From positions 15,948-79,947 of the forward strand of contig CANQRF010000007.1 of NCBI GenBank assembly GCA_947626195.1: a DNA stretch of 64,000 nucleotides, written 5' to 3'. Shown here piece after piece: positions 1 through 64,000 of the stretch. The stretch is from an uncultured Eggerthellaceae bacterium. Lineage in GTDB: Bacteria; Actinomycetota; Coriobacteriia; Coriobacteriales; Eggerthellaceae. Position numbers and translations under genes: made by a program. The notes beneath the pieces were generated by a model. It was not told the DNA's origin. It saw only the letters and a list, made by a program, of their open reading frames with translations, and did no database searches. The first letter of the stretch is position 1. Every line of letters begins with the position of its first letter.

Positions 1-835
1 CGCCGAGACAAGCAGCAGCGAGTACATTGCATGCATTTATCTTGGCTATGATAACATCATCATATTTGTAATCCGTATACTGATTTAATTTCTCATAAAA
101 CTTAGCCTCGTCTCTTCGATATTGAGCTCTTTCCGCGGCGGTACCACTGTATCCCCATGCAGCGCCATGTCGTCTCCAAACCGAAGTAGGTTCTGGAGAG
201 AAATAGACTTTCCCAATCAAAGACAGATAAATAAAAAGCGGAAGATCGGAGATTGACAACATGGATCCATCCCCGCCACCAATCTTCTTGAACAAGTCAG
301 GCCGATTCGCGGCATCGGACTTCCGAAACAAACACGTATTCAATTGTGGCGGGCAATTTTCCCACATCATAATCTTTTCTGGGGGGACATCGCCGCTAGG
401 CAAATTTGTTTTAGCAAGCTTCATCTTATTGCCAAATAAGTAATAGTAGTTTGTCAAGCAAAGAGAATAGTCTCGATTGCTCTCCAAAAAGTCCACTTGT
501 TTTTGAAGCCTATCTTCCGTTATCCAATAGTCATCACCGTCGCAATAGGCGATATATTTTCCTTGCGCCGTTGGATAAAAATAATCCCAGATAATATCAC
601 CGCCGTTTTTTCTTTGGTTTCTTTCCTGAAATATCGGTTTAATAATAGCTGGATATCTATTTGCATATTCCTCAATTATGCTTGATGTGCTATCAGTTGA
701 TGCATCGTCATTGCATATTATTTCAAAAGGGAAATCTGTCCTTTGTCCCACTAAGCTTTCTAAGGCTTCCGCAATATATTCTTCATGATTGTAAGCCAGA
801 CAACATATAGAAACAACTACCTTATTTTGGTTCAT
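1..835 (-). CDS. Glycosyltransferase family 2 (partial; C-terminus runs off the window start)
   Basis: Absent from the ORF track because it is open at position 1. Reverse-strand ATG at 835-833 gives MNQNKVVVSICCLAYNHEEYIAEALESLVGQRTDFPFEIICNDDASTDST...IAYCDGDDYW. This is a GT-A N-terminal fold with DDAS and DGDD (DxD-type) motifs typical of GT2. I found no in-frame stop down to position 1. Confidence 0.7.
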   Translation of the reverse strand, partial: MNQNKVVVSICCLAYNHEEYIAEALESLVGQRTDFPFEIICNDDASTDSTSSIIEEYANRYPAIIKPIFQERNQRKNGGDIIWDYFYPTAQGKYIAYCDGDDYWITEDRLQKQVDFLESNRDYSLCLTNYYYLFGNKMKLAKTNLPSGDVPPEKIMMWENCPPQLNTCLFRKSDAANRPDLFKKIGGGDGSMLSISDLPLFIYLSLIGKVYFSPEPTSVWRRHGAAWGYSGTAAERAQYRRDEAKFYEKLNQYTDYKYDDVIIAKINACNVLAAACLG

Positions 836-852
836 TTTTGCTCCCGAATAAA

Positions 853-2301
853 TCATAAGCTGAAAGATTCGTGTTTTCTATTTTTATTTCGAACCATATT
901 CTCTGTAGCTTTTCTGGTAGTCATAAGAGATACTTTTTTATGATTGGAAATCTTAGCACTTCCTGTTTCGCTTGAAAATATCGCATAGATAATTTGAAAA
1001 ATGACAAGTTGTGAGAAGTTGTAGGCAAAGCCGAAGCAAAAAAGGGAAACGATTAGCGCTCTCATCCAACCGGAGTATTTTCTGAAATAACTCCAGTACA
1101 TAACAAGGTAACAAATCCCCCCAGCAATCCCCACCCCAGCAAAAACCGACGCGAAGTCTGATTCAATTGTCCACACCCTCCCAAGAAACTCATTTCCTAA
1201 ATACTCTTCAATCGCATTGTGATAGCTTGTAAAAATAACGCCTGAGGATTTAAAACCAACTCCAAGCACCGATATATCTGGTGTAAGCGAAGTAAGCTGA
1301 ATAAATGTTTCCGGGATAAGCAACAAGTGCCTTGCCGTTCCTATATCATCCGTTAAAATGAGCATAGAGCCTTGGTTATTGAATAAATTGAATCTGTATA
1401 GGAATTTTAACAAAGTCTCCTGAATTGCAGGAATGTTTATTAATAAAACAACAATAGCTACTATTACTATTATTTTAATAGTAATAGTAGCTATTGTTGT
1501 TTTTGTAATAACAGAACTGCCACTTCTCTTATTGTCGAAGAGTCCAATTATTATAAAGGCAAGGAAAAGTGCTGCAAAACCGAGAATAGTGGCACGTTGT
1601 GTTGAAAGAGCTGCGCACAAAAAATAAATTCCTCTAAAGTAATTGCTCTCATCAATAGCAAATCCTATTATCAATAAAAATCCAAGAAAAGCACCTTCGT
1701 GGTTCAGACCAGTTAATCGAAAGGCATTTCCTATTTGGGTACCAGATAGATTAGTCCATTCCTCCTGTCCCAATCCTCCTAGAAAATCCCCCAGAAAAAC
1801 TTCAGTCAGATTGAAGTTAAAAATAGTCCATAAAATATATTGCGCGATTGCCCATAACGCCTGTATTCGACACGTGTACTTGAGAGAAAGCTTTAGACTA
1901 TCAACTACTCTGTTTCTGGAATATAGCAATATACATAAAGGTAGCGCTAATACTGCAATTTGTATTGCAGTATATATATTTGTTTGAAGATATTCATTCG
2001 GAAGAAATGTTCGCGTTAAGGCCAAGATTGAAGAAAGCAAGCAAATTAATAAAAACCAGAAATATGGAGTTTTGACCGGGATGGAGATCCTTTTCATGGT
2101 AAACAGAAGATAAAGAAGCAGAGGGATGGGGGCTATAGTGTTTAATGAAATACTATCGATTTTAAGCAATCCATCGGTCATTGCTTCTAAATCAATACTT
2201 GAGCCAACGATAGACGAAAAGAAAACTGCGATAAAACATACCATGAGCTCTAAGCTATTATTTCTATTTTTTATTTTTTTCTGAGCCATGCTCTTATTCA
2301 T
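853..2301 (-). CDS. Polytopic membrane protein, Wzy-type O-antigen/EPS polymerase or O-antigen-ligase-like
   Basis: 482 aa and very hydrophobic, with about 10 or more predicted TM segments and one larger polar loop. It lies inside a glycan gene cluster. Assignment rests on topology and context only, with no strong motif. Confidence 0.5.
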   Translation of the reverse strand: MNKSMAQKKIKNRNNSLELMVCFIAVFFSSIVGSSIDLEAMTDGLLKIDSISLNTIAPIPLLLYLLFTMKRISIPVKTPYFWFLLICLLSSILALTRTFLPNEYLQTNIYTAIQIAVLALPLCILLYSRNRVVDSLKLSLKYTCRIQALWAIAQYILWTIFNFNLTEVFLGDFLGGLGQEEWTNLSGTQIGNAFRLTGLNHEGAFLGFLLIIGFAIDESNYFRGIYFLCAALSTQRATILGFAALFLAFIIIGLFDNKRSGSSVITKTTIATITIKIIVIVAIVVLLINIPAIQETLLKFLYRFNLFNNQGSMLILTDDIGTARHLLLIPETFIQLTSLTPDISVLGVGFKSSGVIFTSYHNAIEEYLGNEFLGRVWTIESDFASVFAGVGIAGGICYLVMYWSYFRKYSGWMRALIVSLFCFGFAYNFSQLVIFQIIYAIFSSETGSAKISNHKKVSLMTTRKATENMVRNKNRKHESFSL

Positions 2302-2324
2302 TCAATTATAGACAAATGCTCTAT

Positions 2325-3368
2325 TCATTCGGATAAATATTCAAGGAGATTAATTGCTGAAGATTTCCATGAATATTTCTGCAGAATATTATTGGCCGTT
2401 TCTTCGTGCGTTTCAGATAATAAGGTTTTGATGCGAATATTTGGGTCTTCGGGATTTATATAAATCGCAGAGTCCCCGTAAACTTCGCGGAACACCGGAA
2501 TATCCGATATGACAATTCTTGCACCTAAAGAGAGTGCTTCCAAAGGTGGCATCCCAAAACCCTCGTATAATGAAGGGAATAAAAAAGCTTTGCAGCTCTT
2601 CATGAGGAGAGCTAGGATTGCATCGCTTACATAACCAAGCTCAATCACATTCGGCAGAAGCGTGGTCGCATCATCTTTATAAACCCTCCCGTTTACATCA
2701 CCAGCAAAAACAAAGATTTCTTCAGGATTATATTGAGCAAGCTTCGTTATCCATGAGAAATTTTTATACTTTGCCCGCGAGGCAACTGCGAGTAAAAAAC
2801 CTTTTTCTTGAAGCCCTAATGATACGAGCGAAGACACATCAGCTACATTGATTTCCGTCATATGTTGCCACCCGGGGGCAACAACCGTCATCTTGTCTGC
2901 GATTTTGGGGTAAATTTTTTTAACTTCCGACACGGTAAAGTAAGACGTGGCAAAGAATTTTTCTCCCTTTTGCTCATACCGTCTAAAAAGCGTCCGATAC
3001 CAAAGCTTATAAAAGGAAGAGTACGCTTCTGCAAAGTTGCGGAAAAGTAGGTCATGGACGCACACCACGCCTGGATACGAAAGAGGTGCCGCGTTGCAGA
3101 GGTTTAACGGCGTTCTATTCACTCTCTTTGCATACGATGGAAATTCCGTTTGCTCCCACATCACACCAGTCTTTGTACCTAAAGCAATAATTTCAATGTT
3201 TTTTAGGCTAAGATCATTTAGGATCTTATCGTGAGGACAAGCAAGCATAAACATTCCTTGCGGGACAATGCGATCAAGTGCCAAAACAAGTTCTTTGGCG
3301 TAGCGTTGCACTCCGGTTAAGCGCTGAGTTAAGAACTTTCCATTGATGGCATATCTTTTTTTCGTCAT
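2325..3368 (-). CDS. Glycosyltransferase family 4 (GT-B, group 1)
   Basis: 347 aa. The C-terminal signature FPSLYEGFGMPPLEALSLGARIVISD matches the E-x7-E/EGFG motif of retaining GT4 enzymes. Confidence 0.75.
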   Translation of the reverse strand: MTKKRYAINGKFLTQRLTGVQRYAKELVLALDRIVPQGMFMLACPHDKILNDLSLKNIEIIALGTKTGVMWEQTEFPSYAKRVNRTPLNLCNAAPLSYPGVVCVHDLLFRNFAEAYSSFYKLWYRTLFRRYEQKGEKFFATSYFTVSEVKKIYPKIADKMTVVAPGWQHMTEINVADVSSLVSLGLQEKGFLLAVASRAKYKNFSWITKLAQYNPEEIFVFAGDVNGRVYKDDATTLLPNVIELGYVSDAILALLMKSCKAFLFPSLYEGFGMPPLEALSLGARIVISDIPVFREVYGDSAIYINPEDPNIRIKTLLSETHEETANNILQKYSWKSSAINLLEYLSE

Positions 3369-3377
3369 GCGGCTCGC

Positions 3378-4430
3378 CTACGATCCCAAGCTGATGCTAT
3401 CTGGTAAGGAAGCGCCCCCCCCAGCAACTTTTCTTCGCCACCACGAAAGAAGATCTTCCATGGTCTGCTCAAAGGGGATCCTAGGTTCCCAACCAGTATG
3501 AGCTTTAAACTTTGAGCAATCTGGAATCTGAAGGTCTGCGTCGATCGGCCTCAGCCGCGCTGGATCGACTTCAACACGTAACTTATTTTTTAACGGTGAG
3601 AGCGAAATCAGCGTATTGAGCGTATCCCCAACTTCGCAAGTATACGTACCACCAATGTTGTAGTATTCTCCCGGCACAGGATCTTTCGTTACCAGCATAT
3701 AATATGCGTGTACCGCATCGCGTACATCGGCATATGTACGAAGTGATTTTAAATTACCTACCTGAATGACTGGCTCAATCTTACCAGCCTCGGCAAGTGC
3801 AATTTGCTTCGCAAATGTTGACTCGTGAAAGACATCCCCTCTTCTTGGACCAGTATGCGTAAACATACGAGTTGTCATGACGCACATGCCGTAAGCCTCC
3901 GCATAGAAACGCCCCAAAAGGTCGGTTCCAACTTTTGAAATCGCATAAGGTGATGCAGGATGAAACGAACACTCTTCATGTATTCCGCTCTCTGGCTTTT
4001 TCTCGGGCGGTATCTTACCGAATACTTCAGAAGAGGCACAGATATGAACTACGGGACGATAAGATGGAACACGGTCGATTGCATTGCGCAAAGCCTCTAA
4101 TAAACGTGCTGTTCCAAGAATATTCGTATTCAAAGTATCAAGAGGGGTCGTAAAGCTCGTCAAAGGATAACTTTGAGCCGCCAAATGGAACACATAATCC
4201 GGCATAACTTCATCAATAACATGAATCAGAGATATCTCATCATTAACGTCAGCATATCGAAAATATACCCTATCATTTCGGTTTGCTCGGTCAAGGAGAT
4301 GTTCGACATTCTCAAGAGGGCTACGCCAACGACAAACGCCATAGATATCCCAGTCAGTATTTTCGAGAAGATAATCGCTTAAATGGCTTCCCACCATTCC
4401 CGTTATTCCGGTAATCAAAGCTTTCGTCAT
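3378..4430 (-). CDS. Extended SDR, GDP-sugar (GDP-heptose/GDP-mannose) 4,6-dehydratase-like
   Basis: Rossmann motif ITGITGMVGSH, catalytic SSE (ICASSEVFG) and YxxxK (SPYAISK). It is adjacent to GDP-heptose biosynthesis genes, as DmhA/WcbK-type enzymes are. The exact substrate is not provable from sequence. Confidence 0.65.
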   Translation of the reverse strand: MTKALITGITGMVGSHLSDYLLENTDWDIYGVCRWRSPLENVEHLLDRANRNDRVYFRYADVNDEISLIHVIDEVMPDYVFHLAAQSYPLTSFTTPLDTLNTNILGTARLLEALRNAIDRVPSYRPVVHICASSEVFGKIPPEKKPESGIHEECSFHPASPYAISKVGTDLLGRFYAEAYGMCVMTTRMFTHTGPRRGDVFHESTFAKQIALAEAGKIEPVIQVGNLKSLRTYADVRDAVHAYYMLVTKDPVPGEYYNIGGTYTCEVGDTLNTLISLSPLKNKLRVEVDPARLRPIDADLQIPDCSKFKAHTGWEPRIPFEQTMEDLLSWWRRKVAGGGASLPDSISLGS

Positions 4431-5353
4431 AATTGTATTCCTTCAAGTTCTTGCCTATACGCCTCTGAAAAGGAACGCGTCCGGATAATTCCGAGATTAT
4501 AGAGATATATGCTCTCCATTTGTGTTATCGCAGGTCGGCCCATATAAAATACGGATCCCGGAAATTCGATTGAATAACTTATCTCAGAAACCCATCTTGA
4601 GATTTCATCCGCCATACGCACCTTGCTCACTAGCTCAGTGCCTGCGCAATTCAAAAACTGTGAGTCAAAACTGTTCCAATTTTTCTCAAGCCAAATCACG
4701 ATCTTAATAACATCGCTAAGACAAACTACGTTTCTGTAATAGGGGTGATAAATTCTTGCCTCTTGCCCTGATTGGATACAAGACAAAAGGTACGAGGTAA
4801 GTTTATCTTGCGGTGAAGCTACATAAGAGAGCCGTAGAGCTTTGAAGTCTTTCTCTCCTAAAAAGTGATTCTCAACTGCAGCTTTCATTTTCCCATAAGC
4901 AAATTGGGGATCAGTAGGGCTGTTTTCATTGTATACAGATGCACCTTGAGAACTATAGACCGCATCACTTGAAAAAAAGAGTACTCGAACACCCTGCTTG
5001 AGCATGCGCTCAATGCAATAAACCGTACCAGTTACATTAACTGCCCATGCATGATTATAATCATTTAGGCAAGCGTCAGGACTCGAAATCGCTGCTGTAA
5101 ATATTGCATAATCAGATGGATCAAGGAGCTGGTAGTCGAAAGCTTCAGGACTCGTTAGCTCAATAGCTAGATCTGAAGAACAACGATCCAAACCCACTAC
5201 TTCGTAATGAGCATCTGCGAATGATCTTGTGAGGCTTTTACCTATATAACCATTAGACCCTATGATAAAAACACGAGATACCCTATTCACCCACTCTCGC
5301 AAACGGCACCCCGGCTCTTTTCGCTGCTTCAGCATCTTTTGGTTTGTCTCCAT
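4427..5353 (-). CDS. NAD-dependent epimerase/reductase (SDR), candidate 4-keto-6-deoxy-heptose reductase/epimerase
   Basis: GxxGxxG (IIGSNGYIGKS) and YxxxK (FAYGKMK). The first roughly 70 nt of the ORF overlap the upstream gene, and the Rossmann motif starts at about residue 30. The true start is therefore probably internal and is uncertain. Confidence 0.55.
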   Translation of the reverse strand: METNQKMLKQRKEPGCRLREWVNRVSRVFIIGSNGYIGKSLTRSFADAHYEVVGLDRCSSDLAIELTSPEAFDYQLLDPSDYAIFTAAISSPDACLNDYNHAWAVNVTGTVYCIERMLKQGVRVLFFSSDAVYSSQGASVYNENSPTDPQFAYGKMKAAVENHFLGEKDFKALRLSYVASPQDKLTSYLLSCIQSGQEARIYHPYYRNVVCLSDVIKIVIWLEKNWNSFDSQFLNCAGTELVSKVRMADEISRWVSEISYSIEFPGSVFYMGRPAITQMESIYLYNLGIIRTRSFSEAYRQELEGIQL

Positions 5354-6467
5354 GCATGATACAAGAACTGGGATCAGCCTCGAACTCAGATAGAGCTTTC
5401 AAAAGCATGCCTGGCTCTGGTTTTCGACAGGAACATTCTCCCGTAAAGTCAGGATGATGAGGGCAAAAGTAATAAGCATCAATATATGCATCTTCATCGG
5501 CAAGAGCTTCATCCATAACGTCGTGAAGTATATGCATATCAGTCTCTGTATATAAACCTTTTGCTATACCTGCCTGATTTGTTACTACTACCACCTTATA
5601 CCCCTTGCGGTTGTAATTTCTTATAAGATCAACCGCTTCCGGAATAAGAACAAGATCTTTTGAATCATGCAAATGCCCTATATCGACGTTAATGGTTCCG
5701 TCCCAGTCAAAAAAAGCTATACGTGCTGGTAGACATATATCTCGTAAGATCTCATGGGCAGATTTATAGCTTTCGGGAGTTCCGATATCAATAAATCGTC
5801 CCTCAAAAACGCATCCATAAATTCTGCCTTCTGACGCCATCCTCTCGAAAAAGTCGTATTCAATTGAAAAAGCTTTCGGATAATTTGCAAAGGCGTCTTT
5901 CTTGATAAGATAAACTCCGGAACTTATCATTTGAGAACAGCTTTCGCCTTTTTCGATAAAAGATTTAATCTTTCCTTCAGCATCGAAACTAACTCCTCCA
6001 TAGCGGTCTGCATCCTTATGAAGAACACATCCGACAATGCATGACACTAAAGGATTGATGGCAATAACTCGGTTCTTGCATGTCAGCAGTACATCTGAAT
6101 TGAAATCACAATAGCTATCGCCATTAAGTGCAAGCACCCATTCGTCACGGCAAAAAGAAAGCGCCCGTTTCAAGGCACCTCCTGTTCCTAAAGGGCTATC
6201 TTCTCTACTATATGTAATATGCATGCCCCGATAAGACACACCAAAGTACTTCTCTATAGCAGCAGCCTTATAACCAACCGCCAAAATCACATGCCGTATA
6301 CGCTGGTCTGATAGTCGATTGAGTAAATAAACGAGAAAAGGCTTCCCTGCTACTTCCGCCATTGGCTTTGGCAGATCACTCGCTATGGCATTTCGAAGCC
6401 GTGTTCCCTTGCCTCCCGCAAGGACCACTGCCTCCCGTATAAGTTTATTTTTCACGCTCATTGCCAA
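5283..6467 (-). CDS. Bifunctional fusion: D-glycero-D-manno-heptose-1-phosphate guanylyltransferase-like (HddC-type) N-domain + GmhB-type HAD phosphatase C-domain
   Basis: The N-terminus VVLAGGKGTRLRNAIASDLPKPMAEVAGKP is the sugar-1-P nucleotidyltransferase signature. The C-terminus IAFFDWDGTIN...VVVTNQAGIAKG...YYFCPHHPDFTGECSCRKPEPGM...GDKPKDAEAA carries HAD motifs I-IV plus the Cys-rich Zn loop of D,D-heptose-1,7-bisphosphate phosphatases. Confidence 0.75.
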   Translation of the reverse strand: MAMSVKNKLIREAVVLAGGKGTRLRNAIASDLPKPMAEVAGKPFLVYLLNRLSDQRIRHVILAVGYKAAAIEKYFGVSYRGMHITYSREDSPLGTGGALKRALSFCRDEWVLALNGDSYCDFNSDVLLTCKNRVIAINPLVSCIVGCVLHKDADRYGGVSFDAEGKIKSFIEKGESCSQMISSGVYLIKKDAFANYPKAFSIEYDFFERMASEGRIYGCVFEGRFIDIGTPESYKSAHEILRDICLPARIAFFDWDGTINVDIGHLHDSKDLVLIPEAVDLIRNYNRKGYKVVVVTNQAGIAKGLYTETDMHILHDVMDEALADEDAYIDAYYFCPHHPDFTGECSCRKPEPGMLLKALSEFEADPSSCIMHGDKPKDAEAAKRAGVPFARVGE

Positions 6468-7119
6468 AAAAATGATTCTCGAGAGTACGGCAAAGGGTGT
6501 GATAAAGAGGCAGAGTGAGTTCCTGAATAGCTGCAGTTTCTTGCCCAGGAATTCGAATCGTCACTTTGCATAGTTCTGATAAACGAGAATCATTGCTTCC
6601 CGTTATGGCAATTGTGGCCATATGCAAAGCTCGTGCTACCTTTGCTGCTTCGACGATGTTCTGGGAATTACCAGAAGTGGAAAAACAGAGAAGGGCATCT
6701 TGAGATCGCCCATATCCAAAAACTTGCTGTGCGAAAACTGCTTCGTAACCGCAGTCGTTTCCAAGTGCCGTCAAAAGGGATACCTGAGAAGAAAGCGAGA
6801 TGGCAGGAAGCGCTGGCGCAAGATAAGCAGGCGGTAGCTCCCCATTTGCGTCTTTATATGCTCGGCAAAACTCATTGCTCAGCGAACGTTGGCGCTCAAA
6901 GTTTTTCATGAGCTCCCCAACCATATGTTCTGAATCGGAAGCTGATCCCCCGTTCCCGCAAACGAGAAGCTTCCCTCCTCGCTCAAAACAAGAAACAAGG
7001 ACGTTATACGCCGCTAAGATCGAATCCCTGCATGACAAAAGGCTTGTATACTGCTGAAAAAGCTTATCAAACACCATTATGCTATCCGCGTCACCCAAGG
7101 TCATACTCTTCAGGTTCAC
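6445..7119 (-). CDS. gmhA: Phosphoheptose isomerase (SIS domain), copy 1
   Basis: 224 aa SIS protein with LLVCGNGGSASDSEHMVGEL and FSTSGNS motifs. It sits between the heptose kinase and the nucleotidyltransferase. Confidence 0.8.
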   Translation of the reverse strand: MNLKSMTLGDADSIMVFDKLFQQYTSLLSCRDSILAAYNVLVSCFERGGKLLVCGNGGSASDSEHMVGELMKNFERQRSLSNEFCRAYKDANGELPPAYLAPALPAISLSSQVSLLTALGNDCGYEAVFAQQVFGYGRSQDALLCFSTSGNSQNIVEAAKVARALHMATIAITGSNDSRLSELCKVTIRIPGQETAAIQELTLPLYHTLCRTLENHFFGNEREK

Positions 7120-8083
7120 AGAAAATTACCCGCGAACCCTTATCCTCAAAATTGAAAGGTATCTCAAGAAGATCGGAGAGAGCGTTTCTTAAGCATTCTT
7201 GAGCATCGGGTTCCACATAAAACAAAAGGAAACCACCACCTCCGGCACCAAGCAACTTTCCACCTGTCGCGCCATGGGAAACACCCTTTTCGTAAATGGC
7301 GTCGATATATGGGGGTGACACCTTCTCCTCAATGCTTCGCTTTAGCTGCCATGAATAATTGAGGAGTTCGCCAAAACGCGAAAGATTGGACGATTTGTTG
7401 GTCAGCAATTGCTGGGCTTCATCAACAAGAGACACCATCTCATTCAGCGTTTCCGTCTTTTTATCGAAACGCGTCGATTTTTGGATTTCCGCAGATGTTC
7501 GCGTGAAGCCAGTAAAAAAAAGGAGGAGATTGTTTTCTAGTTCTCTCTTTTTTTCTGGATATATGATCACCGGAGAGACCTCAAACCCCTCTTCTGAAAA
7601 ATCAATGCGATTGAACCCGCCAAAGGCAGCAGCGATTTGATCTTGCCAGCCACCCGCTTCATCGCAGAGTTCCCTCTCTAAATGAATAGCTTCCTGTGCC
7701 AATTCTTTCGGGCTTTTGTAAGAACCCTTAAGACTATGAAAAGCCTGGAGCATTCCTACAGCAAACGAGGACGATGTTCCAAGTCCTGTTCTTGCCGGAA
7801 GATCACCCTCATAGGTAAGACGAATTTCTCTCATATCCAGAAGTCGCATAGCTTCCCTGATGACAGGATGCTCGATATCCTCAAGAGAGCTGACACGTTC
7901 TATGCGAGAGTAAGAAAGTTCGGTTGAATAGCTGAAGAATCTAGGAAGATGCCTTGCGTTCACATAGCAATACTTGTCGAACGTGGTCGAAAGTACTGCG
8001 CCACCATGTTTTTTAAAATGAGCCGGGACATCGCTTCCCCCGCCAAAGAATGACATTCGGAATGGTGTTTGAGTAATAATCAC
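7091..8083 (-). CDS. hddA: GHMP kinase, D-glycero-alpha-D-manno-heptose-7-phosphate kinase type, copy 1
   Basis: 330 aa. N-terminus MIITQTPFRMSFFGGGSDVP, GHMP motif II PARTGLGTSSSF and C-terminal GGKLLGAGGGGFLLF. Confidence 0.75.
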   Translation of the reverse strand: MIITQTPFRMSFFGGGSDVPAHFKKHGGAVLSTTFDKYCYVNARHLPRFFSYSTELSYSRIERVSSLEDIEHPVIREAMRLLDMREIRLTYEGDLPARTGLGTSSSFAVGMLQAFHSLKGSYKSPKELAQEAIHLERELCDEAGGWQDQIAAAFGGFNRIDFSEEGFEVSPVIIYPEKKRELENNLLLFFTGFTRTSAEIQKSTRFDKKTETLNEMVSLVDEAQQLLTNKSSNLSRFGELLNYSWQLKRSIEEKVSPPYIDAIYEKGVSHGATGGKLLGAGGGGFLLFYVEPDAQECLRNALSDLLEIPFNFEDKGSRVIFCEPEEYDLG

Positions 8084-8164
8084 AACAACATTTCTTTCTG
8101 CTTCATATGAGAGATTTTTTCTATTTAAGGTGCATAAAAATCATAATTATTCGTCGACAAAACA

Positions 8165-9289
8165 TTATGGCTCAGGAGATTCAATTGCGCGTTCACATGC
8201 CAATTTTATATTTTCGCGAAATGCCTCTCGTGAAAACTGACGAGCGCGTTTAACCATCGCCTCTAAAGATATTTCCGACGTTCCAGAGGCTTGTCCATTT
8301 TCAAACTCCTCAATACAACGCACGAGAGCGTCTGCAGTTTGTTCATAAAAGAACAAACCCGTCTTTTTATCGATGACGGTTTCCAGAGCTCCACCTTCGC
8401 CGAAGGCGATAATGGGGCAGCCTGCCGACATAGCCTCAACCGGCGTTAAACCAAAATCCTCTTTCCCGGGAAACAGAAGCGCCTTAGCACCTGAATATAA
8501 TAGCCACTTCTCATCATCGTTAAGAAATCCCGCAAATGTGACCGTAGGCCCCGCAATCTCCTTAAGAGCCGGAAGTTCTTCTCCTTCGCCCACAACAATA
8601 AGAGGTCGCCCAAGCTGGGTGCAAGCACGCACGGCAAGATCAACTCTTTTATACGAAACCAACCTTGATACAACAAGGTAAAAATCATCTCGCTCAGAAG
8701 GTACCGATAAAGGACTCACTTTGATACCAGGGTATATTATCTCCGAATCTCGGCGATAATACTTATTAATACGCTTCGCTACATTGTGACTGTTCGTCAT
8801 AAAATAATCCACTCGTTGCGCAGCAAGGTAATCCCATTGCCTCACTTTGTGGATAAAATACGGCATAGCAAGTTGTTTATAGAGAGGGGCACTCTTTAAA
8901 TAATCATAATAAAGATCCCACAGGTAACGCGTGGGGGTATGGCAATAGCAAACATGCTTTGCCGAGGAAGAAGTAATGACACCCTTACAGCAGCTCGAAC
9001 AAGAGGAAAGAACCAAATCGTAAGAGGTTAGATCGAGTGCCTCCCAAGCTTGGGGCATCAAAGGAAGCAAAAGTTTATGGTGTGTTTTAGCGCCTGGAAT
9101 TTCTTGGAGATACGTTGTCCTTATTTCACATTCGCGCGTCCATGCTGGCGCTTTCTCATCATCATATACTAGGGTATAAATAGGCGCATCAGGGAAAATG
9201 CTGTGGAAATCATAGAGAACCTCTTCTCCTCCACCCGTTCCCACTAGCCAATCATGGACAAGCGCTACTTTTACTTTTTCTAGTCCCAA
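8165..9289 (-). CDS. Glycosyltransferase family 4
   Basis: 374 aa. N-terminal VALVHDWLVGTGGGEEVL and C-terminal FPGKEDFGLTPVEAMSAGCPIIAFGEGG (GT-B/GT4 motif). Confidence 0.75.
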   Translation of the reverse strand: MGLEKVKVALVHDWLVGTGGGEEVLYDFHSIFPDAPIYTLVYDDEKAPAWTRECEIRTTYLQEIPGAKTHHKLLLPLMPQAWEALDLTSYDLVLSSCSSCCKGVITSSSAKHVCYCHTPTRYLWDLYYDYLKSAPLYKQLAMPYFIHKVRQWDYLAAQRVDYFMTNSHNVAKRINKYYRRDSEIIYPGIKVSPLSVPSERDDFYLVVSRLVSYKRVDLAVRACTQLGRPLIVVGEGEELPALKEIAGPTVTFAGFLNDDEKWLLYSGAKALLFPGKEDFGLTPVEAMSAGCPIIAFGEGGALETVIDKKTGLFFYEQTADALVRCIEEFENGQASGTSEISLEAMVKRARQFSREAFRENIKLACERAIESPEP

Positions 9290-9407
9290 ACCAACTTCTC
9301 CCGTTTAAAGTAGATATTGCCTTTCAATTCATCTCAATTATTCCCGTAAAGAGCGTCATGCGTAAGAACTATTTGAATCAATCAAGAACCCTCTGATCTC
9401 AGCAGCA

Positions 9408-10031
9408 CTACAGGATTCGAAAATCTCGCTTCTCAACAGAACCATGTTCTTTACATAACACCGACATCATCATGTGATCGAGCACCATATGTATATCTTC
9501 GGCTATTTGCATATCATCTACAGGAACGTGCAAATGATAGTCGACCATCTGCCCCAGTTTTCCGCCATCGTAGCCCGTTAAAGCAACAGTAAAGACACCA
9601 AGCGCTTTCGCCTCTTCGCTAGCAAGACACACGTTCCGAGAGTTGCCCGAGCCTGATATAAGAATCAAAACATCGCCAGATTCCGCAAGAAGCTTCAATT
9701 GGCACGAAAAGATGTGATCGTAATCGATGTCGTTTGAAATAGCAGTAGCCATCGGTGTGTTGTCGCTCAAACACATCATTTTGAAAGGGATGGAGGTTGC
9801 TTCTTGGATACCCTTTGAAAAGTCGCATACAAAATGGCTTGCCGTTGCCGACGATCCCCCATTGCCGCATACAAAAAAACGGGCACCTTCACGAGCCTTA
9901 TCAACGAGAAAGTTCATGACATGGGACACGTTTTCTAAGTCTAGAGCATCTAAAACACGCTTTTCACGTTTGATATAAGATGCTAGTTCCTTGGTGTAAT
10001 CAGTCATCAATATTTTTTGCTTTCTTGCCAT
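9408..10031 (-). CDS. gmhA: SIS-domain phosphoheptose isomerase paralogue, copy 2
   Basis: 207 aa with FFVCGNGGSSATASHFVCDF and ISGSGNS motifs. It is clearly diverged from the 6445-7119 copy. Confidence 0.7.
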   Translation of the reverse strand: MARKQKILMTDYTKELASYIKREKRVLDALDLENVSHVMNFLVDKAREGARFFVCGNGGSSATASHFVCDFSKGIQEATSIPFKMMCLSDNTPMATAISNDIDYDHIFSCQLKLLAESGDVLILISGSGNSRNVCLASEEAKALGVFTVALTGYDGGKLGQMVDYHLHVPVDDMQIAEDIHMVLDHMMMSVLCKEHGSVEKRDFRIL

Positions 10032-10978
10032 CGAAGGGCATCGCTTAATATTTCATCTATAGCGCTGTATGAAGCATTCCACTGAAGAACTTCAGATGCT
10101 TTTTTCGAGGATGCAACAAGGCTTTCAGGATCACCCTCTCTTCGGGAAGCAATACGGTAGGGGACTGGTTCTCCCGTGATCCGAGAGAGAGCCCCTATCA
10201 TCTCAACAACCGAATACCCATGCTCGCTTCCAAGGTTGAGGCAGACCGAACTCCCACCACCATGAAGATATTCGAGAGCTTTAATATGAGCATCCGCTAT
10301 ATCTAGGACATGAATGAAGTCCCGAATACAAAACCCATCAGGAGTAGGATAATCATCGCCAAACACTTCAAACGGCTTTCCCGTTAATGCGGCCTTAATC
10401 ATAACTGGTATCAGATGTGTTTCCGGGCTATGAGCTTCCCCTATTTGGGCGTCTTTGGAAGCACCTGCTGCGCAGAAATACCTAAGAGCGCAAAATCGAA
10501 GCCCATATGCATGAGAATAATCGTAAAGCATGCGCTCATCAATCAGCTTGGTCGTACCATAGGGGTTAATTGGGTTTTGTGGGTGAGCCTCGTCAATGGG
10601 GGTGTAAAGCGGTTTACCGAACGTGGCGGCAGAAGATGAGAACACCATGTAACGCACACCGTGTTCCACCATCGAAGAGAGCAAGGTTTCCATTTTCGAA
10701 ACGTTATTCATGTAATAACGCGCAGGACGAATAACCGAGTCCGGAACGCTCGCAAATGCTGCTAAATGTATTACCGCGTCAATATCATGCTCGGCGAAAA
10801 TTTGGTCGAGCAGAATCCTGTCCCCATAATCACCCTCGAAGAAGCCGCCCGAGAGAACCGCCTCTCGATGCCCATCGCTCAAATCATCGAGCACGATGGT
10901 ATCGTAGCCAGCCTCCCTCAAAGCCCGATTAACATGGCTTCCTATATATCCTGCTCCACCTGTGATTAACACACTCAT
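10007..10978 (-). CDS. galE: UDP-glucose 4-epimerase
   Basis: 323 aa. MSVLITGGAGYIGSH Rossmann motif, SSSAATFG and YGTTK (YxxxK), with GalE-type length. Confidence 0.85.
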   Translation of the reverse strand: MSVLITGGAGYIGSHVNRALREAGYDTIVLDDLSDGHREAVLSGGFFEGDYGDRILLDQIFAEHDIDAVIHLAAFASVPDSVIRPARYYMNNVSKMETLLSSMVEHGVRYMVFSSSAATFGKPLYTPIDEAHPQNPINPYGTTKLIDERMLYDYSHAYGLRFCALRYFCAAGASKDAQIGEAHSPETHLIPVMIKAALTGKPFEVFGDDYPTPDGFCIRDFIHVLDIADAHIKALEYLHGGGSSVCLNLGSEHGYSVVEMIGALSRITGEPVPYRIASRREGDPESLVASSKKASEVLQWNASYSAIDEILSDALRWQESKKY

Positions 10979-11544
10979 ATAGCTTCACCAAGTATCATTT
11001 CAACAGCAGAAGTGAGGTCGTGCGCCTTAACCCAGTTGGAAGCATCCGCCTCTCCATCATCAACAAGAATACCTTTGATTCCGCATGCATCAGCAGCTTC
11101 CATATCGCTTTTACTGTCGCCAATCATAAACGATCTGCTTTTATCTATATCGAAGTCTTCAAAGGCTTTCTTGAACAATCCTGGTTTCGGCTTACGACAT
11201 TCGCAAGTACCATCCTCATGTGGGCATACATAAATAGCATCAATACGAGCACCGCACTTACATAGCTCTTCTTTCATATATTTATGAATGCTCTCAACAT
11301 CCGCCATCGTCATAAGCCCACGAGCAACACCTCGCTGATTTGTTGCAACAACCACGAGATACCCCGAATCGTTTAAGCGCTTAATGGCGTGTACCACATT
11401 CGGCAAAAGTTCAAACTCTTGCACATTCCTCACATAGGTGGCTGGTATCCCTGTTTTCTTGTTAATGACACCATCGCGGTCTAAGAACACGCAAGGGAGA
11501 GCTTTTGAAGCAATACTAGTCACAGCAGATAATGCGCGTTCCAT
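10975..11544 (-). CDS. gmhB: D,D-heptose-1,7-bisphosphate phosphatase (HAD-IIIA), stand-alone copy
   Basis: VFLDRDGVINK, VVVATNQRGVARG, YVCPHEDGTCECRKPKPGLF and GDSKSDMEAA: HAD motifs plus the GmhB Zn-binding loop. Confidence 0.8.
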   Translation of the reverse strand: MERALSAVTSIASKALPCVFLDRDGVINKKTGIPATYVRNVQEFELLPNVVHAIKRLNDSGYLVVVATNQRGVARGLMTMADVESIHKYMKEELCKCGARIDAIYVCPHEDGTCECRKPKPGLFKKAFEDFDIDKSRSFMIGDSKSDMEAADACGIKGILVDDGEADASNWVKAHDLTSAVEMILGEAI

Positions 11545-12484
11545 AGCTGGTGAAAGTAAACGGGAGCTCTTTCAAGTCAAGGTTTTTTCTTACTTCATCT
11601 TGGCGCTCTTCATCAACATAGAAAAGAAGGAACCCGCTTCCTCCTGCGCCGAGCAGTTTACCTCCCAGAGCTCCAGCTTCCAAGCCTTTCCGATATAACT
11701 CGTCGATCCCTGAGTTTGATATTGAGCCGGCAAGCGTACGTTTTAGTCTCCAACCCTCCGAGAGCAGCTCTCCGAAATATGCGTTAAATCCGTTCGTTTC
11801 GAGATCTTCCTTCAGGCTGTATGCTTGATCCCTCATACGGCACATCGTTGCCTCATTTCGGGACATTTCCTTTTTCTGCTCTGCAAGTATCTGGGCGGTT
11901 TTATGCTCACCGCCCGTGTAGAACATCACCAACTTGCGATCGCTTTTGCGGTAATCATTGTCCGAGAGATTGATGCGTTCCCGCACCACTTTTCCATCCT
12001 GGCAAAAGGCAAAAAAGTTCAACCCGCCACAAGCTGAAGCGTATTGGTCTTGTTTCCCAATGGGGTTTCCGAGAATATCGATTTCAATCTCACACGCTTT
12101 TTCTGCCAGATCGAGCGCTGAAAGCTGCGACCCTTTATAAAGATAGAGCGCATTCAAAAGACCGACGGTGAAGGCCGAGGACGACCCCAGACCCGTTCCT
12201 TTCGGAATGTCGGAAACCGATGTTATCTCCACACCATGCGTGATACCCGTCATGCGAAGGCATTCGCGCACAATATCGTGTTTGACCTGGCTCGCGTCAT
12301 CGACAATTTCTGTATCCGAATACGACACACGCACCGAGTCGTCAAAACGTCGATTCACTGTGATATACATATACTTGTTTATAGCAGCGCTCACTACCGC
12401 CCCGCTGTATTTGGAATAGAAGTCTTTGATGTCAGTACCGCCACCGACAAAACTTATCCTAAAAGGCGTCTTTGAAATTATCAT
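11516..12484 (-). CDS. GHMP kinase paralogue (heptose-7-phosphate kinase type), copy 2
   Basis: 322 aa with MIISKTPFRISFVGGGTDI, PKGTGLGSSSAF and GGKLLGAGGSGFLLF. The architecture matches 7091-8083 but the sequence is diverged. Confidence 0.7.
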   Translation of the reverse strand: MIISKTPFRISFVGGGTDIKDFYSKYSGAVVSAAINKYMYITVNRRFDDSVRVSYSDTEIVDDASQVKHDIVRECLRMTGITHGVEITSVSDIPKGTGLGSSSAFTVGLLNALYLYKGSQLSALDLAEKACEIEIDILGNPIGKQDQYASACGGLNFFAFCQDGKVVRERINLSDNDYRKSDRKLVMFYTGGEHKTAQILAEQKKEMSRNEATMCRMRDQAYSLKEDLETNGFNAYFGELLSEGWRLKRTLAGSISNSGIDELYRKGLEAGALGGKLLGAGGSGFLLFYVDEERQDEVRKNLDLKELPFTFTSYGTRIICCD

Positions 12485-12485
12485 T

Positions 12486-13121
12486 CTATTTTCCCGTGCG
12501 CTTAAACAAGACTTTCACTGTCAGCACTATAATCTTTGCATCAAGCGCTATTCCTTGATGCTCAACATAATAGAGTTGTAGTTTCTTTGCTTCTTCGCTC
12601 AAATAGGGAACGCTACTTCTCCCAATTACTTGCCAATATCCGGTAATGCCTGGACGCACCGAGAGTAGTAAATCTTCATTTTTGCCATACGTTTGCGCCT
12701 CTCGAGCAGTGACTGGCCTTGGTCCGATTAAGCTCATCTCCCCCACGAGAACATTCAATAATTGGGGGAGTTCGTCGATGTTGTGAACCCTGAGAAATCT
12801 CCCGAGGCGCGTTATCCGCGGATCATCGAACGACTTATCACCTTTAAGATATAGTTCTAGCTCTTCTTTCGATAAGTATTTTTCCAAGTTATCCGAGTCT
12901 TCCACCATGCTTCGAAATTTGAGCATTTGAAACGGCTTTTCACCTTTACCGAGACATGCTCGTTTATGAAATACTTCTCCGCCGTCTGATAGTTTTATCG
13001 CGACACCTACAATAACGCACGGAACGAATACCACAGTAATAGCCAGAAGCGATATGACAACATCGAACGATCTTTTTATGGGGTGGTAATACCACTTTGG
13101 CTGCTGCTCAGAATTCCGCAT
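12486..13121 (-). CDS. Initiating phosphoglycosyl transferase (bacterial sugar transferase family, small PglC/WbaP-C type)
   Basis: 211 aa with one N-terminal re-entrant/TM helix, followed by KFRSM, DELPQLLNVL.GEMSLIGPRP and RPGITGYWQV motifs. Confidence 0.8.
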   Translation of the reverse strand: MRNSEQQPKWYYHPIKRSFDVVISLLAITVVFVPCVIVGVAIKLSDGGEVFHKRACLGKGEKPFQMLKFRSMVEDSDNLEKYLSKEELELYLKGDKSFDDPRITRLGRFLRVHNIDELPQLLNVLVGEMSLIGPRPVTAREAQTYGKNEDLLLSVRPGITGYWQVIGRSSVPYLSEEAKKLQLYYVEHQGIALDAKIIVLTVKVLFKRTGK

Positions 13122-13821
13122 AGGTAATCATCCTATGCGGGGAGCTAAACAGGAATTTAGTAAGCCCCCCCCCAGGTCTAAATATTGCGCTTACAGTCTT
13201 GACTAATACCCAAGCGTCAAATCTCAAACTCCTATGATCGATATAATATAGTTCAAGCTGTTGTCGCTCGTGATCTTTATATCTCGTCTTCCCTCTTCCC
13301 ACGACTTGCCAATACCCCGTAATGCCGGGTCGAACCGACAAGAGCTTACCGATGTCGTTTCCATAAGCCTGAATCTCGCTTTTGACGACAGGACGTGGTC
13401 CCACGATTGACATTTGCCCAAGAAGCACATTTATAAACTGCGGGATCTCGTCAATGGATGTCTTTCTTAGGAATCTTCCAAGAGGAGTCACCCTTGGGTC
13501 GTTTTCCAGTTTTCGTTCCTGCCTCCAAGCTTCTAATTGACGATCATCCAAATACTTTTCAACATCATCTGCATCTGCGACCATAGTTCTGAATTTCAAC
13601 ATCGGAAATGTTGCAAGCGGTTCTTTTGGAGTTTGCTTCTTGCAACATTGCTGTGAGTATATTGGCGCACCAAAACTTGTAAGAGATATAGCTATACATA
13701 CTATTAGTGCTGGAATGCATAAAACAACAATTACAAGCAACGAAAAAACGATATCAAAGGTGCGCTTAAAGAACAGATAGGCTGTGTTTTCTCTTGCAAT
13801 GTTGCCCATACTTAGCGTCAC
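13108..13821 (-). CDS. Second initiating phosphoglycosyl transferase (tandem paralogue)
   Basis: 237 aa with the same motif set (KFRTM, DEIPQFINVLLGQMSIVGPRP, RPGITGYWQV). It is the first gene of the minus-strand cluster. Confidence 0.8.
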   Translation of the reverse strand: MTLSMGNIARENTAYLFFKRTFDIVFSLLVIVVLCIPALIVCIAISLTSFGAPIYSQQCCKKQTPKEPLATFPMLKFRTMVADADDVEKYLDDRQLEAWRQERKLENDPRVTPLGRFLRKTSIDEIPQFINVLLGQMSIVGPRPVVKSEIQAYGNDIGKLLSVRPGITGYWQVVGRGKTRYKDHERQQLELYYIDHRSLRFDAWVLVKTVSAIFRPGGGLTKFLFSSPHRMITYAEF

Positions 13822-14386
13822 TCATGCCAACGATATATTATGAGACCGTCGGCTCAACCTCCTTTGTTTAAAACCTTCACGAAAACACATGCGATGAATA
13901 GCAATTGCTAGAACCGGATGCTTCGCAGGACTACGCTGATGTGTGTCAACGCATTACCCTGCTTATGGCATGGCTTCGCCATTGCCTAAGGCTTTATGCT
14001 GCTATTCCCACAACGAAACGCACACGCGGCATCGTTTCGTCTCTATGTTTCCGCTGATAACCAACGGGGCAAAACTTCTTTGAGCAGTATAGTATACTCG
14101 TTTCTAAATTGCAGGAATATTGTTAACTTTGTGCATGTCTATACATGGAAAAATGATAATGAAGCGCCTAACAGGTTCTCGGAATCAGCCTTCGAGGGAA
14201 GCCCGAGAAGCTTTCTTCGCTCATGGGAATCCTATACAACTCAAGTAGGTCATGTTGCTCAATTGTGATGACATTCCCTGAAACGGCTGCTAAAATCCCC
14301 CAAGCAGATAAAGAAACTCGACGGCGGCTACCGGTCGTTTTGACCGACGTGCGGCCAAATAGTGGAATATAGAACAGGGATAGGAA

Positions 14387-15037
14387 ATGACGCTTTTTGA
14401 TCTTTTGAATTTGATGCGCAAACGTCTTTGGATGGTGATTGCCTTGCCGCTCGTCTGCGCCTTGGCCACTGCCGCTTATAGCTGGCTCATGCTTCCAAAC
14501 ACCTACACATCAAGCGTGACTATCTACGTGCTCGCACGAAACAGCGTTGACCAATCGAACCTGAGCAGCGAGCTTTCCGCCAGCCAGATGATCACCAACG
14601 ATGTCGCAAGCCTCGTGAAAAGCGCGCGCGTTACGTCTCAGACGGCTCAAGAGCTCGGTTTGCCTGATTTAGACAACTATTCGATCAGCGTTAACAGCGC
14701 TACCAACACACGCGTTATCACCATCTCTACGACTGGCGCATCCCCCATGCACGTTGCAGAGGTTGCGAACGAACTTGCCGCTGTGACAAACGATATCGCG
14801 CAGGAAGTTATGGATGTGGAAAGCGTTAACGTGCTTGATAAAGCCGCGCCACCCGCAGACCCTTCAGGCCCACCACGGACGCTTTATACTTTAGTGGCTG
14901 CAATTGCTGGCTTCTTTCTCGCTGTTGCCGCCATCGTTCTGCGAGATAGCATGAACACAAAAGTTCGCACACCCGACGATGTTGAGGAGCTTTTGGGCGT
15001 CCCCGTCGTCGGCCGGGTGCCTTCAATGAAGCACTGA
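14387..15037 (+). CDS. Wzz/CpsC-type polysaccharide chain-length determinant (tyrosine-kinase modulator-like), no kinase domain
   Basis: 216 aa with an N-terminal TM (LWMVIALPLVCALATAAY), a periplasm-like middle region and a second TM (LYTLVAAIAGFFLAVAAIVL). It ends with DDVEELLGVPVVGRVP, the segment that normally precedes or contacts a BY-kinase domain. Confidence 0.7.
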   Translation: MTLFDLLNLMRKRLWMVIALPLVCALATAAYSWLMLPNTYTSSVTIYVLARNSVDQSNLSSELSASQMITNDVASLVKSARVTSQTAQELGLPDLDNYSISVNSATNTRVITISTTGASPMHVAEVANELAAVTNDIAQEVMDVESVNVLDKAAPPADPSGPPRTLYTLVAAIAGFFLAVAAIVLRDSMNTKVRTPDDVEELLGVPVVGRVPSMKH

Positions 15038-15238
15038 GGTCGGTTCTACTTCCGGTCTTGATGGAGGTCAAGCTTATCGTGCTCACAAAATCTTCATATG
15101 AACTTCGTGCACGGGTAACGTTTTCGTCGCACCCCGAAACATTTTAAGAAAATTCACCAAAAGTGCTTTTAATCTGCTAGTATGTTTAAGTCCGTTATGG
15201 GATAGGTATGTTGTGAAACGAAAAGGAAAGAGGATGTT

Positions 15239-15874
15239 ATGAAGAAATTACTCGCAGTTCTTTTTACCGCAATGCTAACGATGGCTCTGCCGGCTGCTGC
15301 GTGGGCGCATGGCAGTGACTCCACCATAGTACCAGGCCCAAGCTATGAAGGCCAATCGGGTGGTGCTACCTATCAAATCGCTGGCGCTCCAGCTGGAACA
15401 ACTCTTGAGATTTCTGGCGGAGCAGTCGATGTCGCAAACGTTGCCGACCAACTGAATGCAACGTTTGGCACCAATGCCACCTATGTTGCCGGCGCTGTCT
15501 TTGACTTCAACGCCCTGCTCAATGGCGCTGCTTACAAGCTTCCTGCGGATGCCATGCTCACCATCGCTTTCCCCGTGCCTTCTGAGTACAACGGGCATCG
15601 CGCACAGGCCGTTGTTATCCATGACGATGGCACCACGCAAACATGGTCGAACCTCACCGTGACCAATGGCAGTGTAACGCTCTCTGGCATTCAGGGCACC
15701 AGCACGGCCTATATCGGGATCACCGACGAGGTTGTTTCCGGTGGCGCCAATGCTGGCAGCACCTCCCCTCAAACTGGCGTTGACTTCACGGGCGTTGCCC
15801 TCATCACCGGAGCTGCAGCTGTAGCGGCGTGCTTCGCGGGCATCACCCTTCGTAAGAAAGTAACCAACAAGTAA
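15239..15874 (+). CDS. Secreted cell-wall-anchored surface protein with SPQTG sorting signal
   Basis: Signal peptide MKKLLAVLFTAMLTMALPAAAWA. The C-terminus is SPQTG, then a hydrophobic stretch (VDFTGVALITGAAAVAACFAGI), then a basic tail (TLRKKVTNK). This is a classical tripartite sortase sorting signal. Confidence 0.65.
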   Translation: MKKLLAVLFTAMLTMALPAAAWAHGSDSTIVPGPSYEGQSGGATYQIAGAPAGTTLEISGGAVDVANVADQLNATFGTNATYVAGAVFDFNALLNGAAYKLPADAMLTIAFPVPSEYNGHRAQAVVIHDDGTTQTWSNLTVTNGSVTLSGIQGTSTAYIGITDEVVSGGANAGSTSPQTGVDFTGVALITGAAAVAACFAGITLRKKVTNK

Positions 15875-15908
15875 GTAGTCTTTTCGTGATACATACCTTA
15901 ATCCTTTT

Positions 15909-15946
15909 AAGAAGAAGGAATCTTTCGGGATTTCTTCTTCTTTTCT
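15909..15946 (+). terminator. Rho-independent terminator after the surface-protein gene
   Basis: Stem AGAAGAAGGAATC / GATTTCTTCTTCT (one mismatch) with loop TTTCGG, followed by a T-rich tract. Confidence 0.5.
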
Positions 15947-16075
15947 TGCCCAAACCCTTGCATGAGCACTGCCTAAAGTGATGTAATATTCAATCGTTGC
16001 TCATATGTTGTTTTGCGAGATGAAACGGCATATTGCAAGAGACTAACCACCGGCCAGCGCGGCGGCTCGACGCCA

Positions 16076-17032
16076 ATGCGCAGGCAAACTTTCGAAGGGA
16101 TGGCTTGGCACATAATGGCGTCAAAACACAGCAGTAATACACCACGGCGCCAGCCAAGCCACTCCGCCTCTTCACAGCACTCCACAGTTGACCGGCCTCA
16201 GCGGCAAGACCGTGGGAAGCAGCCCCCCAGCACCCCGAAGAAGAGGAAACCCTCCACAATCGCGCTTGCCATCGTCCTGGCCGTTTTGATTGCTATCGTA
16301 GCGGGAGGTATCGGCTACATCGTATGGCAAAACGCCGAGATGCAGCGTGCCGCCGAGGAGCTGAAGAACACGCCCATCCCCGAAACGCCCGTGGCTAACG
16401 ACACGCCTGAGAACGTGGCGCCGGACAACCGCGTGGAGAACCCCATTGATTTCGCAACACTTATGGCGGAAAACCCCGATATCTATGCCTGGATCTACAT
16501 CCCTGGGACCAATGTGAACTACCCCATCGTGCAAAACCCCAATGACGACAGCTTCTATCTTGACCATAACGATCATCAGGAATACGCTGCCGAGGGCGCT
16601 GTCTATTCCGAGATGCAAAACGACAAGCAATTCACCGATCCGGTGACCGTGCTCTATGGCCACACGATGAACGACACGAGCATTATGTTCGGCACGCTGC
16701 ATTACTTCGAAGACCCCCAGTTCTTCGAGCAAAACGACACGATGTACATTTACACACCCACCGAGATACTCACCTACCGCATTATCAGTGCCTACATCTA
16801 CGACAACCGCCACATCCTGAATTCCTTCAACTTCTCTGAGCGGAGCGTTCTGCAGGAATATTTCGATTACGTGGCGAACCCGTCTTCGATTATCAGCAGC
16901 GTTCGCAGCGGCACGGCCTTGGATGCGGCGACCAGCCGAATCGTGCAGCTGAGCACCTGCACTTCCACCCACGACCGCCAGAGCCGCTATATCGTCACAG
17001 GAGAATTGGTTGATGAGCAAGAGACCTTCTGA
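16076..17032 (+). CDS. srtB: Class B sortase
   Basis: Cytoplasmic tail and TM (IALAIVLAVLIAIVAGGIGYIV). Then NPDIYAWIYIPGTNVNYPIVQ, catalytic His in VLYGHTMND, Cys in IVQLSTC and Arg in SRYIVTG. The start is uncertain (candidates at 16013 TTG and ATGs at 16076, 16100, 16115). Confidence 0.8.
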   Translation: MRRQTFEGMAWHIMASKHSSNTPRRQPSHSASSQHSTVDRPQRQDRGKQPPSTPKKRKPSTIALAIVLAVLIAIVAGGIGYIVWQNAEMQRAAEELKNTPIPETPVANDTPENVAPDNRVENPIDFATLMAENPDIYAWIYIPGTNVNYPIVQNPNDDSFYLDHNDHQEYAAEGAVYSEMQNDKQFTDPVTVLYGHTMNDTSIMFGTLHYFEDPQFFEQNDTMYIYTPTEILTYRIISAYIYDNRHILNSFNFSERSVLQEYFDYVANPSSIISSVRSGTALDAATSRIVQLSTCTSTHDRQSRYIVTGELVDEQETF

Positions 17033-18344
17033 TTACCCGAACCAGCCGCGCCCAACACAGCGCGACTCAAAGCAGAGCTCACCCGCCATATACGGCATGC
17101 CCCAGCAGAGCCGCTCTGCAGCCAATCGTTCGCAGGCCACCTCTTCTTCATCCTACCATCAGCCAAAGCATCGTTCGTCCTCCAGTGAGCTTTCGCGCGA
17201 ATACGTGAAAACGAAGGACGGCACGACGATCGTCCGCGTGAAGAAGCGTAAGAACAAGGCGAGGCGCCGCATCATCATTGTAGCGGTGGTCGTGCTTGCC
17301 ATCGTGGGCATCGGCGCCGGCACGGTGTTCGGCCTTACCTCGATGGGCAAGGCAAACCTTCACCAAGCACCCGAAGAGATCGAGGTGAACGAGGAGGCCG
17401 TTTCCTTTAACGATGGACGCACCGTCGAATACAACGGCCACACCTACGCATATAATGAGAACGTAGTGTCCATCTGCCTCATCGGCTACGACCGCACGGG
17501 CAACCAGGAGGAAGAGGGCATACGTGGCCAATCAGACGCCATTATGGTGGCCGCGCTCGACACCGAGACCGGCAAGGCGTCGGTGATTGCCATTCCGCGC
17601 AACTCCCTCGTTGATGTGCCCGAGTATTACAACGGGCAATACCTCGGCACCCAAAAGGATCAGATCTGCCTGGCCTTCGCCTCGGGCGCTAACGACGCCG
17701 AGAGCAGCGAGATCGTCACCACGGTGGCCTCGCGCGTGCTGTACAACATGCCTATCAACTATTACTACGCGATCGACCGGCAGGCGCTTGGCATGCTTGC
17801 CGACGCCATCGGCGGCGTGTCGCTGACCGCGCTGCAGACGATTCCCGGCACCAACATCTATGAGGGGGAGGATGTGATCCTCCTGGGGAACAACGCCATC
17901 AAGTATGTGCAGTGGCGCGACACCACGAACTACCTCTCCCCGCTCGATCGCCAGGAACGGCAGATCCAGTTCGTGAAAGCCCTTGCCTCGCAGGCGCTTT
18001 CCGCCCTGAAGAGCAACCCCTCGATCATCGTTGACCTCTTCAACGCGATGTCGTCCTATGCCACAACGAACCTTGGCGTGAGCGAGGTGAGCTATCTGGC
18101 GAGCGTGCTTGCCTCGCACGGCATTTCAGACCTGAATATGATCAAGCTTGAGGGAACGATGGAGCCGCGCGAGTATTCTTCGGAATTCATTCTCGACCAG
18201 AGCAGCGTTTACCAGACAGTGCTCGACGTGTACTACACGCAACTGCCCGATTCCGAGAGCACTGCTGCGGGCGATGCGAACGCTGCTGAAAACACCGCTT
18301 CAGAAGCCTCTGGCGCCGCAAGCGAAGGTAACAACGTCGAGTAA
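17010..18344 (+). CDS. LytR-CpsA-Psr (LCP) family cell-wall glycopolymer ligase
   Basis: 444 aa with an N-terminal disordered tail, a TM (RRIIIVAVVVLAIVGIGAG) and an LCP core (ICLIGYDRTG...SDAIMVAALDTETGKASVIAIPRNS). Confidence 0.85.
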   Translation: MMSKRPSDYPNQPRPTQRDSKQSSPAIYGMPQQSRSAANRSQATSSSSYHQPKHRSSSSELSREYVKTKDGTTIVRVKKRKNKARRRIIIVAVVVLAIVGIGAGTVFGLTSMGKANLHQAPEEIEVNEEAVSFNDGRTVEYNGHTYAYNENVVSICLIGYDRTGNQEEEGIRGQSDAIMVAALDTETGKASVIAIPRNSLVDVPEYYNGQYLGTQKDQICLAFASGANDAESSEIVTTVASRVLYNMPINYYYAIDRQALGMLADAIGGVSLTALQTIPGTNIYEGEDVILLGNNAIKYVQWRDTTNYLSPLDRQERQIQFVKALASQALSALKSNPSIIVDLFNAMSSYATTNLGVSEVSYLASVLASHGISDLNMIKLEGTMEPREYSSEFILDQSSVYQTVLDVYYTQLPDSESTAAGDANAAENTASEASGAASEGNNVE

Positions 18345-18498
18345 CACCGTTGAGTCATGGACGAGGGTGCAAGGCATTTCTCACTGTTCCACTTAGAGTA
18401 AATCAGCATCGGTTTAACTTTTGTTTAATCGTAATTAGTATAAATATGATATAACAATATCTGCTATCACGAAGACTTCTTTCTGAGAGGAATACACG

Positions 18499-19914
18499 AT
18501 GCCTTTTGTGGGCAGAAACGCCGAACTTTCAACTCTTGAGCGGCTCTATACGAGCGATCGCTTCCAAATGCCTATCATCTACGGGCGTCGCCGAGTCGGG
18601 AAAACATCGCTCATATCTCATTTCATCCAAGGAAAACCTGCAATTTATTTTTCTGCGATTGAATCAACCGCCAAAGAAAACCTTATGGCGCTCAGCAGGG
18701 CTATCGTAAGCTTGGAATCTGACGGCATTCCTCGTGCAAATGACGCGCCCGCGCTTACTTTCAACACTTTTGGCGAAGCCTTCACCTATGTGTTCGATTT
18801 GGCGCGCACGCGCCGCATCGTTTTCGTCATTGACGAATATCCTTATCTCGCGCTCAGCGATAGATCGGTCTCCTCGGTGCTGCAGCATCATATAGACACC
18901 GAAAAAGATACGAGCAAGCTCTTCCTCATTCTCTGCGGCTCGTCCATGAGCTTCATGGAGCATCAGGTGCTTGGCTACAAGAGCCCGCTCTATGGAAGGA
19001 GAACCGCCCAGATTCGCGTTAAGCCATTTACGATCATGCAAGCAGCAGAGCTTTTGCATACAAGCAACGCCGAAGATATCGTATCGTGGTACGGCATGGT
19101 CGGCGGGGTTCCCCTCTATCTTGAGCAGTTCGATCCAGCGATGAGCCTGCAGGAAAACATGGCGTTCAACGTCCTGCGGCCTGCCTCGTTTCTTTACGGT
19201 GAGCCCGACTCATTTCTGCAGCAAGAGATACGGGAACCAGCGCGCTACAATGCTCTCATCCGGACGATTGCCGAAGGCGAGGGCAAGCTCACTGAGATTG
19301 CCGATTCGACAGGCATTGAGCGCTCTGCCGCCACGAGCTACCTAAAAGGTCTCATGGAGCTTGGCATCATCCGCCAAGAGAAGCCGGTAGTTGATGCGAA
19401 TCGAAAAAAGGTGCGCTACGTTTTATCTGACAACCTTTTCAGGTTCTGGTATCGCTTTGTGCCGCGGTATCTCACGCCCATCCAGGCAGGACGTTTCAAG
19501 GAAGTGGGTTCCCTCATCGCAAGCAAGCATCTCAGCTCCTTTCTGGGTCCCGCGTTCGAAGAGATATGCCGTCAATGGCTCGTTGCCTCTATGGGCACAA
19601 ATGACATTCCGCTCATTCTCGACATCGGACGATGGTGGGGAAACGACCCGCTGCGAAAGGAGCAGGCAGAGATGGACATCGTCGCTATCTGCGAAGATGG
19701 CAGCTTGATCTGCGGAGAATGCAAGTGGCGGGAAAAGCCCGTTGATGCATCCGTGCTAGCTACCCTGCAACATCGAGCCGACCTCATCAAGGAGGATCGT
19801 TTCGTGCGCTTCCTCCTGTTCTCGAAGAGCGGTTTCACCGATGAGTGCCGTGCGGCGGCTGAGAAAGCGAATTGCGTGCTCATAAGCCTTGCCGACATGG
19901 GCCTTGGCGCCTAG
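18499..19914 (+). CDS. AAA+ ATPase of the archaeal-ATPase/DUF234 family with C-terminal PD-(D/E)XK-like module
   Basis: FVGRNAELSTLERLY...IYGRRRVGKTSL (Walker A) and VFVIDEYPYL (Walker B). The C-terminus EMDIVAI...GECKWREK resembles the D..E.K nuclease-fold signature of DUF234. The upstream region is AT-rich. Confidence 0.75.
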   Translation: MPFVGRNAELSTLERLYTSDRFQMPIIYGRRRVGKTSLISHFIQGKPAIYFSAIESTAKENLMALSRAIVSLESDGIPRANDAPALTFNTFGEAFTYVFDLARTRRIVFVIDEYPYLALSDRSVSSVLQHHIDTEKDTSKLFLILCGSSMSFMEHQVLGYKSPLYGRRTAQIRVKPFTIMQAAELLHTSNAEDIVSWYGMVGGVPLYLEQFDPAMSLQENMAFNVLRPASFLYGEPDSFLQQEIREPARYNALIRTIAEGEGKLTEIADSTGIERSAATSYLKGLMELGIIRQEKPVVDANRKKVRYVLSDNLFRFWYRFVPRYLTPIQAGRFKEVGSLIASKHLSSFLGPAFEEICRQWLVASMGTNDIPLILDIGRWWGNDPLRKEQAEMDIVAICEDGSLICGECKWREKPVDASVLATLQHRADLIKEDRFVRFLLFSKSGFTDECRAAAEKANCVLISLADMGLGA

Positions 19915-20156
19915 TTATTGGGCAATGATCGCCCTGTTCTTTTTGGAGCTGTGGCGGGAGGTGCGAAGACATCGGACACGAAAACGACATTCGGATGCTA
20001 GACGGGAAGGGCGATAGTAGCAGCTATCGCCCTAACATAAAAACCAAGCGCCGCCCGTCCCTTTAATGTCTATCGGGCTTTGCCAGCTCCTATTCTACCA
20101 TCTTTCGCGCTCCGCGCCTATACCCGGCACCCGTTCTGTAAGAAACCGTCATTTAC
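19901..20156 (+). repeat. Direct repeat copy A (about 250 bp), partner at 23870-24118
   Basis: By-eye alignment to 23870-24118 gives roughly 80-90 percent identity with two small indels. It includes a shared small ORF, a shared hairpin and the shared block TATCGGGCTTTGCCAGC...ATTCTACCATCTT...CCGTTCTGTAAGAAACCGTCA. Confidence 0.85.
19925..20017 (+). CDS. Possible 30-aa peptide (N-terminally shortened copy of the 23849-23980 peptide)
   Basis: ATG at 19925 gives MIALFFLELWREVRRHRTRKRHSDARREGR with stop TAG at 20015-20017 inside the hairpin stem. Same frame and stop position as copy B. Expression is not shown. Confidence 0.25.
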   Translation: MIALFFLELWREVRRHRTRKRHSDARREGR

Positions 20157-20293
20157 CGCAAAGGCGGCCCACTACTGCATTCGCAGTTTAGCAAATGCGC
20201 ATACAGTATTCACGACTATTTAACCAGCGAGCACGATTTTGCTTTGCCTAATCTAAATTAGTCTAATCGTAATTAGACAAAATCATTTCATAT

Positions 20294-20382
20294 ATACCAG
20301 CAGCCAAAACTGGCTGATAAACACGATTGGTACCAGCAATCAACAAATATTGGTACCGCGGATAAACAACCTTGGTACCGCT
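20294..20382 (+). repeat. Left inverted-repeat arm with phased GGTACC-centred sites
   Basis: TTGGTACC at 20327-20334, 20350-20357 and 20372-20379 (22-23 bp apart), plus a degenerate ATACCAGCA at 20294. The arm aligns in reverse complement to 21916-21993. Confidence 0.75.
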
Positions 20383-20622
20383 TAGACTGAGCCTACAATC
20401 CCGTTCGTGCGCCCAATACGAGGCGACATGACGAAAAAGGACCCGATGCCTATGTCGAAGAGCAGAAAGATCATTATGATGCTTGCCAAAGGAGAGTCGA
20501 GCAAGACCGATACCGCAACGGCGCTGCACGTGATCAAGCGCGACGTGTCGGCGGCTTCGGCATCGTCCTTCCCCATATCCGGCGCTGGTAAAATAAGCGG
20601 GAACGTAAGAGACGGAGGATAG

Positions 20623-21773
20623 ATGCAGCAGTTCGAAAACGCCAGCGATAGCGCCCAGAATATTCCAGACGGTGTCTGGAATATTCAGAATACATCCAAT
20701 GAGCTGGCTTTTCCCAACGATATCCGATTCGACAACCACCCATCATTCGACGAGTTGGCCGATGCCATCGAGCAGGTCACAGAGCTCGCCCGCAACATGG
20801 CGGCGCGGCATGTGTATGGCGACCAGCTCTGGGCGTATTGGAACAACGGCAGGATGATCGTCGTATACGAGCAGGACGGGAGCGATCGGGCCGCGTATGG
20901 CGACCAGGCCCTCACCAAGCTCGCAAGGCGCCTGACCGCAAAGCTGGGACGGGGCTTCTCGCGTGCGAACCTCTACAACATGCGCCTGCTCTACCTCACC
21001 CACAGGAACTTCCAGACGCTGTCTGGAAAATTGTCATGGTCCCATTACTGCGAGACCATCACCTTAGAAGACGAGCTGAAACGGAAGTTCTACGAGCGCG
21101 AGGCCGCGAACTCGGGCTGGAGCGTCCGCGAGCTGCGCAGGCAGATGAACAGCCTGCTCTTCGAGCGCATACTGAACGCCAAGGACGATGCCAGGAGAGA
21201 ACACGTTCTGGCGCTGGCGAACGAAGGGGTGGCGTACAGCAAGCCCGCAGACGCCATTCGCAGCCCGCTCGTCCTCGAGTTCCTCGACATCCCCGACGAC
21301 GTCGCGCCTTTGGAGAGGGACCTCCAGCGGGCCCTGATCGGGCAGATCGAGAAGTTCATGCTCGAGCTCGGGCGGGGCTTCATGTTCGTGGGCAGCAACG
21401 TCCGGATCCCCGTCGGGGACGATACCGACTATGCGGACATGGTCTTCTACTGCAAGCCGCTTAGGGCATACGTGCTCATCGAGTTGAAGACGGACAAGCT
21501 GATGTCTTCGGCGGTGGGCCAGATCAACGAGTATCTGAACTACTACGCTGCCGAGGTCAACGACGAATACGACAATCCCCGATCGGCATCATCTTGTGCA
21601 CGGACAAGAACAACGTTCGGGCGGAATACGTGATCGGAGGGTTGAGCAATGCGATTTTCGCCTCCACATACACTCTGAGGCTCCCCGACAAGGGGCAGCT
21701 GGAAGACCAGGTGCGCAGGACCATCGAGGCCAACGAGCGCAGGGCGCTCATAAGCGGCGGAGGTGATGCGTAG
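20623..21773 (+). pseudogene. DUF1016/YhcG-type PD-(D/E)XK nuclease gene, disrupted by a frameshift at a C-run
   Basis: The ORF 20623-21633 encodes ...YADMVFYCKPLRAYVLIELKTDKL (D...ELK nuclease motif) ...EYDNP, then leaves frame. The shifted frame from 21582 continues with IGIILCTDKNNVRAEYVIGGLSNAIFASTYTLRLPDKGQLE... to TAG at 21771-21773. This is the expected family C-terminus. The break lies at CCCC 21577-21580. Confidence 0.8.
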
Positions 21774-21915
21774 CCTCGACCCGGATGCGGAGCACTTCGC
21801 GTTTTTGGACGAGACGGCGGTCAGCGGAACTATCAACACGGTGCTGGCGGCGTCGTGTCTGGTGCGGGTTCATGGAAGCGCGCGATTACTTCGCCGAGAA
21901 GAAGCTGGCTGGATA

Positions 21916-21993
21916 GCAGTACCACCTGCTATTTACCCGCGGTACCAAAAATCATTGATCGTTGGTACCAAGCCAGCTGATTGCCGGTACTGC
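21916..21993 (+). repeat. Right inverted-repeat arm with phased GGTACC-centred sites
   Basis: AGTACC at 21918, GGTACC at 21941 and 21964 (the latter inside the palindrome TTGGTACCAA) and GGTACT at 21986, spaced 23, 23 and 22 bp. The flanks CGCGGTACCAA are the reverse complement of the left-arm TTGGTACCGCG. Confidence 0.75.
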
Positions 21994-22065
21994 GAGTGTT
22001 TATTACTCACCAAAACTGACACCGCTGCACTATCGCTTGCTTTGCTTTCATAAATCTGAAAACAT

Positions 22066-22142
22066 CGATTCGCACAATCTCATAGTTATGCGCATAATCT
22101 CAACTTTGTGCGAATAAAGTCATGATTGTGCGCATAATGGTT
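22066..22142 (+). repeat. Tandem array of four 20-bp units (core TGCGCATAA / palindrome TTATGCGCATAA) upstream of the AlbA_2 gene
   Basis: Cores at 22069 (TTCGCACAA), 22089 (TGCGCATAA), 22109 (TGCGAATAA) and 22129 (TGCGCATAA), with exact 20-bp phasing. The segment is AT-rich. Confidence 0.85.
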
Positions 22143-22205
22143 AGATTATACTGTTCCCCATAAGCTTTACAGCACCCATTACGACCCTTCGAAGATTGGA
22201 TATAT

Positions 22206-23397
22206 ATGGGCTTCATAAGCGATTACAAAGATCAAATCGAAGGCCAAAGCCTTGAATTTAAAGAAGCTGGAACTCGATTGCCGGCTAATCTTTGGGAAAC
22301 GTATTCGGCCTTTTCCAATACCGAAGGCGGTCAGATCATACTTGATGTATCTGAGCATCATAATGACGATGGCCAGTGACGATGAGCTTGCGCGAATGGA
22401 GCACGATGCGCTCTCTAATGCCGATAACGCCATTGTTGAAGATTTTGATATGTCGGCCTTCAATAGCTCAACGATCGCGACTTACCGAAATCTTCTCACT
22501 CATGAGAAGCCCTCTCACCCTTGGCTAAGAGACGATGACGAGGACTTTCTCTATCATTTACGTGCTATTGACCGTGATCGTGATGGCGAATACCACCCAA
22601 CCAGAGCGGGGCTCTTGGCATTCGGCAACGAGTTTGAGATATTGCGAATTGTCACTGATTACCATCTCGATTATCGTGAGCAAACTGATCCGGATGTTCG
22701 GTGGAACAATCGGCTCGACTCCATGAGCGGAGACTGGAGCGGCAATCTCATTGACTTCTACCTCAATGTCACACAGCGCATCGATCGAGCATTGCCCCAA
22801 TCGTTTGGCCTCAACGATAACGGGATGCGGCACACGAGCCGTACCGAAATCAACGATGCAATCCACGAGGCAATCGCAAACGCTTTGATTCACGCCTATT
22901 ATGGCACAGGCGCAACCGTTACAGTTGTTTTAGAGCCTCATAGGCTCTTGGTTTCCAATTCGGGGACGTTTCTTATCAGCAGGGAAGTTGCTATTGCGGG
23001 AGGGATAACCGAGACCCGTAACCCCATTCTTGCACGCATATTTTCACTTATTGGAATTATTGATCGTGCAGGCAGTGGGTTAAGGAAGATCTATTCAACC
23101 TGGGAAGAGAAGTTTAAGGAGACGCCCCTTCTTAAGGAGGCATACGCGCCGGATAAAGTTGATATTGAGCTGCCGCTTTCAATCAACTTCAACGTGAAAC
23201 GGCCTTACACACACGTTCCTCATGAGGCAATTCTTGACCTCTGCCATAATCAGGGCGAGATAACGGTGAAAGACCTCACAGCCCAGCTTGGAATGAAGCA
23301 AAGCACCGCTCAATTTGCCTTGAGGAGCCTTGCCGCACAGGGGCAACTTGTCAGCGAACGGAGGGGCAGGGCTTTCGTTTATCGTCTTGCGAATTAA
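22206..23397 (+). pseudogene. AlbA_2 (Schlafen-like) + HATPase_c_4 + C-terminal wHTH protein gene, frameshifted near the 5' end
   Basis: ATG at 22206 gives MGFISDYKDQIEGQSLEFKEAGTRLPANLWETYSAFSNTEGGQIILDVSEHHNDDGQ, stopping at 22377-22379. This is the hallmark AlbA_2 N-terminus (SLEFKE...AFSNTEGG). The rest of the protein (TRAGLLAFGNEFE..., ALIHAYYG..., wHTH LGMKQSTAQFALRSLAAQGQLVSERRG) is in a different frame, in ORF 22252-23397. Confidence 0.75.
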
Positions 23398-23456
23398 ATT
23401 GAATCGAGCCACGCGGTCATATACGCCTAAAGTTCCTTTGTTCGTTTAATCGAGCA

Positions 23457-23640
23457 AGAATGCGCACAATGACGAAATTGTGCGCATAATCTTAACTTTG
23501 TGCGAATAAAGTCATGATTGTGCGAATAAAGTTGTAATTATGCACATAAAGTTATCTTTAAACGCATAATCTGCCAATTGTGCGCATAATCTCATGATTA
23601 TGCGCGCAGGCTTAACTTTATGCGCAATGCGCGCATCCCC
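23457..23640 (+). repeat. Tandem array of nine 20-bp units (same family as 22066-22142) downstream of the AlbA_2 gene
   Basis: Cores start at 23461, 23481, 23501, 23521, 23541, 23561, 23581, 23601 and 23621 (TGCGCACAA, TGCGCATAA, TGCGAATAA, TGCGAATAA, TGCACATAA, AACGCATAA, TGCGCATAA, TGCGCGCAG, TGCGCAATG). The period is exactly 20 bp. A roughly 45-bp stretch (ATAATCTnAACTTTGTGCGAATAAAGTCATGATTGTGCG) is shared with the upstream array. Confidence 0.85.
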
Positions 23641-23848
23641 TTTTAACAAATCCTCCTACCCGTTCCATATGAAACCATCATCTATGAAGATGCTGCACTG
23701 CCCTTACTGGCACGATACGCAGCTGTCACACGGCGTAAAGTTTTTGGGTTTGTCAACAATGCTGGCATGCAGGCGCTTCCTGCGCTACCATGTTTCGGCT
23801 GGCAAGTCCGATGCCGGGCGGCGCTTCTTCATGGAAAGGAGCACCGCT

Positions 23849-23980
23849 ATGGTGGAACGAGTTCTAGCTGCCTTGGCAGCATTGGCAACGATAGCCCTGT
23901 TCTTTTTGGAACTGTGGCGGGAGGTGCGGAAACATCGGACACGAAAACGACATTCGGATGGTAGACGGAAAGGGCGATAG
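23849..23980 (+). CDS. Possible 43-aa small membrane peptide with strongly basic tail
   Basis: RBS-like GAAAGGAG lies 7 nt upstream of the ATG at 23849. The peptide is MVERVLAALAALATIALFFLELWREVRKHRTRKRHSDGRRKGR, one hydrophobic helix plus an Arg/Lys-rich tail. The 28 C-terminal residues are conserved in repeat copy A. The listed 128-aa ORF start (23594) lies in the repeat array and is not credible. Confidence 0.35.
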   Translation: MVERVLAALAALATIALFFLELWREVRKHRTRKRHSDGRRKGR

Positions 23981-24118
23981 CGGCAACTATCGCCCCTAAT
24001 TAAAAAACCGGCGCCGCCCGTGGCTGTAAGTCTTATCGGGCTTTGCCAGCACATATTCTACCATCTTCCGCATCCTGTGCCCATACCCCCGCCCGTTCTG
24101 TAAGAAACCGTCACTTAC
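23870..24118 (+). repeat. Direct repeat copy B, partner of 19901-20156
   Basis: See copy A. This copy abuts the stop codon of ecfT (24115-24117). Hairpin GGGCGATAG-CGGCAA-CTATCGCCC here versus GGGCGATAG-TAGCAG-CTATCGCCC in copy A: identical stems, different loops. Confidence 0.85.
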
Positions 24119-24885
24119 AACAAGACGCCGAGGAGGATGGCAACAACCAAAATGCACACGCAGATGACGAGCGAGACGACATCGAGCGTCGCGAAGGGAT
24201 ACTGCTTATAGCCGCTCTCGCGCGTGCGGAGGTTGAACCCGCGCACCTCGGCGGCGATCGCCGCGCTGTTCGTCTTGCGCACCGACGACACCAGCAGCGG
24301 GATGCACAGCGGCACCATCAGACGGATCTTCTTCACGATGGAACCCTGGTCGAACTGCACGCCGCGCGCCGTCTGCGCCTCCATGATACCCGCCATGTCG
24401 TTCATGAACACGGGGATGAAGTGCACCGTGGAGGTGAACGTGAACGCGTATTTGTAGGGCACGTGCAGCACCTTCACCACCGAGTTCGCGAGGTCGGTCA
24501 TCTTGGTCACATACATCACGAGGAAAAGCGGCACGGCAGCCGCCACGAGGCGCAGGATGATCGTCACCGCGCCGATGACGCCGCCCGTGCCGATGTAGCC
24601 CCACGGCAGCGGAACGAGCACCATGCCGGTGGAGTTCGTGAGCAGCTGGATGACGGCGAGGATGAGCGAGAATATCGTCACCGCCTTCGCAAGGCCCATC
24701 GCCTGACGCGTCATCTTGCAATGCGCCGCCAAGGCGAAATCGAAGATGAGGACGCACGCGAGGAATATGAGGTTCGACGTGCAGAAGCACGCGACCGAGA
24801 TGAGCAGCGCGCAGAACAGCTTTGCAACGGGGTTCATCCGATGAAGCAAGCTGTTGCCCGGCACGTATTCGAGAAACCCTGTCAT
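24115..24885 (-). CDS. ecfT: ECF transporter transmembrane (T) component
   Basis: 256 aa polytopic protein with a typical EcfT N-terminus (YVPGNSLLHRMNPVAKL) and the Ala-Arg-Gly coupling motif (MEAQTARGV). It follows two ECF ATPase genes. Confidence 0.85.
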   Translation of the reverse strand: MTGFLEYVPGNSLLHRMNPVAKLFCALLISVACFCTSNLIFLACVLIFDFALAAHCKMTRQAMGLAKAVTIFSLILAVIQLLTNSTGMVLVPLPWGYIGTGGVIGAVTIILRLVAAAVPLFLVMYVTKMTDLANSVVKVLHVPYKYAFTFTSTVHFIPVFMNDMAGIMEAQTARGVQFDQGSIVKKIRLMVPLCIPLLVSSVRKTNSAAIAAEVRGFNLRTRESGYKQYPFATLDVVSLVICVCILVVAILLGVLL

Positions 24886-25724
24886 CGCGGCTCACCCCCT
24901 TCCGCAATTTCGAGGCCCAATGCGCGCTCCATTTCGGAAAGCGTGTTCGCCTGCCCGACGGCGGTGTTGGCCAGCTGCGGGTGCTGTGAGCCGAGCGCGA
25001 GTGAGAGCGCGACCATCTGCGGTGCGACGAGTGACGCCTCCTGCGTGAGGACGCGGTCGCGCAAAAGCTCGTAGGTGGGCCCTTGGGCGAGCACCCGCCC
25101 GGCCGACATCACGATGATGGACTCGGCGTAATCGGCGACCACCTCCATGTCGTGGCACACCATCACGACCGTCGTGCCGCGCTCGTGCAGTCGGCGGATG
25201 ATCTCCATCACCTTCGTGCATTCGCGGAAATCGAGACCCGTCGTCGGCTCATCGAGCACGACGACCGGAGGTTGCAAGACGATGATCGAGGCGAGCGCGA
25301 GCAGCTGCCGCGTGCCGCGATTCAACAGGAAGGGGTCATCATCGGGGTTCAGCCCGAACGCCGCCATGATCTCGTCGGCGCGCACCTCGGCCTCGGGCGA
25401 TTCCTTCCCCAACGCCTTGAAGCCGAACATCATTTCCTCGCGCACCGTATTGTTGCAGATCTGCCGGTCGGGGTTTTGGAAGAGAAAGCCCACGCGCTGT
25501 GCGAGCTCACTGGTTTTGAGCTCGGTGGTGGGCGTTCCGTCGATGAGCACCTGACCCTCGGTGGGCTTGAGCAGCCCGTTGATGAGCCGCATCGTGGTGG
25601 ACTTCCCCGCCCCGTTCGTGCCGACGAAAGCGACGAACGAGCCGTCCTCAATACGGAAACTCACATCGCGCAAAACGGCGAGCTCGCCATCATAGGAGGC
25701 GCTCACATGGGAAAACTCAATCAT
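24882..25724 (-). CDS. ecfA2: ECF transporter ATPase subunit A2
   Basis: Walker A GTNGAGKST, Walker B VVVLDEPT and ABC fold. There is a 4-nt overlap with both neighbours. Confidence 0.85.
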   Translation of the reverse strand: MIEFSHVSASYDGELAVLRDVSFRIEDGSFVAFVGTNGAGKSTTMRLINGLLKPTEGQVLIDGTPTTELKTSELAQRVGFLFQNPDRQICNNTVREEMMFGFKALGKESPEAEVRADEIMAAFGLNPDDDPFLLNRGTRQLLALASIIVLQPPVVVLDEPTTGLDFRECTKVMEIIRRLHERGTTVVMVCHDMEVVADYAESIIVMSAGRVLAQGPTYELLRDRVLTQEASLVAPQMVALSLALGSQHPQLANTAVGQANTLSEMERALGLEIAEGGEPR

Positions 25725-26590
25725 CGGGCGCCTCCTTCTTCCGAAGATGCGAGCGCAAGCACCTGCTCGGCCATCGCCACGGCGTCGTTCACGTTCTTGC
25801 AGACGGCGCCCTCGTAAAGCCCCGCGGCCTTCAAATCGTGGCAGAGCGTGGTCGAACGGGGGCAGTTGACGCCGATGGCCAAGAGCTCGTCGGCATGCTC
25901 AAGCACATTCTCGGGACGATCGGCAAAGCGAATGCGCCCGTCATCGATCACCACCAGTAGGTCGGCATAGTCGCACAGAAGCGCGATCTTCTGCTCAACA
26001 ATGACGACCGTCGTCCCATGTTCGCGCGCATAGCGGCGCAACAGCTCATAGACAGCGACCGAGCTCGCGGGATCGAGCTCAGCGGTCGGCTCATCGAGCA
26101 CGAGCACCTCGGGGCGAAGCGCCACGATCGCGGCGAGCGCCACCTTCTGCTTCTGTCCGCCCGAAAGCGAATCGATGGTGCGGTCGCGCAGATCGGCGAT
26201 GCCCATCGCATCGAGCGCCTCGGCGACCCGCGCCTCGATTTCCTCATGCGCGACGCCGAAGTTCTCCAGCCCATAGAGCATCTCGTCCTCAACGATGGAG
26301 GAAACCATCTGGGAATCGATGTCTTGGCACACGCTGCCCACGCGGCGCGAGATCTCGGTGAGGTCGCACTCCACCGTATCGAGCCCGCAGACGTTCACGC
26401 TGCCGTAGAAATCGCCCGGATAGCAATGCGGGATGATGCCGTTCATCGCATAGGTGAGCGTCGATTTTCCCGACCCCGCGGCGCCGGTGATGCCCACGAA
26501 AGCGCCATCGGGAATCGTGAGGTTTATATCGCGAACCACCGGATCGGCAGATTCGCGATACGTGAAACTGAAATTGCTGATCTCAATCAT
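25721..26590 (-). CDS. ecfA1: ECF transporter ATPase subunit A1
   Basis: Walker A GAAGSGKST, signature LSGGQKQKV and Walker B VLVLDEPT. Confidence 0.85.
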   Translation of the reverse strand: MIEISNFSFTYRESADPVVRDINLTIPDGAFVGITGAAGSGKSTLTYAMNGIIPHCYPGDFYGSVNVCGLDTVECDLTEISRRVGSVCQDIDSQMVSSIVEDEMLYGLENFGVAHEEIEARVAEALDAMGIADLRDRTIDSLSGGQKQKVALAAIVALRPEVLVLDEPTAELDPASSVAVYELLRRYAREHGTTVVIVEQKIALLCDYADLLVVIDDGRIRFADRPENVLEHADELLAIGVNCPRSTTLCHDLKAAGLYEGAVCKNVNDAVAMAEQVLALASSEEGGAR

Positions 26591-26633
26591 GTCGTCCTAC
26601 TTGCTCAAGCACGCTTTTCGCAGGTCATCAACA

Positions 26634-27212
26634 CTATTTCTTCAGCACCTTGCGCAGCGGCACCACGAGAATCTGCACGAGGATGCAGTTGAAGAGCGCC
26701 GTGCCGAACACCATGGGGATGTAGGTGATGAACGTGGCGAGGAAGGGGTTTCCGCCCAGGCCGCAGCCGACGATGAAGGCAAACGTATAGCCCGAAACGA
26801 CCGTTGAGATGAAGGTGTTCACAAGCGGGTTGATGTCGAGCTTGCCAATGCGCATGGGCACGAGGATCAAAAGCCCGCAGATGAGCGCACCGAGCGTCTC
26901 GGATGCGAGGTTCACCCACGGCGTGGCGTTGAGCATCGGGATCTGGCAGATGAGGCCGGCGATGATGCCGATGATGACGGCTTGCCCGACGTTCGGACGT
27001 GTGAGGATGATCGCGAGGCAATACATCGCGATGATGAAGTTCGGCTTCATGCCCGCGAAGGTGAGCACCGTGCCGAGCGTGAGCTTGAGCACCGCTCCAG
27101 CGGCGAGCAGCACGGCGATCAGGATGAGATCGTTGATCTGCAGGCCCTTCTTCTCGACGGTTTTCACCTCGCGCTTCTGCGCTGCCGGGGCTGTGGCTAC
27201 TTGTTGTTCCAT
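26634..27212 (-). CDS. trpP: ECF S component, TrpP-type (tryptophan) substrate-capture protein
   Basis: Small 6-TM protein with GMKPNFIIAM and IGIIAGLI blocks resembling Bacillus TrpP/YhaG. Start reassigned to the ATG at 27212 (MEQQVAT), preceded by AAAGGAAG. It lies immediately downstream of a T-box leader. Confidence 0.6.
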   Translation of the reverse strand: MEQQVATAPAAQKREVKTVEKKGLQINDLILIAVLLAAGAVLKLTLGTVLTFAGMKPNFIIAMYCLAIILTRPNVGQAVIIGIIAGLICQIPMLNATPWVNLASETLGALICGLLILVPMRIGKLDINPLVNTFISTVVSGYTFAFIVGCGLGGNPFLATFITYIPMVFGTALFNCILVQILVVPLRKVLKK

Positions 27213-27242
27213 TTTGTTTACTTCCTTTCTTTCTCTGCCCAC

Positions 27243-27500
27243 AAAAAAAGATCTGTCCCTTTGCTAAAGGACAGATCTTCAAATCTGCGGTGCCACCTTT
27301 ATTGGCTCATACGAACCCCCTCATGAACGTGCCATCACACGCTCTGCCATTAACGCAGGCTCACGGTCCAGATACTCGGCAAGCTTTTCACCTGCCTTTC
27401 CCCTTTCCCTCGGCGACCCATTTACCACCCAGCGTTCCTACGGGAATCCCAGCTACGCCCGCTCTCTGTGAGTGCTTTGATGGCTTGACTTTCGCCTCAT
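27243..27500 (-). promoter_or_regulatory. T-box riboswitch leader with intrinsic terminator (candidate Trp specifier)
   Basis: On the minus strand: AGAGAG box, candidate specifier GGAACGC-UGG-G, and T-box core AAUAAAGGUGGCACCGCAG (27285-27297 on the plus strand). Directly after comes the terminator AGATCTGTCC-loop-GGACAGATCT plus T7 (27243-27278). The 5' boundary is approximate. Confidence 0.65.
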
Positions 27501-27749
27501 CGGTTTCTGCTATTCAGTTGTGGACATAAGATAACACAGAAAAGCAGATGTTGTTAGTATTTTTTTGGTTTATCATGTCTTTTTGAGCATGTGCGGCCTT
27601 GTCAACCGCCCCTGACCTTGGATGACGCTAAGATAGGCGCAGATTCAAAGCAGCCTGTGCGGAGCAGTTTCGCTTCGGCATGGCGAGGGGGAAGCTTTTA
27701 AGGAGAATGCGCATGCCCGCAAGTCGAGCAAACGCAGAAGGAACATACC

Positions 27750-29672
27750 ATGCCCGATCGATATAACCAACGCGGAAACAACCAGCGTGCAAACGGCCAA
27801 CGCGGAGACGACCGGCGTTCTAACGACCGGCCGGCCAATCTGGTCGGCGGCAACAACGGTGAGAACCGTGCGAGATTTCGCGAAGACGTCTTCTATCGCA
27901 ACACCAACCAGGGAACGCGCAACACACTGCGTCCGGCAAAGGCGCAGGGGATGGCAAATGGCGCGCCCGTCGCGCAGAATGGCGCATATCCGGTTGCCGA
28001 TCAGCAGCTTTCCGATTTCAGCCGCTCGTCGGCAACCTATCAACGGGGCGGTCGCGCCCGAACGCGTGCTTCCGAGGCGGAGGCCCAGTTCGCCCAGCGG
28101 CTCCAAGGTGCGAGTGAGCCTCCGGCAGAACGGCAGCAAACTCAGCGCGGGCCGCAGGAGGCACCATACCAGACGCAACAGGCTCACCGGCAGGCGCAAC
28201 AGGCTCGTCAGCAGGTGCACGAGACTCGTCAGCCACACCCGCAACAACCTTATCCCCAGAATCCCCAGCAGCCTCGGCAGCCTTACGGCATGCCGCAAAA
28301 CGGCTATCGACAGAACCAGTTCCAGCGGGGAAGCGCCGCCTATGGCGACGTTCCCCATTACGATGTGCATGCGAGCCGCTCCGAGCGCGCGCGAGCGAAA
28401 AACGGCTACCAAGGCTATAGCGCCACGCGTCGTGTACAAGCGCAGCGCAACGGATCGAACCTCACGGGTGAGGCGGCCTATTACGGCGACGCGAACCGTT
28501 ATTCCGCCAAACGCGCGAAGAAGCCGATCAACAAAGTTGCCGTCGGCGTGATAATCGCCGTAGCCGTTGTGCTGGCGGTGGGCGTTTGGATTTTCATGAA
28601 TCCGCGCAGCTTCCCCGTCACCGTGAACGGCATCGAATACACCGTCGATCGCGGCACCACCGTGGGCGACCTCATCGACGAGGGCTATGCCGCCCCGATG
28701 CCGGGCAACCTCTTGGCGATTGACGGCAATGTGATTGAAACCGGCGGCGGCGCCGAATACAGCGGCATGATCAACGGCGATGAGAACAACGATCGCACAA
28801 CCGAGGTGCATAAGGAAGATGTGATCACCATCAACAACGGCGGCGATACCACCGAGGACTTCACCGAAGAGCAGGTCGAGATCGCACCCCAAACTGTCAG
28901 CGGCGGCATCGGTTCCCTCCATGTGTTTCTGGAAGGCGAGCCGGGCATCGTGAACCGCAAGACGGGCGTGGTTTCGGGAATCACGCAGGACGAACCCGTG
29001 AAGGAGGTCGTAAACGCGGGCTATGTGAAGTTCAATGCCGACCCCGGGCAAAAGGTGATAGCCCTCACCTTCGACGATGGCCCTTGGCCGACATCCACCG
29101 CGCAAATTCTCGACGTTCTCGACCAATACGGCGCAAAGGCCACGTTCTTCACCATCGGTAATCAGGTAAGCGATAACGCCGACGTGGTGAAGCGCGCGAA
29201 GGCAGCCGGTCATCAGGTGGCCACCCACACATGGGACCATGCGAGCGGCTCGGGGCAGGGCGTGAACTTGGGCTATATGACCGCCGAAGAGCAGATCCAA
29301 GAGGTGGAGAAGGGCTTTGGCGTGCTTGACGATCTCTTCGGAGAGAAGGTCAGCCGCGTCTTCCGCTCCCCCGGCGGCAACTTCTCAGGCGACACGGTGA
29401 CGAACCTTCAGCCCTACGTCACCGCCGAGATAGGCTGGAACATCGATACGGAAGACTGGCGCCGTCCTGGCGTGGATGCCATCGTCAGCCAGATCGAGAG
29501 TGCCTCTTCGGGCAATGTCATCCTCATGCACGACGGCGGCGGGGATCGCTCTCAGACCGTGGAGGCTTTGAGCATCGCGCTCCCCTACCTCGTGAACCAG
29601 GGGTATCAGTTCGTGACCATCGACGAGCTGCTCGCGATGCAGGATTATTCGAAGATCAAAGTCGAGGAATAA
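27750..29672 (+). CDS. Membrane-anchored polysaccharide/peptidoglycan deacetylase (NodB domain) with long disordered N-terminal tail
   Basis: A roughly 250-aa Q/R/N/P-rich low-complexity tail, a TM (VAVGVIIAVAVVLAVGVWIF), a beta-rich linker, and a NodB core (ALTFDDGPW, ATHTWDH, FRSPGG, VILMHDGG). Confidence 0.8.
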   Translation: MPDRYNQRGNNQRANGQRGDDRRSNDRPANLVGGNNGENRARFREDVFYRNTNQGTRNTLRPAKAQGMANGAPVAQNGAYPVADQQLSDFSRSSATYQRGGRARTRASEAEAQFAQRLQGASEPPAERQQTQRGPQEAPYQTQQAHRQAQQARQQVHETRQPHPQQPYPQNPQQPRQPYGMPQNGYRQNQFQRGSAAYGDVPHYDVHASRSERARAKNGYQGYSATRRVQAQRNGSNLTGEAAYYGDANRYSAKRAKKPINKVAVGVIIAVAVVLAVGVWIFMNPRSFPVTVNGIEYTVDRGTTVGDLIDEGYAAPMPGNLLAIDGNVIETGGGAEYSGMINGDENNDRTTEVHKEDVITINNGGDTTEDFTEEQVEIAPQTVSGGIGSLHVFLEGEPGIVNRKTGVVSGITQDEPVKEVVNAGYVKFNADPGQKVIALTFDDGPWPTSTAQILDVLDQYGAKATFFTIGNQVSDNADVVKRAKAAGHQVATHTWDHASGSGQGVNLGYMTAEEQIQEVEKGFGVLDDLFGEKVSRVFRSPGGNFSGDTVTNLQPYVTAEIGWNIDTEDWRRPGVDAIVSQIESASSGNVILMHDGGGDRSQTVEALSIALPYLVNQGYQFVTIDELLAMQDYSKIKVEE

Positions 29673-29735
29673 CGGGAAACTCGTAGGAGCAAGAGCCATG
29701 CGCACGCTTCCGCATAAACGCAGAGCGTGCACCCT

Positions 29736-30662
29736 TCATGCGTGGACGGCGAGGGGCAAGAACGCCTCGTTGACGATGACATGGAACATCTCGTGATAGA
29801 ATTCGCGCTCTACGGCAGGGAGAAGCGATAGCCCGAACGCCTCTTCGGGCACTGAATCGAGGATTTCGTCAATGGCGCTGAGATCTAAAGCCTGCGCTAC
29901 GCGCGAAATAGCAGCTTTCATCTGCGGATCCTCAGATTCGTGCATAAACTTGAAGGGATGGATGTGCTTCCCCTCATTATCAAGATAGAAGGAGACCCCC
30001 GTTTTGAGAGCATCCTCCCGCAGAAGCCCTTCGCCTTTTATGCGTGAGGCAAACACTTCTTCCAAGCGTTTCCCGAAAAGACAGCTCCCATTGTCGTAAA
30101 CCGGCGCAAGAACGCCGCTCTTTCCATCGGGCGAAGCTAAAACACCCCAATTGCCGTTGTTTCGATCGCCGTTTCTGATAAGGGCATCCACGACGAACAT
30201 ATCCCAAAAACGCTCGATCACCCCCTCGGTGTTTTGGAGGGTAAGCGAATGATCGATCACGGCGAGAATATCCGAGAGATATTCCCCGCCCTCATCTGAG
30301 CTGCTGGTCTGCAGCCCCGCGTCCTCCTCGTGAAGGCGGTTCTTCAGAAGCGAGATTTCGACAAGCCGCCGGTCTACGGCGAAGTCCTTGCATGCGCACA
30401 CAACACGCCCGTCGCGGACGCCGAGCAGCGTCTCGTGAACAGGGATGCCGAGCGAGGCATAGATGTGCGACCCGATATACTCGCATATCGGATTGGTGGC
30501 ATATGAAGGGTGATTGCCCCGCAGCCGCTTCAAGGACGCGGGAAATTTCAGCATCCATCGCTCGCCATCGATGTCGATGGCATATTTGGTGGAGGCCCGA
30601 CCTCCATAAACGCCGGAATAGTCCTCTTCGAATTTATTGAAATCGTATATCTCTTGTGTCAC
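29736..30662 (-). CDS. HipA-C/CtkA-like serine/threonine kinase, stand-alone
   Basis: 308 aa. WMLKFP (ATP-binding Lys region), catalytic-loop-like DALIRNGDRNNGNWG and DFG-equivalent APVYDNGS. No HipA N-domain is present. It starts 24 bp after the recN stop on the same strand. Confidence 0.65.
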   Translation of the reverse strand: MTQEIYDFNKFEEDYSGVYGGRASTKYAIDIDGERWMLKFPASLKRLRGNHPSYATNPICEYIGSHIYASLGIPVHETLLGVRDGRVVCACKDFAVDRRLVEISLLKNRLHEEDAGLQTSSSDEGGEYLSDILAVIDHSLTLQNTEGVIERFWDMFVVDALIRNGDRNNGNWGVLASPDGKSGVLAPVYDNGSCLFGKRLEEVFASRIKGEGLLREDALKTGVSFYLDNEGKHIHPFKFMHESEDPQMKAAISRVAQALDLSAIDEILDSVPEEAFGLSLLPAVEREFYHEMFHVIVNEAFLPLAVHA

Positions 30663-30686
30663 TGAACCATCACCTCTGAAGCGCCA

Positions 30687-32336
30687 TCAGCTTAACCCGT
30701 TTTTGCCGCTAGGAAAACCAGCGGAAGCTAGAAGCTCGCGGGCGTGGGCGAGGGAGGCTTCGGTCTGGCTACCGGAAAGCATGCGGGCGATCTCGCCGAC
30801 GCGCTCTTCATCTGATAGCTCCACAATGTGAGTGGTCGAGGCTTTTTTCGCATTGCCCTCGCGCATGACGCGGAAATGGCGGTTGGCATAGACGGCCACC
30901 TGCGCCAGATGCGTGACGACGATCACCTGATGAGTGAGCGAGAGCTCGGCAATGAGCTCGCCGAGCGCCTGGGCGGTCGCGCCACCGACGCCGGCGTCCA
31001 CCTCATCGAACACGAGCGACGCCACCTTGTCTCTCGTCCCGAGCACCACCTTGATGGCGAGCATCACGCGGCTTACCTCGCCTCCCGAGGCGATCTTCGC
31101 GAGCGGACGCGCGCTCAGGCCCTTCCCCGGGCGGAAGCAGAACTCAACGCTTTGCGGCGAATGGGCACTCCACTGCTCACGCGGCAAATCGGTGACCTCG
31201 CAGGTGAGCTCGGCGCCGTTCATCTGGAGGCGATCCATCTGCCCGCTCACCTGACGAGCGAACTGCGGGGCAATCTTCCGACGTGCCTTGCCGAGCTCCC
31301 GCGCCGCCTTATCCAGCGCCGCCTCGGCGGCGTCAAGCTCGGCGAGGGCCTTCTCACGGCGTTCCGTGGCATCGTCGACCATTCCCAGAAGCCGCGCCGC
31401 CTCGTCGCGCCGCGCGAACACCTCTTCCATCGTGGGGCCAAAGGCGCGCATGAGCCCTTGGAAGGCGGCAAGCCGCTCCTGCGCAGCGGCAAGCGCCTCG
31501 CCGTCGAACTCGACCTTATCGCGATAGGCGCGCATCTCACGCGACACGTCTTCGAGCATGTAGCTCGCATCGCGCAGCGTGGCAAGCGGCTTCTCGAGCG
31601 ACCCATCGTAAGCAGCCGCGTTTTCCAAGGTGGAGAGCGCCGACGAGATGCGATCAAGCGCCCCGTCCTCATCGGCAAGCGCCTCATACGCGCCGTTCGC
31701 ACCCATCGCCAGCACTTCAGCGTGCTCGGCGCGATGCGTGTCGCTGACGAGCGCTTCATATTCGCCCACCGAAGGGCTCACCGCCTCGATGCGGGAAAGC
31801 GTGAAGCGCGCCTCTTCGAGCGAGGCATCTGAGAGCGCCGCCGCATGGTCGATCTCCGCAAGCGCCGCGCTCGCCGCCTGTGCGTGCCCAAACGCTTCCT
31901 TATAAGCGTGCTGCAACGGCGCTAGCTCTTCGCCTGCCCACAAATCCAAAAGCTCGCGGTGCGTGGCGGGGCGCATGAGCGATTGGTGCTCGTGCTGGCT
32001 GCAGAGATCGATCGCGTGGCCGACCTTCTGCGAGAGCTCGCCCAAGCTCACCATCTCGCCGTTGATCGTGGCGCGCGACCTGCCGTCGGCATTCACCTGG
32101 CGCGTGATGACGAGCTCGTCCTCGCCCAAGAACAGCCTTCCCGAAACGCGCAGGGCATCGGCGCCCTCGCGAATAAGGCCACGATCGCCCCGCTCCCCCA
32201 TCAGGAGCTTGAGCGCTGAAAGCAGCGCGGTCTTGCCCGCGCCGGTCTCGCCGGTGATGACCGTCAGCCCTTTGTCGGGCATAAGGGCAGCGGAAGTGAT
32301 GAGCGCGAGATTCTCGACGCGGATCTCATCGATCAT
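30687..32336 (-). CDS. recN: DNA repair protein RecN
   Basis: SMC-like protein with MIDEIRVENLALI, Walker A GETGAGKT, a long coiled coil, and C-terminal SGGE...LVFDEVDAGVGG. Start moved from the ORF start (32456) to the ATG at 32336, which gives the canonical N-terminus. Confidence 0.9.
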   Translation of the reverse strand: MIDEIRVENLALITSAALMPDKGLTVITGETGAGKTALLSALKLLMGERGDRGLIREGADALRVSGRLFLGEDELVITRQVNADGRSRATINGEMVSLGELSQKVGHAIDLCSQHEHQSLMRPATHRELLDLWAGEELAPLQHAYKEAFGHAQAASAALAEIDHAAALSDASLEEARFTLSRIEAVSPSVGEYEALVSDTHRAEHAEVLAMGANGAYEALADEDGALDRISSALSTLENAAAYDGSLEKPLATLRDASYMLEDVSREMRAYRDKVEFDGEALAAAQERLAAFQGLMRAFGPTMEEVFARRDEAARLLGMVDDATERREKALAELDAAEAALDKAARELGKARRKIAPQFARQVSGQMDRLQMNGAELTCEVTDLPREQWSAHSPQSVEFCFRPGKGLSARPLAKIASGGEVSRVMLAIKVVLGTRDKVASLVFDEVDAGVGGATAQALGELIAELSLTHQVIVVTHLAQVAVYANRHFRVMREGNAKKASTTHIVELSDEERVGEIARMLSGSQTEASLAHARELLASAGFPSGKNGLS

Positions 32337-32459
32337 GATTCGACCTTTCTCCCAGCGTGATGAAATTGGATGCTCGGGCGCTGCCCACCACGGTTGTGCT
32401 TCTGATGCTTCGCGAAAATGTTCGACGCTTATTATACCGCCGAAGCGCCTCGCCAAAGC

Positions 32460-34577
32460 CTAGCTTCTCCGCGAAGAGCCGTAGGCTGCATGTTTGCGAT
32501 TGCCGAAGGCGCTTCCCTTGCGAGCGCCCTTTTTGAGGTCAGCGAGAACATCCTGCTCGCTCTGGCCCTCGAAATTCGCCCTCAGCCGCACGATCTGGTC
32601 GCGCAGACGCGCCGCCTGCTCGAAATCCATGTCGCGCGAAGCCTCGGCCATGTCGTCTTCCATCGAAGAGATGATGCGCAGCACCTCTTCCCGCGAGAGC
32701 TCGGCAAGCTCCTTGTTCACCTGCTCGGCGGTGGTTGAGCCCATCTCGTCGTTCACGTAGCCCATGATGTCGTTGATCGCCTTGCGGATGGTCTTCGGCT
32801 CGATGCCGTGTTCCTCGTTGTAGGCCATCTGCAGCTCGCGGCGGCGGTTCGTCTCGGAGATGGCACGCTGCATCGACTCGGTCACCTTGTCGGCATACAT
32901 GATCACCTGGCCGCTCACGTTGCGCGCCGCGCGCCCGATGGTCTGGATGAGCGAACGGTGATTGCGCAGGAAGCCCTCTTTGTCGGCGTCGAGGATGGCC
33001 ACGAGGGAGACCTCGGGGAGATCGAGCCCCTCGCGCAAAAGGTTGATGCCCACGAGCACATCGAAGGCGCCGCGCCGCAGGTCGGAAAGGATTTCCACAC
33101 GTTCGAGCGTGGCGATGTCGGAATGCATGTAGCGCGCACGGATGCCCAAATCCAGCAGGTGGTCGGTCAGATCCTCAGCCATCTTCTTCGTGAGCGTGGT
33201 AATGAGCACGCGCTCGTCCTTTTCGGCACGCGCCCGCGCCTCATCCACGATGTCATCGATCTGCCCCGTGATACCGCGCACAATGATCTCGGGATCGAGC
33301 AGGCCGGTCGGGCGGATGATCTGCTCCACCTGCGCGAGCGACACCTTTTCCTCGTAGTCGCCCGGCGTCGCCGACACATAGATGAACTGCGGCACGCGCG
33401 CCTCGAACTCATCGAAGCGAAGCGGGCGGTTGTCAAGGCAGCTCGGCAAGCGGAAGCCGTGCTCCGCGAGCGTCACCTTGCGCGAGCGATCGCCCTCGTG
33501 CATGCCGCGGATCTGCGGCACCGTCACATGGCTCTCATCGATGATGCAGAGGAAATCCTCGGGGAAATAGTCGATGAGCGTGTAGGGCGGCTCGCCGGGA
33601 GCGCGTCCGTCGAGGTGGCGCGAATAGTTCTCGATGCCGGAGCAGAATCCCATCGTCTCAAGCATCTCCAGATCGTAGCTCGTGCGCATCTCGAGCCGCT
33701 GCGCCTCGAGGAGCTTCCCCTCGGCCTTGAATTCGGCAAGGCGGCTCGCCAGCTCCTCGCGGATCGTCCCGAGCGCGCGATCCATCTTCGGCCGCGCGGT
33801 CACGTAGTGCGAGGCAGGCCAGATGGGAAGCGCCTCGTAATGGTTGATCACCTCGCCGGTCACGTGGTCGATCTCCGCGATCTCCTCTACTTCATCGCCC
33901 CAGAAATCGATGCGGAGCGGATTGTCGGCATAGGGCGGAAAGACATCGAGCGCATCACCGCGGACGCGAAACGTCCCGCGCGCCAGCTCGTAATCGTTGC
34001 GATCGTATTGGATGTCGATGAGCTGGTGGATGACATCGTCGCGATCAGCGGGCTTCTGCTTGTCGACAAACACCGCCATGCCAGCATAATCCGCCGGACT
34101 GCCGATGCCGTAGATGCAGCTCACCGAGGCCACCACGATCACATCGCGCCGCGAGAGCAGCGCCGAGGTGGCCGCATGGCGCAGCTTCTCCACCTCCTCG
34201 TTGATGGAGGCGTCCTTCTCGATGAAAGTGTCGGAGGAGGGCACGTACGCCTCAGGCTGGTAGTAATCGTAGTAGGAGACGAAATAGACGACGGCGTTTT
34301 CGGGGAAGAACTCCTTGAGCTCGGCGGCGAGCTGGGCAGCAAGCGTCTTGTTCGGCGCCATGACGAGCGTGGGTTTCTGCACGCGCTCGATCGTCTTCGC
34401 CATCGTGAAGGTCTTGCCCGAGCCGGTGACGCCGAGCAGCGTTTGGTAGCGCAGCCCGCTTGCGACGCCCTGTGCGAGCGCTTCGACGGCCTGAGGCTGG
34501 TCGCCCGCCATCTCGTAGGGGGCGACCACCTTGAAGGGCGTGGCCGCAAGTCTGACGGAGGGCAGCTTGCCCTCCAT
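32460..34577 (-). CDS. uvrB: Excinuclease ABC subunit B
   Basis: [19 protein letters not shown] box, helicase motifs and C-terminal UVR domain (FEQAARLRD). Start set at ATG 34577 (MEGKLPS), preceded by GAGGG. This avoids overlap with coaE. Confidence 0.93.
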
Positions 34578-34587
34578 TTTCACACCC

Positions 34588-35217
34588 TCAATGTTTCGCA
34601 GATGACTCGACATCTTCGTTTATGGTCTGCTTGTAACCTTCCCACCAATTGACGACCTGCTGGTAGAGCTCTTCTTTGGTGCCGTTGTTCTCGAAGACAA
34701 TGTCGCATGCCTCGATGCGATCGGCGTCGCTGATCTGACGGGAAATGCGGTTGCGCACATCCTGCTCGTCGAAACCCGACGCCACCGCGCGGGCCACGCG
34801 CACATCAAGCGGCGCTATTACCGCGATCACGACGTCGGCCGCATGGGCGAGCGAGGTCATGCGATCCTTGAAGACGGAGTATTCGACGACCACCGCCTCA
34901 CAGCCCTGCTTTTCGAGTTCGGAGACCATATCGAGATAGGTTTCCTCGATGCGCGGCATTGTCGCGCGGTTGAGCTTGCGCGTCTCCGCCGGAGAGACGA
35001 ACGCCTTATTCGCCAGCGCGCTGCGATTGATCTCTCCCTGATCGTCGAGGATGTCCTCGCCGAAGGTGTCGACAAGCTCTTCCTTCACGACATCCCAACG
35101 CAGAACGTCGTGACCCACCTTATCGAGGTCGATATAGGGAAGCCCCTGATCGACAAGGGCCTTCCGTGCGGTCGACTTTCCAGCTCCCATGCCACCAACG
35201 ATGAAGATCTTTTTCAT
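34588..35217 (-). CDS. coaE: Dephospho-CoA kinase
   Basis: 209 aa with P-loop [11 protein letters not shown] and CoaE length. It occupies the conserved actinobacterial position between rpsA and uvrB. Confidence 0.85.
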
Positions 35218-35310
35218 CCCGTCCTCCTGACACCGTCTTTGCCCTCATCATACAACAAGGGCCAGCCGTGTGGCTGACCCCTGCTATGTTCCTTAGGGAA
35301 AACGCTCGAT

Positions 35311-36612
35311 TTATTCGGCAGCGTTCTTTTCGGCCTCGGCCTCAGCAGCCGCTTCGGGCTCTGCTGATTCCGCCGGTGCCGCTTCGGCAGCTTCCTCGGC
35401 CTTCGCTCCAGCAGGCGCAGCGCTTTCAGCTCCTTCCTCCGGAGCGCCCTTCTTGCGCTTCGCAGGGCGCTCCTCATGCGGAACGGTCTCATCGACCTCG
35501 ATCTCGAAGCCGAGCTCTTCCGCGGCGGCCTTCATTGAAAGCGAGATGCGGCGACGGTCGGAATTGATCTCCATGACTTTCACCTTCACCCCGTCGCCCG
35601 TGTGAACGACCTGGCTCGGCGTCTCGATGTGCTTGCCCGCCATCTCGGAGATGTGGACGAGGCCCTCCACATTGTCGCCCAGCTCGATAAAGGCGCCAAA
35701 CGGCACGATCTTCGTGACTTTGCCGTCAACGATGGTGCCGACCGGATAAGACTCCACGAGCTTGATCCACGGATCCTCGGTGGTCTGCTTCAGGCCGAGC
35801 GAGATGCGCTCACGCTGCAGGTCGACGTCGAGCACTTCCACCTCCACCTCGTCGCCAACCTTGACGACCTCGGAGGGGTGGTTCACATGGTTCCACGAAA
35901 GCTCGGAGATGTGCACGAGACCGTCGATGCCGCCGAGATCGACGAAAGCGCCGAAGTCGACGATTGAGGAGACGGTGCCCTTGAGGCGCATGCCCTTCGA
36001 GAGCTTCGAGAGGATCTCGGCGCGCTCGTTCTTGCGGCCTTCCTCAAGCAGCACACGACGCGAGAGCACGACGTTGTTGCGGTTGCGATCCATCTCGATG
36101 ACGCGGGCCTCGATCTCGGTGCCGAGATACATATCGAGGTCCTTCACGCGGCGCAGGTCGACAAGCGACGCCGGCAGAAAGCCGCGCAGTCCGATGTCGA
36201 GGATCAGGCCGCCCTTGACGACCTCGATGACCTCGCCGGTGACCACTTCGCCGTTCTTGAATTTCTCCTCCACGCGGTTCCACGCGCGCTCGTACTCGGC
36301 GCGCTTGCGGGAAAGGATGAGGCGGCCGTCCTTGTCCTCCTTCTGAAGGACGAGCGCTTCGATCTTCTCGCCGAGCTCCACGACATCGGCGGGATCGGCG
36401 TCTTTGCGAATCGTGAGCTCACGAACGGGAATGACGCCTTCGCTCTTGAAGCCAATGTCGACGAGCACTTCGTCGTGCTCGATCTTGACGACGACGCCAT
36501 CGACAAGATCGCCCTCATCGAACTCGGTGAGCGTGCCGTCAATCATCTGATTCATCTGATCGTCGGAGATGTCGGTGAAGTCGATGACTGACGTGTTCTT
36601 GATTTCGGTCAA
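35311..36612 (-). CDS. rpsA: 30S ribosomal protein S1
   Basis: Four S1 (OB-fold) repeats (GDLVDGVV..., [54 protein letters not shown]) and an acidic/Ala-rich tail. Confidence 0.95.
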
Positions 36613-36882
36613 GATGGACCCCTTTCAAACTCGCTTCGGGGACCCTTCGCCATGAATTAATTGCTACCTGCTACGTTTGCCTGCTCGGCTTGCTCACTCG
36701 TAAAACAACAAAACATGTCTCGGGGGCCAATAGTTTCCTGCCTACATTTTATAGACGCCACAAGTATAGCATTTGAGGATTGAGCACAAGGGAAAAACAC
36801 CGAGAAGGCAGCGAATGTGCTCCGAATGCGACCCCGTGTGACCGCCCGTGCGGATGCGCGTGTGATTCTTAATGGTGAAAGC

Positions 36883-36913
36883 GAAGGGGCGCAGCAGCAC
36901 GCCACGCCCCTTC
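36883..36913 (-). terminator. Hairpin downstream of nrfA (candidate terminator)
   Basis: Perfect 9-bp stem GAAGGGGCG/CGCCCCTTC with a 13-nt loop. Only a weak T-tract follows on the minus strand. Confidence 0.35.
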
Positions 36914-36959
36914 CATACGAGGTCTCTGCCCTTGAATGCGCATTGCGCAAGGCAGCCTT

Positions 36960-38240
36960 TTACGCGGCCAAGATCGCCAGACCGGCATCGGCCGCAGCCT
37001 CCGCCTTATCGAGCGTGTCGTTGGCGAGCGCACGATTGTGAACGCCCTCGCTGTTCTCCACCATCACGAAGTCCCAATAGAACTGCGCCTCGCGGTGCAG
37101 CTTCTGCAGCTCGGCAAGCTGCTCCTCGGTGATCGTCGCATCGGGGTTCAAAGCGCTCTCCCCGTCGGTGACGGTCACTTGCTCGCCGATGCCGTTGATG
37201 AGGTCTTCGATCTTCTCGCTGATGGCGACCACGCGCGCTTCGGACTCATCCTGCCAGCCGGTGACCTGCTTCACGACATCGGAATGGCAACCTGAGACGT
37301 TGCAGTTCTCAGTGACGAGGGTCTCGTTCTCAAGCGGGCTCTGCCAATAATGGGACGTGTAGGTTTTGCCCGTCTCGGTCCTCACCTCGGGCATATGGCA
37401 ATCCGCGCAGGTGTAGCCGTTGGTTGCGGCCATGATGCTCTGGCCGGACTCGCTCTTGCCGTAGACGGTCTCGAACTCGGGATGCTGCACCTTGATCATC
37501 GCCGCGCCAGACACCGGATGCACCCAATCCTTGAACCCCATATCGTCATAGTACGCGAGGATGGCGTCGGGGCTCATGGCGGCCAAGCCGCTGTAGGGGT
37601 TCGTCGTGACCTTCGTGTCGGGGTTGAAATAGTACTCGTTGTGGCACTGCCCGCAAACCTTCGACTGCGCCGGAATGCTTCCCGCGTCGGCGCCCATGGA
37701 GTCATACCAGAATTGGTTCATGGGCTTCAAGGTCTGCACGTTGTTCTCATGGCAGTTGTAGCAGCTGATCGGCTCGGTGTAGTTGCCGATCATGTCGTTG
37801 AACTTCTCGGCATACACCCCGTCGCCCTCGGCGTTCACCTGTGCGGTGAACTGCGGCGTCTTGCAGGTGATGCAGTTCGCCAGCTGCTCCTTCTCGATGG
37901 TGCGCAACGTGTTCTTCACGCTGTCGAGCGTGTAGAGGTGACTCGCCGCCTCGTCGTAATCCAACGAGAAAGCGTAGCCCTTGTACATCGTGTTCAGCGC
38001 CGGATACAGCTCGAGGTAGTCATGCTTGCCCGAGTCGGGCGAGTTTTCGCTGTTCTGCAGGTAGGTCTCGTACTCGTCAGGCCAGGCGGCTGCCCACGAC
38101 TCAGCGGTGACGACGCCGTATTCGTCGGCTGCGGGCGTGGCCTTCGACGTCGATTGCTGAGAGCAAGCTGCCATCCCGAAGACGACGGCCAACGCGAACA
38201 CCGATGCGGCTGCGAGCACGATCTTCTTGTTTTTGAACAT
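36960..38240 (-). CDS. nrfA: Pentahaem cytochrome c nitrite reductase (NrfA), lipoprotein-type signal
   Basis: Haem motifs CITCK (the diagnostic CxxCK), CYNCH, CGQCH and CADCH, plus C-NVSG-CH at the fifth position. The N-terminus MFKNKKIVLAAASVFALAVVFGMAAC ends in a lipobox-like Cys. Start taken as ATG 38240. Confidence 0.8.
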   Translation of the reverse strand: MFKNKKIVLAAASVFALAVVFGMAACSQQSTSKATPAADEYGVVTAESWAAAWPDEYETYLQNSENSPDSGKHDYLELYPALNTMYKGYAFSLDYDEAASHLYTLDSVKNTLRTIEKEQLANCITCKTPQFTAQVNAEGDGVYAEKFNDMIGNYTEPISCYNCHENNVQTLKPMNQFWYDSMGADAGSIPAQSKVCGQCHNEYYFNPDTKVTTNPYSGLAAMSPDAILAYYDDMGFKDWVHPVSGAAMIKVQHPEFETVYGKSESGQSIMAATNGYTCADCHMPEVRTETGKTYTSHYWQSPLENETLVTENCNVSGCHSDVVKQVTGWQDESEARVVAISEKIEDLINGIGEQVTVTDGESALNPDATITEEQLAELQKLHREAQFYWDFVMVENSEGVHNRALANDTLDKAEAAADAGLAILAA

Positions 38241-38466
38241 ACCTCTCCTCCTTTCTTCCACCTCGCACGTAACATACGTTGCCGACGCCCTGCAAGCATA
38301 GTGACACTTCGCATTTTTTCGAAGGTGACAGCAGGTATTGCTCCCTTCCTATGAGCGGTGCATGCGATAAGATTATGGGCATCTTACGAGTTGAGGGGAC
38401 GGTGGGGCTTATGACACTTCTGACGTCACGCGCTGCGCCCCCAATCGCACCTATGAGTGGCTGCCG

Positions 38467-39933
38467 ATGATCACGCTCAACCAGCGGTCGAAGACGCCGC
38501 TTTACGAACAGCTCTACGAACAGTTCCGCGACGGTATCTTGGAGGGCGTCTACCCCACGGCGTCGCGCCTGCCCTCCATCCGCGCACTTGCGGAAAGCCT
38601 CCATTGTTCGCGCAACACCGTCGAGGCGGCCTATCGCCTCCTTGCGCAGGAGGGATTCATCGAGAGCCGGCCCGGGTCGGGCTTCGTCGTGATGCCGCTC
38701 CCCCTTGAGCCGCGATTCGAAGACGTCCGCGTGGTTGGCGACGTGGGAAGAACACGCGACGTTGGAGGGTCCGACAGCGTGAACTTTGCCGTCCAATCTT
38801 TCGCCGACGCGAAGAGGCGGTGCCCCCTCGTGCAGCCCCGCTATGATTTCACCTATGGAAACCTCGAGCCGGGCACCTTCCCCTCGCTGGAATGGAAGGC
38901 GCTCACCGACGACATCCTCTTGAGCATCGACGCCACGAAGGCAGACGCCTACACCGACAGCGCCGGCGAAGAGGCGCTCCGACGGGAGATCGCCCGCATT
39001 CTCTCGCAGTCGCGCAACGTGAAGGCCCATCCCGAGCAGATCATCATCCAAGGCGGAACGCAGGCGAGCCTCCAAAACCTTCTCGGCCTCTTCGACCCGC
39101 AAAACGATGTCGTTGGCATGGAGGATCCGGGCTATGACGGGGCGCGCTCGGTGTTCGAGCGCTCTCACTTCACCGTATGCCCCCTTCCCACCTATCCCTA
39201 CGATTTCGAGCGATACTTCTCCGACATCGAGCAGAGCAGCGCTCGTCTTGTCTACCTCACGCCCTCCAACCAATTTCCCTTGGGATATGTGCTGCCAAAG
39301 GAGGCCCGCTATCGGCTGATCGAATGGGCGGCGAAAAACGACGCCTACCTGATAGAGGACGACTACTGCTCCGAGTTCAACTACCGTGAGCGCCCTCTCG
39401 CGGCCATGCAATCGCTCGACAACGAGGGGCGCGTCATCTATATGGGAACGTTTTCGAAGTCGCTTTCGCCCGCACTTCGCATGAACTACCTCGTTTTGCC
39501 GCCCGCCCTTCTCGCAACGTGGCGCGAGGTGTATTGGAACTCCTATCCCGCCGTGGCATGGCTCGGCCAGGAGGCACTTGCCCGCTACTTGGCGGACGAT
39601 CGGCGCGCGCGGCAGCTGCGGAGACTTCATGTGAGGTGCCGGCGGAAATACGAGCTGCTCACGGGCGCGCTGAGGAAGACCATGGGCAACCGCGTCGAGA
39701 TCATCGAAGGGGGCGCCGGACTCCACCTGCTGGTGAACGTGCTCGACGGACGAAGCCAAGGCGAGCTCATCGCCCGCGCGCGTGCAGCGGGCGTGCGCGT
39801 TTATGAGACGGATCGCTATTGGATGGCGGAGGACCACCCGCTGAAGAGCTGCGTGCTGATGGGCTTTTCGGCTATTGCGCTTGACGAGATCGAAGCCGGC
39901 GTAGAAGCCCTCGCCCGCGCGTGGTTCGGCTAG
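38467..39933 (+). CDS. MocR/GabR-type regulator (GntR wHTH fused to PLP aminotransferase-fold domain)
   Basis: N-terminal PLYEQLYEQFRDGILEGVYPTASRLPSIRALAESLHCSRNTVEAAY (GntR HTH). The C-terminal class-I aminotransferase fold has the PLP-Lys context YMGTFSKSLSPALRMNY. Confidence 0.8.
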   Translation: MITLNQRSKTPLYEQLYEQFRDGILEGVYPTASRLPSIRALAESLHCSRNTVEAAYRLLAQEGFIESRPGSGFVVMPLPLEPRFEDVRVVGDVGRTRDVGGSDSVNFAVQSFADAKRRCPLVQPRYDFTYGNLEPGTFPSLEWKALTDDILLSIDATKADAYTDSAGEEALRREIARILSQSRNVKAHPEQIIIQGGTQASLQNLLGLFDPQNDVVGMEDPGYDGARSVFERSHFTVCPLPTYPYDFERYFSDIEQSSARLVYLTPSNQFPLGYVLPKEARYRLIEWAAKNDAYLIEDDYCSEFNYRERPLAAMQSLDNEGRVIYMGTFSKSLSPALRMNYLVLPPALLATWREVYWNSYPAVAWLGQEALARYLADDRRARQLRRLHVRCRRKYELLTGALRKTMGNRVEIIEGGAGLHLLVNVLDGRSQGELIARARAAGVRVYETDRYWMAEDHPLKSCVLMGFSAIALDEIEAGVEALARAWFG

Positions 39934-42193
39934 GGCTTTCATCGGCACCTGATTTGCCGACCTCCGCGGCGTTTGATTGCGCCGCACGAAGTTCGCGAAG
40001 CTCGCCTTCAAGGCGATGTGCTTCTATCTGGTCGATGGAAGCGAAACGAGAGTCTATGACGAGGCGCGACGGAGGGTCGTTTGCTGAGGTGTCGTCTACC
40101 GCCGCGCTGGCGGCGCGATTTTTCATTGCAGCCTCCTCGGCGATGGTGAAAAGCTTTTCGAGCGCCTCTTCAACAAGCTGGGCGTTTCGCTCACAAAGCG
40201 GCCGGATGCGTTGCGCCAGCTCCTCACGGTTCTCGTAGCAAGCGGCGGCGCGCGCAACATACGTATCGGCGGACTCATCAAGCTCACCGAGGCATTCGGC
40301 AAGCCCGAGGTTTTCGAAATGCGACTGCACCTTATCGTTGTAATTCAAGCCCACGGCTGGCTTTCCCAGAACGTGATGGATGATCGAGCAGTGCAGGCGC
40401 ATCGCGAAGCCGAGTGACGAGCCTTTCATCACGGCAAAAAGGTCGTCCATGGGTAGGCGCTCCCCTATCGCGATGCTCTTTTCCCGCTGCGCCATGCGCG
40501 CACGCACGCGTTCGTGTATCGCGACATCGGTTTTATCGAAGGGAAGGAACACTGCCGTAAGCCCCGTTTGCACGACAATGCCATCGACGGCATGGGCAAT
40601 GCGATTTTCAAAGTCGGCGGGGTTCAGGTAGAAGTCGCGCAAAGCGACGACGAAATACGGCTGTTCGGGAAGGATATAGTGCGAACGCGCCGCGGATGTG
40701 CTGATGAAGTCCGCCGCCCCGAACGCCAGATCGGCGAAGGTCTCCACTTGCGTGGGAGGAACGCCCGCCTTCAAAAGAAGCTGTGAGCTTTGCTCGTCAC
40801 GCGTCATGAGAAGCGCCCCGCTGAGCCCTAAAAGGCGCGCCATATGCTGCGGTGCGGGATTCTCGAGCGGTCCGACGCCGAGGCCGATTCCCACCGTGGG
40901 GGTATCCAGCACCCGTGCCAGAAGGCTCGTCGCCGCCTGGCAGGCAGGATTCGACCAAGGGTCATAGAGAAACTCCAGATCGCCTGCCGTGGTCGCCATG
41001 GGGTAATCGAACAGAAGGCCACCGCTGAGCGTCATGACCGATGCGCCTTTGAGCGCACGATGCACCTCCGCCTTGCTATGGAGATCCGGAGCTTCGAAGC
41101 CGAACTGCCGGCGAATCGCCTCGGGACGCGCCCCGATCACCTTTACCTCGGCGTTCTTGAAACGTCGTCGGAAACGGGAGGCGAGAAACGTCATGAGAAG
41201 GTCGTCACCGAAGTTGTCGGCGCCGTACCATCCGTAGAGAACCGGACGAACCGCCGGCTGCTCACAGCAGAGCACCGCGCGCTTCCCCCGTTCAGCGGCA
41301 AGCCGATGAAGGTTTTCAAGCAATACGGGGACATCCTCATCCAGTGGCACGAGCGAGCTGAGGAGTTTCTGCTCACGCTCGCGCATGAGCGTTGCCACAC
41401 TGCCCTCTCCGGATGAGGTTAGATCCGCCAACAAGTTCGAGAGCGTGGCGCGGGAGAACGTGGCGAGCGATCCGGTGACCATGGCGTCGGCATTTACATC
41501 GGTGAATGACTGCTCTCTGAGTTCCGCGGCCAACGAATCTTCAAGGCACACGATGAGACCTTCCGCCATCCTCAGGCAGATTTCCTCGATTCCCACCGAC
41601 TCACTCGCGTCAGTGTTTGTGCCGTGAAAGTAAACGCAAATGCTTGCGAGGCGTGCTTGAAATGCCGGATCGCGCCCAAACACCCTGAAGTCGATAAGCG
41701 GCAAATCGCACGTGCCGCCCACCGAGGCATCGTAGCGCTCCTTCCCCTCCGGCTGCGGCAGCACAACGCCATGGCGCTTGACCGAAGCATCGGCGAGAAC
41801 GGCCTGCTGATAGGAGCGATCGGGGGCCGCGGTCAGCAGAAGGTCACTCTCTCCCATGCGCGGTTTCGCGCCCACCGTGATGAGCGCATCGCAGCGCCCC
41901 TGAGCCTCAGCGCCCACAGGGTGGCGCAACACCGCGAAAAGCACGTCTTTTTCCGAAAGAAACTCGCAAGCGCCCTCATCAAGTGGAACCGTTTTCTCGT
42001 CCCAAAGGACGAGCGAGGGGTCGAACTGCCCGAAAGCTACCTGCACAAGCTCTGAAACGCTTTCCCCTTCATGGGGGTCGATAACGCACAGCGCATGGCG
42101 CTGCGCGCGAAAGACCTCTTGAAGCCGATACGTATAGCTTGCCGCACCGTCGGGCGCGGCGGCAACGAAAAGAACTCGGGCATAGCCGCTCAT
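39872..42193 (-). CDS. Large multidomain protein containing a polysaccharide pyruvyl transferase (CsaB-like) domain
   Basis: The central block VLYGWYGADNFGDDLLMTF...IGLGVGP...RDEQS...MRLHCSII matches the PS_pyruv_trans family. About 330 aa N-terminal and about 130 aa C-terminal (coiled-coil-like) are unassigned. Start set at ATG 42193, overlapping the upstream stop as ATGA. Confidence 0.65.
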   Translation of the reverse strand: MSGYARVLFVAAAPDGAASYTYRLQEVFRAQRHALCVIDPHEGESVSELVQVAFGQFDPSLVLWDEKTVPLDEGACEFLSEKDVLFAVLRHPVGAEAQGRCDALITVGAKPRMGESDLLLTAAPDRSYQQAVLADASVKRHGVVLPQPEGKERYDASVGGTCDLPLIDFRVFGRDPAFQARLASICVYFHGTNTDASESVGIEEICLRMAEGLIVCLEDSLAAELREQSFTDVNADAMVTGSLATFSRATLSNLLADLTSSGEGSVATLMREREQKLLSSLVPLDEDVPVLLENLHRLAAERGKRAVLCCEQPAVRPVLYGWYGADNFGDDLLMTFLASRFRRRFKNAEVKVIGARPEAIRRQFGFEAPDLHSKAEVHRALKGASVMTLSGGLLFDYPMATTAGDLEFLYDPWSNPACQAATSLLARVLDTPTVGIGLGVGPLENPAPQHMARLLGLSGALLMTRDEQSSQLLLKAGVPPTQVETFADLAFGAADFISTSAARSHYILPEQPYFVVALRDFYLNPADFENRIAHAVDGIVVQTGLTAVFLPFDKTDVAIHERVRARMAQREKSIAIGERLPMDDLFAVMKGSSLGFAMRLHCSIIHHVLGKPAVGLNYNDKVQSHFENLGLAECLGELDESADTYVARAAACYENREELAQRIRPLCERNAQLVEEALEKLFTIAEEAAMKNRAASAAVDDTSANDPPSRLVIDSRFASIDQIEAHRLEGELRELRAAQSNAAEVGKSGADESPSRTTRGRGLLRRLRSRQAQ

Positions 42194-43494
42194 CGTGGCC
42201 CACCTTCCTCGGCAGATTGTTTCGTCACCGATCTCCCGCCCGACAAATGCCGCCTTATCTTTGAGAGCGGATCCATCAGAGCATTCCCGATGCGGTAGGA
42301 ATGCGACCGATACGCCGACTCCGCCGCGACGCGCCATGCCGCTCCATCGGCCTGCGCGCGCAGAAGCTCGCTATCCTTCGCCGACAATTCAAGCGACGCC
42401 TCTGCGGATGCCTGGCGGCTTTCCTGCAGAAGCGCGAAAAGGAACTGCTCTGCATCCTTCTCCCGAATGGCATCGTACGCCTCGCGAAGGTGTTCGAGCA
42501 GCATTTCCCGATAGGGCAACAGAGCCTCCACCCACTCCTCTTTGAAGGCTTGGTAGATCTCGGCATATTCCTCATAGGACTGCGCGGTGCTGAGCGCGTA
42601 ATGCACATGGGAAAGGATGAGGTTCACGAGGTGCTTTTCTATCCGCGGGGTAAGCAGCCCGTGGCTTTTCCCATAATTGACAATCTTGTCCAACGCCTTG
42701 AGGCCACTTGGCCCGCGGCGCTCCTTCGTGAGGCTCGTTCCGCCATCCACGCGATAGCGATAGAGGTTCTCGTCCAAAAGAACCATGCGCCGGCAATTGA
42801 GAAACGCCTCGTAGGTGAAGACCATGTCCTCTGCGGTCACGAGATCCTCGGGAAAGCGGATGTTGAGTCCTTTCACAAACGACGAGCGCCACAGCACGTG
42901 CCACACGCTGGGAATGGCGAAATCGATGGATTGGCAGGCCGTGTCCTCAAGGCTGAACGGGCGATCGTAGAGCGCGCTTTCCCAACAACGCGGGCGCGGA
43001 TAGCCCATTTGGCGCTTTCCGAAATAGCGCTCGAAGCTGAAGATCACGATGTCGGCATCGTGGGTTTCGGCGGATTGAATGGGTTCGTACACGAAGGTCA
43101 CCGCAGGGATGTCGTCGCTGTCGGCAAACAGGAGAAACTCCCCTTCCGCTGCATCGATTCCCGCATTGCGGGCAGCAGAGGGACCGCGGGATTCCTCCAG
43201 GCTGACAAGGCGAACACGCGAAGCCGTGCCCGGGCGCGCGACAAATTCCTCGATGATAGCGCGCGAACCGTCCACTGATCCGTCTTCCACACAGATGATC
43301 TCGTATGCAAAGGGAAATTGGCTCCGCGTAGCTTCGGCGAGCTTTTCGGTTCCGTCGGCCTTTTCATCAGAGGTATGCGCCGTTTCCCGAGCTTTTTCGC
43401 CAGAAACGTGCGCCACCTGCGACGTCAACGGTTCGAGGCATTCCCGAAGATATGCCTCGGCGTTGTGCACAGGGATGATGACGCTTGCTTTCAA
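42190..43494 (-). CDS. Glycosyltransferase family 2 with internal insertion
   Basis: MKASVIIPVHNAEAYLRECL, then a roughly 45-aa acidic/low-complexity insertion, then EIICVEDGSVDGS and LLFADSDD (DxD). Confidence 0.75.
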   Translation of the reverse strand: MKASVIIPVHNAEAYLRECLEPLTSQVAHVSGEKARETAHTSDEKADGTEKLAEATRSQFPFAYEIICVEDGSVDGSRAIIEEFVARPGTASRVRLVSLEESRGPSAARNAGIDAAEGEFLLFADSDDIPAVTFVYEPIQSAETHDADIVIFSFERYFGKRQMGYPRPRCWESALYDRPFSLEDTACQSIDFAIPSVWHVLWRSSFVKGLNIRFPEDLVTAEDMVFTYEAFLNCRRMVLLDENLYRYRVDGGTSLTKERRGPSGLKALDKIVNYGKSHGLLTPRIEKHLVNLILSHVHYALSTAQSYEEYAEIYQAFKEEWVEALLPYREMLLEHLREAYDAIREKDAEQFLFALLQESRQASAEASLELSAKDSELLRAQADGAAWRVAAESAYRSHSYRIGNALMDPLSKIRRHLSGGRSVTKQSAEEGGPR

Positions 43495-43685
43495 CCGGCC
43501 TCCTCAGCCTCAAGGCGGACGTCGCGGTAGACATCGTGGAGATCGCCCACGAAAACTTCTCGTAAAACTCCATGCCCATGCTACCACATGGTAAGATACC
43601 CTAAGCGAAACACGACAGAAAGACCCGCGCACGGAGCGCGAGATATCAGAGACAGCAGCAGAAAGAAGAGGGAAAGAAGAACCCC

Positions 43686-45275
43686 ATGTCCAAAGGCACC
43701 TATTCGTTCACCACACCGATCTACTACGTCAACGCGGCACCGCACCTCGGCACCGCCTACACCACCATCGCCGCCGACACCGTGGCGCGCTACCAGCGCA
43801 TGAACGATTACGACGTCTCCTTCGTCACCGGACTCGACGAGCACGGCCAGAAGGTGGCGGAAGTGGCCGCCGATCACGGCATGACGCCGCAGGAATGGTG
43901 CGATTCCATGGTGGGCGCCTTCACGGACACGTGGGAGATGCTCAACATCACCTATACGAGCTTCGTCCGCACGACAAGCGCCGCCCAACATCGGACCGTG
44001 CAGAAGTTCTGGCAAGACCTCTACGACAAGGGCTATCTGTATAAAAGCTCCTACGAGGGCTGGTATTGCGTGCACGAGGAAACGTACTACGCGGAAAGCG
44101 ACCTTCTGCGCGACGAGGACGGGAACTTCATCTGCCCCGACTGCAAGCGTCCCGTGCAGCGCGCCTCGGGCGAGGAGAACTGGTTCTTCAAGCTTTCGGA
44201 GTTCCAGCAGCCACTGCTGGAGTTCTATGAGAAGAACCCCGAGTTCATCCGCCCGGAAACGCGGCGCAACGAGATTGTCTCGTTCGTGAGCCGCGGCCTG
44301 CAGGACCTTTCCATCAGCCGCTCGACCTTCGATTGGGGCATTCCCCTGCCCTTCGACGAAGGACACGTGTGCTATGTGTGGGCGGACGCGCTCTTGGCCT
44401 ACCTCACCGGCATCGGCTACGCCGACCCCAACCGCGAAGCGGAATTCAATGCGAATTGGCCCATGCAATACCACTTCGTCGGCAAGGACATCACGCGCTT
44501 CCACTGCGTGATCTGGCCGGCGATGCTCATGGCCGCCGGCATGCCGATCACCCACACGGTGTTCGGCCACGGCTTCTTGCTCACAAAGGGCGAGAAGATG
44601 TCGAAATCGAAGGGCAACGCCTTGAGCCCCGCCGACATGGTGAAGACCTTCGGCGTGGACGCCTACCGCTATTACTTCATGAGCGACGTGCAGTTCGGCC
44701 ACGACGGCTCCATCTCGCTGGAGCGCATGGTGCAGGTGTACAACAACGAGCTCGCGAACACGTGGGGCAACCTCGTGAGCCGCGTGTTCAATATGACGAA
44801 GAAATACTTCGATTCCTGCGTGCCCGTCGTGATGGATGACGACAAGCCGCTCGTGGAGGCAAACCCATTGCGCGAGATCGCCGACGAGCTGTATGCCACC
44901 TACGACGATGCGATGAGCATCGTTGATTTCTCGGGAGCCACGCAGGCGGTGATGAAGCTTGCCTCGCGCGTGAACAGCTACGTGGAGGAGCAGGCGCCGT
45001 GGAACCTCGCGAAGAGCGAGGAGACGCAGGGCCAGCTCGCGGCCGTTATCTACAACGCACTGGAGGCCATCCGCGTCATCGCGCTCTATATGGCGCCCTT
45101 CGCCCCGCAGACGTCCGCCGAGGTGTGGCGCCGCCTTTCGCTTGGCGACGTGTTCGCGGTGACCGACATCCAAGGGGCTTCCGTATGGGGTGCGCTTCCC
45201 GCTGGGCATCACGTGGAAACGGGAGATCCGCTCTTCCCGCGCCTTGATGTGGAAGCAATCGACTTCGAAGAATAG
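43686..45275 (+). CDS. metG: Methionine--tRNA ligase (short form)
   Basis: Class I motifs PHLGTAYT (HIGH-type) and KMSKSKGN. Zn-knuckle remnant CPDCKRPV. Confidence 0.95.
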   Translation: MSKGTYSFTTPIYYVNAAPHLGTAYTTIAADTVARYQRMNDYDVSFVTGLDEHGQKVAEVAADHGMTPQEWCDSMVGAFTDTWEMLNITYTSFVRTTSAAQHRTVQKFWQDLYDKGYLYKSSYEGWYCVHEETYYAESDLLRDEDGNFICPDCKRPVQRASGEENWFFKLSEFQQPLLEFYEKNPEFIRPETRRNEIVSFVSRGLQDLSISRSTFDWGIPLPFDEGHVCYVWADALLAYLTGIGYADPNREAEFNANWPMQYHFVGKDITRFHCVIWPAMLMAAGMPITHTVFGHGFLLTKGEKMSKSKGNALSPADMVKTFGVDAYRYYFMSDVQFGHDGSISLERMVQVYNNELANTWGNLVSRVFNMTKKYFDSCVPVVMDDDKPLVEANPLREIADELYATYDDAMSIVDFSGATQAVMKLASRVNSYVEEQAPWNLAKSEETQGQLAAVIYNALEAIRVIALYMAPFAPQTSAEVWRRLSLGDVFAVTDIQGASVWGALPAGHHVETGDPLFPRLDVEAIDFEE

Positions 45276-45302
45276 AAGAAGAGGAACGCGGAAGACCAGC
45301 CC

Positions 45303-46445
45303 TTGGCAGACGAAGCGACAGACAGCCAGACGGGCCTTGATTTGACGGACAGCGAGCAGGCGCAACCGAGCCACGTGAGCGGCGCCTTTCTCTGCCGCGA
45401 GAATGAGGCGTACCTGCGCGGCGCCTTCTTCCAGAAGCGCAAGCGGGGCACGTGGCGGCAGGTGGAGGCGCCTCGCCTCGCTGGGCCGGTGGCCGACACC
45501 CATGCCCACCTGCAGCTTCTCGACGATCCCGCACTCTCCCTCGTCCGCTGCGGAGAGCGCAACGTGGATTTCGTCGTCACGATCATCGACATCGTGGAGG
45601 ATGGCGCCGTAGCGTTTGAAAATCTCACGGCGTGGCAGGGGGAGGCGGCAAGGATTCTCTCCGAGCTTACAGCCTCCGCAGGGCTTTCACCCTCCGCTGA
45701 GCTTTCAGCCTTCGACCAGCCGCAACGACCTCCCGCGATGCCATCCACGGCAGGCTCCCCCTCTCTTTCCTCGCTCTCGTCTCTCCCCGAGCCGCCTCAT
45801 ATGCGCATCGTCTGCGGCTGCCATCCGCACAACGCGAAGGATTTCACACCCATTGCCGAGGCTGAGCTGCACCGGCGCCTGAGCGACCCACGTGTCTGCG
45901 CGGTCGGTGAGATCGGCCTCGACTACCATTACGACCTCTCTCCTCGCGAGACGCAGCGCGAGGTGTTCGCCCGCCAGCTCGCCATCGCGCGCGAATACAA
46001 GCTTCCCGTGGTGCTCCACATCCGAGAGGCCCATGACGACGCTTTCGCGATTCTCTCGTGCGAAGGATTCCCTCCGGCGGGGACGCTGCTGCACTGCTAT
46101 AACCTCGACGCCGCCGAGCTCGCACGCTGGGTGGATGCGGGCTGCTATGTGGCCTTCGGCGGAGCGCTCACCTTCCACGCATCGGACGACGTGCGCGAAG
46201 CGGCGAAAACCGTGCCGCTTGACCGCCTGCTCACCGAAACCGACGCCCCCTACATGTCTCCCGAACCGCTTCGCGGCATCAAATGCGGCCCCGAATATGT
46301 TATTTTCACCGCGGCATTGCTCTGCGAGCTCTTCGACGCGCAAAGCCCCGAGAGCCAGCGCGCATTTCTCGCCACGCTGAATAAAAACGCCCACGCTTTG
46401 CTCGACCGACGCCGTTTTGACCACTCAGAAGGAGGCAGTTCATGA
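45303..46445 (+). CDS. tatD: TatD-family metal-dependent hydrolase with N-terminal extension and low-complexity insert
   Basis: VADTHAHL (first metal site), GEIGLDYHY, VVLHIREA, LHCY and ETDAPYM motifs. The DTHAH motif sits unusually far (about residue 64) from the ORF start, so the start is uncertain. Confidence 0.8.
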   Translation: MADEATDSQTGLDLTDSEQAQPSHVSGAFLCRENEAYLRGAFFQKRKRGTWRQVEAPRLAGPVADTHAHLQLLDDPALSLVRCGERNVDFVVTIIDIVEDGAVAFENLTAWQGEAARILSELTASAGLSPSAELSAFDQPQRPPAMPSTAGSPSLSSLSSLPEPPHMRIVCGCHPHNAKDFTPIAEAELHRRLSDPRVCAVGEIGLDYHYDLSPRETQREVFARQLAIAREYKLPVVLHIREAHDDAFAILSCEGFPPAGTLLHCYNLDAAELARWVDAGCYVAFGGALTFHASDDVREAAKTVPLDRLLTETDAPYMSPEPLRGIKCGPEYVIFTAALLCELFDAQSPESQRAFLATLNKNAHALLDRRRFDHSEGGSS

Positions 46446-47083
46446 GACGACTTATCATCCTTGGATCCTCCCGTGCCCACGGGCGCAGCGCAGCCCTCGT
46501 CGATGCACTCTTTGAAGCCTGCATGCACGATTATCCCGAGGACGCTGCGGCGGTGCTTTCGGTCGCCGCGCTTTCGATCAGCGGCTGTCTAGGATGCGAC
46601 GCCTGCCGTGCAACAACTGAGATCGAGCTGCCCGACGAAGACGATCCACTCTACCCCTGCGCACGTGCGCGAAAGAGCCGCACCTCGGCGCATCGGTGCA
46701 TCATGCACGACGACATGGACCGCGTGCGCCTTGAGCTCGACGCGGCAAACGAGCTCATCGTCGTGACGCCCGTCTATTTCGCAAGCGTCCCCTCGCAGCT
46801 GAAGGCCCTGCTCGATCGCCTGCAGCCCTATTTCTGGACGAACCTTCGCACGCGGAAGAAGCGCCCCTGCACCCTTCACCTCGTCGGAGAGGGGAAAGAC
46901 CCTTGGGGCTATGACGGGGCGGTGCGGTGCGTGCAGTCGGCGCTTTCCTGTGCGGGCTTCGAGGTGGTGAGCCTCATGGACTGGGTCGGAAAGCTCAGCT
47001 CGGAAGGCGAGATCCTCGCGGACGCCGATGAATACGTGCTCGTGGAAAGCGACGAGGACGAGAGCAACGAGGACGGCGAATGA
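46442..47083 (+). CDS. Flavodoxin-like fold NAD(P)H-dependent FMN reductase / iron-sulfur flavoprotein-like protein
   Basis: MRRLIILGSSRAHGRSAAL... and IVVTPVYFASVPSQLKALLDRL match the NADPH-dependent FMN reductase pattern. There is a Cys cluster (CLGCDAC). It is ATGA-coupled to tatD. Confidence 0.55.
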   Translation: MRRLIILGSSRAHGRSAALVDALFEACMHDYPEDAAAVLSVAALSISGCLGCDACRATTEIELPDEDDPLYPCARARKSRTSAHRCIMHDDMDRVRLELDAANELIVVTPVYFASVPSQLKALLDRLQPYFWTNLRTRKKRPCTLHLVGEGKDPWGYDGAVRCVQSALSCAGFEVVSLMDWVGKLSSEGEILADADEYVLVESDEDESNEDGE

Positions 47084-47991
47084 CGCCGGAGGGAGATCAG
47101 ACCTCTCCTCTTTCGCCGCTCGCTTCGGTGAAGGCGACGCGCGAGCTTCTCGAGCGATACGGATTGCACACGAACAAGGCGCTCGGACAGCATTTCCTCA
47201 TAAGCGACGGCGTGGTGAGAAAGATCCTCGCACTTGCGGAGGTGGCTCCTGATGACGTCATTCTCGAGATCGGGCCCGGCATCGGCACGTTGACCACCGC
47301 ACTGCTCAAACGCGGCGCCACCGTGATTGCCGTGGAGCGCGATGCGAAGCTGGTTCCCGTTCTTGAGGATGTGTGCTCACCACGGCGCGAGCAGCTTGTT
47401 CTTATTCAGGGAGACGCGCTCGAACTCACCCCGCGTTCTGAGCAGCTGCTCGCGATGCCCTTCAAGCTCGTCTCAAATCTTCCCTATGCGGTGGCGGCGA
47501 CTCTCGTGCTCTCCTGCTTCGAACGCTTCGACATGCTGACCGATGCCACCGTGATGGTGCAGCGCGAGGTCTATGAGCGGATGTGCGCCCGTCCTTCGAC
47601 CAAGGCATATGGCGCCTACACCGTGAAGCTTTCGCTCTATGCCGAGACGACCGGCAGTTTCTCCGTGGGATCGCAGAACTTCTTTCCCCCGCCGCGCGTT
47701 GAAAGCACGGTGGTTCGCTTCGAGCGCACGACGCGCCTTGCCGGCGTCACGGCAGCGCAAAGGCGCGCGACAGCCATCGTGGCCGACGCGGCTTTCTCAT
47801 CTCGCCGCAAGACCTTGCAAAACGCCCTGCGCGGATACTTCTCCTCGCACGGCGATGCGTACGCGGCAGCACTCGAGGTGCTTCCCGAAACGTTCGCAAT
47901 GTGCGGCATCGACCCGAAGCGGCGCGGGGAAACGCTTGACGTCCATGAATTTTTGACGTTGGGTTGGGCACTGGCCCCTTTCTTACCTTGA
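47080..47991 (+). CDS. rsmA: 16S rRNA (adenine1518/1519-N6)-dimethyltransferase
   Basis: LGQHFL, SAM site VILEIGPGIGTLT and NLPY motif (VSNLPYAVA). Confidence 0.9.
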   Translation: MTPEGDQTSPLSPLASVKATRELLERYGLHTNKALGQHFLISDGVVRKILALAEVAPDDVILEIGPGIGTLTTALLKRGATVIAVERDAKLVPVLEDVCSPRREQLVLIQGDALELTPRSEQLLAMPFKLVSNLPYAVAATLVLSCFERFDMLTDATVMVQREVYERMCARPSTKAYGAYTVKLSLYAETTGSFSVGSQNFFPPPRVESTVVRFERTTRLAGVTAAQRRATAIVADAAFSSRRKTLQNALRGYFSSHGDAYAAALEVLPETFAMCGIDPKRRGETLDVHEFLTLGWALAPFLP

Positions 47992-48044
47992 TTCGCGTGG
48001 TATAATGCTGCTGCAAGTTATGCGTGGTTGTAAGGAAGCGTTCT

Positions 48045-48377
48045 ATGGATTTAGCGAAACAGGCGAAAATCGTCGATTCGATTCATGACACCTTAAACGA
48101 TCTCGTTGGCCAGCGCCTCAAGGTGCGAGCGAACATGGGCCGTTCCAAGATCATCGAAAGCGAAGGCGTGTTGACGCAGGTTCATCCGCAGCTCTTCATC
48201 ATGGAAGTCGACCGCAAACGCGGCCGCACGGCACGTCAGTCGTTCCAGTATGTGGACGTGCTTACGGGCACGGTGGAGCTTTCCCAAGGCGGGGAGCCGA
48301 TCTTCGCCCCCTTCATCGAGGAAGACTCTATCGAGGAAAACTTTGCGGTTGAAAACGCTTCCAAGCGTATTTTATAG
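48045..48377 (+). CDS. veg: Veg family protein
   Basis: VGQRLKVRANMGRSKIIESEGVLTQVHPQLFIMEV...QSFQYVDVLTGTVEL parallels Bacillus Veg. It sits in the conserved position after rsmA. The start is probably ATG 48045 rather than the GTG at 48024. Confidence 0.8.
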   Translation: MDLAKQAKIVDSIHDTLNDLVGQRLKVRANMGRSKIIESEGVLTQVHPQLFIMEVDRKRGRTARQSFQYVDVLTGTVELSQGGEPIFAPFIEEDSIEENFAVENASKRIL

Positions 48378-48440
48378 CGGTAATCATTGCATTTTGCCGC
48401 CATTGCCTTACAATACGTTTTTGCGCTCTGCGCGAATTCT

Positions 48441-48516
48441 GGGGATGTAGCTCAGCTGGGAGAGCATCACGTTCGCAACGTGGGGGCCGAGGGTTCGAAT
48501 CCCTTCATCTCCACCA
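48441..48516 (+). tRNA. tRNA-Ala (anticodon CGC)
   Basis: Manual cloverleaf: acceptor GGGGATG/CATCTCC with the G3:U70 Ala identity pair, D-arm GCTC-AGCTGGGA-GAGC, anticodon loop TT-CGC-AA, T-arm GAGGG-TTCGAAT-CCCTT, and an encoded CCA. Confidence 0.9.
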
Positions 48517-48524
48517 GATCATTC

Positions 48525-48551
48525 AGGTCCGGAATATTCCGGACCTTTTTC
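48525..48551 (+). terminator. Rho-independent terminator after tRNA-Ala
   Basis: Perfect palindrome AGGTCCGGAAT/ATTCCGGACCT followed by TTTTT. Confidence 0.65.
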
Positions 48552-48562
48552 ATTTCCTTTGT

Positions 48563-48592
48563 TGGTAAAGGAGTGGAGGGATTCGAACCCTG
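48563..48592 (-). other. Inverted, diverged copy of a tRNA 3' end (T-arm + acceptor + CCA-like)
   Basis: The minus strand reads CAGGGTTCGAATCCCTCCACTCCTTTACCA, against the tRNA-Ala 3' end GAGGGTTCGAATCCCTTCATCTCCACCA. No D-arm or anticodon arm lies upstream, so it is not a complete tRNA. Confidence 0.4.
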
Positions 48593-48660
48593 AGAGAACA
48601 ACGAGGGGGGCTCGACCAAGCGTGGGCGCAGTCGTCTACGAAATGCTCCAGAGAATAGGC

Positions 48661-49914
48661 CTATTTATGCTTACGGAAGGGCAAGGCTCCCCAAAGAATA
48701 GAAAGAACTAAGATGAGCACCATGAGAGCGCCGAAAGTCGGATAGAGTTCGTACGAGGCAAAACCGGTGACCGCCATTGAGTAGGTGAGCACTTGTGAGG
48801 AAGCACTGACTGCCAGACCATTCGACGTAGCGACCACTGACGTGGCCATACCCGTTTTTGTCGTTGGGACGATTTCGGTGCAATAGGTATAGAAGAAGCA
48901 GAAATAAAACGCCCAACCGAGACCCGCCACGATAAGCATGGCCGCGACTATGACCATCGAATCGGTCCAGGCAAGAACGAAAAAGGCAAGGGCAATGGCG
49001 GCAAGACCGGGGATATAGACGCGATTGGCCATTCGCTTGTAGAAGAATCCAAACACGAAAGATCCTGCGGCAGTCGAAAGTGTGAGAACGCTTGTGAGCA
49101 TGCCGATATAAGCCTCGTCGCCTATGCCCTTATCGGCCACATAGACACCGATTAGATAGAGAATGATGTAGTAGAACAACGCCACAAAAAACACTTGCAT
49201 CGTGAGTGGTACGAGCACCACCCACCAACGGGGCGAGACCGACCCCACCCTGGATGAGGGCTTTATTTCGACCGGAACCGATGCCTCGGCTATGGGCAAC
49301 GTCTCGTCGAGCACTTTTTCGGCAGCCTCGCGTGGCGGGAACGCCGGCAAAAAAGCAATCAGCATGATGAGCACGGGAATGGCGAGCCAATAGGTCTCAT
49401 AGGCCAGCTCCCATCCGCCGAGGGCCAGATAGCCCGCCACTGAAGCGAGAATCGCCCCGAGAACCGACATGCAGGAGTTGTACCATCCAACATATCGCGC
49501 GTGTCTCTCATCGTCGCTGAACATATCGGCGAGGATAGCGAAGGCTGCCGTGTTTGTTATGCCCCAGCCTACTCCGGTGGCGAGCAGACGCATGGCTACG
49601 AAGTACAAAACATTGTCATAGGCAATTCCGAAAACCGCCGAGAGCGTGAAAATCAGAAAACCGACAATCATAATGACGCGTTTATCGGCGTGGTCGCATA
49701 AATAGCCGGCGACGAGCCCAAATGGCAGACCGATGAGCGCGGGGCCGGTAATGCCAAGATTCACCAGCCACAGCGGCGAATCGGCGAAGGCCTCGTAGAC
49801 ATTGGCGACGATAGGGCTTATGACGAGGTCTCCCATCGTGCACATTGACGAGAGAAAAAGCGCTACGAGAGAGAGCGCCAAACGCAGCCTTGAAACGTTG
49901 GAAGCATCTGCCAT
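48661..49914 (-). CDS. MFS transporter (12 TM)
   Basis: 417 aa with two 6-TM halves separated by a polar central loop (PPREAAEKVLDETLPIAEASVPVE). Confidence 0.8.
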   Translation of the reverse strand: MADASNVSRLRLALSLVALFLSSMCTMGDLVISPIVANVYEAFADSPLWLVNLGITGPALIGLPFGLVAGYLCDHADKRVIMIVGFLIFTLSAVFGIAYDNVLYFVAMRLLATGVGWGITNTAAFAILADMFSDDERHARYVGWYNSCMSVLGAILASVAGYLALGGWELAYETYWLAIPVLIMLIAFLPAFPPREAAEKVLDETLPIAEASVPVEIKPSSRVGSVSPRWWVVLVPLTMQVFFVALFYYIILYLIGVYVADKGIGDEAYIGMLTSVLTLSTAAGSFVFGFFYKRMANRVYIPGLAAIALAFFVLAWTDSMVIVAAMLIVAGLGWAFYFCFFYTYCTEIVPTTKTGMATSVVATSNGLAVSASSQVLTYSMAVTGFASYELYPTFGALMVLILVLSILWGALPFRKHK

Positions 49915-49979
49915 CTATCAATCCCTCTTCATTGACCGCGTCACGCATAACTACGCCAGAAGCATCACGGCACGTTTCG

Positions 49980-51599
49980 TTATGCCTCGTAGACCACTTG
50001 GCCGTCGACAATCGTGAGCGCCACTTTGGCCTCAAGAAGCTCTGCGGGTGTCGATTTAAAGAGGTTTCGGTCCATCACGACCACATCAGCTCGCTTCCCC
50101 CGCTCCAGAGAGCCTATTTCACGCTCATAGCTTTCGGCATAGGCTGAACCATAGGTATATGCCTGGAGAGCCTGAGCCAACGAAATCCGCTGTTCAGGAA
50201 CAAATCCTCCCTCAGGCTTTCCGTCCCAGGGCTGGCAGCGCGTCGTTGCCGCAAACAGTCCTTCCATCGGATTGAACTTCCAGACGGGCACATCGGTGCC
50301 AAACGCGAGAATGGCATTGGCATCCAGCAACGACTTTTGCGGCCACATATACGGCACCCATCTCTCACCGAGAATCTTCGGATACCCCTCAACATTGTGC
50401 ACCGAATGAATCGGCTGCATCGAAGCGACGACACCGAGCTTGGCGAAACGACCCATATCCTCTGGTCGGCAGCTCTCTATGTGCTCAATGCAATTGTGAT
50501 GGCCTTTGAATCCCTGCTCGACACCCACGCGCTCGAATACATCAAGGGCCTGTTTGACAGCTCCGTTGCCGATGCAATGGAGCCGAACGGGATAGCCAGC
50601 AGCATCCGCTTGACGCACGAGGTCGAGCAACTCCTCATAGCTCACGGTCGGCTCTCCGCAAGTGGCCGGATCATCAGCATAGGGCTCGGTCAGGTAGCCC
50701 GTGTGGGCCTCGCAAACACCGTCGGTGATGAGCTTTACGCCGCCGAAGCGCACATGCTTACCATGGATGTGCTCTTCGCACCACTTCGCCCCCTCAAGGC
50801 CGTCCGTCATCTTTGGAAAGATCGTCAACCGCAGCGGTAGTTTCCCTCGTGCGTCGAAGTCGTTGAAGATCTCAACATGGGCGTGCTCCTCGACTCCGCC
50901 ATAAGGCCACACGACACCTACTGCCGTTACGCCGTGGGAGAGACATTCGCCAAATGTCAGATTGAGCGCCCGATCCAAGTCGGCCGAAACATTGCCGAGA
51001 CCCCAAACAGGGTCGCACGCGGGCGGTTCGAAAAGCAAGCCGCTTAGGCTCCCATCGTCATTGCGGCCGATATAGCCGGAATCAGGATCGGACATCTCGG
51101 GCGTATAGCCTGCTGCCTTAAGGGCTGCGCTGTTGGTCCAGCCAGTGTGCATATCCCAAGAGGCGAAATAGGCAGGACGGTCACCCACTAACTCATCGAG
51201 CAGCTCCTTTGTGGGCTTTTCGCCCTCATCCCATCCATCGAAGTTGAGATCGCTGCCCACGATCCACTTGTTCTCAGGATGCTCGGCGGCAAATTCTCGG
51301 ATAGCCACAACGACCTCTTCTTTAGTCGTCTTGCCTTCCAGCGAAAGGGTGAAATCCTCATCTTTCATGATGCCGTTTTGAAGGAAATGGGTATGGGCGT
51401 CATTGAAACCAGGGCACACGAGCGCATCCCCCGCGTCAATGACTCGGGTATCGATGCCGGCATAGAAGGGCGCTTGGTCTTGAGGCACAACGTCGACGAT
51501 GCGGCCATCAGCGATGATAACGGCTCCTCCACGCACATGAAGCGTATTGCCGGTGAAAATAGTTGTGGAATTGATGATGATATCTGCCGATACTGCCAC
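49980..51599 (-). CDS. Amidohydrolase-3 family metal-dependent hydrolase (YtcJ-like)
   Basis: ADIIINSTTIFTGN...IADGRIVDV...PGFNDAHTHFLQNG (HxH metal site) ...HCIGNGAV...HIESC...FGTDVPV. I set the start at GTG 51599 because AAAGGAG lies 5 nt upstream. The listed 797-aa ORF extends further in frame (see next feature). Confidence 0.75.
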   Translation of the reverse strand: MAVSADIIINSTTIFTGNTLHVRGGAVIIADGRIVDVVPQDQAPFYAGIDTRVIDAGDALVCPGFNDAHTHFLQNGIMKDEDFTLSLEGKTTKEEVVVAIREFAAEHPENKWIVGSDLNFDGWDEGEKPTKELLDELVGDRPAYFASWDMHTGWTNSAALKAAGYTPEMSDPDSGYIGRNDDGSLSGLLFEPPACDPVWGLGNVSADLDRALNLTFGECLSHGVTAVGVVWPYGGVEEHAHVEIFNDFDARGKLPLRLTIFPKMTDGLEGAKWCEEHIHGKHVRFGGVKLITDGVCEAHTGYLTEPYADDPATCGEPTVSYEELLDLVRQADAAGYPVRLHCIGNGAVKQALDVFERVGVEQGFKGHHNCIEHIESCRPEDMGRFAKLGVVASMQPIHSVHNVEGYPKILGERWVPYMWPQKSLLDANAILAFGTDVPVWKFNPMEGLFAATTRCQPWDGKPEGGFVPEQRISLAQALQAYTYGSAYAESYEREIGSLERGKRADVVVMDRNLFKSTPAELLEAKVALTIVDGQVVYEA

Positions 51600-51728
51600 G
51601 ATAACTCCTTTCGATAGACTCTTAAGAAGAGGGGCTGCACCAGAATCACTTCCGATACTTATAAAGAGGAGGAATCGGATACGTCGAAGTTCGTCCATGG
51701 CCTCCTCGGCCTCCTCTTCGACATCCAC

Positions 51729-52373
51729 CGTGCGAGCCTGACGGTTCTTGCGAATCGCGAGCAGGTAAAGCAGCGAGACGGCTCCGACGGCAAGAAGCAC
51801 GTAACCGAAGATCGGCCAGGCCTGAACGGCTGTCATTCCCGTTGCCCCCATAATGCTCGTGATGAGGTAAGAGGAACCGGTGGCGGCCAAACCATCGGAA
51901 AAGGCCACTATCGAGGTAGCCGTACCGGCCTTGGAGGAGGGCACGAGCTCAGTGACCCTGACATAGAAATAGCAGAAGTAGAACGGCCAGAAGAAACCGG
52001 ACACGACGACGCCGGTAATGGCCACAATCGCGCTCGGGAAAAAGCCCATGCCAATGAAGCAGAATGCAATGATGGCAACGGCGGGGATATAGACGAAGCT
52101 TTTCATTTTCTTGTAGACCGAGCCGAAGATGAATGACCCAATAGCGGTCGCAATCGTAGAGGCCGAGGCGAGCATGCCGATGAAGGCCTCGTCGCCCACT
52201 CCAGCATCGACAACGTATACGGCGATCATGTAAAGCATCACAAAGTAGCAGATGGCGATAAAAAGCACCTGCACAGCCAGCGGCAACGTCTTGACCCACC
52301 AATTCTTCGGGACAGAAACTTGGACAGTTCCCGAATCTTGGGCTGTCTTCTGTGCATCGCATTTCTGTTCCAT
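51729..52373 (-). pseudogene. Remnant of an MFS transporter gene (C-terminal six-TM half only), in frame with the amidohydrolase ORF
   Basis: Residues 1 to about 215 of ORF 49980-52373 align along their length with the C-terminal half of the MFS at 48661-49914 (PKNWWVKTLPLAVQVLFIAICYF... versus SPRWWVVLVPLTMQVFFVALFYY...). No N-terminal half exists upstream. Confidence 0.5.
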
Positions 52374-53684
52374 GACGCAGTGGATCGCCTGCTTATCACT
52401 CCCCTCAAGATAACCAGCGCCATCGGCCTTTCGGTGTCGACAGCGCTGATGATACTTGGAGAGACCCTTGATGTGCCGGGGCTTATCTATGCCTTTTCCG
52501 CATTAACTGGCTTGTTCTCGGGCATCATGGCTCAACAGTGGATCATCGCCTATCGTCGCATTAGTCTGCGTGATCTCATCTGCAGCTTCCCAATGCTCAT
52601 CACGGTGGCTATTGGCACCTGCGTCACCGTCATGTATCTACCATCACCATTCATCACCGGAACAGCGATTGCTTTGCCTTGCGCCTCCGGCATCGCTCTT
52701 CATTCAGTTCGCCGTTATCTCTTCCCACTTACCGACGATGTGATAGACCCGAAAAACCGCCCCCTTCATTTTATGATCGCGCTGCTACCTATAATTGTCT
52801 TTTATCTCTCGACGGGATTCTTTGACTTCTTCTCCGTTGCAAGTCCCTACACGTTTTTCTTCTATGCCGCGATCGCGGTGATCCCCCTCGCCATCGCGGC
52901 GGGATTCATCCTTTTGCAAAATCGTGCAAGCATCATGTCCTGCCTTGTCATCCCCTCTCTTGTCCTTACTGCGATCCTCACACCGATGTTTTGGTCTTCC
53001 GCGCTCTTGCCGGCCTCCAACTTCATAGCCGTAGGCGAATTGGGCACCGAAATCGTGCTATTCCTACTGACCGTGGGATTGGCATCCTATTTCGAGCTCT
53101 CGGCGCTTAAGATCTATGGGCTTGCCCGCGCAGTTGCGGTCGTGTTCACAACGGTAGGTTGGTACATGGCTGCGTTTTTCAACGACCATTTCGACAACCT
53201 CATAAACTCCCAGGCATCGTATGCTCTGATATTCATTGGCATCGAAATGCTGGCTGTGCTTCTCATCGTGTCCACAGTCGCCGCGCGTCGGCGGCTCGAC
53301 GCTACCGATCCTGCTCCTCTAAGCATCCCCACCGGCAATGTCGCACAGCAGGTTGTCGCAAACAAAAGAGAAAGGCGCGAGCTGAGCGAACTCGAACACG
53401 AACAGGACGCAACCAAGGCGACGGATGATGAGGCCACCGCCAATACGCATGGATTTGAACATCGTATCTCCACATTGAGCGACCAATACGGCCTTTCGGC
53501 TCGCGAACGCGACGTATTGAGGCTTTTGGCGCGCGGGTATTCGGCAGCCCGCATCCAAAATGAGCTCTATATCTCTTCCGGCACGGTGAACTTTCACAGC
53601 CATAACATATATACGAAGCTCGGCGTCCACTCAAAACAGGAAATCATCGCTCTCATATTCGATCAGGATACACAAACACCATGA
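52320..53684 (+). CDS. Membrane-embedded LuxR-family transcriptional regulator (multi-TM sensor + C-terminal HTH)
   Basis: About 330 aa of hydrophobic helices, then a LuxR/GerE HTH (LSARERDVLRLLARGYSAARIQNELYISSGTVNFHSHNIYTKLGV). The start is uncertain; the first 54 nt overlap the MFS remnant. Confidence 0.75.
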   Translation: MDSSRILGCLLCIAFLFHDAVDRLLITPLKITSAIGLSVSTALMILGETLDVPGLIYAFSALTGLFSGIMAQQWIIAYRRISLRDLICSFPMLITVAIGTCVTVMYLPSPFITGTAIALPCASGIALHSVRRYLFPLTDDVIDPKNRPLHFMIALLPIIVFYLSTGFFDFFSVASPYTFFFYAAIAVIPLAIAAGFILLQNRASIMSCLVIPSLVLTAILTPMFWSSALLPASNFIAVGELGTEIVLFLLTVGLASYFELSALKIYGLARAVAVVFTTVGWYMAAFFNDHFDNLINSQASYALIFIGIEMLAVLLIVSTVAARRRLDATDPAPLSIPTGNVAQQVVANKRERRELSELEHEQDATKATDDEATANTHGFEHRISTLSDQYGLSARERDVLRLLARGYSAARIQNELYISSGTVNFHSHNIYTKLGVHSKQEIIALIFDQDTQTP

Positions 53685-53775
53685 AGTTGCATGCGCCGCA
53701 TGCTTGCCTGCGCCGGCTATGAGCTTGGTGCCATAATCTTCAGTCATTTTTTAGGTCCAATGAATGCTTGAGGTC

Positions 53776-54060
53776 TTAAGAAGACGCGGCGAGTTCTCGA
53801 TCGATTGCGTGGCGATAAAACTCAGATTTTGTAAGACCCGTGCTGTGAATCGCACGCTCGATTGCGCGGACTCTCGATTTGGGAAGCCGAAACGACACCG
53901 TCACAAGCTCATCGGATGCCTGTTCGGGTATTCCAACCACAACGTTTTCCAGATGTCCTTCCCATTGGCCATTTTCCCATTCTGCGGCCATAGTCTCTAA
54001 GGCATCGTCATCAACCACGTTGCCATCTTGAAGTTTGTATTCCATAGCCTTCTCCATCAT
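53776..54060 (-). CDS. Ribbon-helix-helix (CopG-like) antitoxin candidate
   Basis: 94 aa. The C-terminal VSFRLPKSRVRAIERAIHSTGLTKSEFYRHAIDREL fits a beta-strand plus two helices RHH pattern. It has a 4-nt overlap with the upstream small gene. Confidence 0.55.
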   Translation of the reverse strand: MMEKAMEYKLQDGNVVDDDALETMAAEWENGQWEGHLENVVVGIPEQASDELVTVSFRLPKSRVRAIERAIHSTGLTKSEFYRHAIDRELAASS

Positions 54061-54329
54061 GCAAGATTTGTTTCTTTGAGCGTCTTTCTCGATGGCGGTG
54101 TCATACAGTGGAACACCAGCGGAGTGCCATCTTCCTGAACAACGGCAACCATTTCAAGCAATCGGCCATGCGCGTCAAACCCTACAGCTACCATTTGATC
54201 CGAATGCTCCGTCCGCCTCGTGGCGGTTGCCACTCTGCTCATCCACGCATGAGCTACGTCATCCGGTGCGATCTCGGGATGACGTTCGAAAACCCTTCCA
54301 TGAACAACGATCTGTGAATACACAGCCAA
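54057..54329 (-). CDS. Small toxin candidate of a two-gene TA-like pair (BrnT/BrnA-like gene order; family not firmly recognised)
   Basis: 90 aa and translationally coupled to the RHH gene. The block VGFDAHGRLLEMVAVVQEDGTPLVFHCM resembles small actinobacterial toxin-annotated proteins. Assignment rests on context. Confidence 0.4.
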   Translation of the reverse strand: MAVYSQIVVHGRVFERHPEIAPDDVAHAWMSRVATATRRTEHSDQMVAVGFDAHGRLLEMVAVVQEDGTPLVFHCMTPPSRKTLKETNLA

Positions 54330-54493
54330 TACCTTTCATATAATGCATTGCTGCATTATATTACTGCAATGCATCTTTCGCAAGATTCTCACCAAGCGCT
54401 GACAGGGCAAACTCATGGAGAAGAAATCTGAACCTGCATTATCAAGCAAATTACCTGCTTTCCTCAGCGGCATGAAGGTTCATAATATGCCGC

Positions 54494-55720
54494 ATGACAG
54501 ACGAGAACCACGATACGCATCAATCGCAGGGCACCGGCGGCTCCGCCCGGCAAGCTGGCGTTTTCCACCGCGTCGGCGCCTTCGCCAAACGGCACGTCGT
54601 TTTGACCATCGCCGTCGTCGCGGTCATCGCCACCATGATCTTCGTGCCGCCCGACGGCGCCTATCTCGATTATGTTGAGTGGAACACCCTCGGCCAGCTG
54701 TTTTGCGTGCTCGCCGTCGCGAATTCCCTGCGCTTCTCGGGCGCGTTCGACCATGTGGCGCACTGGACCGTCGCGCGCTTTAAGACCCCGCGGCTCATCG
54801 TGCTGGTGCTCGTTCTTTTCACCGGCGTCATCGCCACCGTGGCCACCAACGATCTCACGCTTCTCGTGATGCTGCCCTTCACGGCAACCTCGCTCATCCA
54901 ATCGGGCTGGGAGCGCTTCTGCGCGCCCGCTTTCCTCCTCGAATGCCTCTCGGCGAACCTCTGCGGCATGATCATGCCGTTCGGTAACCCGCACAACCTC
55001 TATCTCTATTCTTATTATTCCATCGGCTTCGTGGATTTCCTCGCCGTGATGGCCGCACCCTTCGCCGTCTCAATGGTGCTGATCGTCAGCTGCACATTCA
55101 TCGCTACGCGGAATGCGAAAGGTGCCTCGATCCACGCCGATGCCACGCAGAACGACCTTCCTCCGCTCGATAAACGTCGGCTTGCCATCAGCCTCGTGCT
55201 GCTGTTTCTCACGGCGTTGGCCGTATTTCGCGTGATCCCCGTTTACGTGGCGGTTGTCGTGGTTCTTATCGTGATGCTGGCGATAGACCCAAGCGTGCTG
55301 AAAGCCGTCGACTACCCCCTGCTCCTCACATTCATCTGCTTCTTCGTCTTTGCGGGAAACATGGCGCGCATGCCGTTTCTTCAGGAATGGCTCGGTAGCT
55401 TCATGGCAGCCGACGGCCTGCTCACTTCGGTGCTTCTCAGCCAAGTTATCAGCAACGTGCCCACCTCGGTGCTGCTTTCGCATTTCACCAGCGCGTGGCC
55501 CGCGTTGGTCGTGGGAACGAACATCGGCGGCACGGGGTCGCTCGTCGGATCGCTGGCGAATCTCATCACCTTCCGCACGTTCATGAACACGCGAAACCTC
55601 TTCCCCGACCACCGCGACGACCCGTGGCTCACGGCGGGTGCCTATTTCAAGCCCTATCTCATCCTGAACTTTGGATTTCTCATCGTGCTCTTCGCCGTGA
55701 GCCGCCTTTGCGAAATATAA
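54494..55720 (+). CDS. ArsB/NhaD-superfamily anion permease (YbiR/citrate-transporter-like)
   Basis: 408 aa with about 10-12 TM, an N-terminal IFVPPDGAYLDYVEWNTLGQLF block, and GTNIGGTGSLVGSLANLI near the C-terminus, typical of this superfamily. Confidence 0.6.
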   Translation: MTDENHDTHQSQGTGGSARQAGVFHRVGAFAKRHVVLTIAVVAVIATMIFVPPDGAYLDYVEWNTLGQLFCVLAVANSLRFSGAFDHVAHWTVARFKTPRLIVLVLVLFTGVIATVATNDLTLLVMLPFTATSLIQSGWERFCAPAFLLECLSANLCGMIMPFGNPHNLYLYSYYSIGFVDFLAVMAAPFAVSMVLIVSCTFIATRNAKGASIHADATQNDLPPLDKRRLAISLVLLFLTALAVFRVIPVYVAVVVVLIVMLAIDPSVLKAVDYPLLLTFICFFVFAGNMARMPFLQEWLGSFMAADGLLTSVLLSQVISNVPTSVLLSHFTSAWPALVVGTNIGGTGSLVGSLANLITFRTFMNTRNLFPDHRDDPWLTAGAYFKPYLILNFGFLIVLFAVSRLCEI

Positions 55721-55746
55721 CCCGCGAAAAGCGCTACAATGCACGA

Positions 55747-57288
55747 ATGGTTTTTTCAAGTTCAACATTCCTTCTCGTCTTCCTTCCCATCGTCCTTTTC
55801 CTCTATTTCGTCATTCCTCCGCGATGGGCGAAGAACATTCTCCTTTTGATGGTGTCGCTTGTGTTTTATGCCTGGGGCGAGCCGGTCTACGTGCTTCTCA
55901 TGATCGTCTCGATCGCCTTCAACTGGCTGTTCGCCGTGCTCATCCATCGCTCGGAACGTCACCGGAAGCTCTATCTCGTCCTCGCCGTGGCGGCGAACCT
56001 TTCCATCCTCGGCTTCTATAAGTATGAGAGCTTCCTCGCCTCCATCGTGAACGACCTTCTCGGTGCGCCGGTGGTGCCCGATCTCTCGCTTCCGCTTCCC
56101 ATCGGCATCTCGTTCTATACCCTGCAGGCGCTCTCATACGTGATCGACGTGTATCGCAAGACGACGCCCTATCAGAGAAACCCGTTCTACCTGGGAATGT
56201 ACATAGCACTCTTCCCCCAGCTGATCGCCGGCCCTATCGTGCGCTATTCAACGATCCAGGACCAGATAGAGCATCGGAGGGAAACGCTTGAGAAGTTCGT
56301 CTCGGGCTTTCGGCTCTTCGCCATCGGGCTTGCGAAGAAGGTGCTGCTCGCCAACGTTGTGGCGATCCTCGCAACGAAGATGCTGGAGCTGGGCGGTGCG
56401 CAGATCGGCGCCATCGGCGCATGGGCCGGGCTGATCGCGTTCACGTTCCAGATCTTCTTCGATTTCTCGGGCTATTCGGATATGGCGATCGGCCTGGGCA
56501 AGATGTTCGGCTTCGAATATCTGCGCAACTTCAACTATCCCTATATCTCGAAGTCGGTCACGGAATTTTGGCGGCGCTGGCACATCTCGCTGTCGTCGTT
56601 TTTCCGCGACTACCTCTATATCCCGCTGGGAGGCAACCGCGTCTCGCGGTCGCGCTGGGTCTTCAACCTTATGGTCGTGTGGTTCCTCACCGGTTTTTGG
56701 CATGGCGCGGCATGGAACTACATCTTTTGGGGCCTGTACTACGGCGCGATATTGATCGTCGAAAAGCTCTGGCTTGGCCGTGCGCTCGATCGCTTGCCCG
56801 CCGTCGTCGGGCATCTTTACACCATCGTCGTCTTCCTGTTCGGCTGGTACTTCTTCTGGATTGAGGACGTTGGAATGCTCGCTGAGTACGGGAAGGCCCT
56901 TCTTGGGTGCTATGGGGCAAGCGGCACCCTCTCGCTGTTCGAGCTCACCGCCTGGGAATATTGGCCCGTTTTCGTCGTGTGCGCACTCGCATCCACCCCG
57001 CTTGTCCCCTATCTGAGGTTCGCCCTCTTCAACTGGGTGACCCAAGAGCATAGGGGCGGCTTCCTCGCAAACGACATCGCAAACGCCAAATACCTTGAGG
57101 TCGCCGAGCTGTGCAATCCCACACCATGGCTTGAGCGCGCCGAAAGCTCCGGTGCCAGCCAAAAGCGCCTCATCGTGTTCCGTTGCGTGTATTTCCTCGC
57201 CGACATCGCCTGCCTTGCGCTTGTTCTGCTGTCGGTGTTTTCCGTGGTATCCGGTTCGTTCAATCCGTTCATCTATTTTCGCTTTTAA
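55747..57288 (+). CDS. MBOAT-family membrane O-acyltransferase (AlgI/PatA/DltB-like), copy 1
   Basis: Start reassigned to ATG 55747 (MVFSSSTFLLVFLP...). FYAWGEPVY, FDFSGYSDMAIGLGKMFGF, EFWRRWHISLS and the catalytic His context FLTGFWHGAAWNY. Confidence 0.85.
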   Translation: MVFSSSTFLLVFLPIVLFLYFVIPPRWAKNILLLMVSLVFYAWGEPVYVLLMIVSIAFNWLFAVLIHRSERHRKLYLVLAVAANLSILGFYKYESFLASIVNDLLGAPVVPDLSLPLPIGISFYTLQALSYVIDVYRKTTPYQRNPFYLGMYIALFPQLIAGPIVRYSTIQDQIEHRRETLEKFVSGFRLFAIGLAKKVLLANVVAILATKMLELGGAQIGAIGAWAGLIAFTFQIFFDFSGYSDMAIGLGKMFGFEYLRNFNYPYISKSVTEFWRRWHISLSSFFRDYLYIPLGGNRVSRSRWVFNLMVVWFLTGFWHGAAWNYIFWGLYYGAILIVEKLWLGRALDRLPAVVGHLYTIVVFLFGWYFFWIEDVGMLAEYGKALLGCYGASGTLSLFELTAWEYWPVFVVCALASTPLVPYLRFALFNWVTQEHRGGFLANDIANAKYLEVAELCNPTPWLERAESSGASQKRLIVFRCVYFLADIACLALVLLSVFSVVSGSFNPFIYFRF

Positions 57289-57303
57289 GGAGGGGTGGCA
57301 CTG

Positions 57304-58542
57304 ATGCAGAAAATCAACCGTGTGTTCAACGTATTGGTCGTGGTCTTGTTCTGCGCGATCATCGGAGCCGTCGTCCTCACGAAAGCGCCGGACCTCGTTA
57401 TGGAGAAGATCACCGGCACGTCGCATCTCAAAGCCGCTTCGCAACTTGAAGGGCGCAGCTACGCGACAGCGCCGGTGCCAGGTCTGGGCAAGGTGGCGAG
57501 CGGCGCATTCCAAAACCAGTTCGAGCAATATGTTTCGGATCTTTTCCCCGAAAAGGACCTCGCCCTTCTGACGAACGCCGCCCTTCAGCGGGATTGCATC
57601 GCCATGGCGAACCTCCCCTTCGGCTTCCCCGCCTATCCGAGCGCATTCGGATCGGAGCGCATCGTCATCCCGTCTGCCAACGCGATCACCTATATGCCGA
57701 GCAAGGTGACCGATGCCACCTTCGAGAAAGAGGACGCCTTCGCCGAAGCGGCGCGCTCCTTCGCGGAAGAGCATCCCGAGGTCGAATTCGTGTTCTATGT
57801 GGTCGGCGGATACGAAAGCCCGGCGGTCAACCCGGTGTACAGCCTCGTTTCAGATCCGCTCACCCCGCAAGCGCTCACCGAAAGCCTCGCTGAAGACATG
57901 GCAGGCGTTTCCAATGCGCTCGTTGCCTCGGTGGCATACGATTCCCTCGATAGTTATTACGAAGAGTTCTTCCGCACCGATCACCACTGGAACATCAAGG
58001 GAGCGATCAGCGCCTACAACGAGATCGCCCAGATGACCGGCGAAGACCTCATCGCTGTGAGCGACTACGAGGCGATCGAAGGCCCCGAATTCAGCGGGGC
58101 GACCGCCCGCTGGGGGCTCGATACCCTCTCCGAGCCCGTTTTCGACAGCACGCTGGACTATTCGGCGATCGAGGTGTACAAAGATGGTGAGCTGATCGGA
58201 CCCTACGAGCACGATACATACTGGGAGGCGACCCCCGAAGCACAGCACTACGGGTTCTACGAGCTCTATTACGGCGGAAGGCAGTATGACAAGCTCGTCA
58301 ATCCATCGCGCGAAGGCACCGTTCTTGTGGTTGCCAATTCGTATGTGGAAGCGATCGCACCACTGTTTGCACTGAATAACGGCGAGGTGTACGTGACACG
58401 CGAGATGCACTCCGCGAACAAAGACGATTCCCGACTGCAGGATTATTTGGAGGATATGAAGCCGGACCAGGTGGTTTTCGTGGGGCAGCCCGGAGCCTAC
58501 CTCGATTTCCTCGTGAACCATCCGAATTATTTCGAAGAGTGA
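57304..58542 (+). CDS. DHHW-family protein (AlgX/AlgJ/PatB-like extracytoplasmic acyltransferase partner), copy 1
   Basis: N-terminal TM (VFNVLVVVLFCAIIGAVVL) and the eponymous motif FFRTDHHWNIKGA. It lies immediately downstream of the MBOAT gene. The start is either GTG 57295 or ATG 57304. Confidence 0.8.
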   Translation: MQKINRVFNVLVVVLFCAIIGAVVLTKAPDLVMEKITGTSHLKAASQLEGRSYATAPVPGLGKVASGAFQNQFEQYVSDLFPEKDLALLTNAALQRDCIAMANLPFGFPAYPSAFGSERIVIPSANAITYMPSKVTDATFEKEDAFAEAARSFAEEHPEVEFVFYVVGGYESPAVNPVYSLVSDPLTPQALTESLAEDMAGVSNALVASVAYDSLDSYYEEFFRTDHHWNIKGAISAYNEIAQMTGEDLIAVSDYEAIEGPEFSGATARWGLDTLSEPVFDSTLDYSAIEVYKDGELIGPYEHDTYWEATPEAQHYGFYELYYGGRQYDKLVNPSREGTVLVVANSYVEAIAPLFALNNGEVYVTREMHSANKDDSRLQDYLEDMKPDQVVFVGQPGAYLDFLVNHPNYFEE

Positions 58543-58884
58543 GGATGAGCTGAGCTCTTCGCTTTCCATGACGCTTCGTCCTCTGCAACCGTTCGGTCGA
58601 TCAGCTCTTCGACCGAGCTCTTGATGCCGAAGAGCGTTCGCTGCGACCTCACGCAGCTCGGCTGCTCGCCCGCCGCATCGCTGAGCAGATAGCGCTTGAT
58701 GAGTTCCCAGCGACGCTCTTCCGCAGTCTGCATCTCGAATCGCATCCTTACCGTTCACATTGCTTATTGCCCACATTGCTTATTGTTCAGGTTGCATGGT
58801 TTGAGCACAACGATAGACAACACAGGCGCTCCATGCAAGTGCGCCTGCGCTCCGCCCCTTCAGCCTTCGGCAAGCTCTGTCGAG

Positions 58885-59184
58885 CTATTTCTTTTCGGAA
58901 GCGTAGAAGGTCGCGCTGTCGAAAAGGTCTTTCACAGAACGGTCGATGCCATTGATCGGAAGCTCTAAGAACTCGCTTACCGTGGGAACCAACGGGCTAC
59001 AGTCAACGTAATGACCTTTCTCGTTGATTTGCGAGGTGTCCTGAACGCGCCAGTAACGGTCGTTGACGTCGGTGAGATAGTAGGAAGCTCCGTCGACGTC
59101 CATGTAAACCGAGTGGTTGGCATGCAGATACATCGGCAAATCGTCGTAAGAAATGTCGAGCGCCTCTGTGGCCTTCATTCCCAT
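58885..59184 (-). CDS. Hypothetical 99-aa protein at the end of the minus-strand acyltransferase operon
   Basis: AAAGGAG lies 5 nt upstream of ATG 59184 (MGMKATEALDISYDDLPMYLH...). No TM or signal peptide. No family recognised. Confidence 0.4.
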   Translation of the reverse strand: MGMKATEALDISYDDLPMYLHANHSVYMDVDGASYYLTDVNDRYWRVQDTSQINEKGHYVDCSPLVPTVSEFLELPINGIDRSVKDLFDSATFYASEKK

Positions 59185-59253
59185 AGCAACTCCTTTCGCC
59201 TCGTTTAACCCTCTTGTCGTCATCATACCAGAGAGCGCCATGCACCTGAGCCG

Positions 59254-60732
59254 TTATTGTGGAACTTCCCCACCTTGTTCATCATTGTCAGCCGGCGCAT
59301 AGGCGGCATCGACCATCGACGCAAGCGATGTGTCCTCGGCAAACGTCGTCGCATTGTAGAGGAAGAGCACCTGCGTCACCTTCTCGCTTTTCATGAGCGT
59401 CGCGATGTCGTCGAAGTAATAGCGTGGATCGACGACGACCACCTTCGAATATTCCTCAGCCATAAACGGCACGAAGCAGTTGGCATACGAATCCTTTATC
59501 ACGAGCAGGACCTCATGGTTGTCCGCAAGCGTCTCGATGCGCACCACCGGATGATTGCCGCCCATGAACACTTGATATTTATCTTTTTGATTGAGCGCCT
59601 CCACGTTATAGGGCGACGATTCGATGCGTTGCTCATCGACGTAGGTGACGAGGTAGTTGTGCTCGCTGTCTGCGGAGCCGTCAATTGAATCGTCAGCAGC
59701 ACCCTCCCACGAAGGCAGATACACCTCAATCTGGTCGGATGGCGCGAAGAAGTAGCCGCTCTTCGATTTCAGCGTGCCGTCGAAATCGTCCGCAACCTCC
59801 AAAGCCTCGAAGGGCGTGACGTCGGGGTTCAGCCCCATGACTTCGCAGGCTTGGCGAAATGCCAGATAGGCGCCATAGGTGGTCCAATGATGGTCGCTCT
59901 GGTAATAGAGGCCCTCGTCCTTGTGCTCGGCGAACGTTTCCCGCACATCAATCACCCGCGCGCCCGCATCGGCAAGCCGCGCGTCCACCTCGTCAAGATA
60001 GGCGTTCTGATCGTCGGGCACCGCGGTGACGGGCAGCTTGTCGGCAAGCACGCTCACCGCCGTCGGCGCGATGAGCGCATAGGTGGGCAAGTCGGGGTTC
60101 GCGCGAACGAATTCCACGATGGCGTCGGTGGCGGTTTCGTGCTGGGGCCTCTGGAAATCCTGAATGAGATAGCCGTCGCTTCCCAGATAGACGCCGTTGG
60201 AATCGATGCCCCCGACAGCCGTGGAGATAACCGCCTGCATTCCCGCCCAGAGGTCGCGAAAGGGGAACTGGTCGTCGATGTAGGTTTGGAAGCTCTCTTG
60301 GAAACGCCCGTTGAGAATGGTCTGGGCCGTCGGCGTCGGGAAGCCCTGAAGCGAGCGGTTCTCGCTTTCCGAAAACGTCCGGTCGGGCATCACGATCGAG
60401 AGAACGACCACCACCGCGATAATGCCGATGAAGATGCGCGCGAAAATCGAAAGGTGCGCACCGTCACCGGCAACCAGCCGCAGCGCCTTCCTCCTCTGCG
60501 CGCTCATCTGCCTTGGACGGGGGGCGCTTCCATTCGGCTGCATTGGCTGCGCCGGTTGCTGCGTCGGTCGCGTAGGCTGCTGCGCCGGTTGCGACGCTTG
60601 CTGCGACGCTTGCGTCGGCTGCGCAGATTGCCCCACCTGCACGGGTTGCCCCGCCTGAGCTGGTTGCGACGCTCCTTGCTCCGCCGGCATCGGCGCAGGC
60701 ATCTTTTCCAGTATGTCTGAATGACGTGCCAT
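59254..60732 (-). CDS. DHHW-family protein, copy 2, with Q/P-rich cytoplasmic tail
   Basis: A Q/P/A-rich N-terminal tail of about 95 aa, a TM (IFARIFIGIIAVVVVLSIVM) and the motif YYQSDHHWTTYGAY. Confidence 0.8.
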   Translation of the reverse strand: MARHSDILEKMPAPMPAEQGASQPAQAGQPVQVGQSAQPTQASQQASQPAQQPTRPTQQPAQPMQPNGSAPRPRQMSAQRRKALRLVAGDGAHLSIFARIFIGIIAVVVVLSIVMPDRTFSESENRSLQGFPTPTAQTILNGRFQESFQTYIDDQFPFRDLWAGMQAVISTAVGGIDSNGVYLGSDGYLIQDFQRPQHETATDAIVEFVRANPDLPTYALIAPTAVSVLADKLPVTAVPDDQNAYLDEVDARLADAGARVIDVRETFAEHKDEGLYYQSDHHWTTYGAYLAFRQACEVMGLNPDVTPFEALEVADDFDGTLKSKSGYFFAPSDQIEVYLPSWEGAADDSIDGSADSEHNYLVTYVDEQRIESSPYNVEALNQKDKYQVFMGGNHPVVRIETLADNHEVLLVIKDSYANCFVPFMAEEYSKVVVVDPRYYFDDIATLMKSEKVTQVLFLYNATTFAEDTSLASMVDAAYAPADNDEQGGEVPQ

Positions 60733-60734
60733 CG

Positions 60735-62117
60735 TTAGAACCTAAAGTAGAGGAACGGATTATACGAGTCGAACACCAAAAACGACAGGCACACGACGAA
60801 AAGCACGACGAGCGCTGCGGTCGTGAGCGCAGGATGCGCCATCTGCTTCCTCGTGAACCAGCGCCACGGGTTCGGACGCGAGCAGATCGCCCCGACGATC
60901 AACGGCACCGCGGCGAGGCGGACAAAGTAGAGCGCATGCGCATTCGCAAACTCCACGCCGATGCCGAACATGCCGCCCAGATAGCCGAGCGCCGCTCCGA
61001 GGTCGGGCTGGCTGAAGATCACCCAGCTGACGATCACGATGAAGAGCGTGTAGAGCGAGCAGACGACGGAAGGCAGTTTCTCGAGAACACGGGCGAGCAC
61101 GTATTTCTCGACCACCAGCAGCACGCCGAAATAGAAGCCCCACGCGAGGAAGTTCCACGCCGCCCCGTGCCAGAAGCCCGTCAGCGTCCACACCACCAAG
61201 ATGTTGAACACATGGCGCGGCACGCTCACACGGTTGCCGCCAAGCGGAATGTAGACGTAGTCGCGGAACCACGAGGAGAGCGACATGTGCCAGCGCCGCC
61301 AAAATTCCGTGATCGATTTCGAGATGTAGGGGTAATTGAAGTTCTCTTGGAACTGGAAGCCGAACATGCGCCCGAGGCCGATCGCCATGTCGGAGTAGCC
61401 GCTGAAGTCGAAGTATATCTGCAGGGTGTAGGCGAGGATGCCGATCCAAAGCGCCACAACCGATGCCTCGCCTTCGCCAAGCGCGCAGACCGACACATAC
61501 ACCGCTCCCAGCGTGTTCGCCAACAGCACCTTCTTCGCGAGCCCCACCACGAAGCGTTGGACGCCGAGCGAGAAATCCACCCGCGTGATGCGCTTGTTGC
61601 GCAGCTGCTGCGCGATGTCGTGGTATTTCACGATCGGGCCGGCGATGAGCTGCGGGAACATCGCGATGTAGAGCGAGAAGTCGATGATGTTGCGGTTCGG
61701 CTCCACCTCGCCGCGGTAGACGTCGATCAGATACGACATCGCCTGGAAGGTGAAGAACGAGATGCCGATCGGAAGCGGCAGATCGTGATACGGGATATGG
61801 ATGCCGAAGATGTCGTTGATCGAGCCGAGGAAGAAGCCCCAGTATTTGAAGAAGCCGAGCATGAAGATGTTGACAACGAGCGCGAAGATGAGCTTCGGCT
61901 TCGCGTGGCGCTCGTCAGCGGCGATGTCGAGTCCGCTCACGTAGTTGAATACGCAGCTGAAGAGCATGAGGAACACATACACCGGCTCGCCCCACGCATA
62001 GAAGAGGATGCTGAAGAGCAGCAGGATGACGTTTTGCGCCCGCGCCGGCACGAGGAAATACACGATGAGCGTGCACGGCAAAAAGACGAAGAGGAAGAGG
62101 AGGCTACTGAATACCAT
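60735..62117 (-). CDS. MBOAT-family membrane O-acyltransferase, copy 2
   Basis: Start set at ATG 62117 (MVFSSLLFLFVFLP...). FYAWGEPVY, FDFSGYSDMAIGLGRMFGF, EFWRRWHMSLS and LTGFWHGAAWNF. Confidence 0.85.
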   Translation of the reverse strand: MVFSSLLFLFVFLPCTLIVYFLVPARAQNVILLLFSILFYAWGEPVYVFLMLFSCVFNYVSGLDIAADERHAKPKLIFALVVNIFMLGFFKYWGFFLGSINDIFGIHIPYHDLPLPIGISFFTFQAMSYLIDVYRGEVEPNRNIIDFSLYIAMFPQLIAGPIVKYHDIAQQLRNKRITRVDFSLGVQRFVVGLAKKVLLANTLGAVYVSVCALGEGEASVVALWIGILAYTLQIYFDFSGYSDMAIGLGRMFGFQFQENFNYPYISKSITEFWRRWHMSLSSWFRDYVYIPLGGNRVSVPRHVFNILVVWTLTGFWHGAAWNFLAWGFYFGVLLVVEKYVLARVLEKLPSVVCSLYTLFIVIVSWVIFSQPDLGAALGYLGGMFGIGVEFANAHALYFVRLAAVPLIVGAICSRPNPWRWFTRKQMAHPALTTAALVVLFVVCLSFLVFDSYNPFLYFRF

Positions 62118-62568
62118 TGAACACCCTGTCCCATTCGTCAGCCGCATCGCCGACGCCGTACACATAATAGATCCCGCGCGCATCCGAGATGTGATCGGCG
62201 AGCTTCGCCGCCTCTTCCGGCGCATAGTCACCGAAGAGCGTCGTCTGATCGTTCACGCGGTTCTCGACACATTCCTCAATAGCGGCGAGCGCCTGCTCGT
62301 CCTTCGCGCGGATGATGAGCAGCTCGTCGGCGCTCATCGGGTTCGCCGCCTTCCAATAGGCGGCTTCCTCGTACATCTCGGGCGTGATCCCCAGATAGCG
62401 CTCGAGCTGGCGCGCATTCTGCAGATCGAGCCCATCGAGCAGGCCCGATTCGGTATAGGCCGCCTCCACCTCTTGGAAGGAAACGGCAGGTGACGCATTG
62501 GAATGGTAAACGACGACGATAAAGGCGATCAGCACCACCACAAGCACATAGCGGACAATCCTCAGCAT
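62104..62568 (-). CDS. DUF4358-like membrane-anchored protein
   Basis: 154 aa with an N-terminal TM (YVLVVVLIAFIVVVY). The block ADELLIIRAKDEQALAAIEECVENR...FGDYAPEEAAKLADHISDARGIYYVYGV resembles DUF4358, a family commonly adjacent to MBOAT/DHHW genes. Confidence 0.55.
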   Translation of the reverse strand: MLRIVRYVLVVVLIAFIVVVYHSNASPAVSFQEVEAAYTESGLLDGLDLQNARQLERYLGITPEMYEEAAYWKAANPMSADELLIIRAKDEQALAAIEECVENRVNDQTTLFGDYAPEEAAKLADHISDARGIYYVYGVGDAADEWDRVFNGIQ

Positions 62569-62594
62569 AGAACAGCCCTCACCCTTGCCGATCC

Positions 62595-63428
62595 TTACCG
62601 ATACATCGCATCCGCTATCGCGAAAAGATACGGATGGTAGAAATCCATTTGGAAATGGATGCCGTCGGGTTCCAGCAAATCCATGTGCTCGAGAGCGACA
62701 GCCGCCGTGTCGATATAGGCAACGCCGCTATCTTCCTCGCAGAAGGCGCGTAACGCATCGTTATACGCCGACCATGCCGCGAGGGCGGGCTTTTCCGCCG
62801 AGGCTGCCTCCGACGAAGGGAGCGCTGACGTGACGAAGATCTCTGCCTGCGGCATCTTCTCGCGAACCTGAGCGATAACGGAGCGCAGGCTTTCGGTATA
62901 TGCCTGCGGATCGCCTCCGTTCAATATCATATCGTTTTCTCCAAACGAAAGGACGACGCGCTGCGGATGGAGATTGCTGGCAGTATCGACAAGCGGCCCA
63001 GCGGAATAGAGGCTTATGCCGATCTCCGAAACCACGTGATCAGACGATAGCAGCCCATAGTCATCGATTGCCTGCGTCCGCGAATCCCCGATAAGCACCG
63101 TGCCGTCGAAAAGCTCGTTCGCCTCCTCGAACGAGAGCGCTCCATCGCTTTGTGCCTGCTCGAGGATCGTCAGCTTATCGGCGGCGCGCTTCGCCTCAAG
63201 CTCCGCCTGGATCGTGTCGACCGGCGTGTCGGCATATGCCGCCAAGCGATCGCGGTTTTGGGTGATCTGGGATTGCGCCGTGCAAGATGGGACGATAAAG
63301 GCGAAGAGGACAACAAGGAGCACCGCTGCGGCAACAGCGATCAGCACCGCGGAAGGTCGCTTCCGCGGTGTGGCATAGTTGCCCACATGTGCTTGATTCA
63401 CCTGCACTTTTCCTCCCCCATTTGGCAT
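62595..63428 (-). CDS. SGNH/GDSL-family hydrolase (membrane-anchored)
   Basis: N-terminal TM (VLIAVAAAVLLVVLFAFIV). SGNH blocks GDS (VLIGDSRT), GxND (SFGENDM) and DxxH (PDGIHF). Confidence 0.75.
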   Translation of the reverse strand: MPNGGGKVQVNQAHVGNYATPRKRPSAVLIAVAAAVLLVVLFAFIVPSCTAQSQITQNRDRLAAYADTPVDTIQAELEAKRAADKLTILEQAQSDGALSFEEANELFDGTVLIGDSRTQAIDDYGLLSSDHVVSEIGISLYSAGPLVDTASNLHPQRVVLSFGENDMILNGGDPQAYTESLRSVIAQVREKMPQAEIFVTSALPSSEAASAEKPALAAWSAYNDALRAFCEEDSGVAYIDTAAVALEHMDLLEPDGIHFQMDFYHPYLFAIADAMYR

Positions 63429-63740
63429 AAATCACGCTTGGTATAAACCACGCATCAATCGGCAAAATGATATGCCCAAACCGAAAGAAAGTGAAGGAAA
63501 GCACGCGAATACCAACAAAATTGCGTGTGCGCGAGAGCTCCTGTGGCCTCTGTGGTCCCCTGTGGTTCCCGTGATATGCACGGTGCGCGTGCGATCACAA
63601 CCAAAAGCAGCTGTGATGAGCTCACAAGAAAAACGCGTGTGCGTTTATGCCCTTTCGGGTGCGCTTTTGGGTGCCCGCGCTATAATGCGGCACTATGACG
63701 AGCATGTGAGGTATACCATCTTATAGTACAGGGGGTTTCA

Positions 63741-64000
63741 ATGCTCAGCACCAACCTTGACAAGATCGTCAGCGAGATAGAGAAGAACTACGAAGCGGAC
63801 GAGATCTTCTTCACGAAACCGTGCCGGCGCTTTCCGAACCGCGAGGCGCTCATTCGGGTGATCAAGGAGATCCGACGCCTCTTCTTCCCCGGCTACTTCG
63901 GAACCGAATCGCTTTCCGGCCAGGCAAGCCCGCGCTATTTCATCGGCGAGCGCCTGATCGAGATCGAGCGCACCCTTCACGCGCAGCTGATCGACGCCTT
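63741..64000 (+). CDS. cysE: Serine O-acetyltransferase (partial, N-terminus only)
   Basis: Not in the ORF track (open at the window end). ATG 63741 gives MLSTNLDKIVSEIEKNYEADEIFFTKPCRRFPNREALIRVIKEIRRLFFPGYFG..., which resembles the N-terminal helical domain of Gram-positive CysE. Confidence 0.55.
   Translation, partial: MLSTNLDKIVSEIEKNYEADEIFFTKPCRRFPNREALIRVIKEIRRLFFPGYFGTESLSGQASPRYFIGERLIEIERTLHAQLIDA

Follow-up and report, generated by a model that had tools for sequence, protein, structure and literature searches.

Plasmid centromere arrays are bound by the product of the adjacent gene, which encodes a centromere-binding protein (CBP). [quoted passage not shown] In P1, sites lie on both sides of repA, with 5 iterons in incC and 9 in incA, the latter acting as a titrating, handcuffing sink. 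REP elements are dispersed genome-wide, and the associated RAYTs are Y1 transposases.

Prokaryotic Schlafens have only recently been shown to be phage-defence tRNases (PMC13056530), and the Schlafen nuclease, a defence effector, can be toxic (PMC13056530, PMC12680541). Slfn-HisKinase-HTH proteins make up 19.2% of prokaryotic Schlafens and are their second most common form (PMC13056530). The role of their HTH is given as not determined in these sources (PMC13056530, PMC12680541), and the main text of PMC13056530 names neither a DNA target for the HTH nor a repeat array. According to the same source, the HisKinase-type members that were tested did not protect against the phages of the panel; the tested architectures did not include the HTH-bearing type (PMC13056530). 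Our search of the literature on AlbA_2, HATPase_c_4, COG2865, PF13749, PF04326 and DIP2311 in connection with repeats found no description of such arrays.

The locus described here lies in a 64-kb stretch of DNA, analysed as a whole and referred to as the window. Intact homologues of its gene have the domain order and the Ex4(E/D)xK nuclease motif reported for Slfn-HisKinase-HTH proteins (PMC13056530). The window copy stands beside other candidate defence genes (PDC-S02 and PDC-S27) and is inactivated, keeping the motif in a remnant of the nuclease domain.

The locus resembles plasmid centromeres in having tandem, phased, dyad-symmetric repeats immediately upstream or downstream of the gene for a putative HTH binder, in a copy number that is variable and largely dispensable, and in a specificity that diverges fast between relatives. 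It differs from them in that no partner gene for a motor NTPase was seen, in that the predicted binding domain forms the C-terminal end of a Schlafen-GHKL protein of 488 aa and is not a small dedicated CBP, and in that the genes examined are solitary and chromosomal and nothing needs partitioning.

The likeness to incC-repA-incA of P1 is one of layout: the gene is flanked on both sides by predicted sites for its own product, 4 + 10 is a very similar arrangement, the upstream set overlaps the promoter (autorepression), and the downstream set would be the sink. Here, however, there is no Rep_3/RepA, no origin features and no plasmid context, and homologues are mostly one-sided. As with REP/REPIN sequences and their RAYTs, a gene is flanked by its presumed cognate palindromes, with one repeat class per protein clade, but copies of the motif are confined to the gene's flanks, and the protein carries no transposase domain.

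Arrays, gene and insertion in the window

The earlier note on this DNA had described 20-bp-phased palindromic arrays on both sides of one gene, which the following features bear out.

22066-22145, no strand: upstream array, four 20-bp units, the one at 22066 weak and the other three good
23438-23637, no strand: downstream array, ten units in 20-bp register (23438, 23458 ... 23618)
22147-22152, plus strand: TATACT, a -10-like hexamer read from the sequence, directly 3' of the last upstream unit
20195-20202, no strand: isolated ATGCGCAT core, as already noted earlier, just inside the insertion described below

Each unit consists of a 12-bp near-palindrome, TT[G/A]TGCG[C/A]ATAA, and an 8-bp spacer. 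TRF returned a period of 20 at 22071-22138 (3.4 copies) and at 23476-23605 (6.5 copies), and the unit starts keep a fixed 20-bp register (22066, 22086, 22106 and 22126 upstream; 23458 through 23618 in steps of 20 downstream). With at most one mismatch allowed, TTRTGCGMATAA matches 13 times in the window against 1.02 expected, a count reached by none of 100 shuffles; all 13 matches fall within the two arrays in exact 20-bp register, and the remaining 62 kb hold no copy.

Over the 13 units the 12-bp core is conserved at ~84% and the 8-bp spacer at ~53%, which suggests a binding core under constraint and not a recent product of slippage. The arrays have a G+C content of 39% against a background of 61%; the AT-richness first ascribed to them is real in the window but does not generalise, since most homologous arrays are GC-rich.

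The perfect 12-bp palindrome claimed earlier exists (TTATGCGCATAA), at 22086-22097 and not at 22087-22098. Weaker units match the core at 8 of 12 positions (22066) or at 9 of 12 (23458, 23598 and 23618). The original count of four upstream units stands, with 22066 as a weak member, but the nine downstream units become ten with that at 23438 (TTGTTCGTTTAA, 9 of 12 core positions), and a degenerate unit at ~23419 is off register by 1. The positions of these two units are kept in an 80%-identical orthologue, and because they extend the array, it begins ~22-41 nt past the stop codon. The proposed alternation of A-type and B-type units is not strict, the downstream order being A, B, B, B-like, A-like, A.

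TATACT is a possible promoter element for the Schlafen-type gene. A consensus promoter scan gave another weak match, at 22069-22098 within the upstream array. The two arrays have a 45-55-bp near-identical direct repeat in common, spacers included, and this holds for L003, the 80%-identical orthologue, as well as for the window. Neighbouring units are able to pair, and a terminator-like 14-bp stem spans 23578-23609; no Rfam match or tRNA was found at the locus.

The enclosed gene is represented by three features.

22206-22379, plus strand: N-terminal Schlafen (AlbA_2) remnant, 57 codons
22363-23397, plus strand: P0001, a 344-codon open reading frame with a linker, a HisKinase-like GHKL (HATPase_c_4) domain and a C-terminal wHTH
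23200-23394, plus strand: C-terminal wHTH, recognition helix G-M-K-Q-S-T-A-Q-F-A-L-R-S-L

Its predicted domains class this gene as a prokaryotic Schlafen with the AlbA_2 / HisKinase-like (GHKL) / C-terminal wHTH architecture. Pfam domains are AlbA_2, HATPase_c_4 (E = 3e-10) and wHTH, the last matching PaaX, MarR, GntR and ArsR types in profile searches. In the intact orthologue, a three-domain protein of 488 aa, the wHTH forms the C-terminal ~65 aa. The AlphaFold model of this orthologue (pLDDT 87) matches the folds of the uncharacterised DIP2311 (3lmm), GHKL kinase domains and ArsR/AspA-like wHTH domains, and Foldseek relates its GHKL part to histidine-kinase and PDK catalytic domains.

Within the family the ATP-binding motifs, with their N-box and G-box residues, do not vary, and E14, E19 and K21 of Ex4ExK are invariant or nearly so in intact homologues. 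Searches of Pfam, NCBIfam and folds gave no Rep match for the enclosed protein, which has a single wHTH, and domain and fold searches recognised no transposase or recombinase domain. The NCBI family name is 'RNA-binding domain-containing protein'.

The earlier note had the AlbA_2 and wHTH domains right, but the gene is not intact. Relative to the 488-aa orthologue, a 260-nt deletion and a frameshift lie in the AlbA_2 domain at ~22375, and this internal deletion has left the gene inactive. The stop codon of the AlbA_2 remnant is a product of the deletion and frameshift; the remnant retains the catalytic Ex4ExK motif (IEGQSLEFKEA) in its 57 codons, beyond which the Slfn/AlbA_2 domain is deleted.

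An insertion of 3,963 bp, bracketed by a direct repeat, contains the Schlafen-type gene and its arrays; it separates an ATPase_2 gene from ecfT.

19921-20161, plus strand: left copy of the direct repeat, 241 bp, at the left edge of the insertion
23884-24123, plus strand: right copy, 84% identical to the left one and contiguous with the 3' end of ecfT

The left copy partly duplicates the ATPase_2-ecfT spacer; the bracketing 241-bp repeats are unrelated to the array motif. An empty site occurs in a relative reached via a 90%-identical ATPase_2 homologue; among strains with identical EcfT none was found. A truncated YhcG gene shares the insertion with the Schlafen module, and the genes adjoining the Schlafen-type gene match the PADLOC candidates PDC-S02 and PDC-S27. 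Together, the deletion in the nuclease domain, the degenerate units and the truncated YhcG gene alongside mark the window system as a relic.

We also considered whether the same array rule applies to the other two genes of the islet, and rejected it. Inverted TTGGTACC units lie on either side of the YhcG gene in the window, but close YhcG homologues have no such bracketing units, and the CTAAT-N4-ATTAG site in front of the ATPase_2 gene resembles a conserved promoter or operator of the usual kind.

Arrays and recognition helices across the family

The arrays are a property of the gene family. Of 18 close Coriobacteriia homologues, 16 have a tandem array no more than 350 bp from the gene, compared with 8 of 62 distant ones; most homologues bear an array on one side only. 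Because distant members mostly lack arrays, these are not required for the family's basic function. Array density is 1.68 per kb beside the gene and 0.15 per kb elsewhere in the same loci (11-fold), and in every locus examined the sites are restricted to the immediate flanks of the gene.

The intact 80%-identical orthologue L003 has the same core and positionally conserved units on both sides, and in the old arrays (window, L003 and L004) the core has been kept while the spacers have drifted. Each homologue whose surroundings were examined is a single chromosomal gene set among housekeeping genes. Its position is kept from genus to genus, even as the arrays of orthologues turn over: the upstream neighbour, for example, is common to L006 (Thermophilibacter) and L009 (Olsenella).

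The close clade has periods of 20 (six times), 30 (four times), 31, 34, 40 (three times), 41, 42 and 50 bp, and a split-gene relative has a period of 10 bp. They correspond to integral numbers of helical turns, which binding to double-stranded DNA would predict, and the homologues' units are palindromic or have inverted half-sites.

The array starts 2-8 nt past the stop codon in L006, L009, L011, L012, L017, L018, L092, L097 and L098, and many such post-stop arrays precede a GC-rich hairpin; transcription probably extends into arrays that adjoin the stop codon. Other homologues have arrays upstream of the gene, across the promoter region. L092 combines one upstream unit with a downstream array, and in L088 imperfect direct repeats of 40 nt surround gene and array. 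Long flanking repeats were rejected as a general signature of mobility, being found in the window and weakly in L088 and absent from L014, L017 and L004.

Array copy number appears to differ between assemblies: identical P0044 proteins are accompanied by 20.6 and 10.6 units, identical P0027 proteins by 10 and 3, and the L097 protein, an 87%-identical orthologue of P0044, by 1.6; counts that come from short-read metagenome assemblies may be wrong. Some clade members have 1-2 units or none; no array was seen in L096, and L010 has none upstream, its contig containing no downstream sequence. A metagenome scan for further close relatives yielded only four (L096-L099). Culturable carriers include Thermophilibacter mediterraneus Marseille-P3256, Olsenella sp. 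An270 and An293, and Adlercreutzia wanghongyangiae R7.

The palindrome differs between homologues and follows the predicted recognition helix of the wHTH, a covariation seen over ~20 loci that are partly related by descent. The QSTAQ helix goes with TGCGCATAA (including P0002), R-[V/A]-A-Q (R-A-I-Q in L007) with a CGAAC half-site (~10 loci), R-[S/T]-A-Q with GGACGCG (3 loci), R-R-A-Q with CCCAAA (2 loci), R-T-V-Q with TGCGCGCA, and R-G-V-Q with TGACGTCA (L019 protein: TGACGTCA). The array motif is GTTCG-N3-CGAAC for P0044 and TTCGCGAA for P0010.

Two motif switches separate proteins that are otherwise close, with ~70% identity beyond the wHTH (L016 from L015 and L092; L019 from L018). Evolution of the wHTH region is much quicker than that of the remaining protein (26-31% against 55-59% identity). 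Because each homologue's palindrome follows its recognition helix, the enclosed gene's C-terminal wHTH is very probably what binds the arrays, in agreement with the binder proposed earlier.

Alternative explanations

The earlier note had likened the arrays to plasmid iterons or centromeres. They could, in such a case, be the iterons, incompatibility sites or ParR/SopB-type centromere of an integrated plasmid-like replicon, with the protein as initiator or centromere-binding protein. Phased repeats beside a wHTH-protein gene, here on both of its sides, are indeed the same architecture, the protein carries its own ATPase domain, the 241-bp repeats and the empty site fit single-crossover integration of circular DNA, and wHTH and site diversify together fast, much as if to avoid incompatibility. 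The geometrical likeness thus stands, but a function in replication, incompatibility or partition is not supported: neither the insertion nor the surroundings of the homologues contain Rep, ParA, ParM, TubZ, an integrase or a relaxase (ParA, ParM and TubZ being absent from the ORF and Pfam annotation of the insertion and from the called genes of three homologue loci). A replication origin was rejected for the lack of DnaA boxes (the single match at ≤1 mismatch lies inside an array unit), of an unwinding element (no AT-rich tract beyond 40-50 bp) and of a GC-skew turnover. Plasmid and phage searches, which the earlier note had suggested, revealed no close relative either, as blastn of 21900-23700 against plasmid and phage collections and an exact motif-pair scan of viral contigs returned nothing, and protein searches and tblastn gave only distant plasmid, phage and viral relatives of at most ~35% identity. 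With homologues that are solitary, chromosomal and fixed in position across genera, and with arrays that are mostly one-sided and GC-rich in them, we rate this the least probable of the explanations considered. Hardly better is the prospect that the arrays are ends or recombination sites of a mobile gene cassette, with many sites for a recombinase- or transposase-like activity in the style of Tn7 or Mu ends, by which the gene could be moved, amplified or deleted. The near-identical 45-55-bp repeat in both arrays of the window and L003, the units on both sides in L092, the direct repeats of L088 and the location of the window module within an insertion fit such a cassette, but neither a transposase nor a recombinase domain was recognised in the protein, sites are one-sided at most loci, the position of orthologues is constant while arrays turn over, and the 241-bp repeats that bracket the insertion do not resemble the array motif.

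Slippage-prone minisatellites (VNTRs) without function, lying beside genes by chance and not used by the protein, would account for several arrays of perfect copies and for copy numbers that vary between assemblies, pure slippage also yielding perfect, length-variable arrays, and for clade members with 1-2 units or none. Such chance repeats would not be expected to be 11 times denser beside the gene than elsewhere in its loci, to consist of palindromic units with periods in multiples of ~10 bp, to follow the recognition helix through two switches in close relatives, or to retain a conserved core among drifted spacers in old arrays, and we consider this account improbable. Since arrays directly past the stop codon are probably transcribed, a role at the RNA level is conceivable, with the repeats acting as 3'- or 5'-UTR hairpins that terminate or stabilise mRNA (REP-like) or as a ligand of the AlbA_2 domain as an RNA-binding domain. 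The arrays 2-8 nt past many stop codons with their GC-rich hairpins, the pairing of adjacent units with the 14-bp terminator-like stem, and the NCBI family name agree with this, but periods of whole B-DNA turns and dyad-symmetric sites, covariation with the wHTH helix, arrays occurring equally upstream across the promoter region, the lack of an Rfam match, a motif that is not dispersed as REPs are (no further copies in 64 kb) and the absence of a RAYT-type transposase leave it very doubtful, to about the same degree as the cassette. Two known repeat systems were also tried and rejected: a CRISPR array, whose geometry (24-48-bp repeats between unique spacers of comparable length) a 12-bp core and 8-bp spacer with a 20-bp period do not fit, and REP/RAYT, there being no Y1 (IS200/IS605-like) transposase domain and no motif elsewhere in the window or in the homologous loci.

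Proposed action and significance

We favour, with a probability of about 0.6, the reading that the arrays are cognate wHTH sites lying beside the Schlafen gene that encodes their binder, on which the protein would assemble in phase, likely for autoregulation or sequestration. One wHTH dimer would occupy each 12-bp palindrome, and the 20-bp (~two-turn) spacing would align the dimers into a cooperative, centromere-like complex beside their own gene. The most likely result would be control in cis of a potentially toxic nuclease.

Upstream units, which overlap the promoter region, would repress transcription, and post-stop units would trap the protein as it is made, serving as a sink or tether; downstream units might also form loops with upstream ones. 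The initial view that these are not ordinary single operators is supported. An array downstream of the gene cannot serve as a simple promoter operator, and a sink, tether or roadblock is our conjecture for it. Units would be gained and lost through slippage while wHTH and palindrome diversify together. In the window, this former action of the arrays may no longer occur, because the gene is broken.

A bolder version, which we regard as unlikely, is that the gene and its array form a single-gene immune system in which the array is a chromosomal DNA tether, a cis antitoxin made of DNA, and release by infection activates a tRNA nuclease. Because the array starts at the stop codon, the wHTH could capture the Schlafen-GHKL protein during its synthesis, and the protein would be held as an inactive, ATP-dependent filament. 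Degradation of host DNA, topological change, DNA mimics or competing phage DNA could serve as cues for release, whereupon the released or rearranged protein would switch on as a tRNA nuclease. Array length would set the threshold of activation, and rapid co-evolution of wHTH and palindrome would maintain orthogonality between paralogous or incoming systems.

In the window itself, the element, a decayed relic, has little physiological consequence. For the family, phased cognate sites provide a candidate ligand for one clade of Slfn-HisKinase-HTH proteins, namely a protein-specific palindrome array beside the gene, and the natural pairs of helix and site may represent a ready-made specificity code. 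If the arrays regulate or sequester the nuclease, they would constitute an unusual architecture of the centromere or iteron type in chromosomal immunity, and would explain a class of length-variable minisatellites in the genomes of gut Coriobacteriia.

Phased arrays around a relic Schlafen gene

TRF detected period-20 arrays in the window at 22071–22138 and 23476–23605, on either side of the gene, with unit starts in a fixed 20-bp register at 22066 (a weak unit), 22086, 22106 and 22126, and then from 23458 through 23618. The degenerate core TTRTGCGMATAA (≤ 1 mismatch) had 13 matches in the 64-kb window against 1.02 expected, a count reached by 0 of 100 shuffles; all lie inside the two arrays, with 0 elsewhere in the window. 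Together, these results bear out the phased arrays described in the earlier note, as does their base composition (39% G+C against a 61% background) its mention of AT-rich islands. The downstream array is longer than claimed there, with at least one more unit at 23438 and a degenerate one at ∼23419, both kept at the same positions in the orthologous locus L003; the perfect palindrome is present, now at 22086–22097, and the strict alternation of A-type and B-type units is absent. Conservation over the 13 units is ∼84% in the 12-bp core and ∼53% in the 8-bp spacer, a pattern that fits a binding core under constraint and not repeats newly made by slippage.

The enclosed gene is a prokaryotic Schlafen, present in the window as two ORFs:

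22206–22379, 57-codon ORF matching the start of SLFN_AlbA_2
22363–23397, 344-codon ORF with HATPase_c_4 and a C-terminal winged helix-turn-helix (wHTH)

Its homologues are ∼485 aa long and concentrated in Coriobacteriia, with carriers including Olsenella, Thermophilibacter, Slackia, Adlercreutzia and Eggerthellaceae. Alignment to P0002, the 80%-identical intact orthologue at L003, reveals a 260-nt deletion within the AlbA_2 domain and a resulting frameshift; this makes the window copy a decayed relic, either a pseudogene or a remnant truncated at the N terminus. The AlphaFold model of P0002 (pLDDT 87) matches the uncharacterised DIP2311 structure (3lmm), the AlbA_2 NMR domain (2kyy), GHKL kinase domains and ArsR/AspA-like wHTH domains, and little or no variation occurs across the family in either the nuclease motif Ex4ExK (E14, E19, K21) or the ATP-binding motifs. 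By the classification in the available text of PMC13056530, the gene falls in the Slfn-HisKinase-HTH architecture, which comprises 19.2% of 5,930 prokaryotic Schlafens and whose HTH has no assigned function in that text. AlbA_2 domains of bacteria act as toxic effector nucleases and are over-represented in the vicinity of defence systems (PMC12680541).

A split version of the family (P0027, loci L199–L204), with an AlbA_2 ORF of 148–166 aa, a 27-nt gap and a HisKinase-HTH ORF of 333 aa, is kept in 16 contigs from many samples, and several other homologues of 332–349 aa also have no AlbA_2 domain, suggesting that the nuclease is recurrently lost or separated.

Arrays and recognition helices across homologues

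At L003, both gene flanks carry a ATGCGCATAA-type core shared with the window, in units whose positions are conserved, and a ∼45-bp direct repeat is common to the two, as it is to the window's two flanks. Among the 80 loci returned by a genome scan, a flanking array accompanies 16 of the 18 closest homologues (40–51% identity, nearly all labelled Coriobacteriia) and 8 of the 62 distant ones. Density within 350 bp of the gene was 1.68 per kb vs 0.15 per kb elsewhere in the same loci for the closest set, and 0.19 vs 0.071 per kb for the distant set. Each locus has its motif confined to the immediate gene flank(s), usually on one side, and in nine loci the array starts 2–8 nt past the stop codon. 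Array periods are whole numbers of DNA turns: 20 (×6), 30 (×4), 31, 34, 40 (×3), 41, 42 and 50 bp in the close clade, and 10 bp in P0027. In the neighbourhoods examined, the homologue is a solitary gene between housekeeping genes; L006 and L009, from different genera, share a chromosomal position and carry different arrays.

Arrays at homologous loci
L004, upstream: 14 units of TTGTAyGCrTACAA
L006, after the stop codon: six 20-bp units with TTCGCGAA
L009, after the stop codon: (CCCGAACGTTCGCCGTAGAC) × 3.4
L017, after the stop codon: (CGCGAACGTTCGGGAACCAA) × 5.9, perfect
L014, upstream: four perfect 20-mers
L019, downstream: seven units with TGACGTCA
L016, downstream: 31-bp units with TGCGCGCGCA
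L021, upstream: TTCCCAAATGGGAA every 39 bp
L092, from 2 nt after the stop codon: 20.6 perfect copies of CCGTTCGTCGCGAACGCACC

Copy numbers derive from short-read assemblies, for which long-read confirmation is wanted, and appear to vary. The identical protein P0044 precedes 20.6 units in one contig vs 10.6 in another from the same metagenome; at the orthologous locus L097 there are 1.6 units, and one further unit stands alone ∼155 nt before the start. The P0027 array, (TTGGCGCAGG)n, lies ∼100 nt past the stop codon and is followed by one inverted copy; it reads (TTGGCGCAGG) × 3 in several samples (four listed loci) vs × 10 in one other. In the old arrays (window, L003 and L004), the core is kept and the spacers have drifted.

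When the C-terminal wHTH alignment was set against the array motifs, recognition helix and motif formed what reads, at the sequence level, as a consistent code.

Recognition helix and array motif
QSTAQ: TGCGCATAA (window, L003)
RQAAS: TACGCATACA (L004)
R-[V/A]-A-Q (L007: R-A-I-Q): CGAAC half-site in various arrangements (L005, 6, 7, 9, 11/12, 15, 17, 18, 92, 97)
R-[S/T]-A-Q: GGACGCG (L008, L014, L088)
R-R-A-Q: CCCAAA (L021, L098)
R-T-V-Q: TGCGCGCA (L016)
R-G-V-Q: TGACGTCA (L019)

This code in part follows phylogeny. Helix and motif have changed together in two switches between otherwise close proteins, at L016, which outside the wHTH is 69–70% identical to L015, L092 and L097, and at L019, which is 70% identical there to L018; identity is 26–31% in the wHTH region vs 55–59% in the rest of the protein. 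Such covariation is the best available evidence for the arrays as putative cognate sites of the adjacent protein.

Repeats also bracket the gene and array at two other loci. In L084 (Thermophilibacter mediterraneus), a 141-nt inverted repeat (4755–4895 and 7102–7242, 99% complementary), whose arms are the 5′ ends of two divergent SLH-domain paralogues, could let the 2.2-kb segment invert. In L088, a 40-nt direct repeat (4473–4512 and 6562–6601, 83% identical) has its copies at the 3′ ends of two neighbouring genes, reminiscent of the window's duplicated-spacer insertion.

A defence islet and its insertion

The gene sits within a small islet of candidate defence genes, followed by an ECF transporter on the minus strand:

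18499–19914, ATPase_2/DUF234 gene, matching PADLOC PDC-S27
20623–21633, YhcG/DUF1016 gene, matching PADLOC PDC-S02

Two direct copies of a 241-bp repeat (19921–20161 and 23884–24123, 84% identical) enclose a 3,963-bp segment that carries the YhcG and Schlafen modules and lies between the ATPase_2 gene and ecfT. In the relative L194 (GCA_947626665.1; ATPase_2 90% identical), the order is uninterrupted, with ATPase_2, a 235-bp spacer (1872–2106) and ecfT, and this spacer aligns to both window junctions; the segment is thus an insertion. ORF and domain annotation found no integrase, Rep or Par gene in it, and its YhcG gene is likewise truncated (336 aa vs ∼382). The long, diverged duplication suggests single-crossover integration of a circle carrying a homologous spacer rather than transposition.

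Several further features surround these genes. Inverted 40-nt repeats (20317–20381 and 21932–21990, 83% complementary) bracket the YhcG gene and a small upstream ORF (20452–20622); they consist of 22–23-bp units containing TTGGTACC and hold 5 of the window's 8 GGTACC sites, and the close YhcG homologues (L182–L190) are without TTGGTACC-type units. A CTAAT-N4-ATTAG dyad at 18420–18445, ∼60 nt upstream of the ATPase_2/DUF234 gene and conserved in L194, is probably its promoter or operator, and recurs twice in tandem just within the insertion (20248–20276). In the ecfT-side spacer, a 43-codon ORF (23849–23980, hairpin after), whose 3′ half is duplicated in the left direct repeat (19921–20015), encodes a hydrophobic-then-basic peptide, MVERVLAALAALATIALFFLELWREVRKHRTRKRHSDGRRKGR, which could be a small membrane protein. 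Left of the islet, the minus-strand genes of a low-GC (37–50%) cluster (1–14000) include sugar transferases and a GHMP kinase, with Wzz, sortase and LytR-CpsA-Psr genes coming next; in this ∼60% G+C genome, the whole is probably a cell-wall polysaccharide locus gained by horizontal transfer. A HipA_C-domain kinase gene adjoining an SMC_N/AAA_23 ATPase gene (29736–32456, minus strand) could form another toxin or defence-type pair.

Control in cis and alternative readings

Gene-linked phased palindromic arrays, helix–motif covariation, placement in promoter regions or after stop codons and copy-number turnover are established, and we give a probability of roughly 0.6 to the arrays being cognate sites through which the protein is controlled in cis. 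Dimers of the wHTH would occupy successive units, and the 20-bp spacing (∼1.9 turns) would set them nearly on one DNA face, where cooperative assembly would be possible. Upstream arrays would repress the promoter; in the window, a TATACT −10-like hexamer (22147–22152) abuts the last upstream unit. Arrays at the stop codon may act in cis as a sink or tether that catches the protein as it is synthesised, and may also loop to an upstream site, which the L092/L097 and window arrangements would allow. Tight cis control would be biologically sensible, given that the N-terminal domain is a putative, potentially toxic tRNase.

Enrichment beside the gene, phasing, dyad symmetry and helix–motif covariation all sit badly with a purely neutral minisatellite. 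Shared flank repeats weakly suggest that the arrays are cassette ends, but most loci carry sites on one side only. For arrays transcribed after the stop codon, a role at the RNA level is conceivable. REP/RAYT fails on distribution, the motif lying only beside the gene within the window, and CRISPR on geometry.

Among plasmids, sopC lies directly after sopB, parC and tubC precede their CBP genes, and P1 incC/incA lie around repA. The likeness to plasmid centromeres and iteron sinks, close to the one that the earlier note had drawn, holds for architecture, but membership fails on the defining features of those families: ORF and domain annotation and called genes gave no Rep or Par motor gene at the window locus or three homologue loci, the locus has no origin features, and neither DNA nor protein searches of plasmid, phage and viral collections pointed to a plasmid or phage setting.

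No account of such arrays next to Schlafen or COG2865-type genes turned up in literature searches. What is new here is the attachment of predicted centromere/iteron-like cognate-site arrays to a chromosomal Schlafen-GHKL-wHTH gene, and its value lies in a family-wide rule, which offers a testable target for the HTH found in one of the major classes of prokaryotic Schlafen.

Follow-up and report, generated by a model that had tools for sequence, protein, structure and literature searches.

Several described systems pair an MBOAT protein with an SGNH-like partner outside the cytoplasm. In PatA1/PatB1 of B. cereus, the partner is a transmembrane (TM)-anchored, DHHW-family, permuted SGNH-like transferase, for which motif definitions have been published; these include a Block II DxR carrying the oxyanion-hole Arg, and the substitution R359A abolishes PatB1 activity (PMC9487903). 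Bacillus genomes can carry two PatA/PatB pairs, and such hosts also have SLH proteins as well as a pyruvyl transferase of the CsaB type. Gram-negative peptidoglycan is acetylated by PatA-PatB-Ape1, a stand-alone cluster for a housekeeping polymer in which transferase and canonical SGNH protein share one operon. Here the acetyl group is shuttled by the MBOAT His and the Tyr of a C-terminal FxYxxF motif (PMC12148441). The alginate system AlgI-AlgJ-AlgF-AlgX (WssFGHI for cellulose) combines four components, namely an MBOAT, a pair of ectoproteins of SGNH type and one small accessory protein, while CcsH/CcsI is an MBOAT/DHHW pair inside a clostridial cellulose synthase locus.

The locus described here lies in a window of 64,000 nucleotides from an uncultured gut Eggerthellaceae bacterium, an actinobacterium in contrast to the Bacillus hosts. 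We consider it probable, from conserved motifs, that it encodes two independent acetyl-CoA-dependent PatA/PatB1-type systems of different lineages for the extracytoplasmic O-acetylation of envelope glycopolymers. An earlier note on this DNA had listed seven open reading frames (ORFs); all are present at the positions and with the domains given there, and metagenome gene callers produce the same calls. The features, with Pfam E-values, are:

55747-58542, plus strand: system 1, MBOAT1-DHHW1
55747-57288, plus strand: MBOAT1, 513 aa (PF03062, 1.9e-26)
57304-58542, plus strand: DHHW1, 412 aa (PF14286, 1.8e-10; 41 bits against a cut-off of 25)
58885-59184, minus strand: 99-aa ORF, no Pfam family
63428-59254, minus strand: system 2, SGNH-DUF4358-MBOAT-DHHW
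59254-60732, minus strand: DHHW2, 492 aa from the ATG at 60732 (PF14286, 4.8e-24)
60735-62117, minus strand: MBOAT2, 460 aa (PF03062, 7.1e-28)
62104-62568, minus strand: DUF4358 protein, 154 aa (PF14270, 8.9e-23)
62595-63428, minus strand: SGNH/GDSL hydrolase-fold protein, 277 aa (Lipase_GDSL_2, 1.4e-14)

Across the 1.83-Mb assembly, no MBOAT or DHHW gene exists outside these two pairs. The logic proposed in the note, an MBOAT working with an extracytoplasmic SGNH-like partner, holds, and the closest characterised example is B. cereus PatA1/PatB1, with PatB1 (PDB 5v8d) matching DHHW2 at E 9.4e-20. Conserved residues and published work on PatA/PatB and PatB1 suggest a mechanism shared by both systems. 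The MBOAT would take acetyl from cytoplasmic acetyl-CoA, and its invariant His (His319 in MBOAT1, His317 in MBOAT2) would load the Tyr of the FxYxxF tail at the outer face. From there the group would pass to the Ser of the TM-anchored DHHW partner (Ser346 in DHHW1, Ser415 in DHHW2), with help from the DHHW-motif Asp and His, and would end up on a hydroxyl of a wall-polymer sugar. In system 2, three TM-anchored ectoproteins (SGNH, DUF4358 and DHHW2) would most likely form one complex with MBOAT2.

In both MBOATs the catalytic His lies within FWHGA, that of MBOAT2 aligning to the FWHG motif of DltB. Both end in the shuttle motif known from acetyl-CoA enzymes of the PatA/AlgI type, namely FIYFRF in MBOAT1 (residues 508-513; window 57268-57285) and FLYFRF in MBOAT2 (residues 455-460; window 60738-60755), and FxYxxF stands at the C-terminus of 81 of 82 related MBOATs. 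The long identical blocks quoted earlier for the two proteins are there, within an overall identity of 45%. Judged by sequence, MBOAT2 is a PatA/AlgI-type enzyme. That one or both systems are instead Dlt-like, transferring D-alanine or another acyl group, is highly improbable. DltB is the best solved MBOAT relative and its model the only NCBIfam match for either protein, but the two proteins reach only 147 and 157 bits where the model's cut-off is 375. Enzymes that use acetyl-CoA have the shuttle motif as part of the MBOAT itself, and so do these two, while in Dlt systems it resides on DltX (PMC12148441); the partners are DHHW proteins and not DltD, and neither dltA nor dltC adjoins the locus.

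DHHW2 is most likely a PatB1-type circularly permuted SGNH-like O-acetyltransferase, given its motifs. Like PatB1, it keeps all three of KDS (413-415, containing Ser415), DxRY (DPRY, 435-438) and DHHW (SDHHW, 279-283). The protein and its clade (TDHHW in 79/80, KDS in 77/80, DxRY in 78/79) conform to every published PatB1 motif definition (PMC9487903), and DHHW2 also matches the AlgX Pfam model (1.6e-11). The Q/P-rich tail reported for this copy exists as a stretch but sits at the N-terminal end of the protein, at about residues 10-75, and is predicted to be cytoplasmic, ahead of a single TM helix at about 90-108. It is a species-specific insertion derived from tandem repeats; the sister-species protein shares the MARHS start and lacks the stretch. 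Some gene callers begin DHHW2 downstream of it, yielding 417 aa.

DHHW1, anchored by a TM segment at residues 2-20, is by its motif content a derived-clade DHHW-family protein. It retains TDHHW (225-229) and Ser346; unlike PatB1, its Block I reads ANS, not KDS, and on alignment VTREM (364-368) occupies the place of the missing Block II DxRY. Its 13 closest homologues all have NSY and no DxR. Without the Block II Arg in this clade, system 1 may work differently or poorly. A stronger version, in which DHHW1 is a pseudoenzyme or serves another chemistry or acceptor class, would be in keeping with the loss of the Block I Lys-Asp and of the oxyanion-hole Arg, whose substitution in PatB1 kills activity. 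It is nonetheless quite unlikely, as D226, H227, H228, W229 and S346 are invariant across the clade at 30-37% identity (alignment A1), MBOAT1 keeps both its His and FxYxxF, and the pattern is what one sees in an active enzyme whose oxyanion hole has been remodelled, as in AlgX/AlgJ and PatB. The inactive copy that the earlier note had allowed for was not found. Both MBOAT His residues, both DHHW motifs and both Ser nucleophiles are kept, and the Asp-His-Ser triad known from B. cereus PatB1 is intact in each DHHW partner.

The same note called the two systems paralogous, which does not stand if a local duplication is meant. In the MBOAT tree, whose backbone is poorly resolved, the two proteins fall into separate groups defined by partner type (support 100/100 and 100/99): MBOAT1 joins MBOATs preceding DHHW1-type partners (100/100), and MBOAT2 joins those of cassettes like system 2. 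In the sister species G035, system 1 is absent at this locus, and the interval from CitMHS to the 99-aa ORF is occupied by RHS, YARHG and amidase genes instead. The tree and this absence rule out a local or recent duplication. The two systems are, on these sequence grounds, anciently diverged and of different types; the DHHW partners are indeed more diverged than the MBOATs, as had been observed, and can barely be aligned.

System 2 belongs to a conserved gene set. The note had described it as extended by DUF4358 and SGNH genes, and had proposed a check of co-occurrence with MBOAT. Among 63 loci of DHHW2 relatives with enough flanking sequence, DUF4358 is found in 60, all four genes in 54, and the exact order SGNH-DUF4358-MBOAT-DHHW in 49. 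From the opposite direction, a DUF4358-centred sample of Clostridia contained 24 loci out of 30 that adjoin an MBOAT and five with fused DHHW-SGNH-DUF4358 proteins retaining both catalytic centres, so that at least 29 of the 30 loci show one arrangement or the other. In 5/5 named Bacillota genomes, the cassette copy is the sole DUF4358 gene. These counts indicate that DUF4358 and SGNH genes are near-obligate members and not incidental extensions, and that the cassette is widespread in Clostridia and common also in other Bacillota; it appears not to have been described previously as a unit. The copy in the window is tightly packed, with the DUF4358 stop overlapping the MBOAT2 start by 14 nt and gaps of 2 and 26 nt elsewhere. 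A sigma-70-like promoter match near the SGNH gene (63495-63467) is weak evidence.

DUF4358 occurs in 36 of 150 sampled Clostridia but in only 1 of 151 sampled Coriobacteriia, and in 3 of 61 Eggerthellaceae, a distribution that points to import of the cassette from Bacillota. DHHW2 stands at practically the same distance from Lachnospiraceae proteins (41-43% identity) as from that of the other Eggerthellaceae genus (44%). The cassette was probably acquired horizontally by this Eggerthellaceae lineage from Clostridia or other Bacillota, the direction being read from distribution. The whole explanation, in which the two systems come from different lineages and their tail-to-tail arrangement is an accident of genome history, is one we hold with good confidence.

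The two further genes set system 2 apart from published PatA/PatB pairs. The SGNH protein, encoded first in the cassette, has an N-terminal TM anchor (residues 23-41) and carries GDS in Block I (114-116; 63081-63089), GEND in Block III (163-166) and DGIH in Block V (255-258). Across 58 cassette homologues, GDS, G137, GxN and DxxH are 91-100% conserved. There is close to an even chance that it acts like Ape1, editing acetyl groups or taking them off, a role that its canonical Gly and Asn oxyanion residues fit. A stricter reading, with PatA-PatB-Ape1 logic, makes SGNH purely an O-acetyl esterase regulated by DUF4358, and this is credible but somewhat doubtful. All four canonical blocks are conserved, the nearest solved sequences are acetylesterase-type (weak matches, E 0.008-0.02), and known peptidoglycan O-acetylation clusters hold an esterase in the same operon (PMC12148441, PMC9487903). 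Yet the five fused clostridial proteins place SGNH behind an apparently active DHHW transferase, an arrangement met more often where steps follow on or cooperate than where they work against each other. SGNH domains that act as transferases, OatA's among them, keep the triad too. In addition, system 2 differs from PatA-PatB-Ape1 in that its transferase belongs to the DHHW and not the PatB (DUF459) family, its SGNH lacks the Ape1 architecture, and it adds DUF4358 in a Gram-positive envelope. The single-chain fusions fit a relay at least equally well, and a second transfer station, like AlgJ passing to AlgX, is a more tentative possibility. System 2 does resemble the Alg system in its four-part make-up, but its second SGNH is of the canonical, non-permuted GDSL_2 type and polymer synthase or export genes are not found nearby. 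The DUF4358 protein, again unlike the Alg set, consists of an N-terminal TM anchor and a predicted extracytoplasmic alpha/beta domain of about 110 aa, and its AF2 model (pLDDT 95.2) has no structural neighbour in the PDB (best E 0.12). Its role is for this reason a guess, most likely that of a non-catalytic adaptor or acceptor-binding subunit.

Acceptors can be approached through genome context. The neighbours of the cassette are heterogeneous, with no tie to any glycan-synthesis cluster in the surveyed neighbourhoods, and a genome search found no Acyl_transf_3 and hence no OatA-type enzyme, which together suggest a housekeeping wall polymer, as for PatA-PatB-Ape1. At genome scale there are 46 SLH repeat hits. 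The window itself holds a heptose-type glycan cluster (1-14 kb) and, at 39.9-43.5 kb, a CsaB-like pyruvyl transferase with a GT2. Abundant SLH proteins combined with a CsaB-like enzyme are also the background against which PatA/PatB pairs operate in Bacillus. The acceptor of system 2 is probably peptidoglycan or a pyruvylated secondary wall polysaccharide that anchors SLH proteins. Relatives of system 1 lie in polysaccharide gene clusters, like CcsH/CcsI, although no cellulose synthase is near system 1 and the DHHW1 clade lacks the Block II DxR. With these relatives, and with the system missing at this site in the sister species, the likeliest target of system 1 is a surface polysaccharide that varies between strains. 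The earlier suggestion of two different acceptors is thus plausible from context, since anciently diverged types differ in genomic habit. Redundancy on one acceptor, for example the pyruvylated polysaccharide, is unlikely. It has a precedent in B. anthracis, where O-acetylation is reported to be strongly lowered only in the PatA1/PatA2 double mutant (PMC7759979), the SLH proteins and CsaB-like enzyme would suit it, and several MBOAT-DHHW pairs are stacked at clostridial loci L037, L052 and L069. Nearly unalignable partners with different active-site blocks, a stand-alone cassette as opposed to glycan clusters, and a sister species that does without system 1 here argue against such redundancy.

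The 99-aa ORF had been counted as an extension of the acylation system, from which it can now be removed. It has no TM segment, and its AF2 model (pLDDT 93) has no PDB neighbour. Homologues form 613 clusters at 73-96% identity, and in other Eggerthellaceae genera the gene is flanked by metH on one side and a ParA/Mrp ATPase on the other, and no MBOAT is close by. Substitutions relative to the sister species are mostly synonymous, and by this conservation it is a real, highly conserved, cytoplasmic core gene of the Eggerthellaceae.

All of the open reading frames behind the earlier note, which described two paralogous MBOAT and DHHW O-acylation systems with one of them extended by DUF4358, SGNH and 99-aa genes, are present at the coordinates listed below, and the same genes appear in independent metagenome calls on identical contigs. 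The domains assigned to them were confirmed with Pfam.

Genes of system 1, system 2 and the 99-aa ORF (window coordinates)
55747-57288, plus strand: MBOAT1 of system 1 (Pfam MBOAT)
57304-58542, plus strand: DHHW1 of system 1 (Pfam DHHW, weak yet over the cut-off, 41 versus 25 bits)
58885-59184, minus strand: 99-aa ORF (no Pfam family)
59254-60732, minus strand: DHHW2 of system 2 (Pfam DHHW)
60735-62117, minus strand: MBOAT2 of system 2 (Pfam MBOAT)
62104-62568, minus strand: DUF4358 protein of system 2 (Pfam DUF4358)
62595-63428, minus strand: SGNH protein of system 2, 277 aa (Pfam Lipase_GDSL_2)

The MBOAT and DHHW genes of these systems are the only ones in the assembly (1.83 Mb, 93% complete), and the locus lies 1-9 kb away from the end of its contig. 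One N-terminal TM helix is found in each of the SGNH, DUF4358, DHHW1 and DHHW2 proteins. As had been noticed, long identical blocks are common to the two MBOATs, which are 45% identical, and the two DHHW proteins are strongly diverged, with little in common except the DHHW motif. A recent origin of both from a single system by local duplication is ruled out by these comparisons and by the MBOAT tree, in which MBOAT2 nests among Bacillota cassette MBOATs and MBOAT1 clusters with MBOATs preceding DHHW1 relatives (100/100 support). The logic of the earlier interpretation stands, but its paralogy and its inclusion of the 99-aa ORF have to be given up. The points of interest are the four-part cassette, its fusions, its cross-phylum spread and the derived DHHW1 clade.

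MBOAT-SGNH systems govern resistance to lysozyme, the control of autolysins, the anchoring of S-layers and recognition by the immune system; to our knowledge, they are currently described as two-protein pairs. The four minus-strand genes of system 2 behave as a larger, self-contained unit. An alignment of DHHW2 searched against one genome per species gave 80 loci, nearly all from Bacillota, at 33-44% identity, and these were scanned with purpose-built HMMs; those with 3.8 kb or more of upstream sequence were considered evaluable. Exactly SGNH-DUF4358-MBOAT-DHHW is found at 49 of the 63 evaluable loci. Another three carry the same four genes plus one extra gene, two (both Paenibacillus) have the order SGNH-MBOAT-DHHW-DUF4358, six have DUF4358-MBOAT-DHHW, and only three are a bare MBOAT-DHHW pair. 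When approached from DUF4358, the picture is similar: of 150 Clostridia genomes sampled evenly, 36 have the family, mostly in single copy, and 24 of the best 30 DUF4358 loci from these Clostridia lie directly beside an MBOAT. At five of these best 30, a single-chain fusion of about 730-820 aa, with the order TM-DHHW-SGNH-DUF4358, follows right after the MBOAT, and both catalytic centres are kept in the fusion that was inspected. The cassette copy is the sole DUF4358 gene in all five named genomes. The flanks of the cassette are heterogeneous: its 134 flanking ORFs were tallied into 181 families, and neither glycan nor teichoic acid genes recur among them. In the literature that we searched, DUF4358 was mentioned once, incidentally, and the four-gene cassette was not described.

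These results leave room for a broader reading, which we put forward tentatively and, with all of its parts joined, as possible rather than probable. SGNH-DUF4358-MBOAT-DHHW may be a four-component machine, so far undescribed, for wall O-acetylation in Gram-positive anaerobes. Within this large clade, the published 'MBOAT-SGNH pair' would really be a complex of one MBOAT and three ectodomains, as the natural fusions would show, with DUF4358 as a new module for acceptor presentation or acyl relay. In bacteria that lack OatA, the present one included, the machine would be the route to O-acetylation of peptidoglycan (or SCWP), and hence to lysozyme resistance and SLH-protein anchoring, and it would have spread horizontally across phyla. 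In about a quarter of the sampled Clostridia, the cassette adds a second SGNH enzyme and DUF4358, sometimes in one chain. It could offer a direct handle on acetyl hand-over and editing outside the membrane, as well as a concrete, testable role for DUF4358.

Single-chain fusions of 727-822 aa beside an MBOAT can be seen in the sampled clostridial loci L143 (5286-7751), L144 (4195-6414), L145 (4196-6394) and L146 (5109-7289), all in local coordinates. The L144 fusion has DHHT in place of DHHW and keeps KDS, DxRY, GDS, GxN and DxxH. Stacked arrangements also occur in Clostridia (L069 1036-9104, L037 4990-12384 and L052 2370-13176); one of these loci holds two complete four-gene modules in tandem, and in the others an extra MBOAT-DHHW pair lies after the cassette in convergent orientation, much like the layout in the window. 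One of the extra DHHW proteins reads TDPHW.

Both MBOATs are, by their sequence features, of the acetyl-CoA (PatA/AlgI) type. Their domain scores of 93.6 bits (MBOAT1) and 98.3 bits (MBOAT2) are well over the Pfam cut-off of 27, and the catalytic His in FWHGA (His319 and His317, respectively) matches the DltB FWHG motif in the alignment. Fused to the C terminus of each is an FxYxxF motif (FIYFRF in MBOAT1, FLYFRF in MBOAT2), which is present at this position in 81 of 82 related MBOATs; in PatA, the Tyr of this motif is auto-acetylated from acetyl-CoA and the acetyl group is then passed to the SGNH partner (PMC12148441). Dlt-type D-alanylation can be excluded, since the MBOATs themselves carry the shuttle motif, which in Dlt is on a separate DltX, the partners are DHHW proteins rather than DltD, and scores against the DltB equivalog TIGR04091 (146.6 and 156.5 bits) fall far below its cut-off of 375.

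The outer components of system 2 also retain their family signatures. DHHW2 scores 85.8 bits against PF14286 (cut-off 25), and its matches in the PDB are 5v8d (B. cereus PatB1, an SCWP O-acetyltransferase of the DHHW family; E 9.4e-20) and 4nzk (a DHHW structure from E. siraeum). In PatB1, Block I is KDS with the Ser nucleophile, Block II is DxRY with the oxyanion-hole Arg, and Block V is TDHHW with the Asp and His of the triad (PMC9487903). The counterparts in DHHW2 are KDS (Ser415), DPRY (435-438) and SDHHW (279-283); these blocks are kept in 77-79 of 80 relatives, with Block II DxRY in 78 of 79. The SGNH protein scores 55.4 bits against a Pfam cut-off of 32.9 and is predicted to be an active canonical SGNH enzyme, because 58 homologues show 91-100% conservation of its Block I GDS (114-116), Block II Gly (G137), Block III GxN (G163/N165) and Block V DxxH (D255/H258). 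An editing esterase would be favoured by the canonical residues of its oxyanion hole and by the precedent of PatA-PatB-Ape1. Alternatively, the fusions seen in nature and the precedent of AlgJ passing to AlgX would favour a relay or a second transferase. On these sequence features and analogies, we lean slightly towards the editing esterase.

The DUF4358 protein scores 80.9 bits against PF14270 (cut-off 25), the family has 566 representatives at E<=1e-3, and a word-based homologue search found the query itself as the sole match. The predicted structure (pLDDT 95) has a TM helix ahead of an alpha/beta domain, and a PDB fold search with it returned no significant neighbour. E82, Y115, Y134 and F150 are invariant, there are no obvious catalytic residues, and in fusion proteins DUF4358 is the C-terminal domain. 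AlgX ends in a carbohydrate-binding module, and by analogy with that end position our best guess is that DUF4358 may be an adaptor or acceptor-binding subunit. The cassette differs from an AlgIJFX-type system, which has an AlgF-like accessory and two AlgX-family SGNH-like proteins: the ALGX model is matched only by DHHW2 and DHHW1, the second SGNH protein of the cassette is of the canonical GDSL_2 type, and DUF4358 lacks a PDB structural neighbour. A link to lipoprotein N-acetylation was also considered and dropped, as the paper concerned was unrelated.

Of 61 Eggerthellaceae genomes, 3 carry DUF4358, each time beside a DHHW2-type gene, and among 151 sampled Coriobacteriia it is found in one, the genome of the window itself. 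The sister species retains the CysE-like, SGNH, DUF4358, MBOAT2, DHHW2 and 99-aa genes at 83-98% identity, and in another Eggerthellaceae genus the four cassette genes are found elsewhere in the genome, with identities of 34-61%. DHHW2 is equally similar to Lachnospiraceae proteins and to its counterpart in that genus. The simplest reading is that the cassette was imported from Bacillota, so that the window would capture an apparent crossing into a gut Actinomycetota. About 10 of the 61 Eggerthellaceae genomes have a third, 'canonical' DHHW type (L007-L015 of other Eggerthellaceae; Pfam E 1e-60 to 1e-93, 25-28% identity to DHHW2), often in multiple copies, beside MBOATs and without DUF4358. 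In Eggerthellaceae, the DHHW2-type proteins have long, low-complexity cytoplasmic N termini that vary between species. In the window, tandem repeats of 12, 18 and 21 nt make up a Q/P-rich region of about 65 aa (60500-60710, minus strand); in the other genus the N terminus is about 370 aa long, with many R, P and E residues (L027 7115-9280), there is almost none in the sister species (L028 5053-6423), and it is absent in Clostridia homologues. Adjoining the cassette is a divergent gene for a 306-aa hexapeptide-repeat, serine-acetyltransferase-like protein (window 63741-64000; L006 1689-2609, plus strand), 98% identical to the sister-species copy.

System 1 has a different character. DHHW1 is recognized by PF14286 (41 bits), its nearest relatives are at most 37% identical, and D226, H227, H228 and W229 of its TDHHW (225-229), together with S346, are invariant in the alignment. 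Block I reads ANS in place of KDS, with Ser346 kept, and the 13 closest sequences read NSY; Block II reads VTREM rather than DxRY, and the same 13 lack DxR. Both KDS and DxR are retained in DHHW2 and in more distant members of the DHHW1 alignment. Since the R359A mutation abolishes PatB1 activity (PMC9487903), the DHHW1 clade, which lacks the Block II Arg, must by its sequence either use another oxyanion arrangement or be impaired. The window thus brings to light a DHHW clade in which the PatB1 oxyanion hole is apparently replaced. Relatives of DHHW1 lie directly after an MBOAT of about 510 aa, amid glycosyltransferases, flippases and nucleotide-sugar genes, and neither DUF4358 nor a separate SGNH gene was present at any of their loci. 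Between the conserved CitMHS gene and a small ORF next to the 99-aa gene, where the window has MBOAT1-DHHW1 (55720-58542), the sister species has RHS-repeat/zinc-ribbon, YARHG and Amidase_2 genes (L028 7000-12200). The stretch is an accessory slot with exchangeable content, which makes system 1 a variable cassette; the tail-to-tail layout of systems 1 and 2 is species-specific.

The cell-wall setting resembles that of Bacillus, where SLH proteins are anchored by a pyruvylated wall polysaccharide that is acetylated by PatA/PatB pairs (PMC9487903, PMC7759979). SLH-domain proteins are numerous in the genome (46 repeat matches), a CsaB-like enzyme is encoded, and no Acyl_transf_3/OatA protein was found in the genome. 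Two acceptors are therefore proposed: the stand-alone cassette would act on a housekeeping polymer, either peptidoglycan or the SLH-anchoring polysaccharide, and system 1 would act on a variable surface polysaccharide. Two glycan regions of the window, both on the minus strand, could supply acceptors. One (39872-45509) encodes a long CsaB-like pyruvyl transferase and a GT2 (39.9-43.5 kb) as well as a 642-aa protein without a family match; the other (1-13821) is a heptose/6-deoxyheptose-type nucleotide-sugar and GT4 cluster with SIS, two GHMP kinase, NTP-transferase-HAD fusion and GDP-mannose dehydratase-like genes.

The 99-aa ORF is a real cytoplasmic core gene outside the acylation system. 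Few small proteins of Eggerthellaceae are as conserved as its product (613 homologue clusters, 73-96% identity, 39 invariant residues), and substitutions relative to the sister species are mainly synonymous. In other genera, the gene lies between metH and a ParA/Mrp ATPase gene, with no acyltransferase nearby. The protein has no TM segment, and its AF2 model (pLDDT 93) gave no significant neighbour in a PDB fold search. The NCBI name 'CDP-alcohol phosphatidyltransferase' is impossible for a protein of 99 aa without a TM segment. Downstream of this gene is a small ORF of about 68-72 aa (58527-58733, minus strand; MQTAEERRWELIKRYLL...). It is kept in the sister species with changes mostly in third positions and is therefore probably a real gene; the idea that it is a remnant of the ParA/Mrp gene found 3' of the 99-aa gene in other genera was rejected. 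The small ORF sits at the edge of the variable segment, and its 3' end overlaps the DHHW1 stop.
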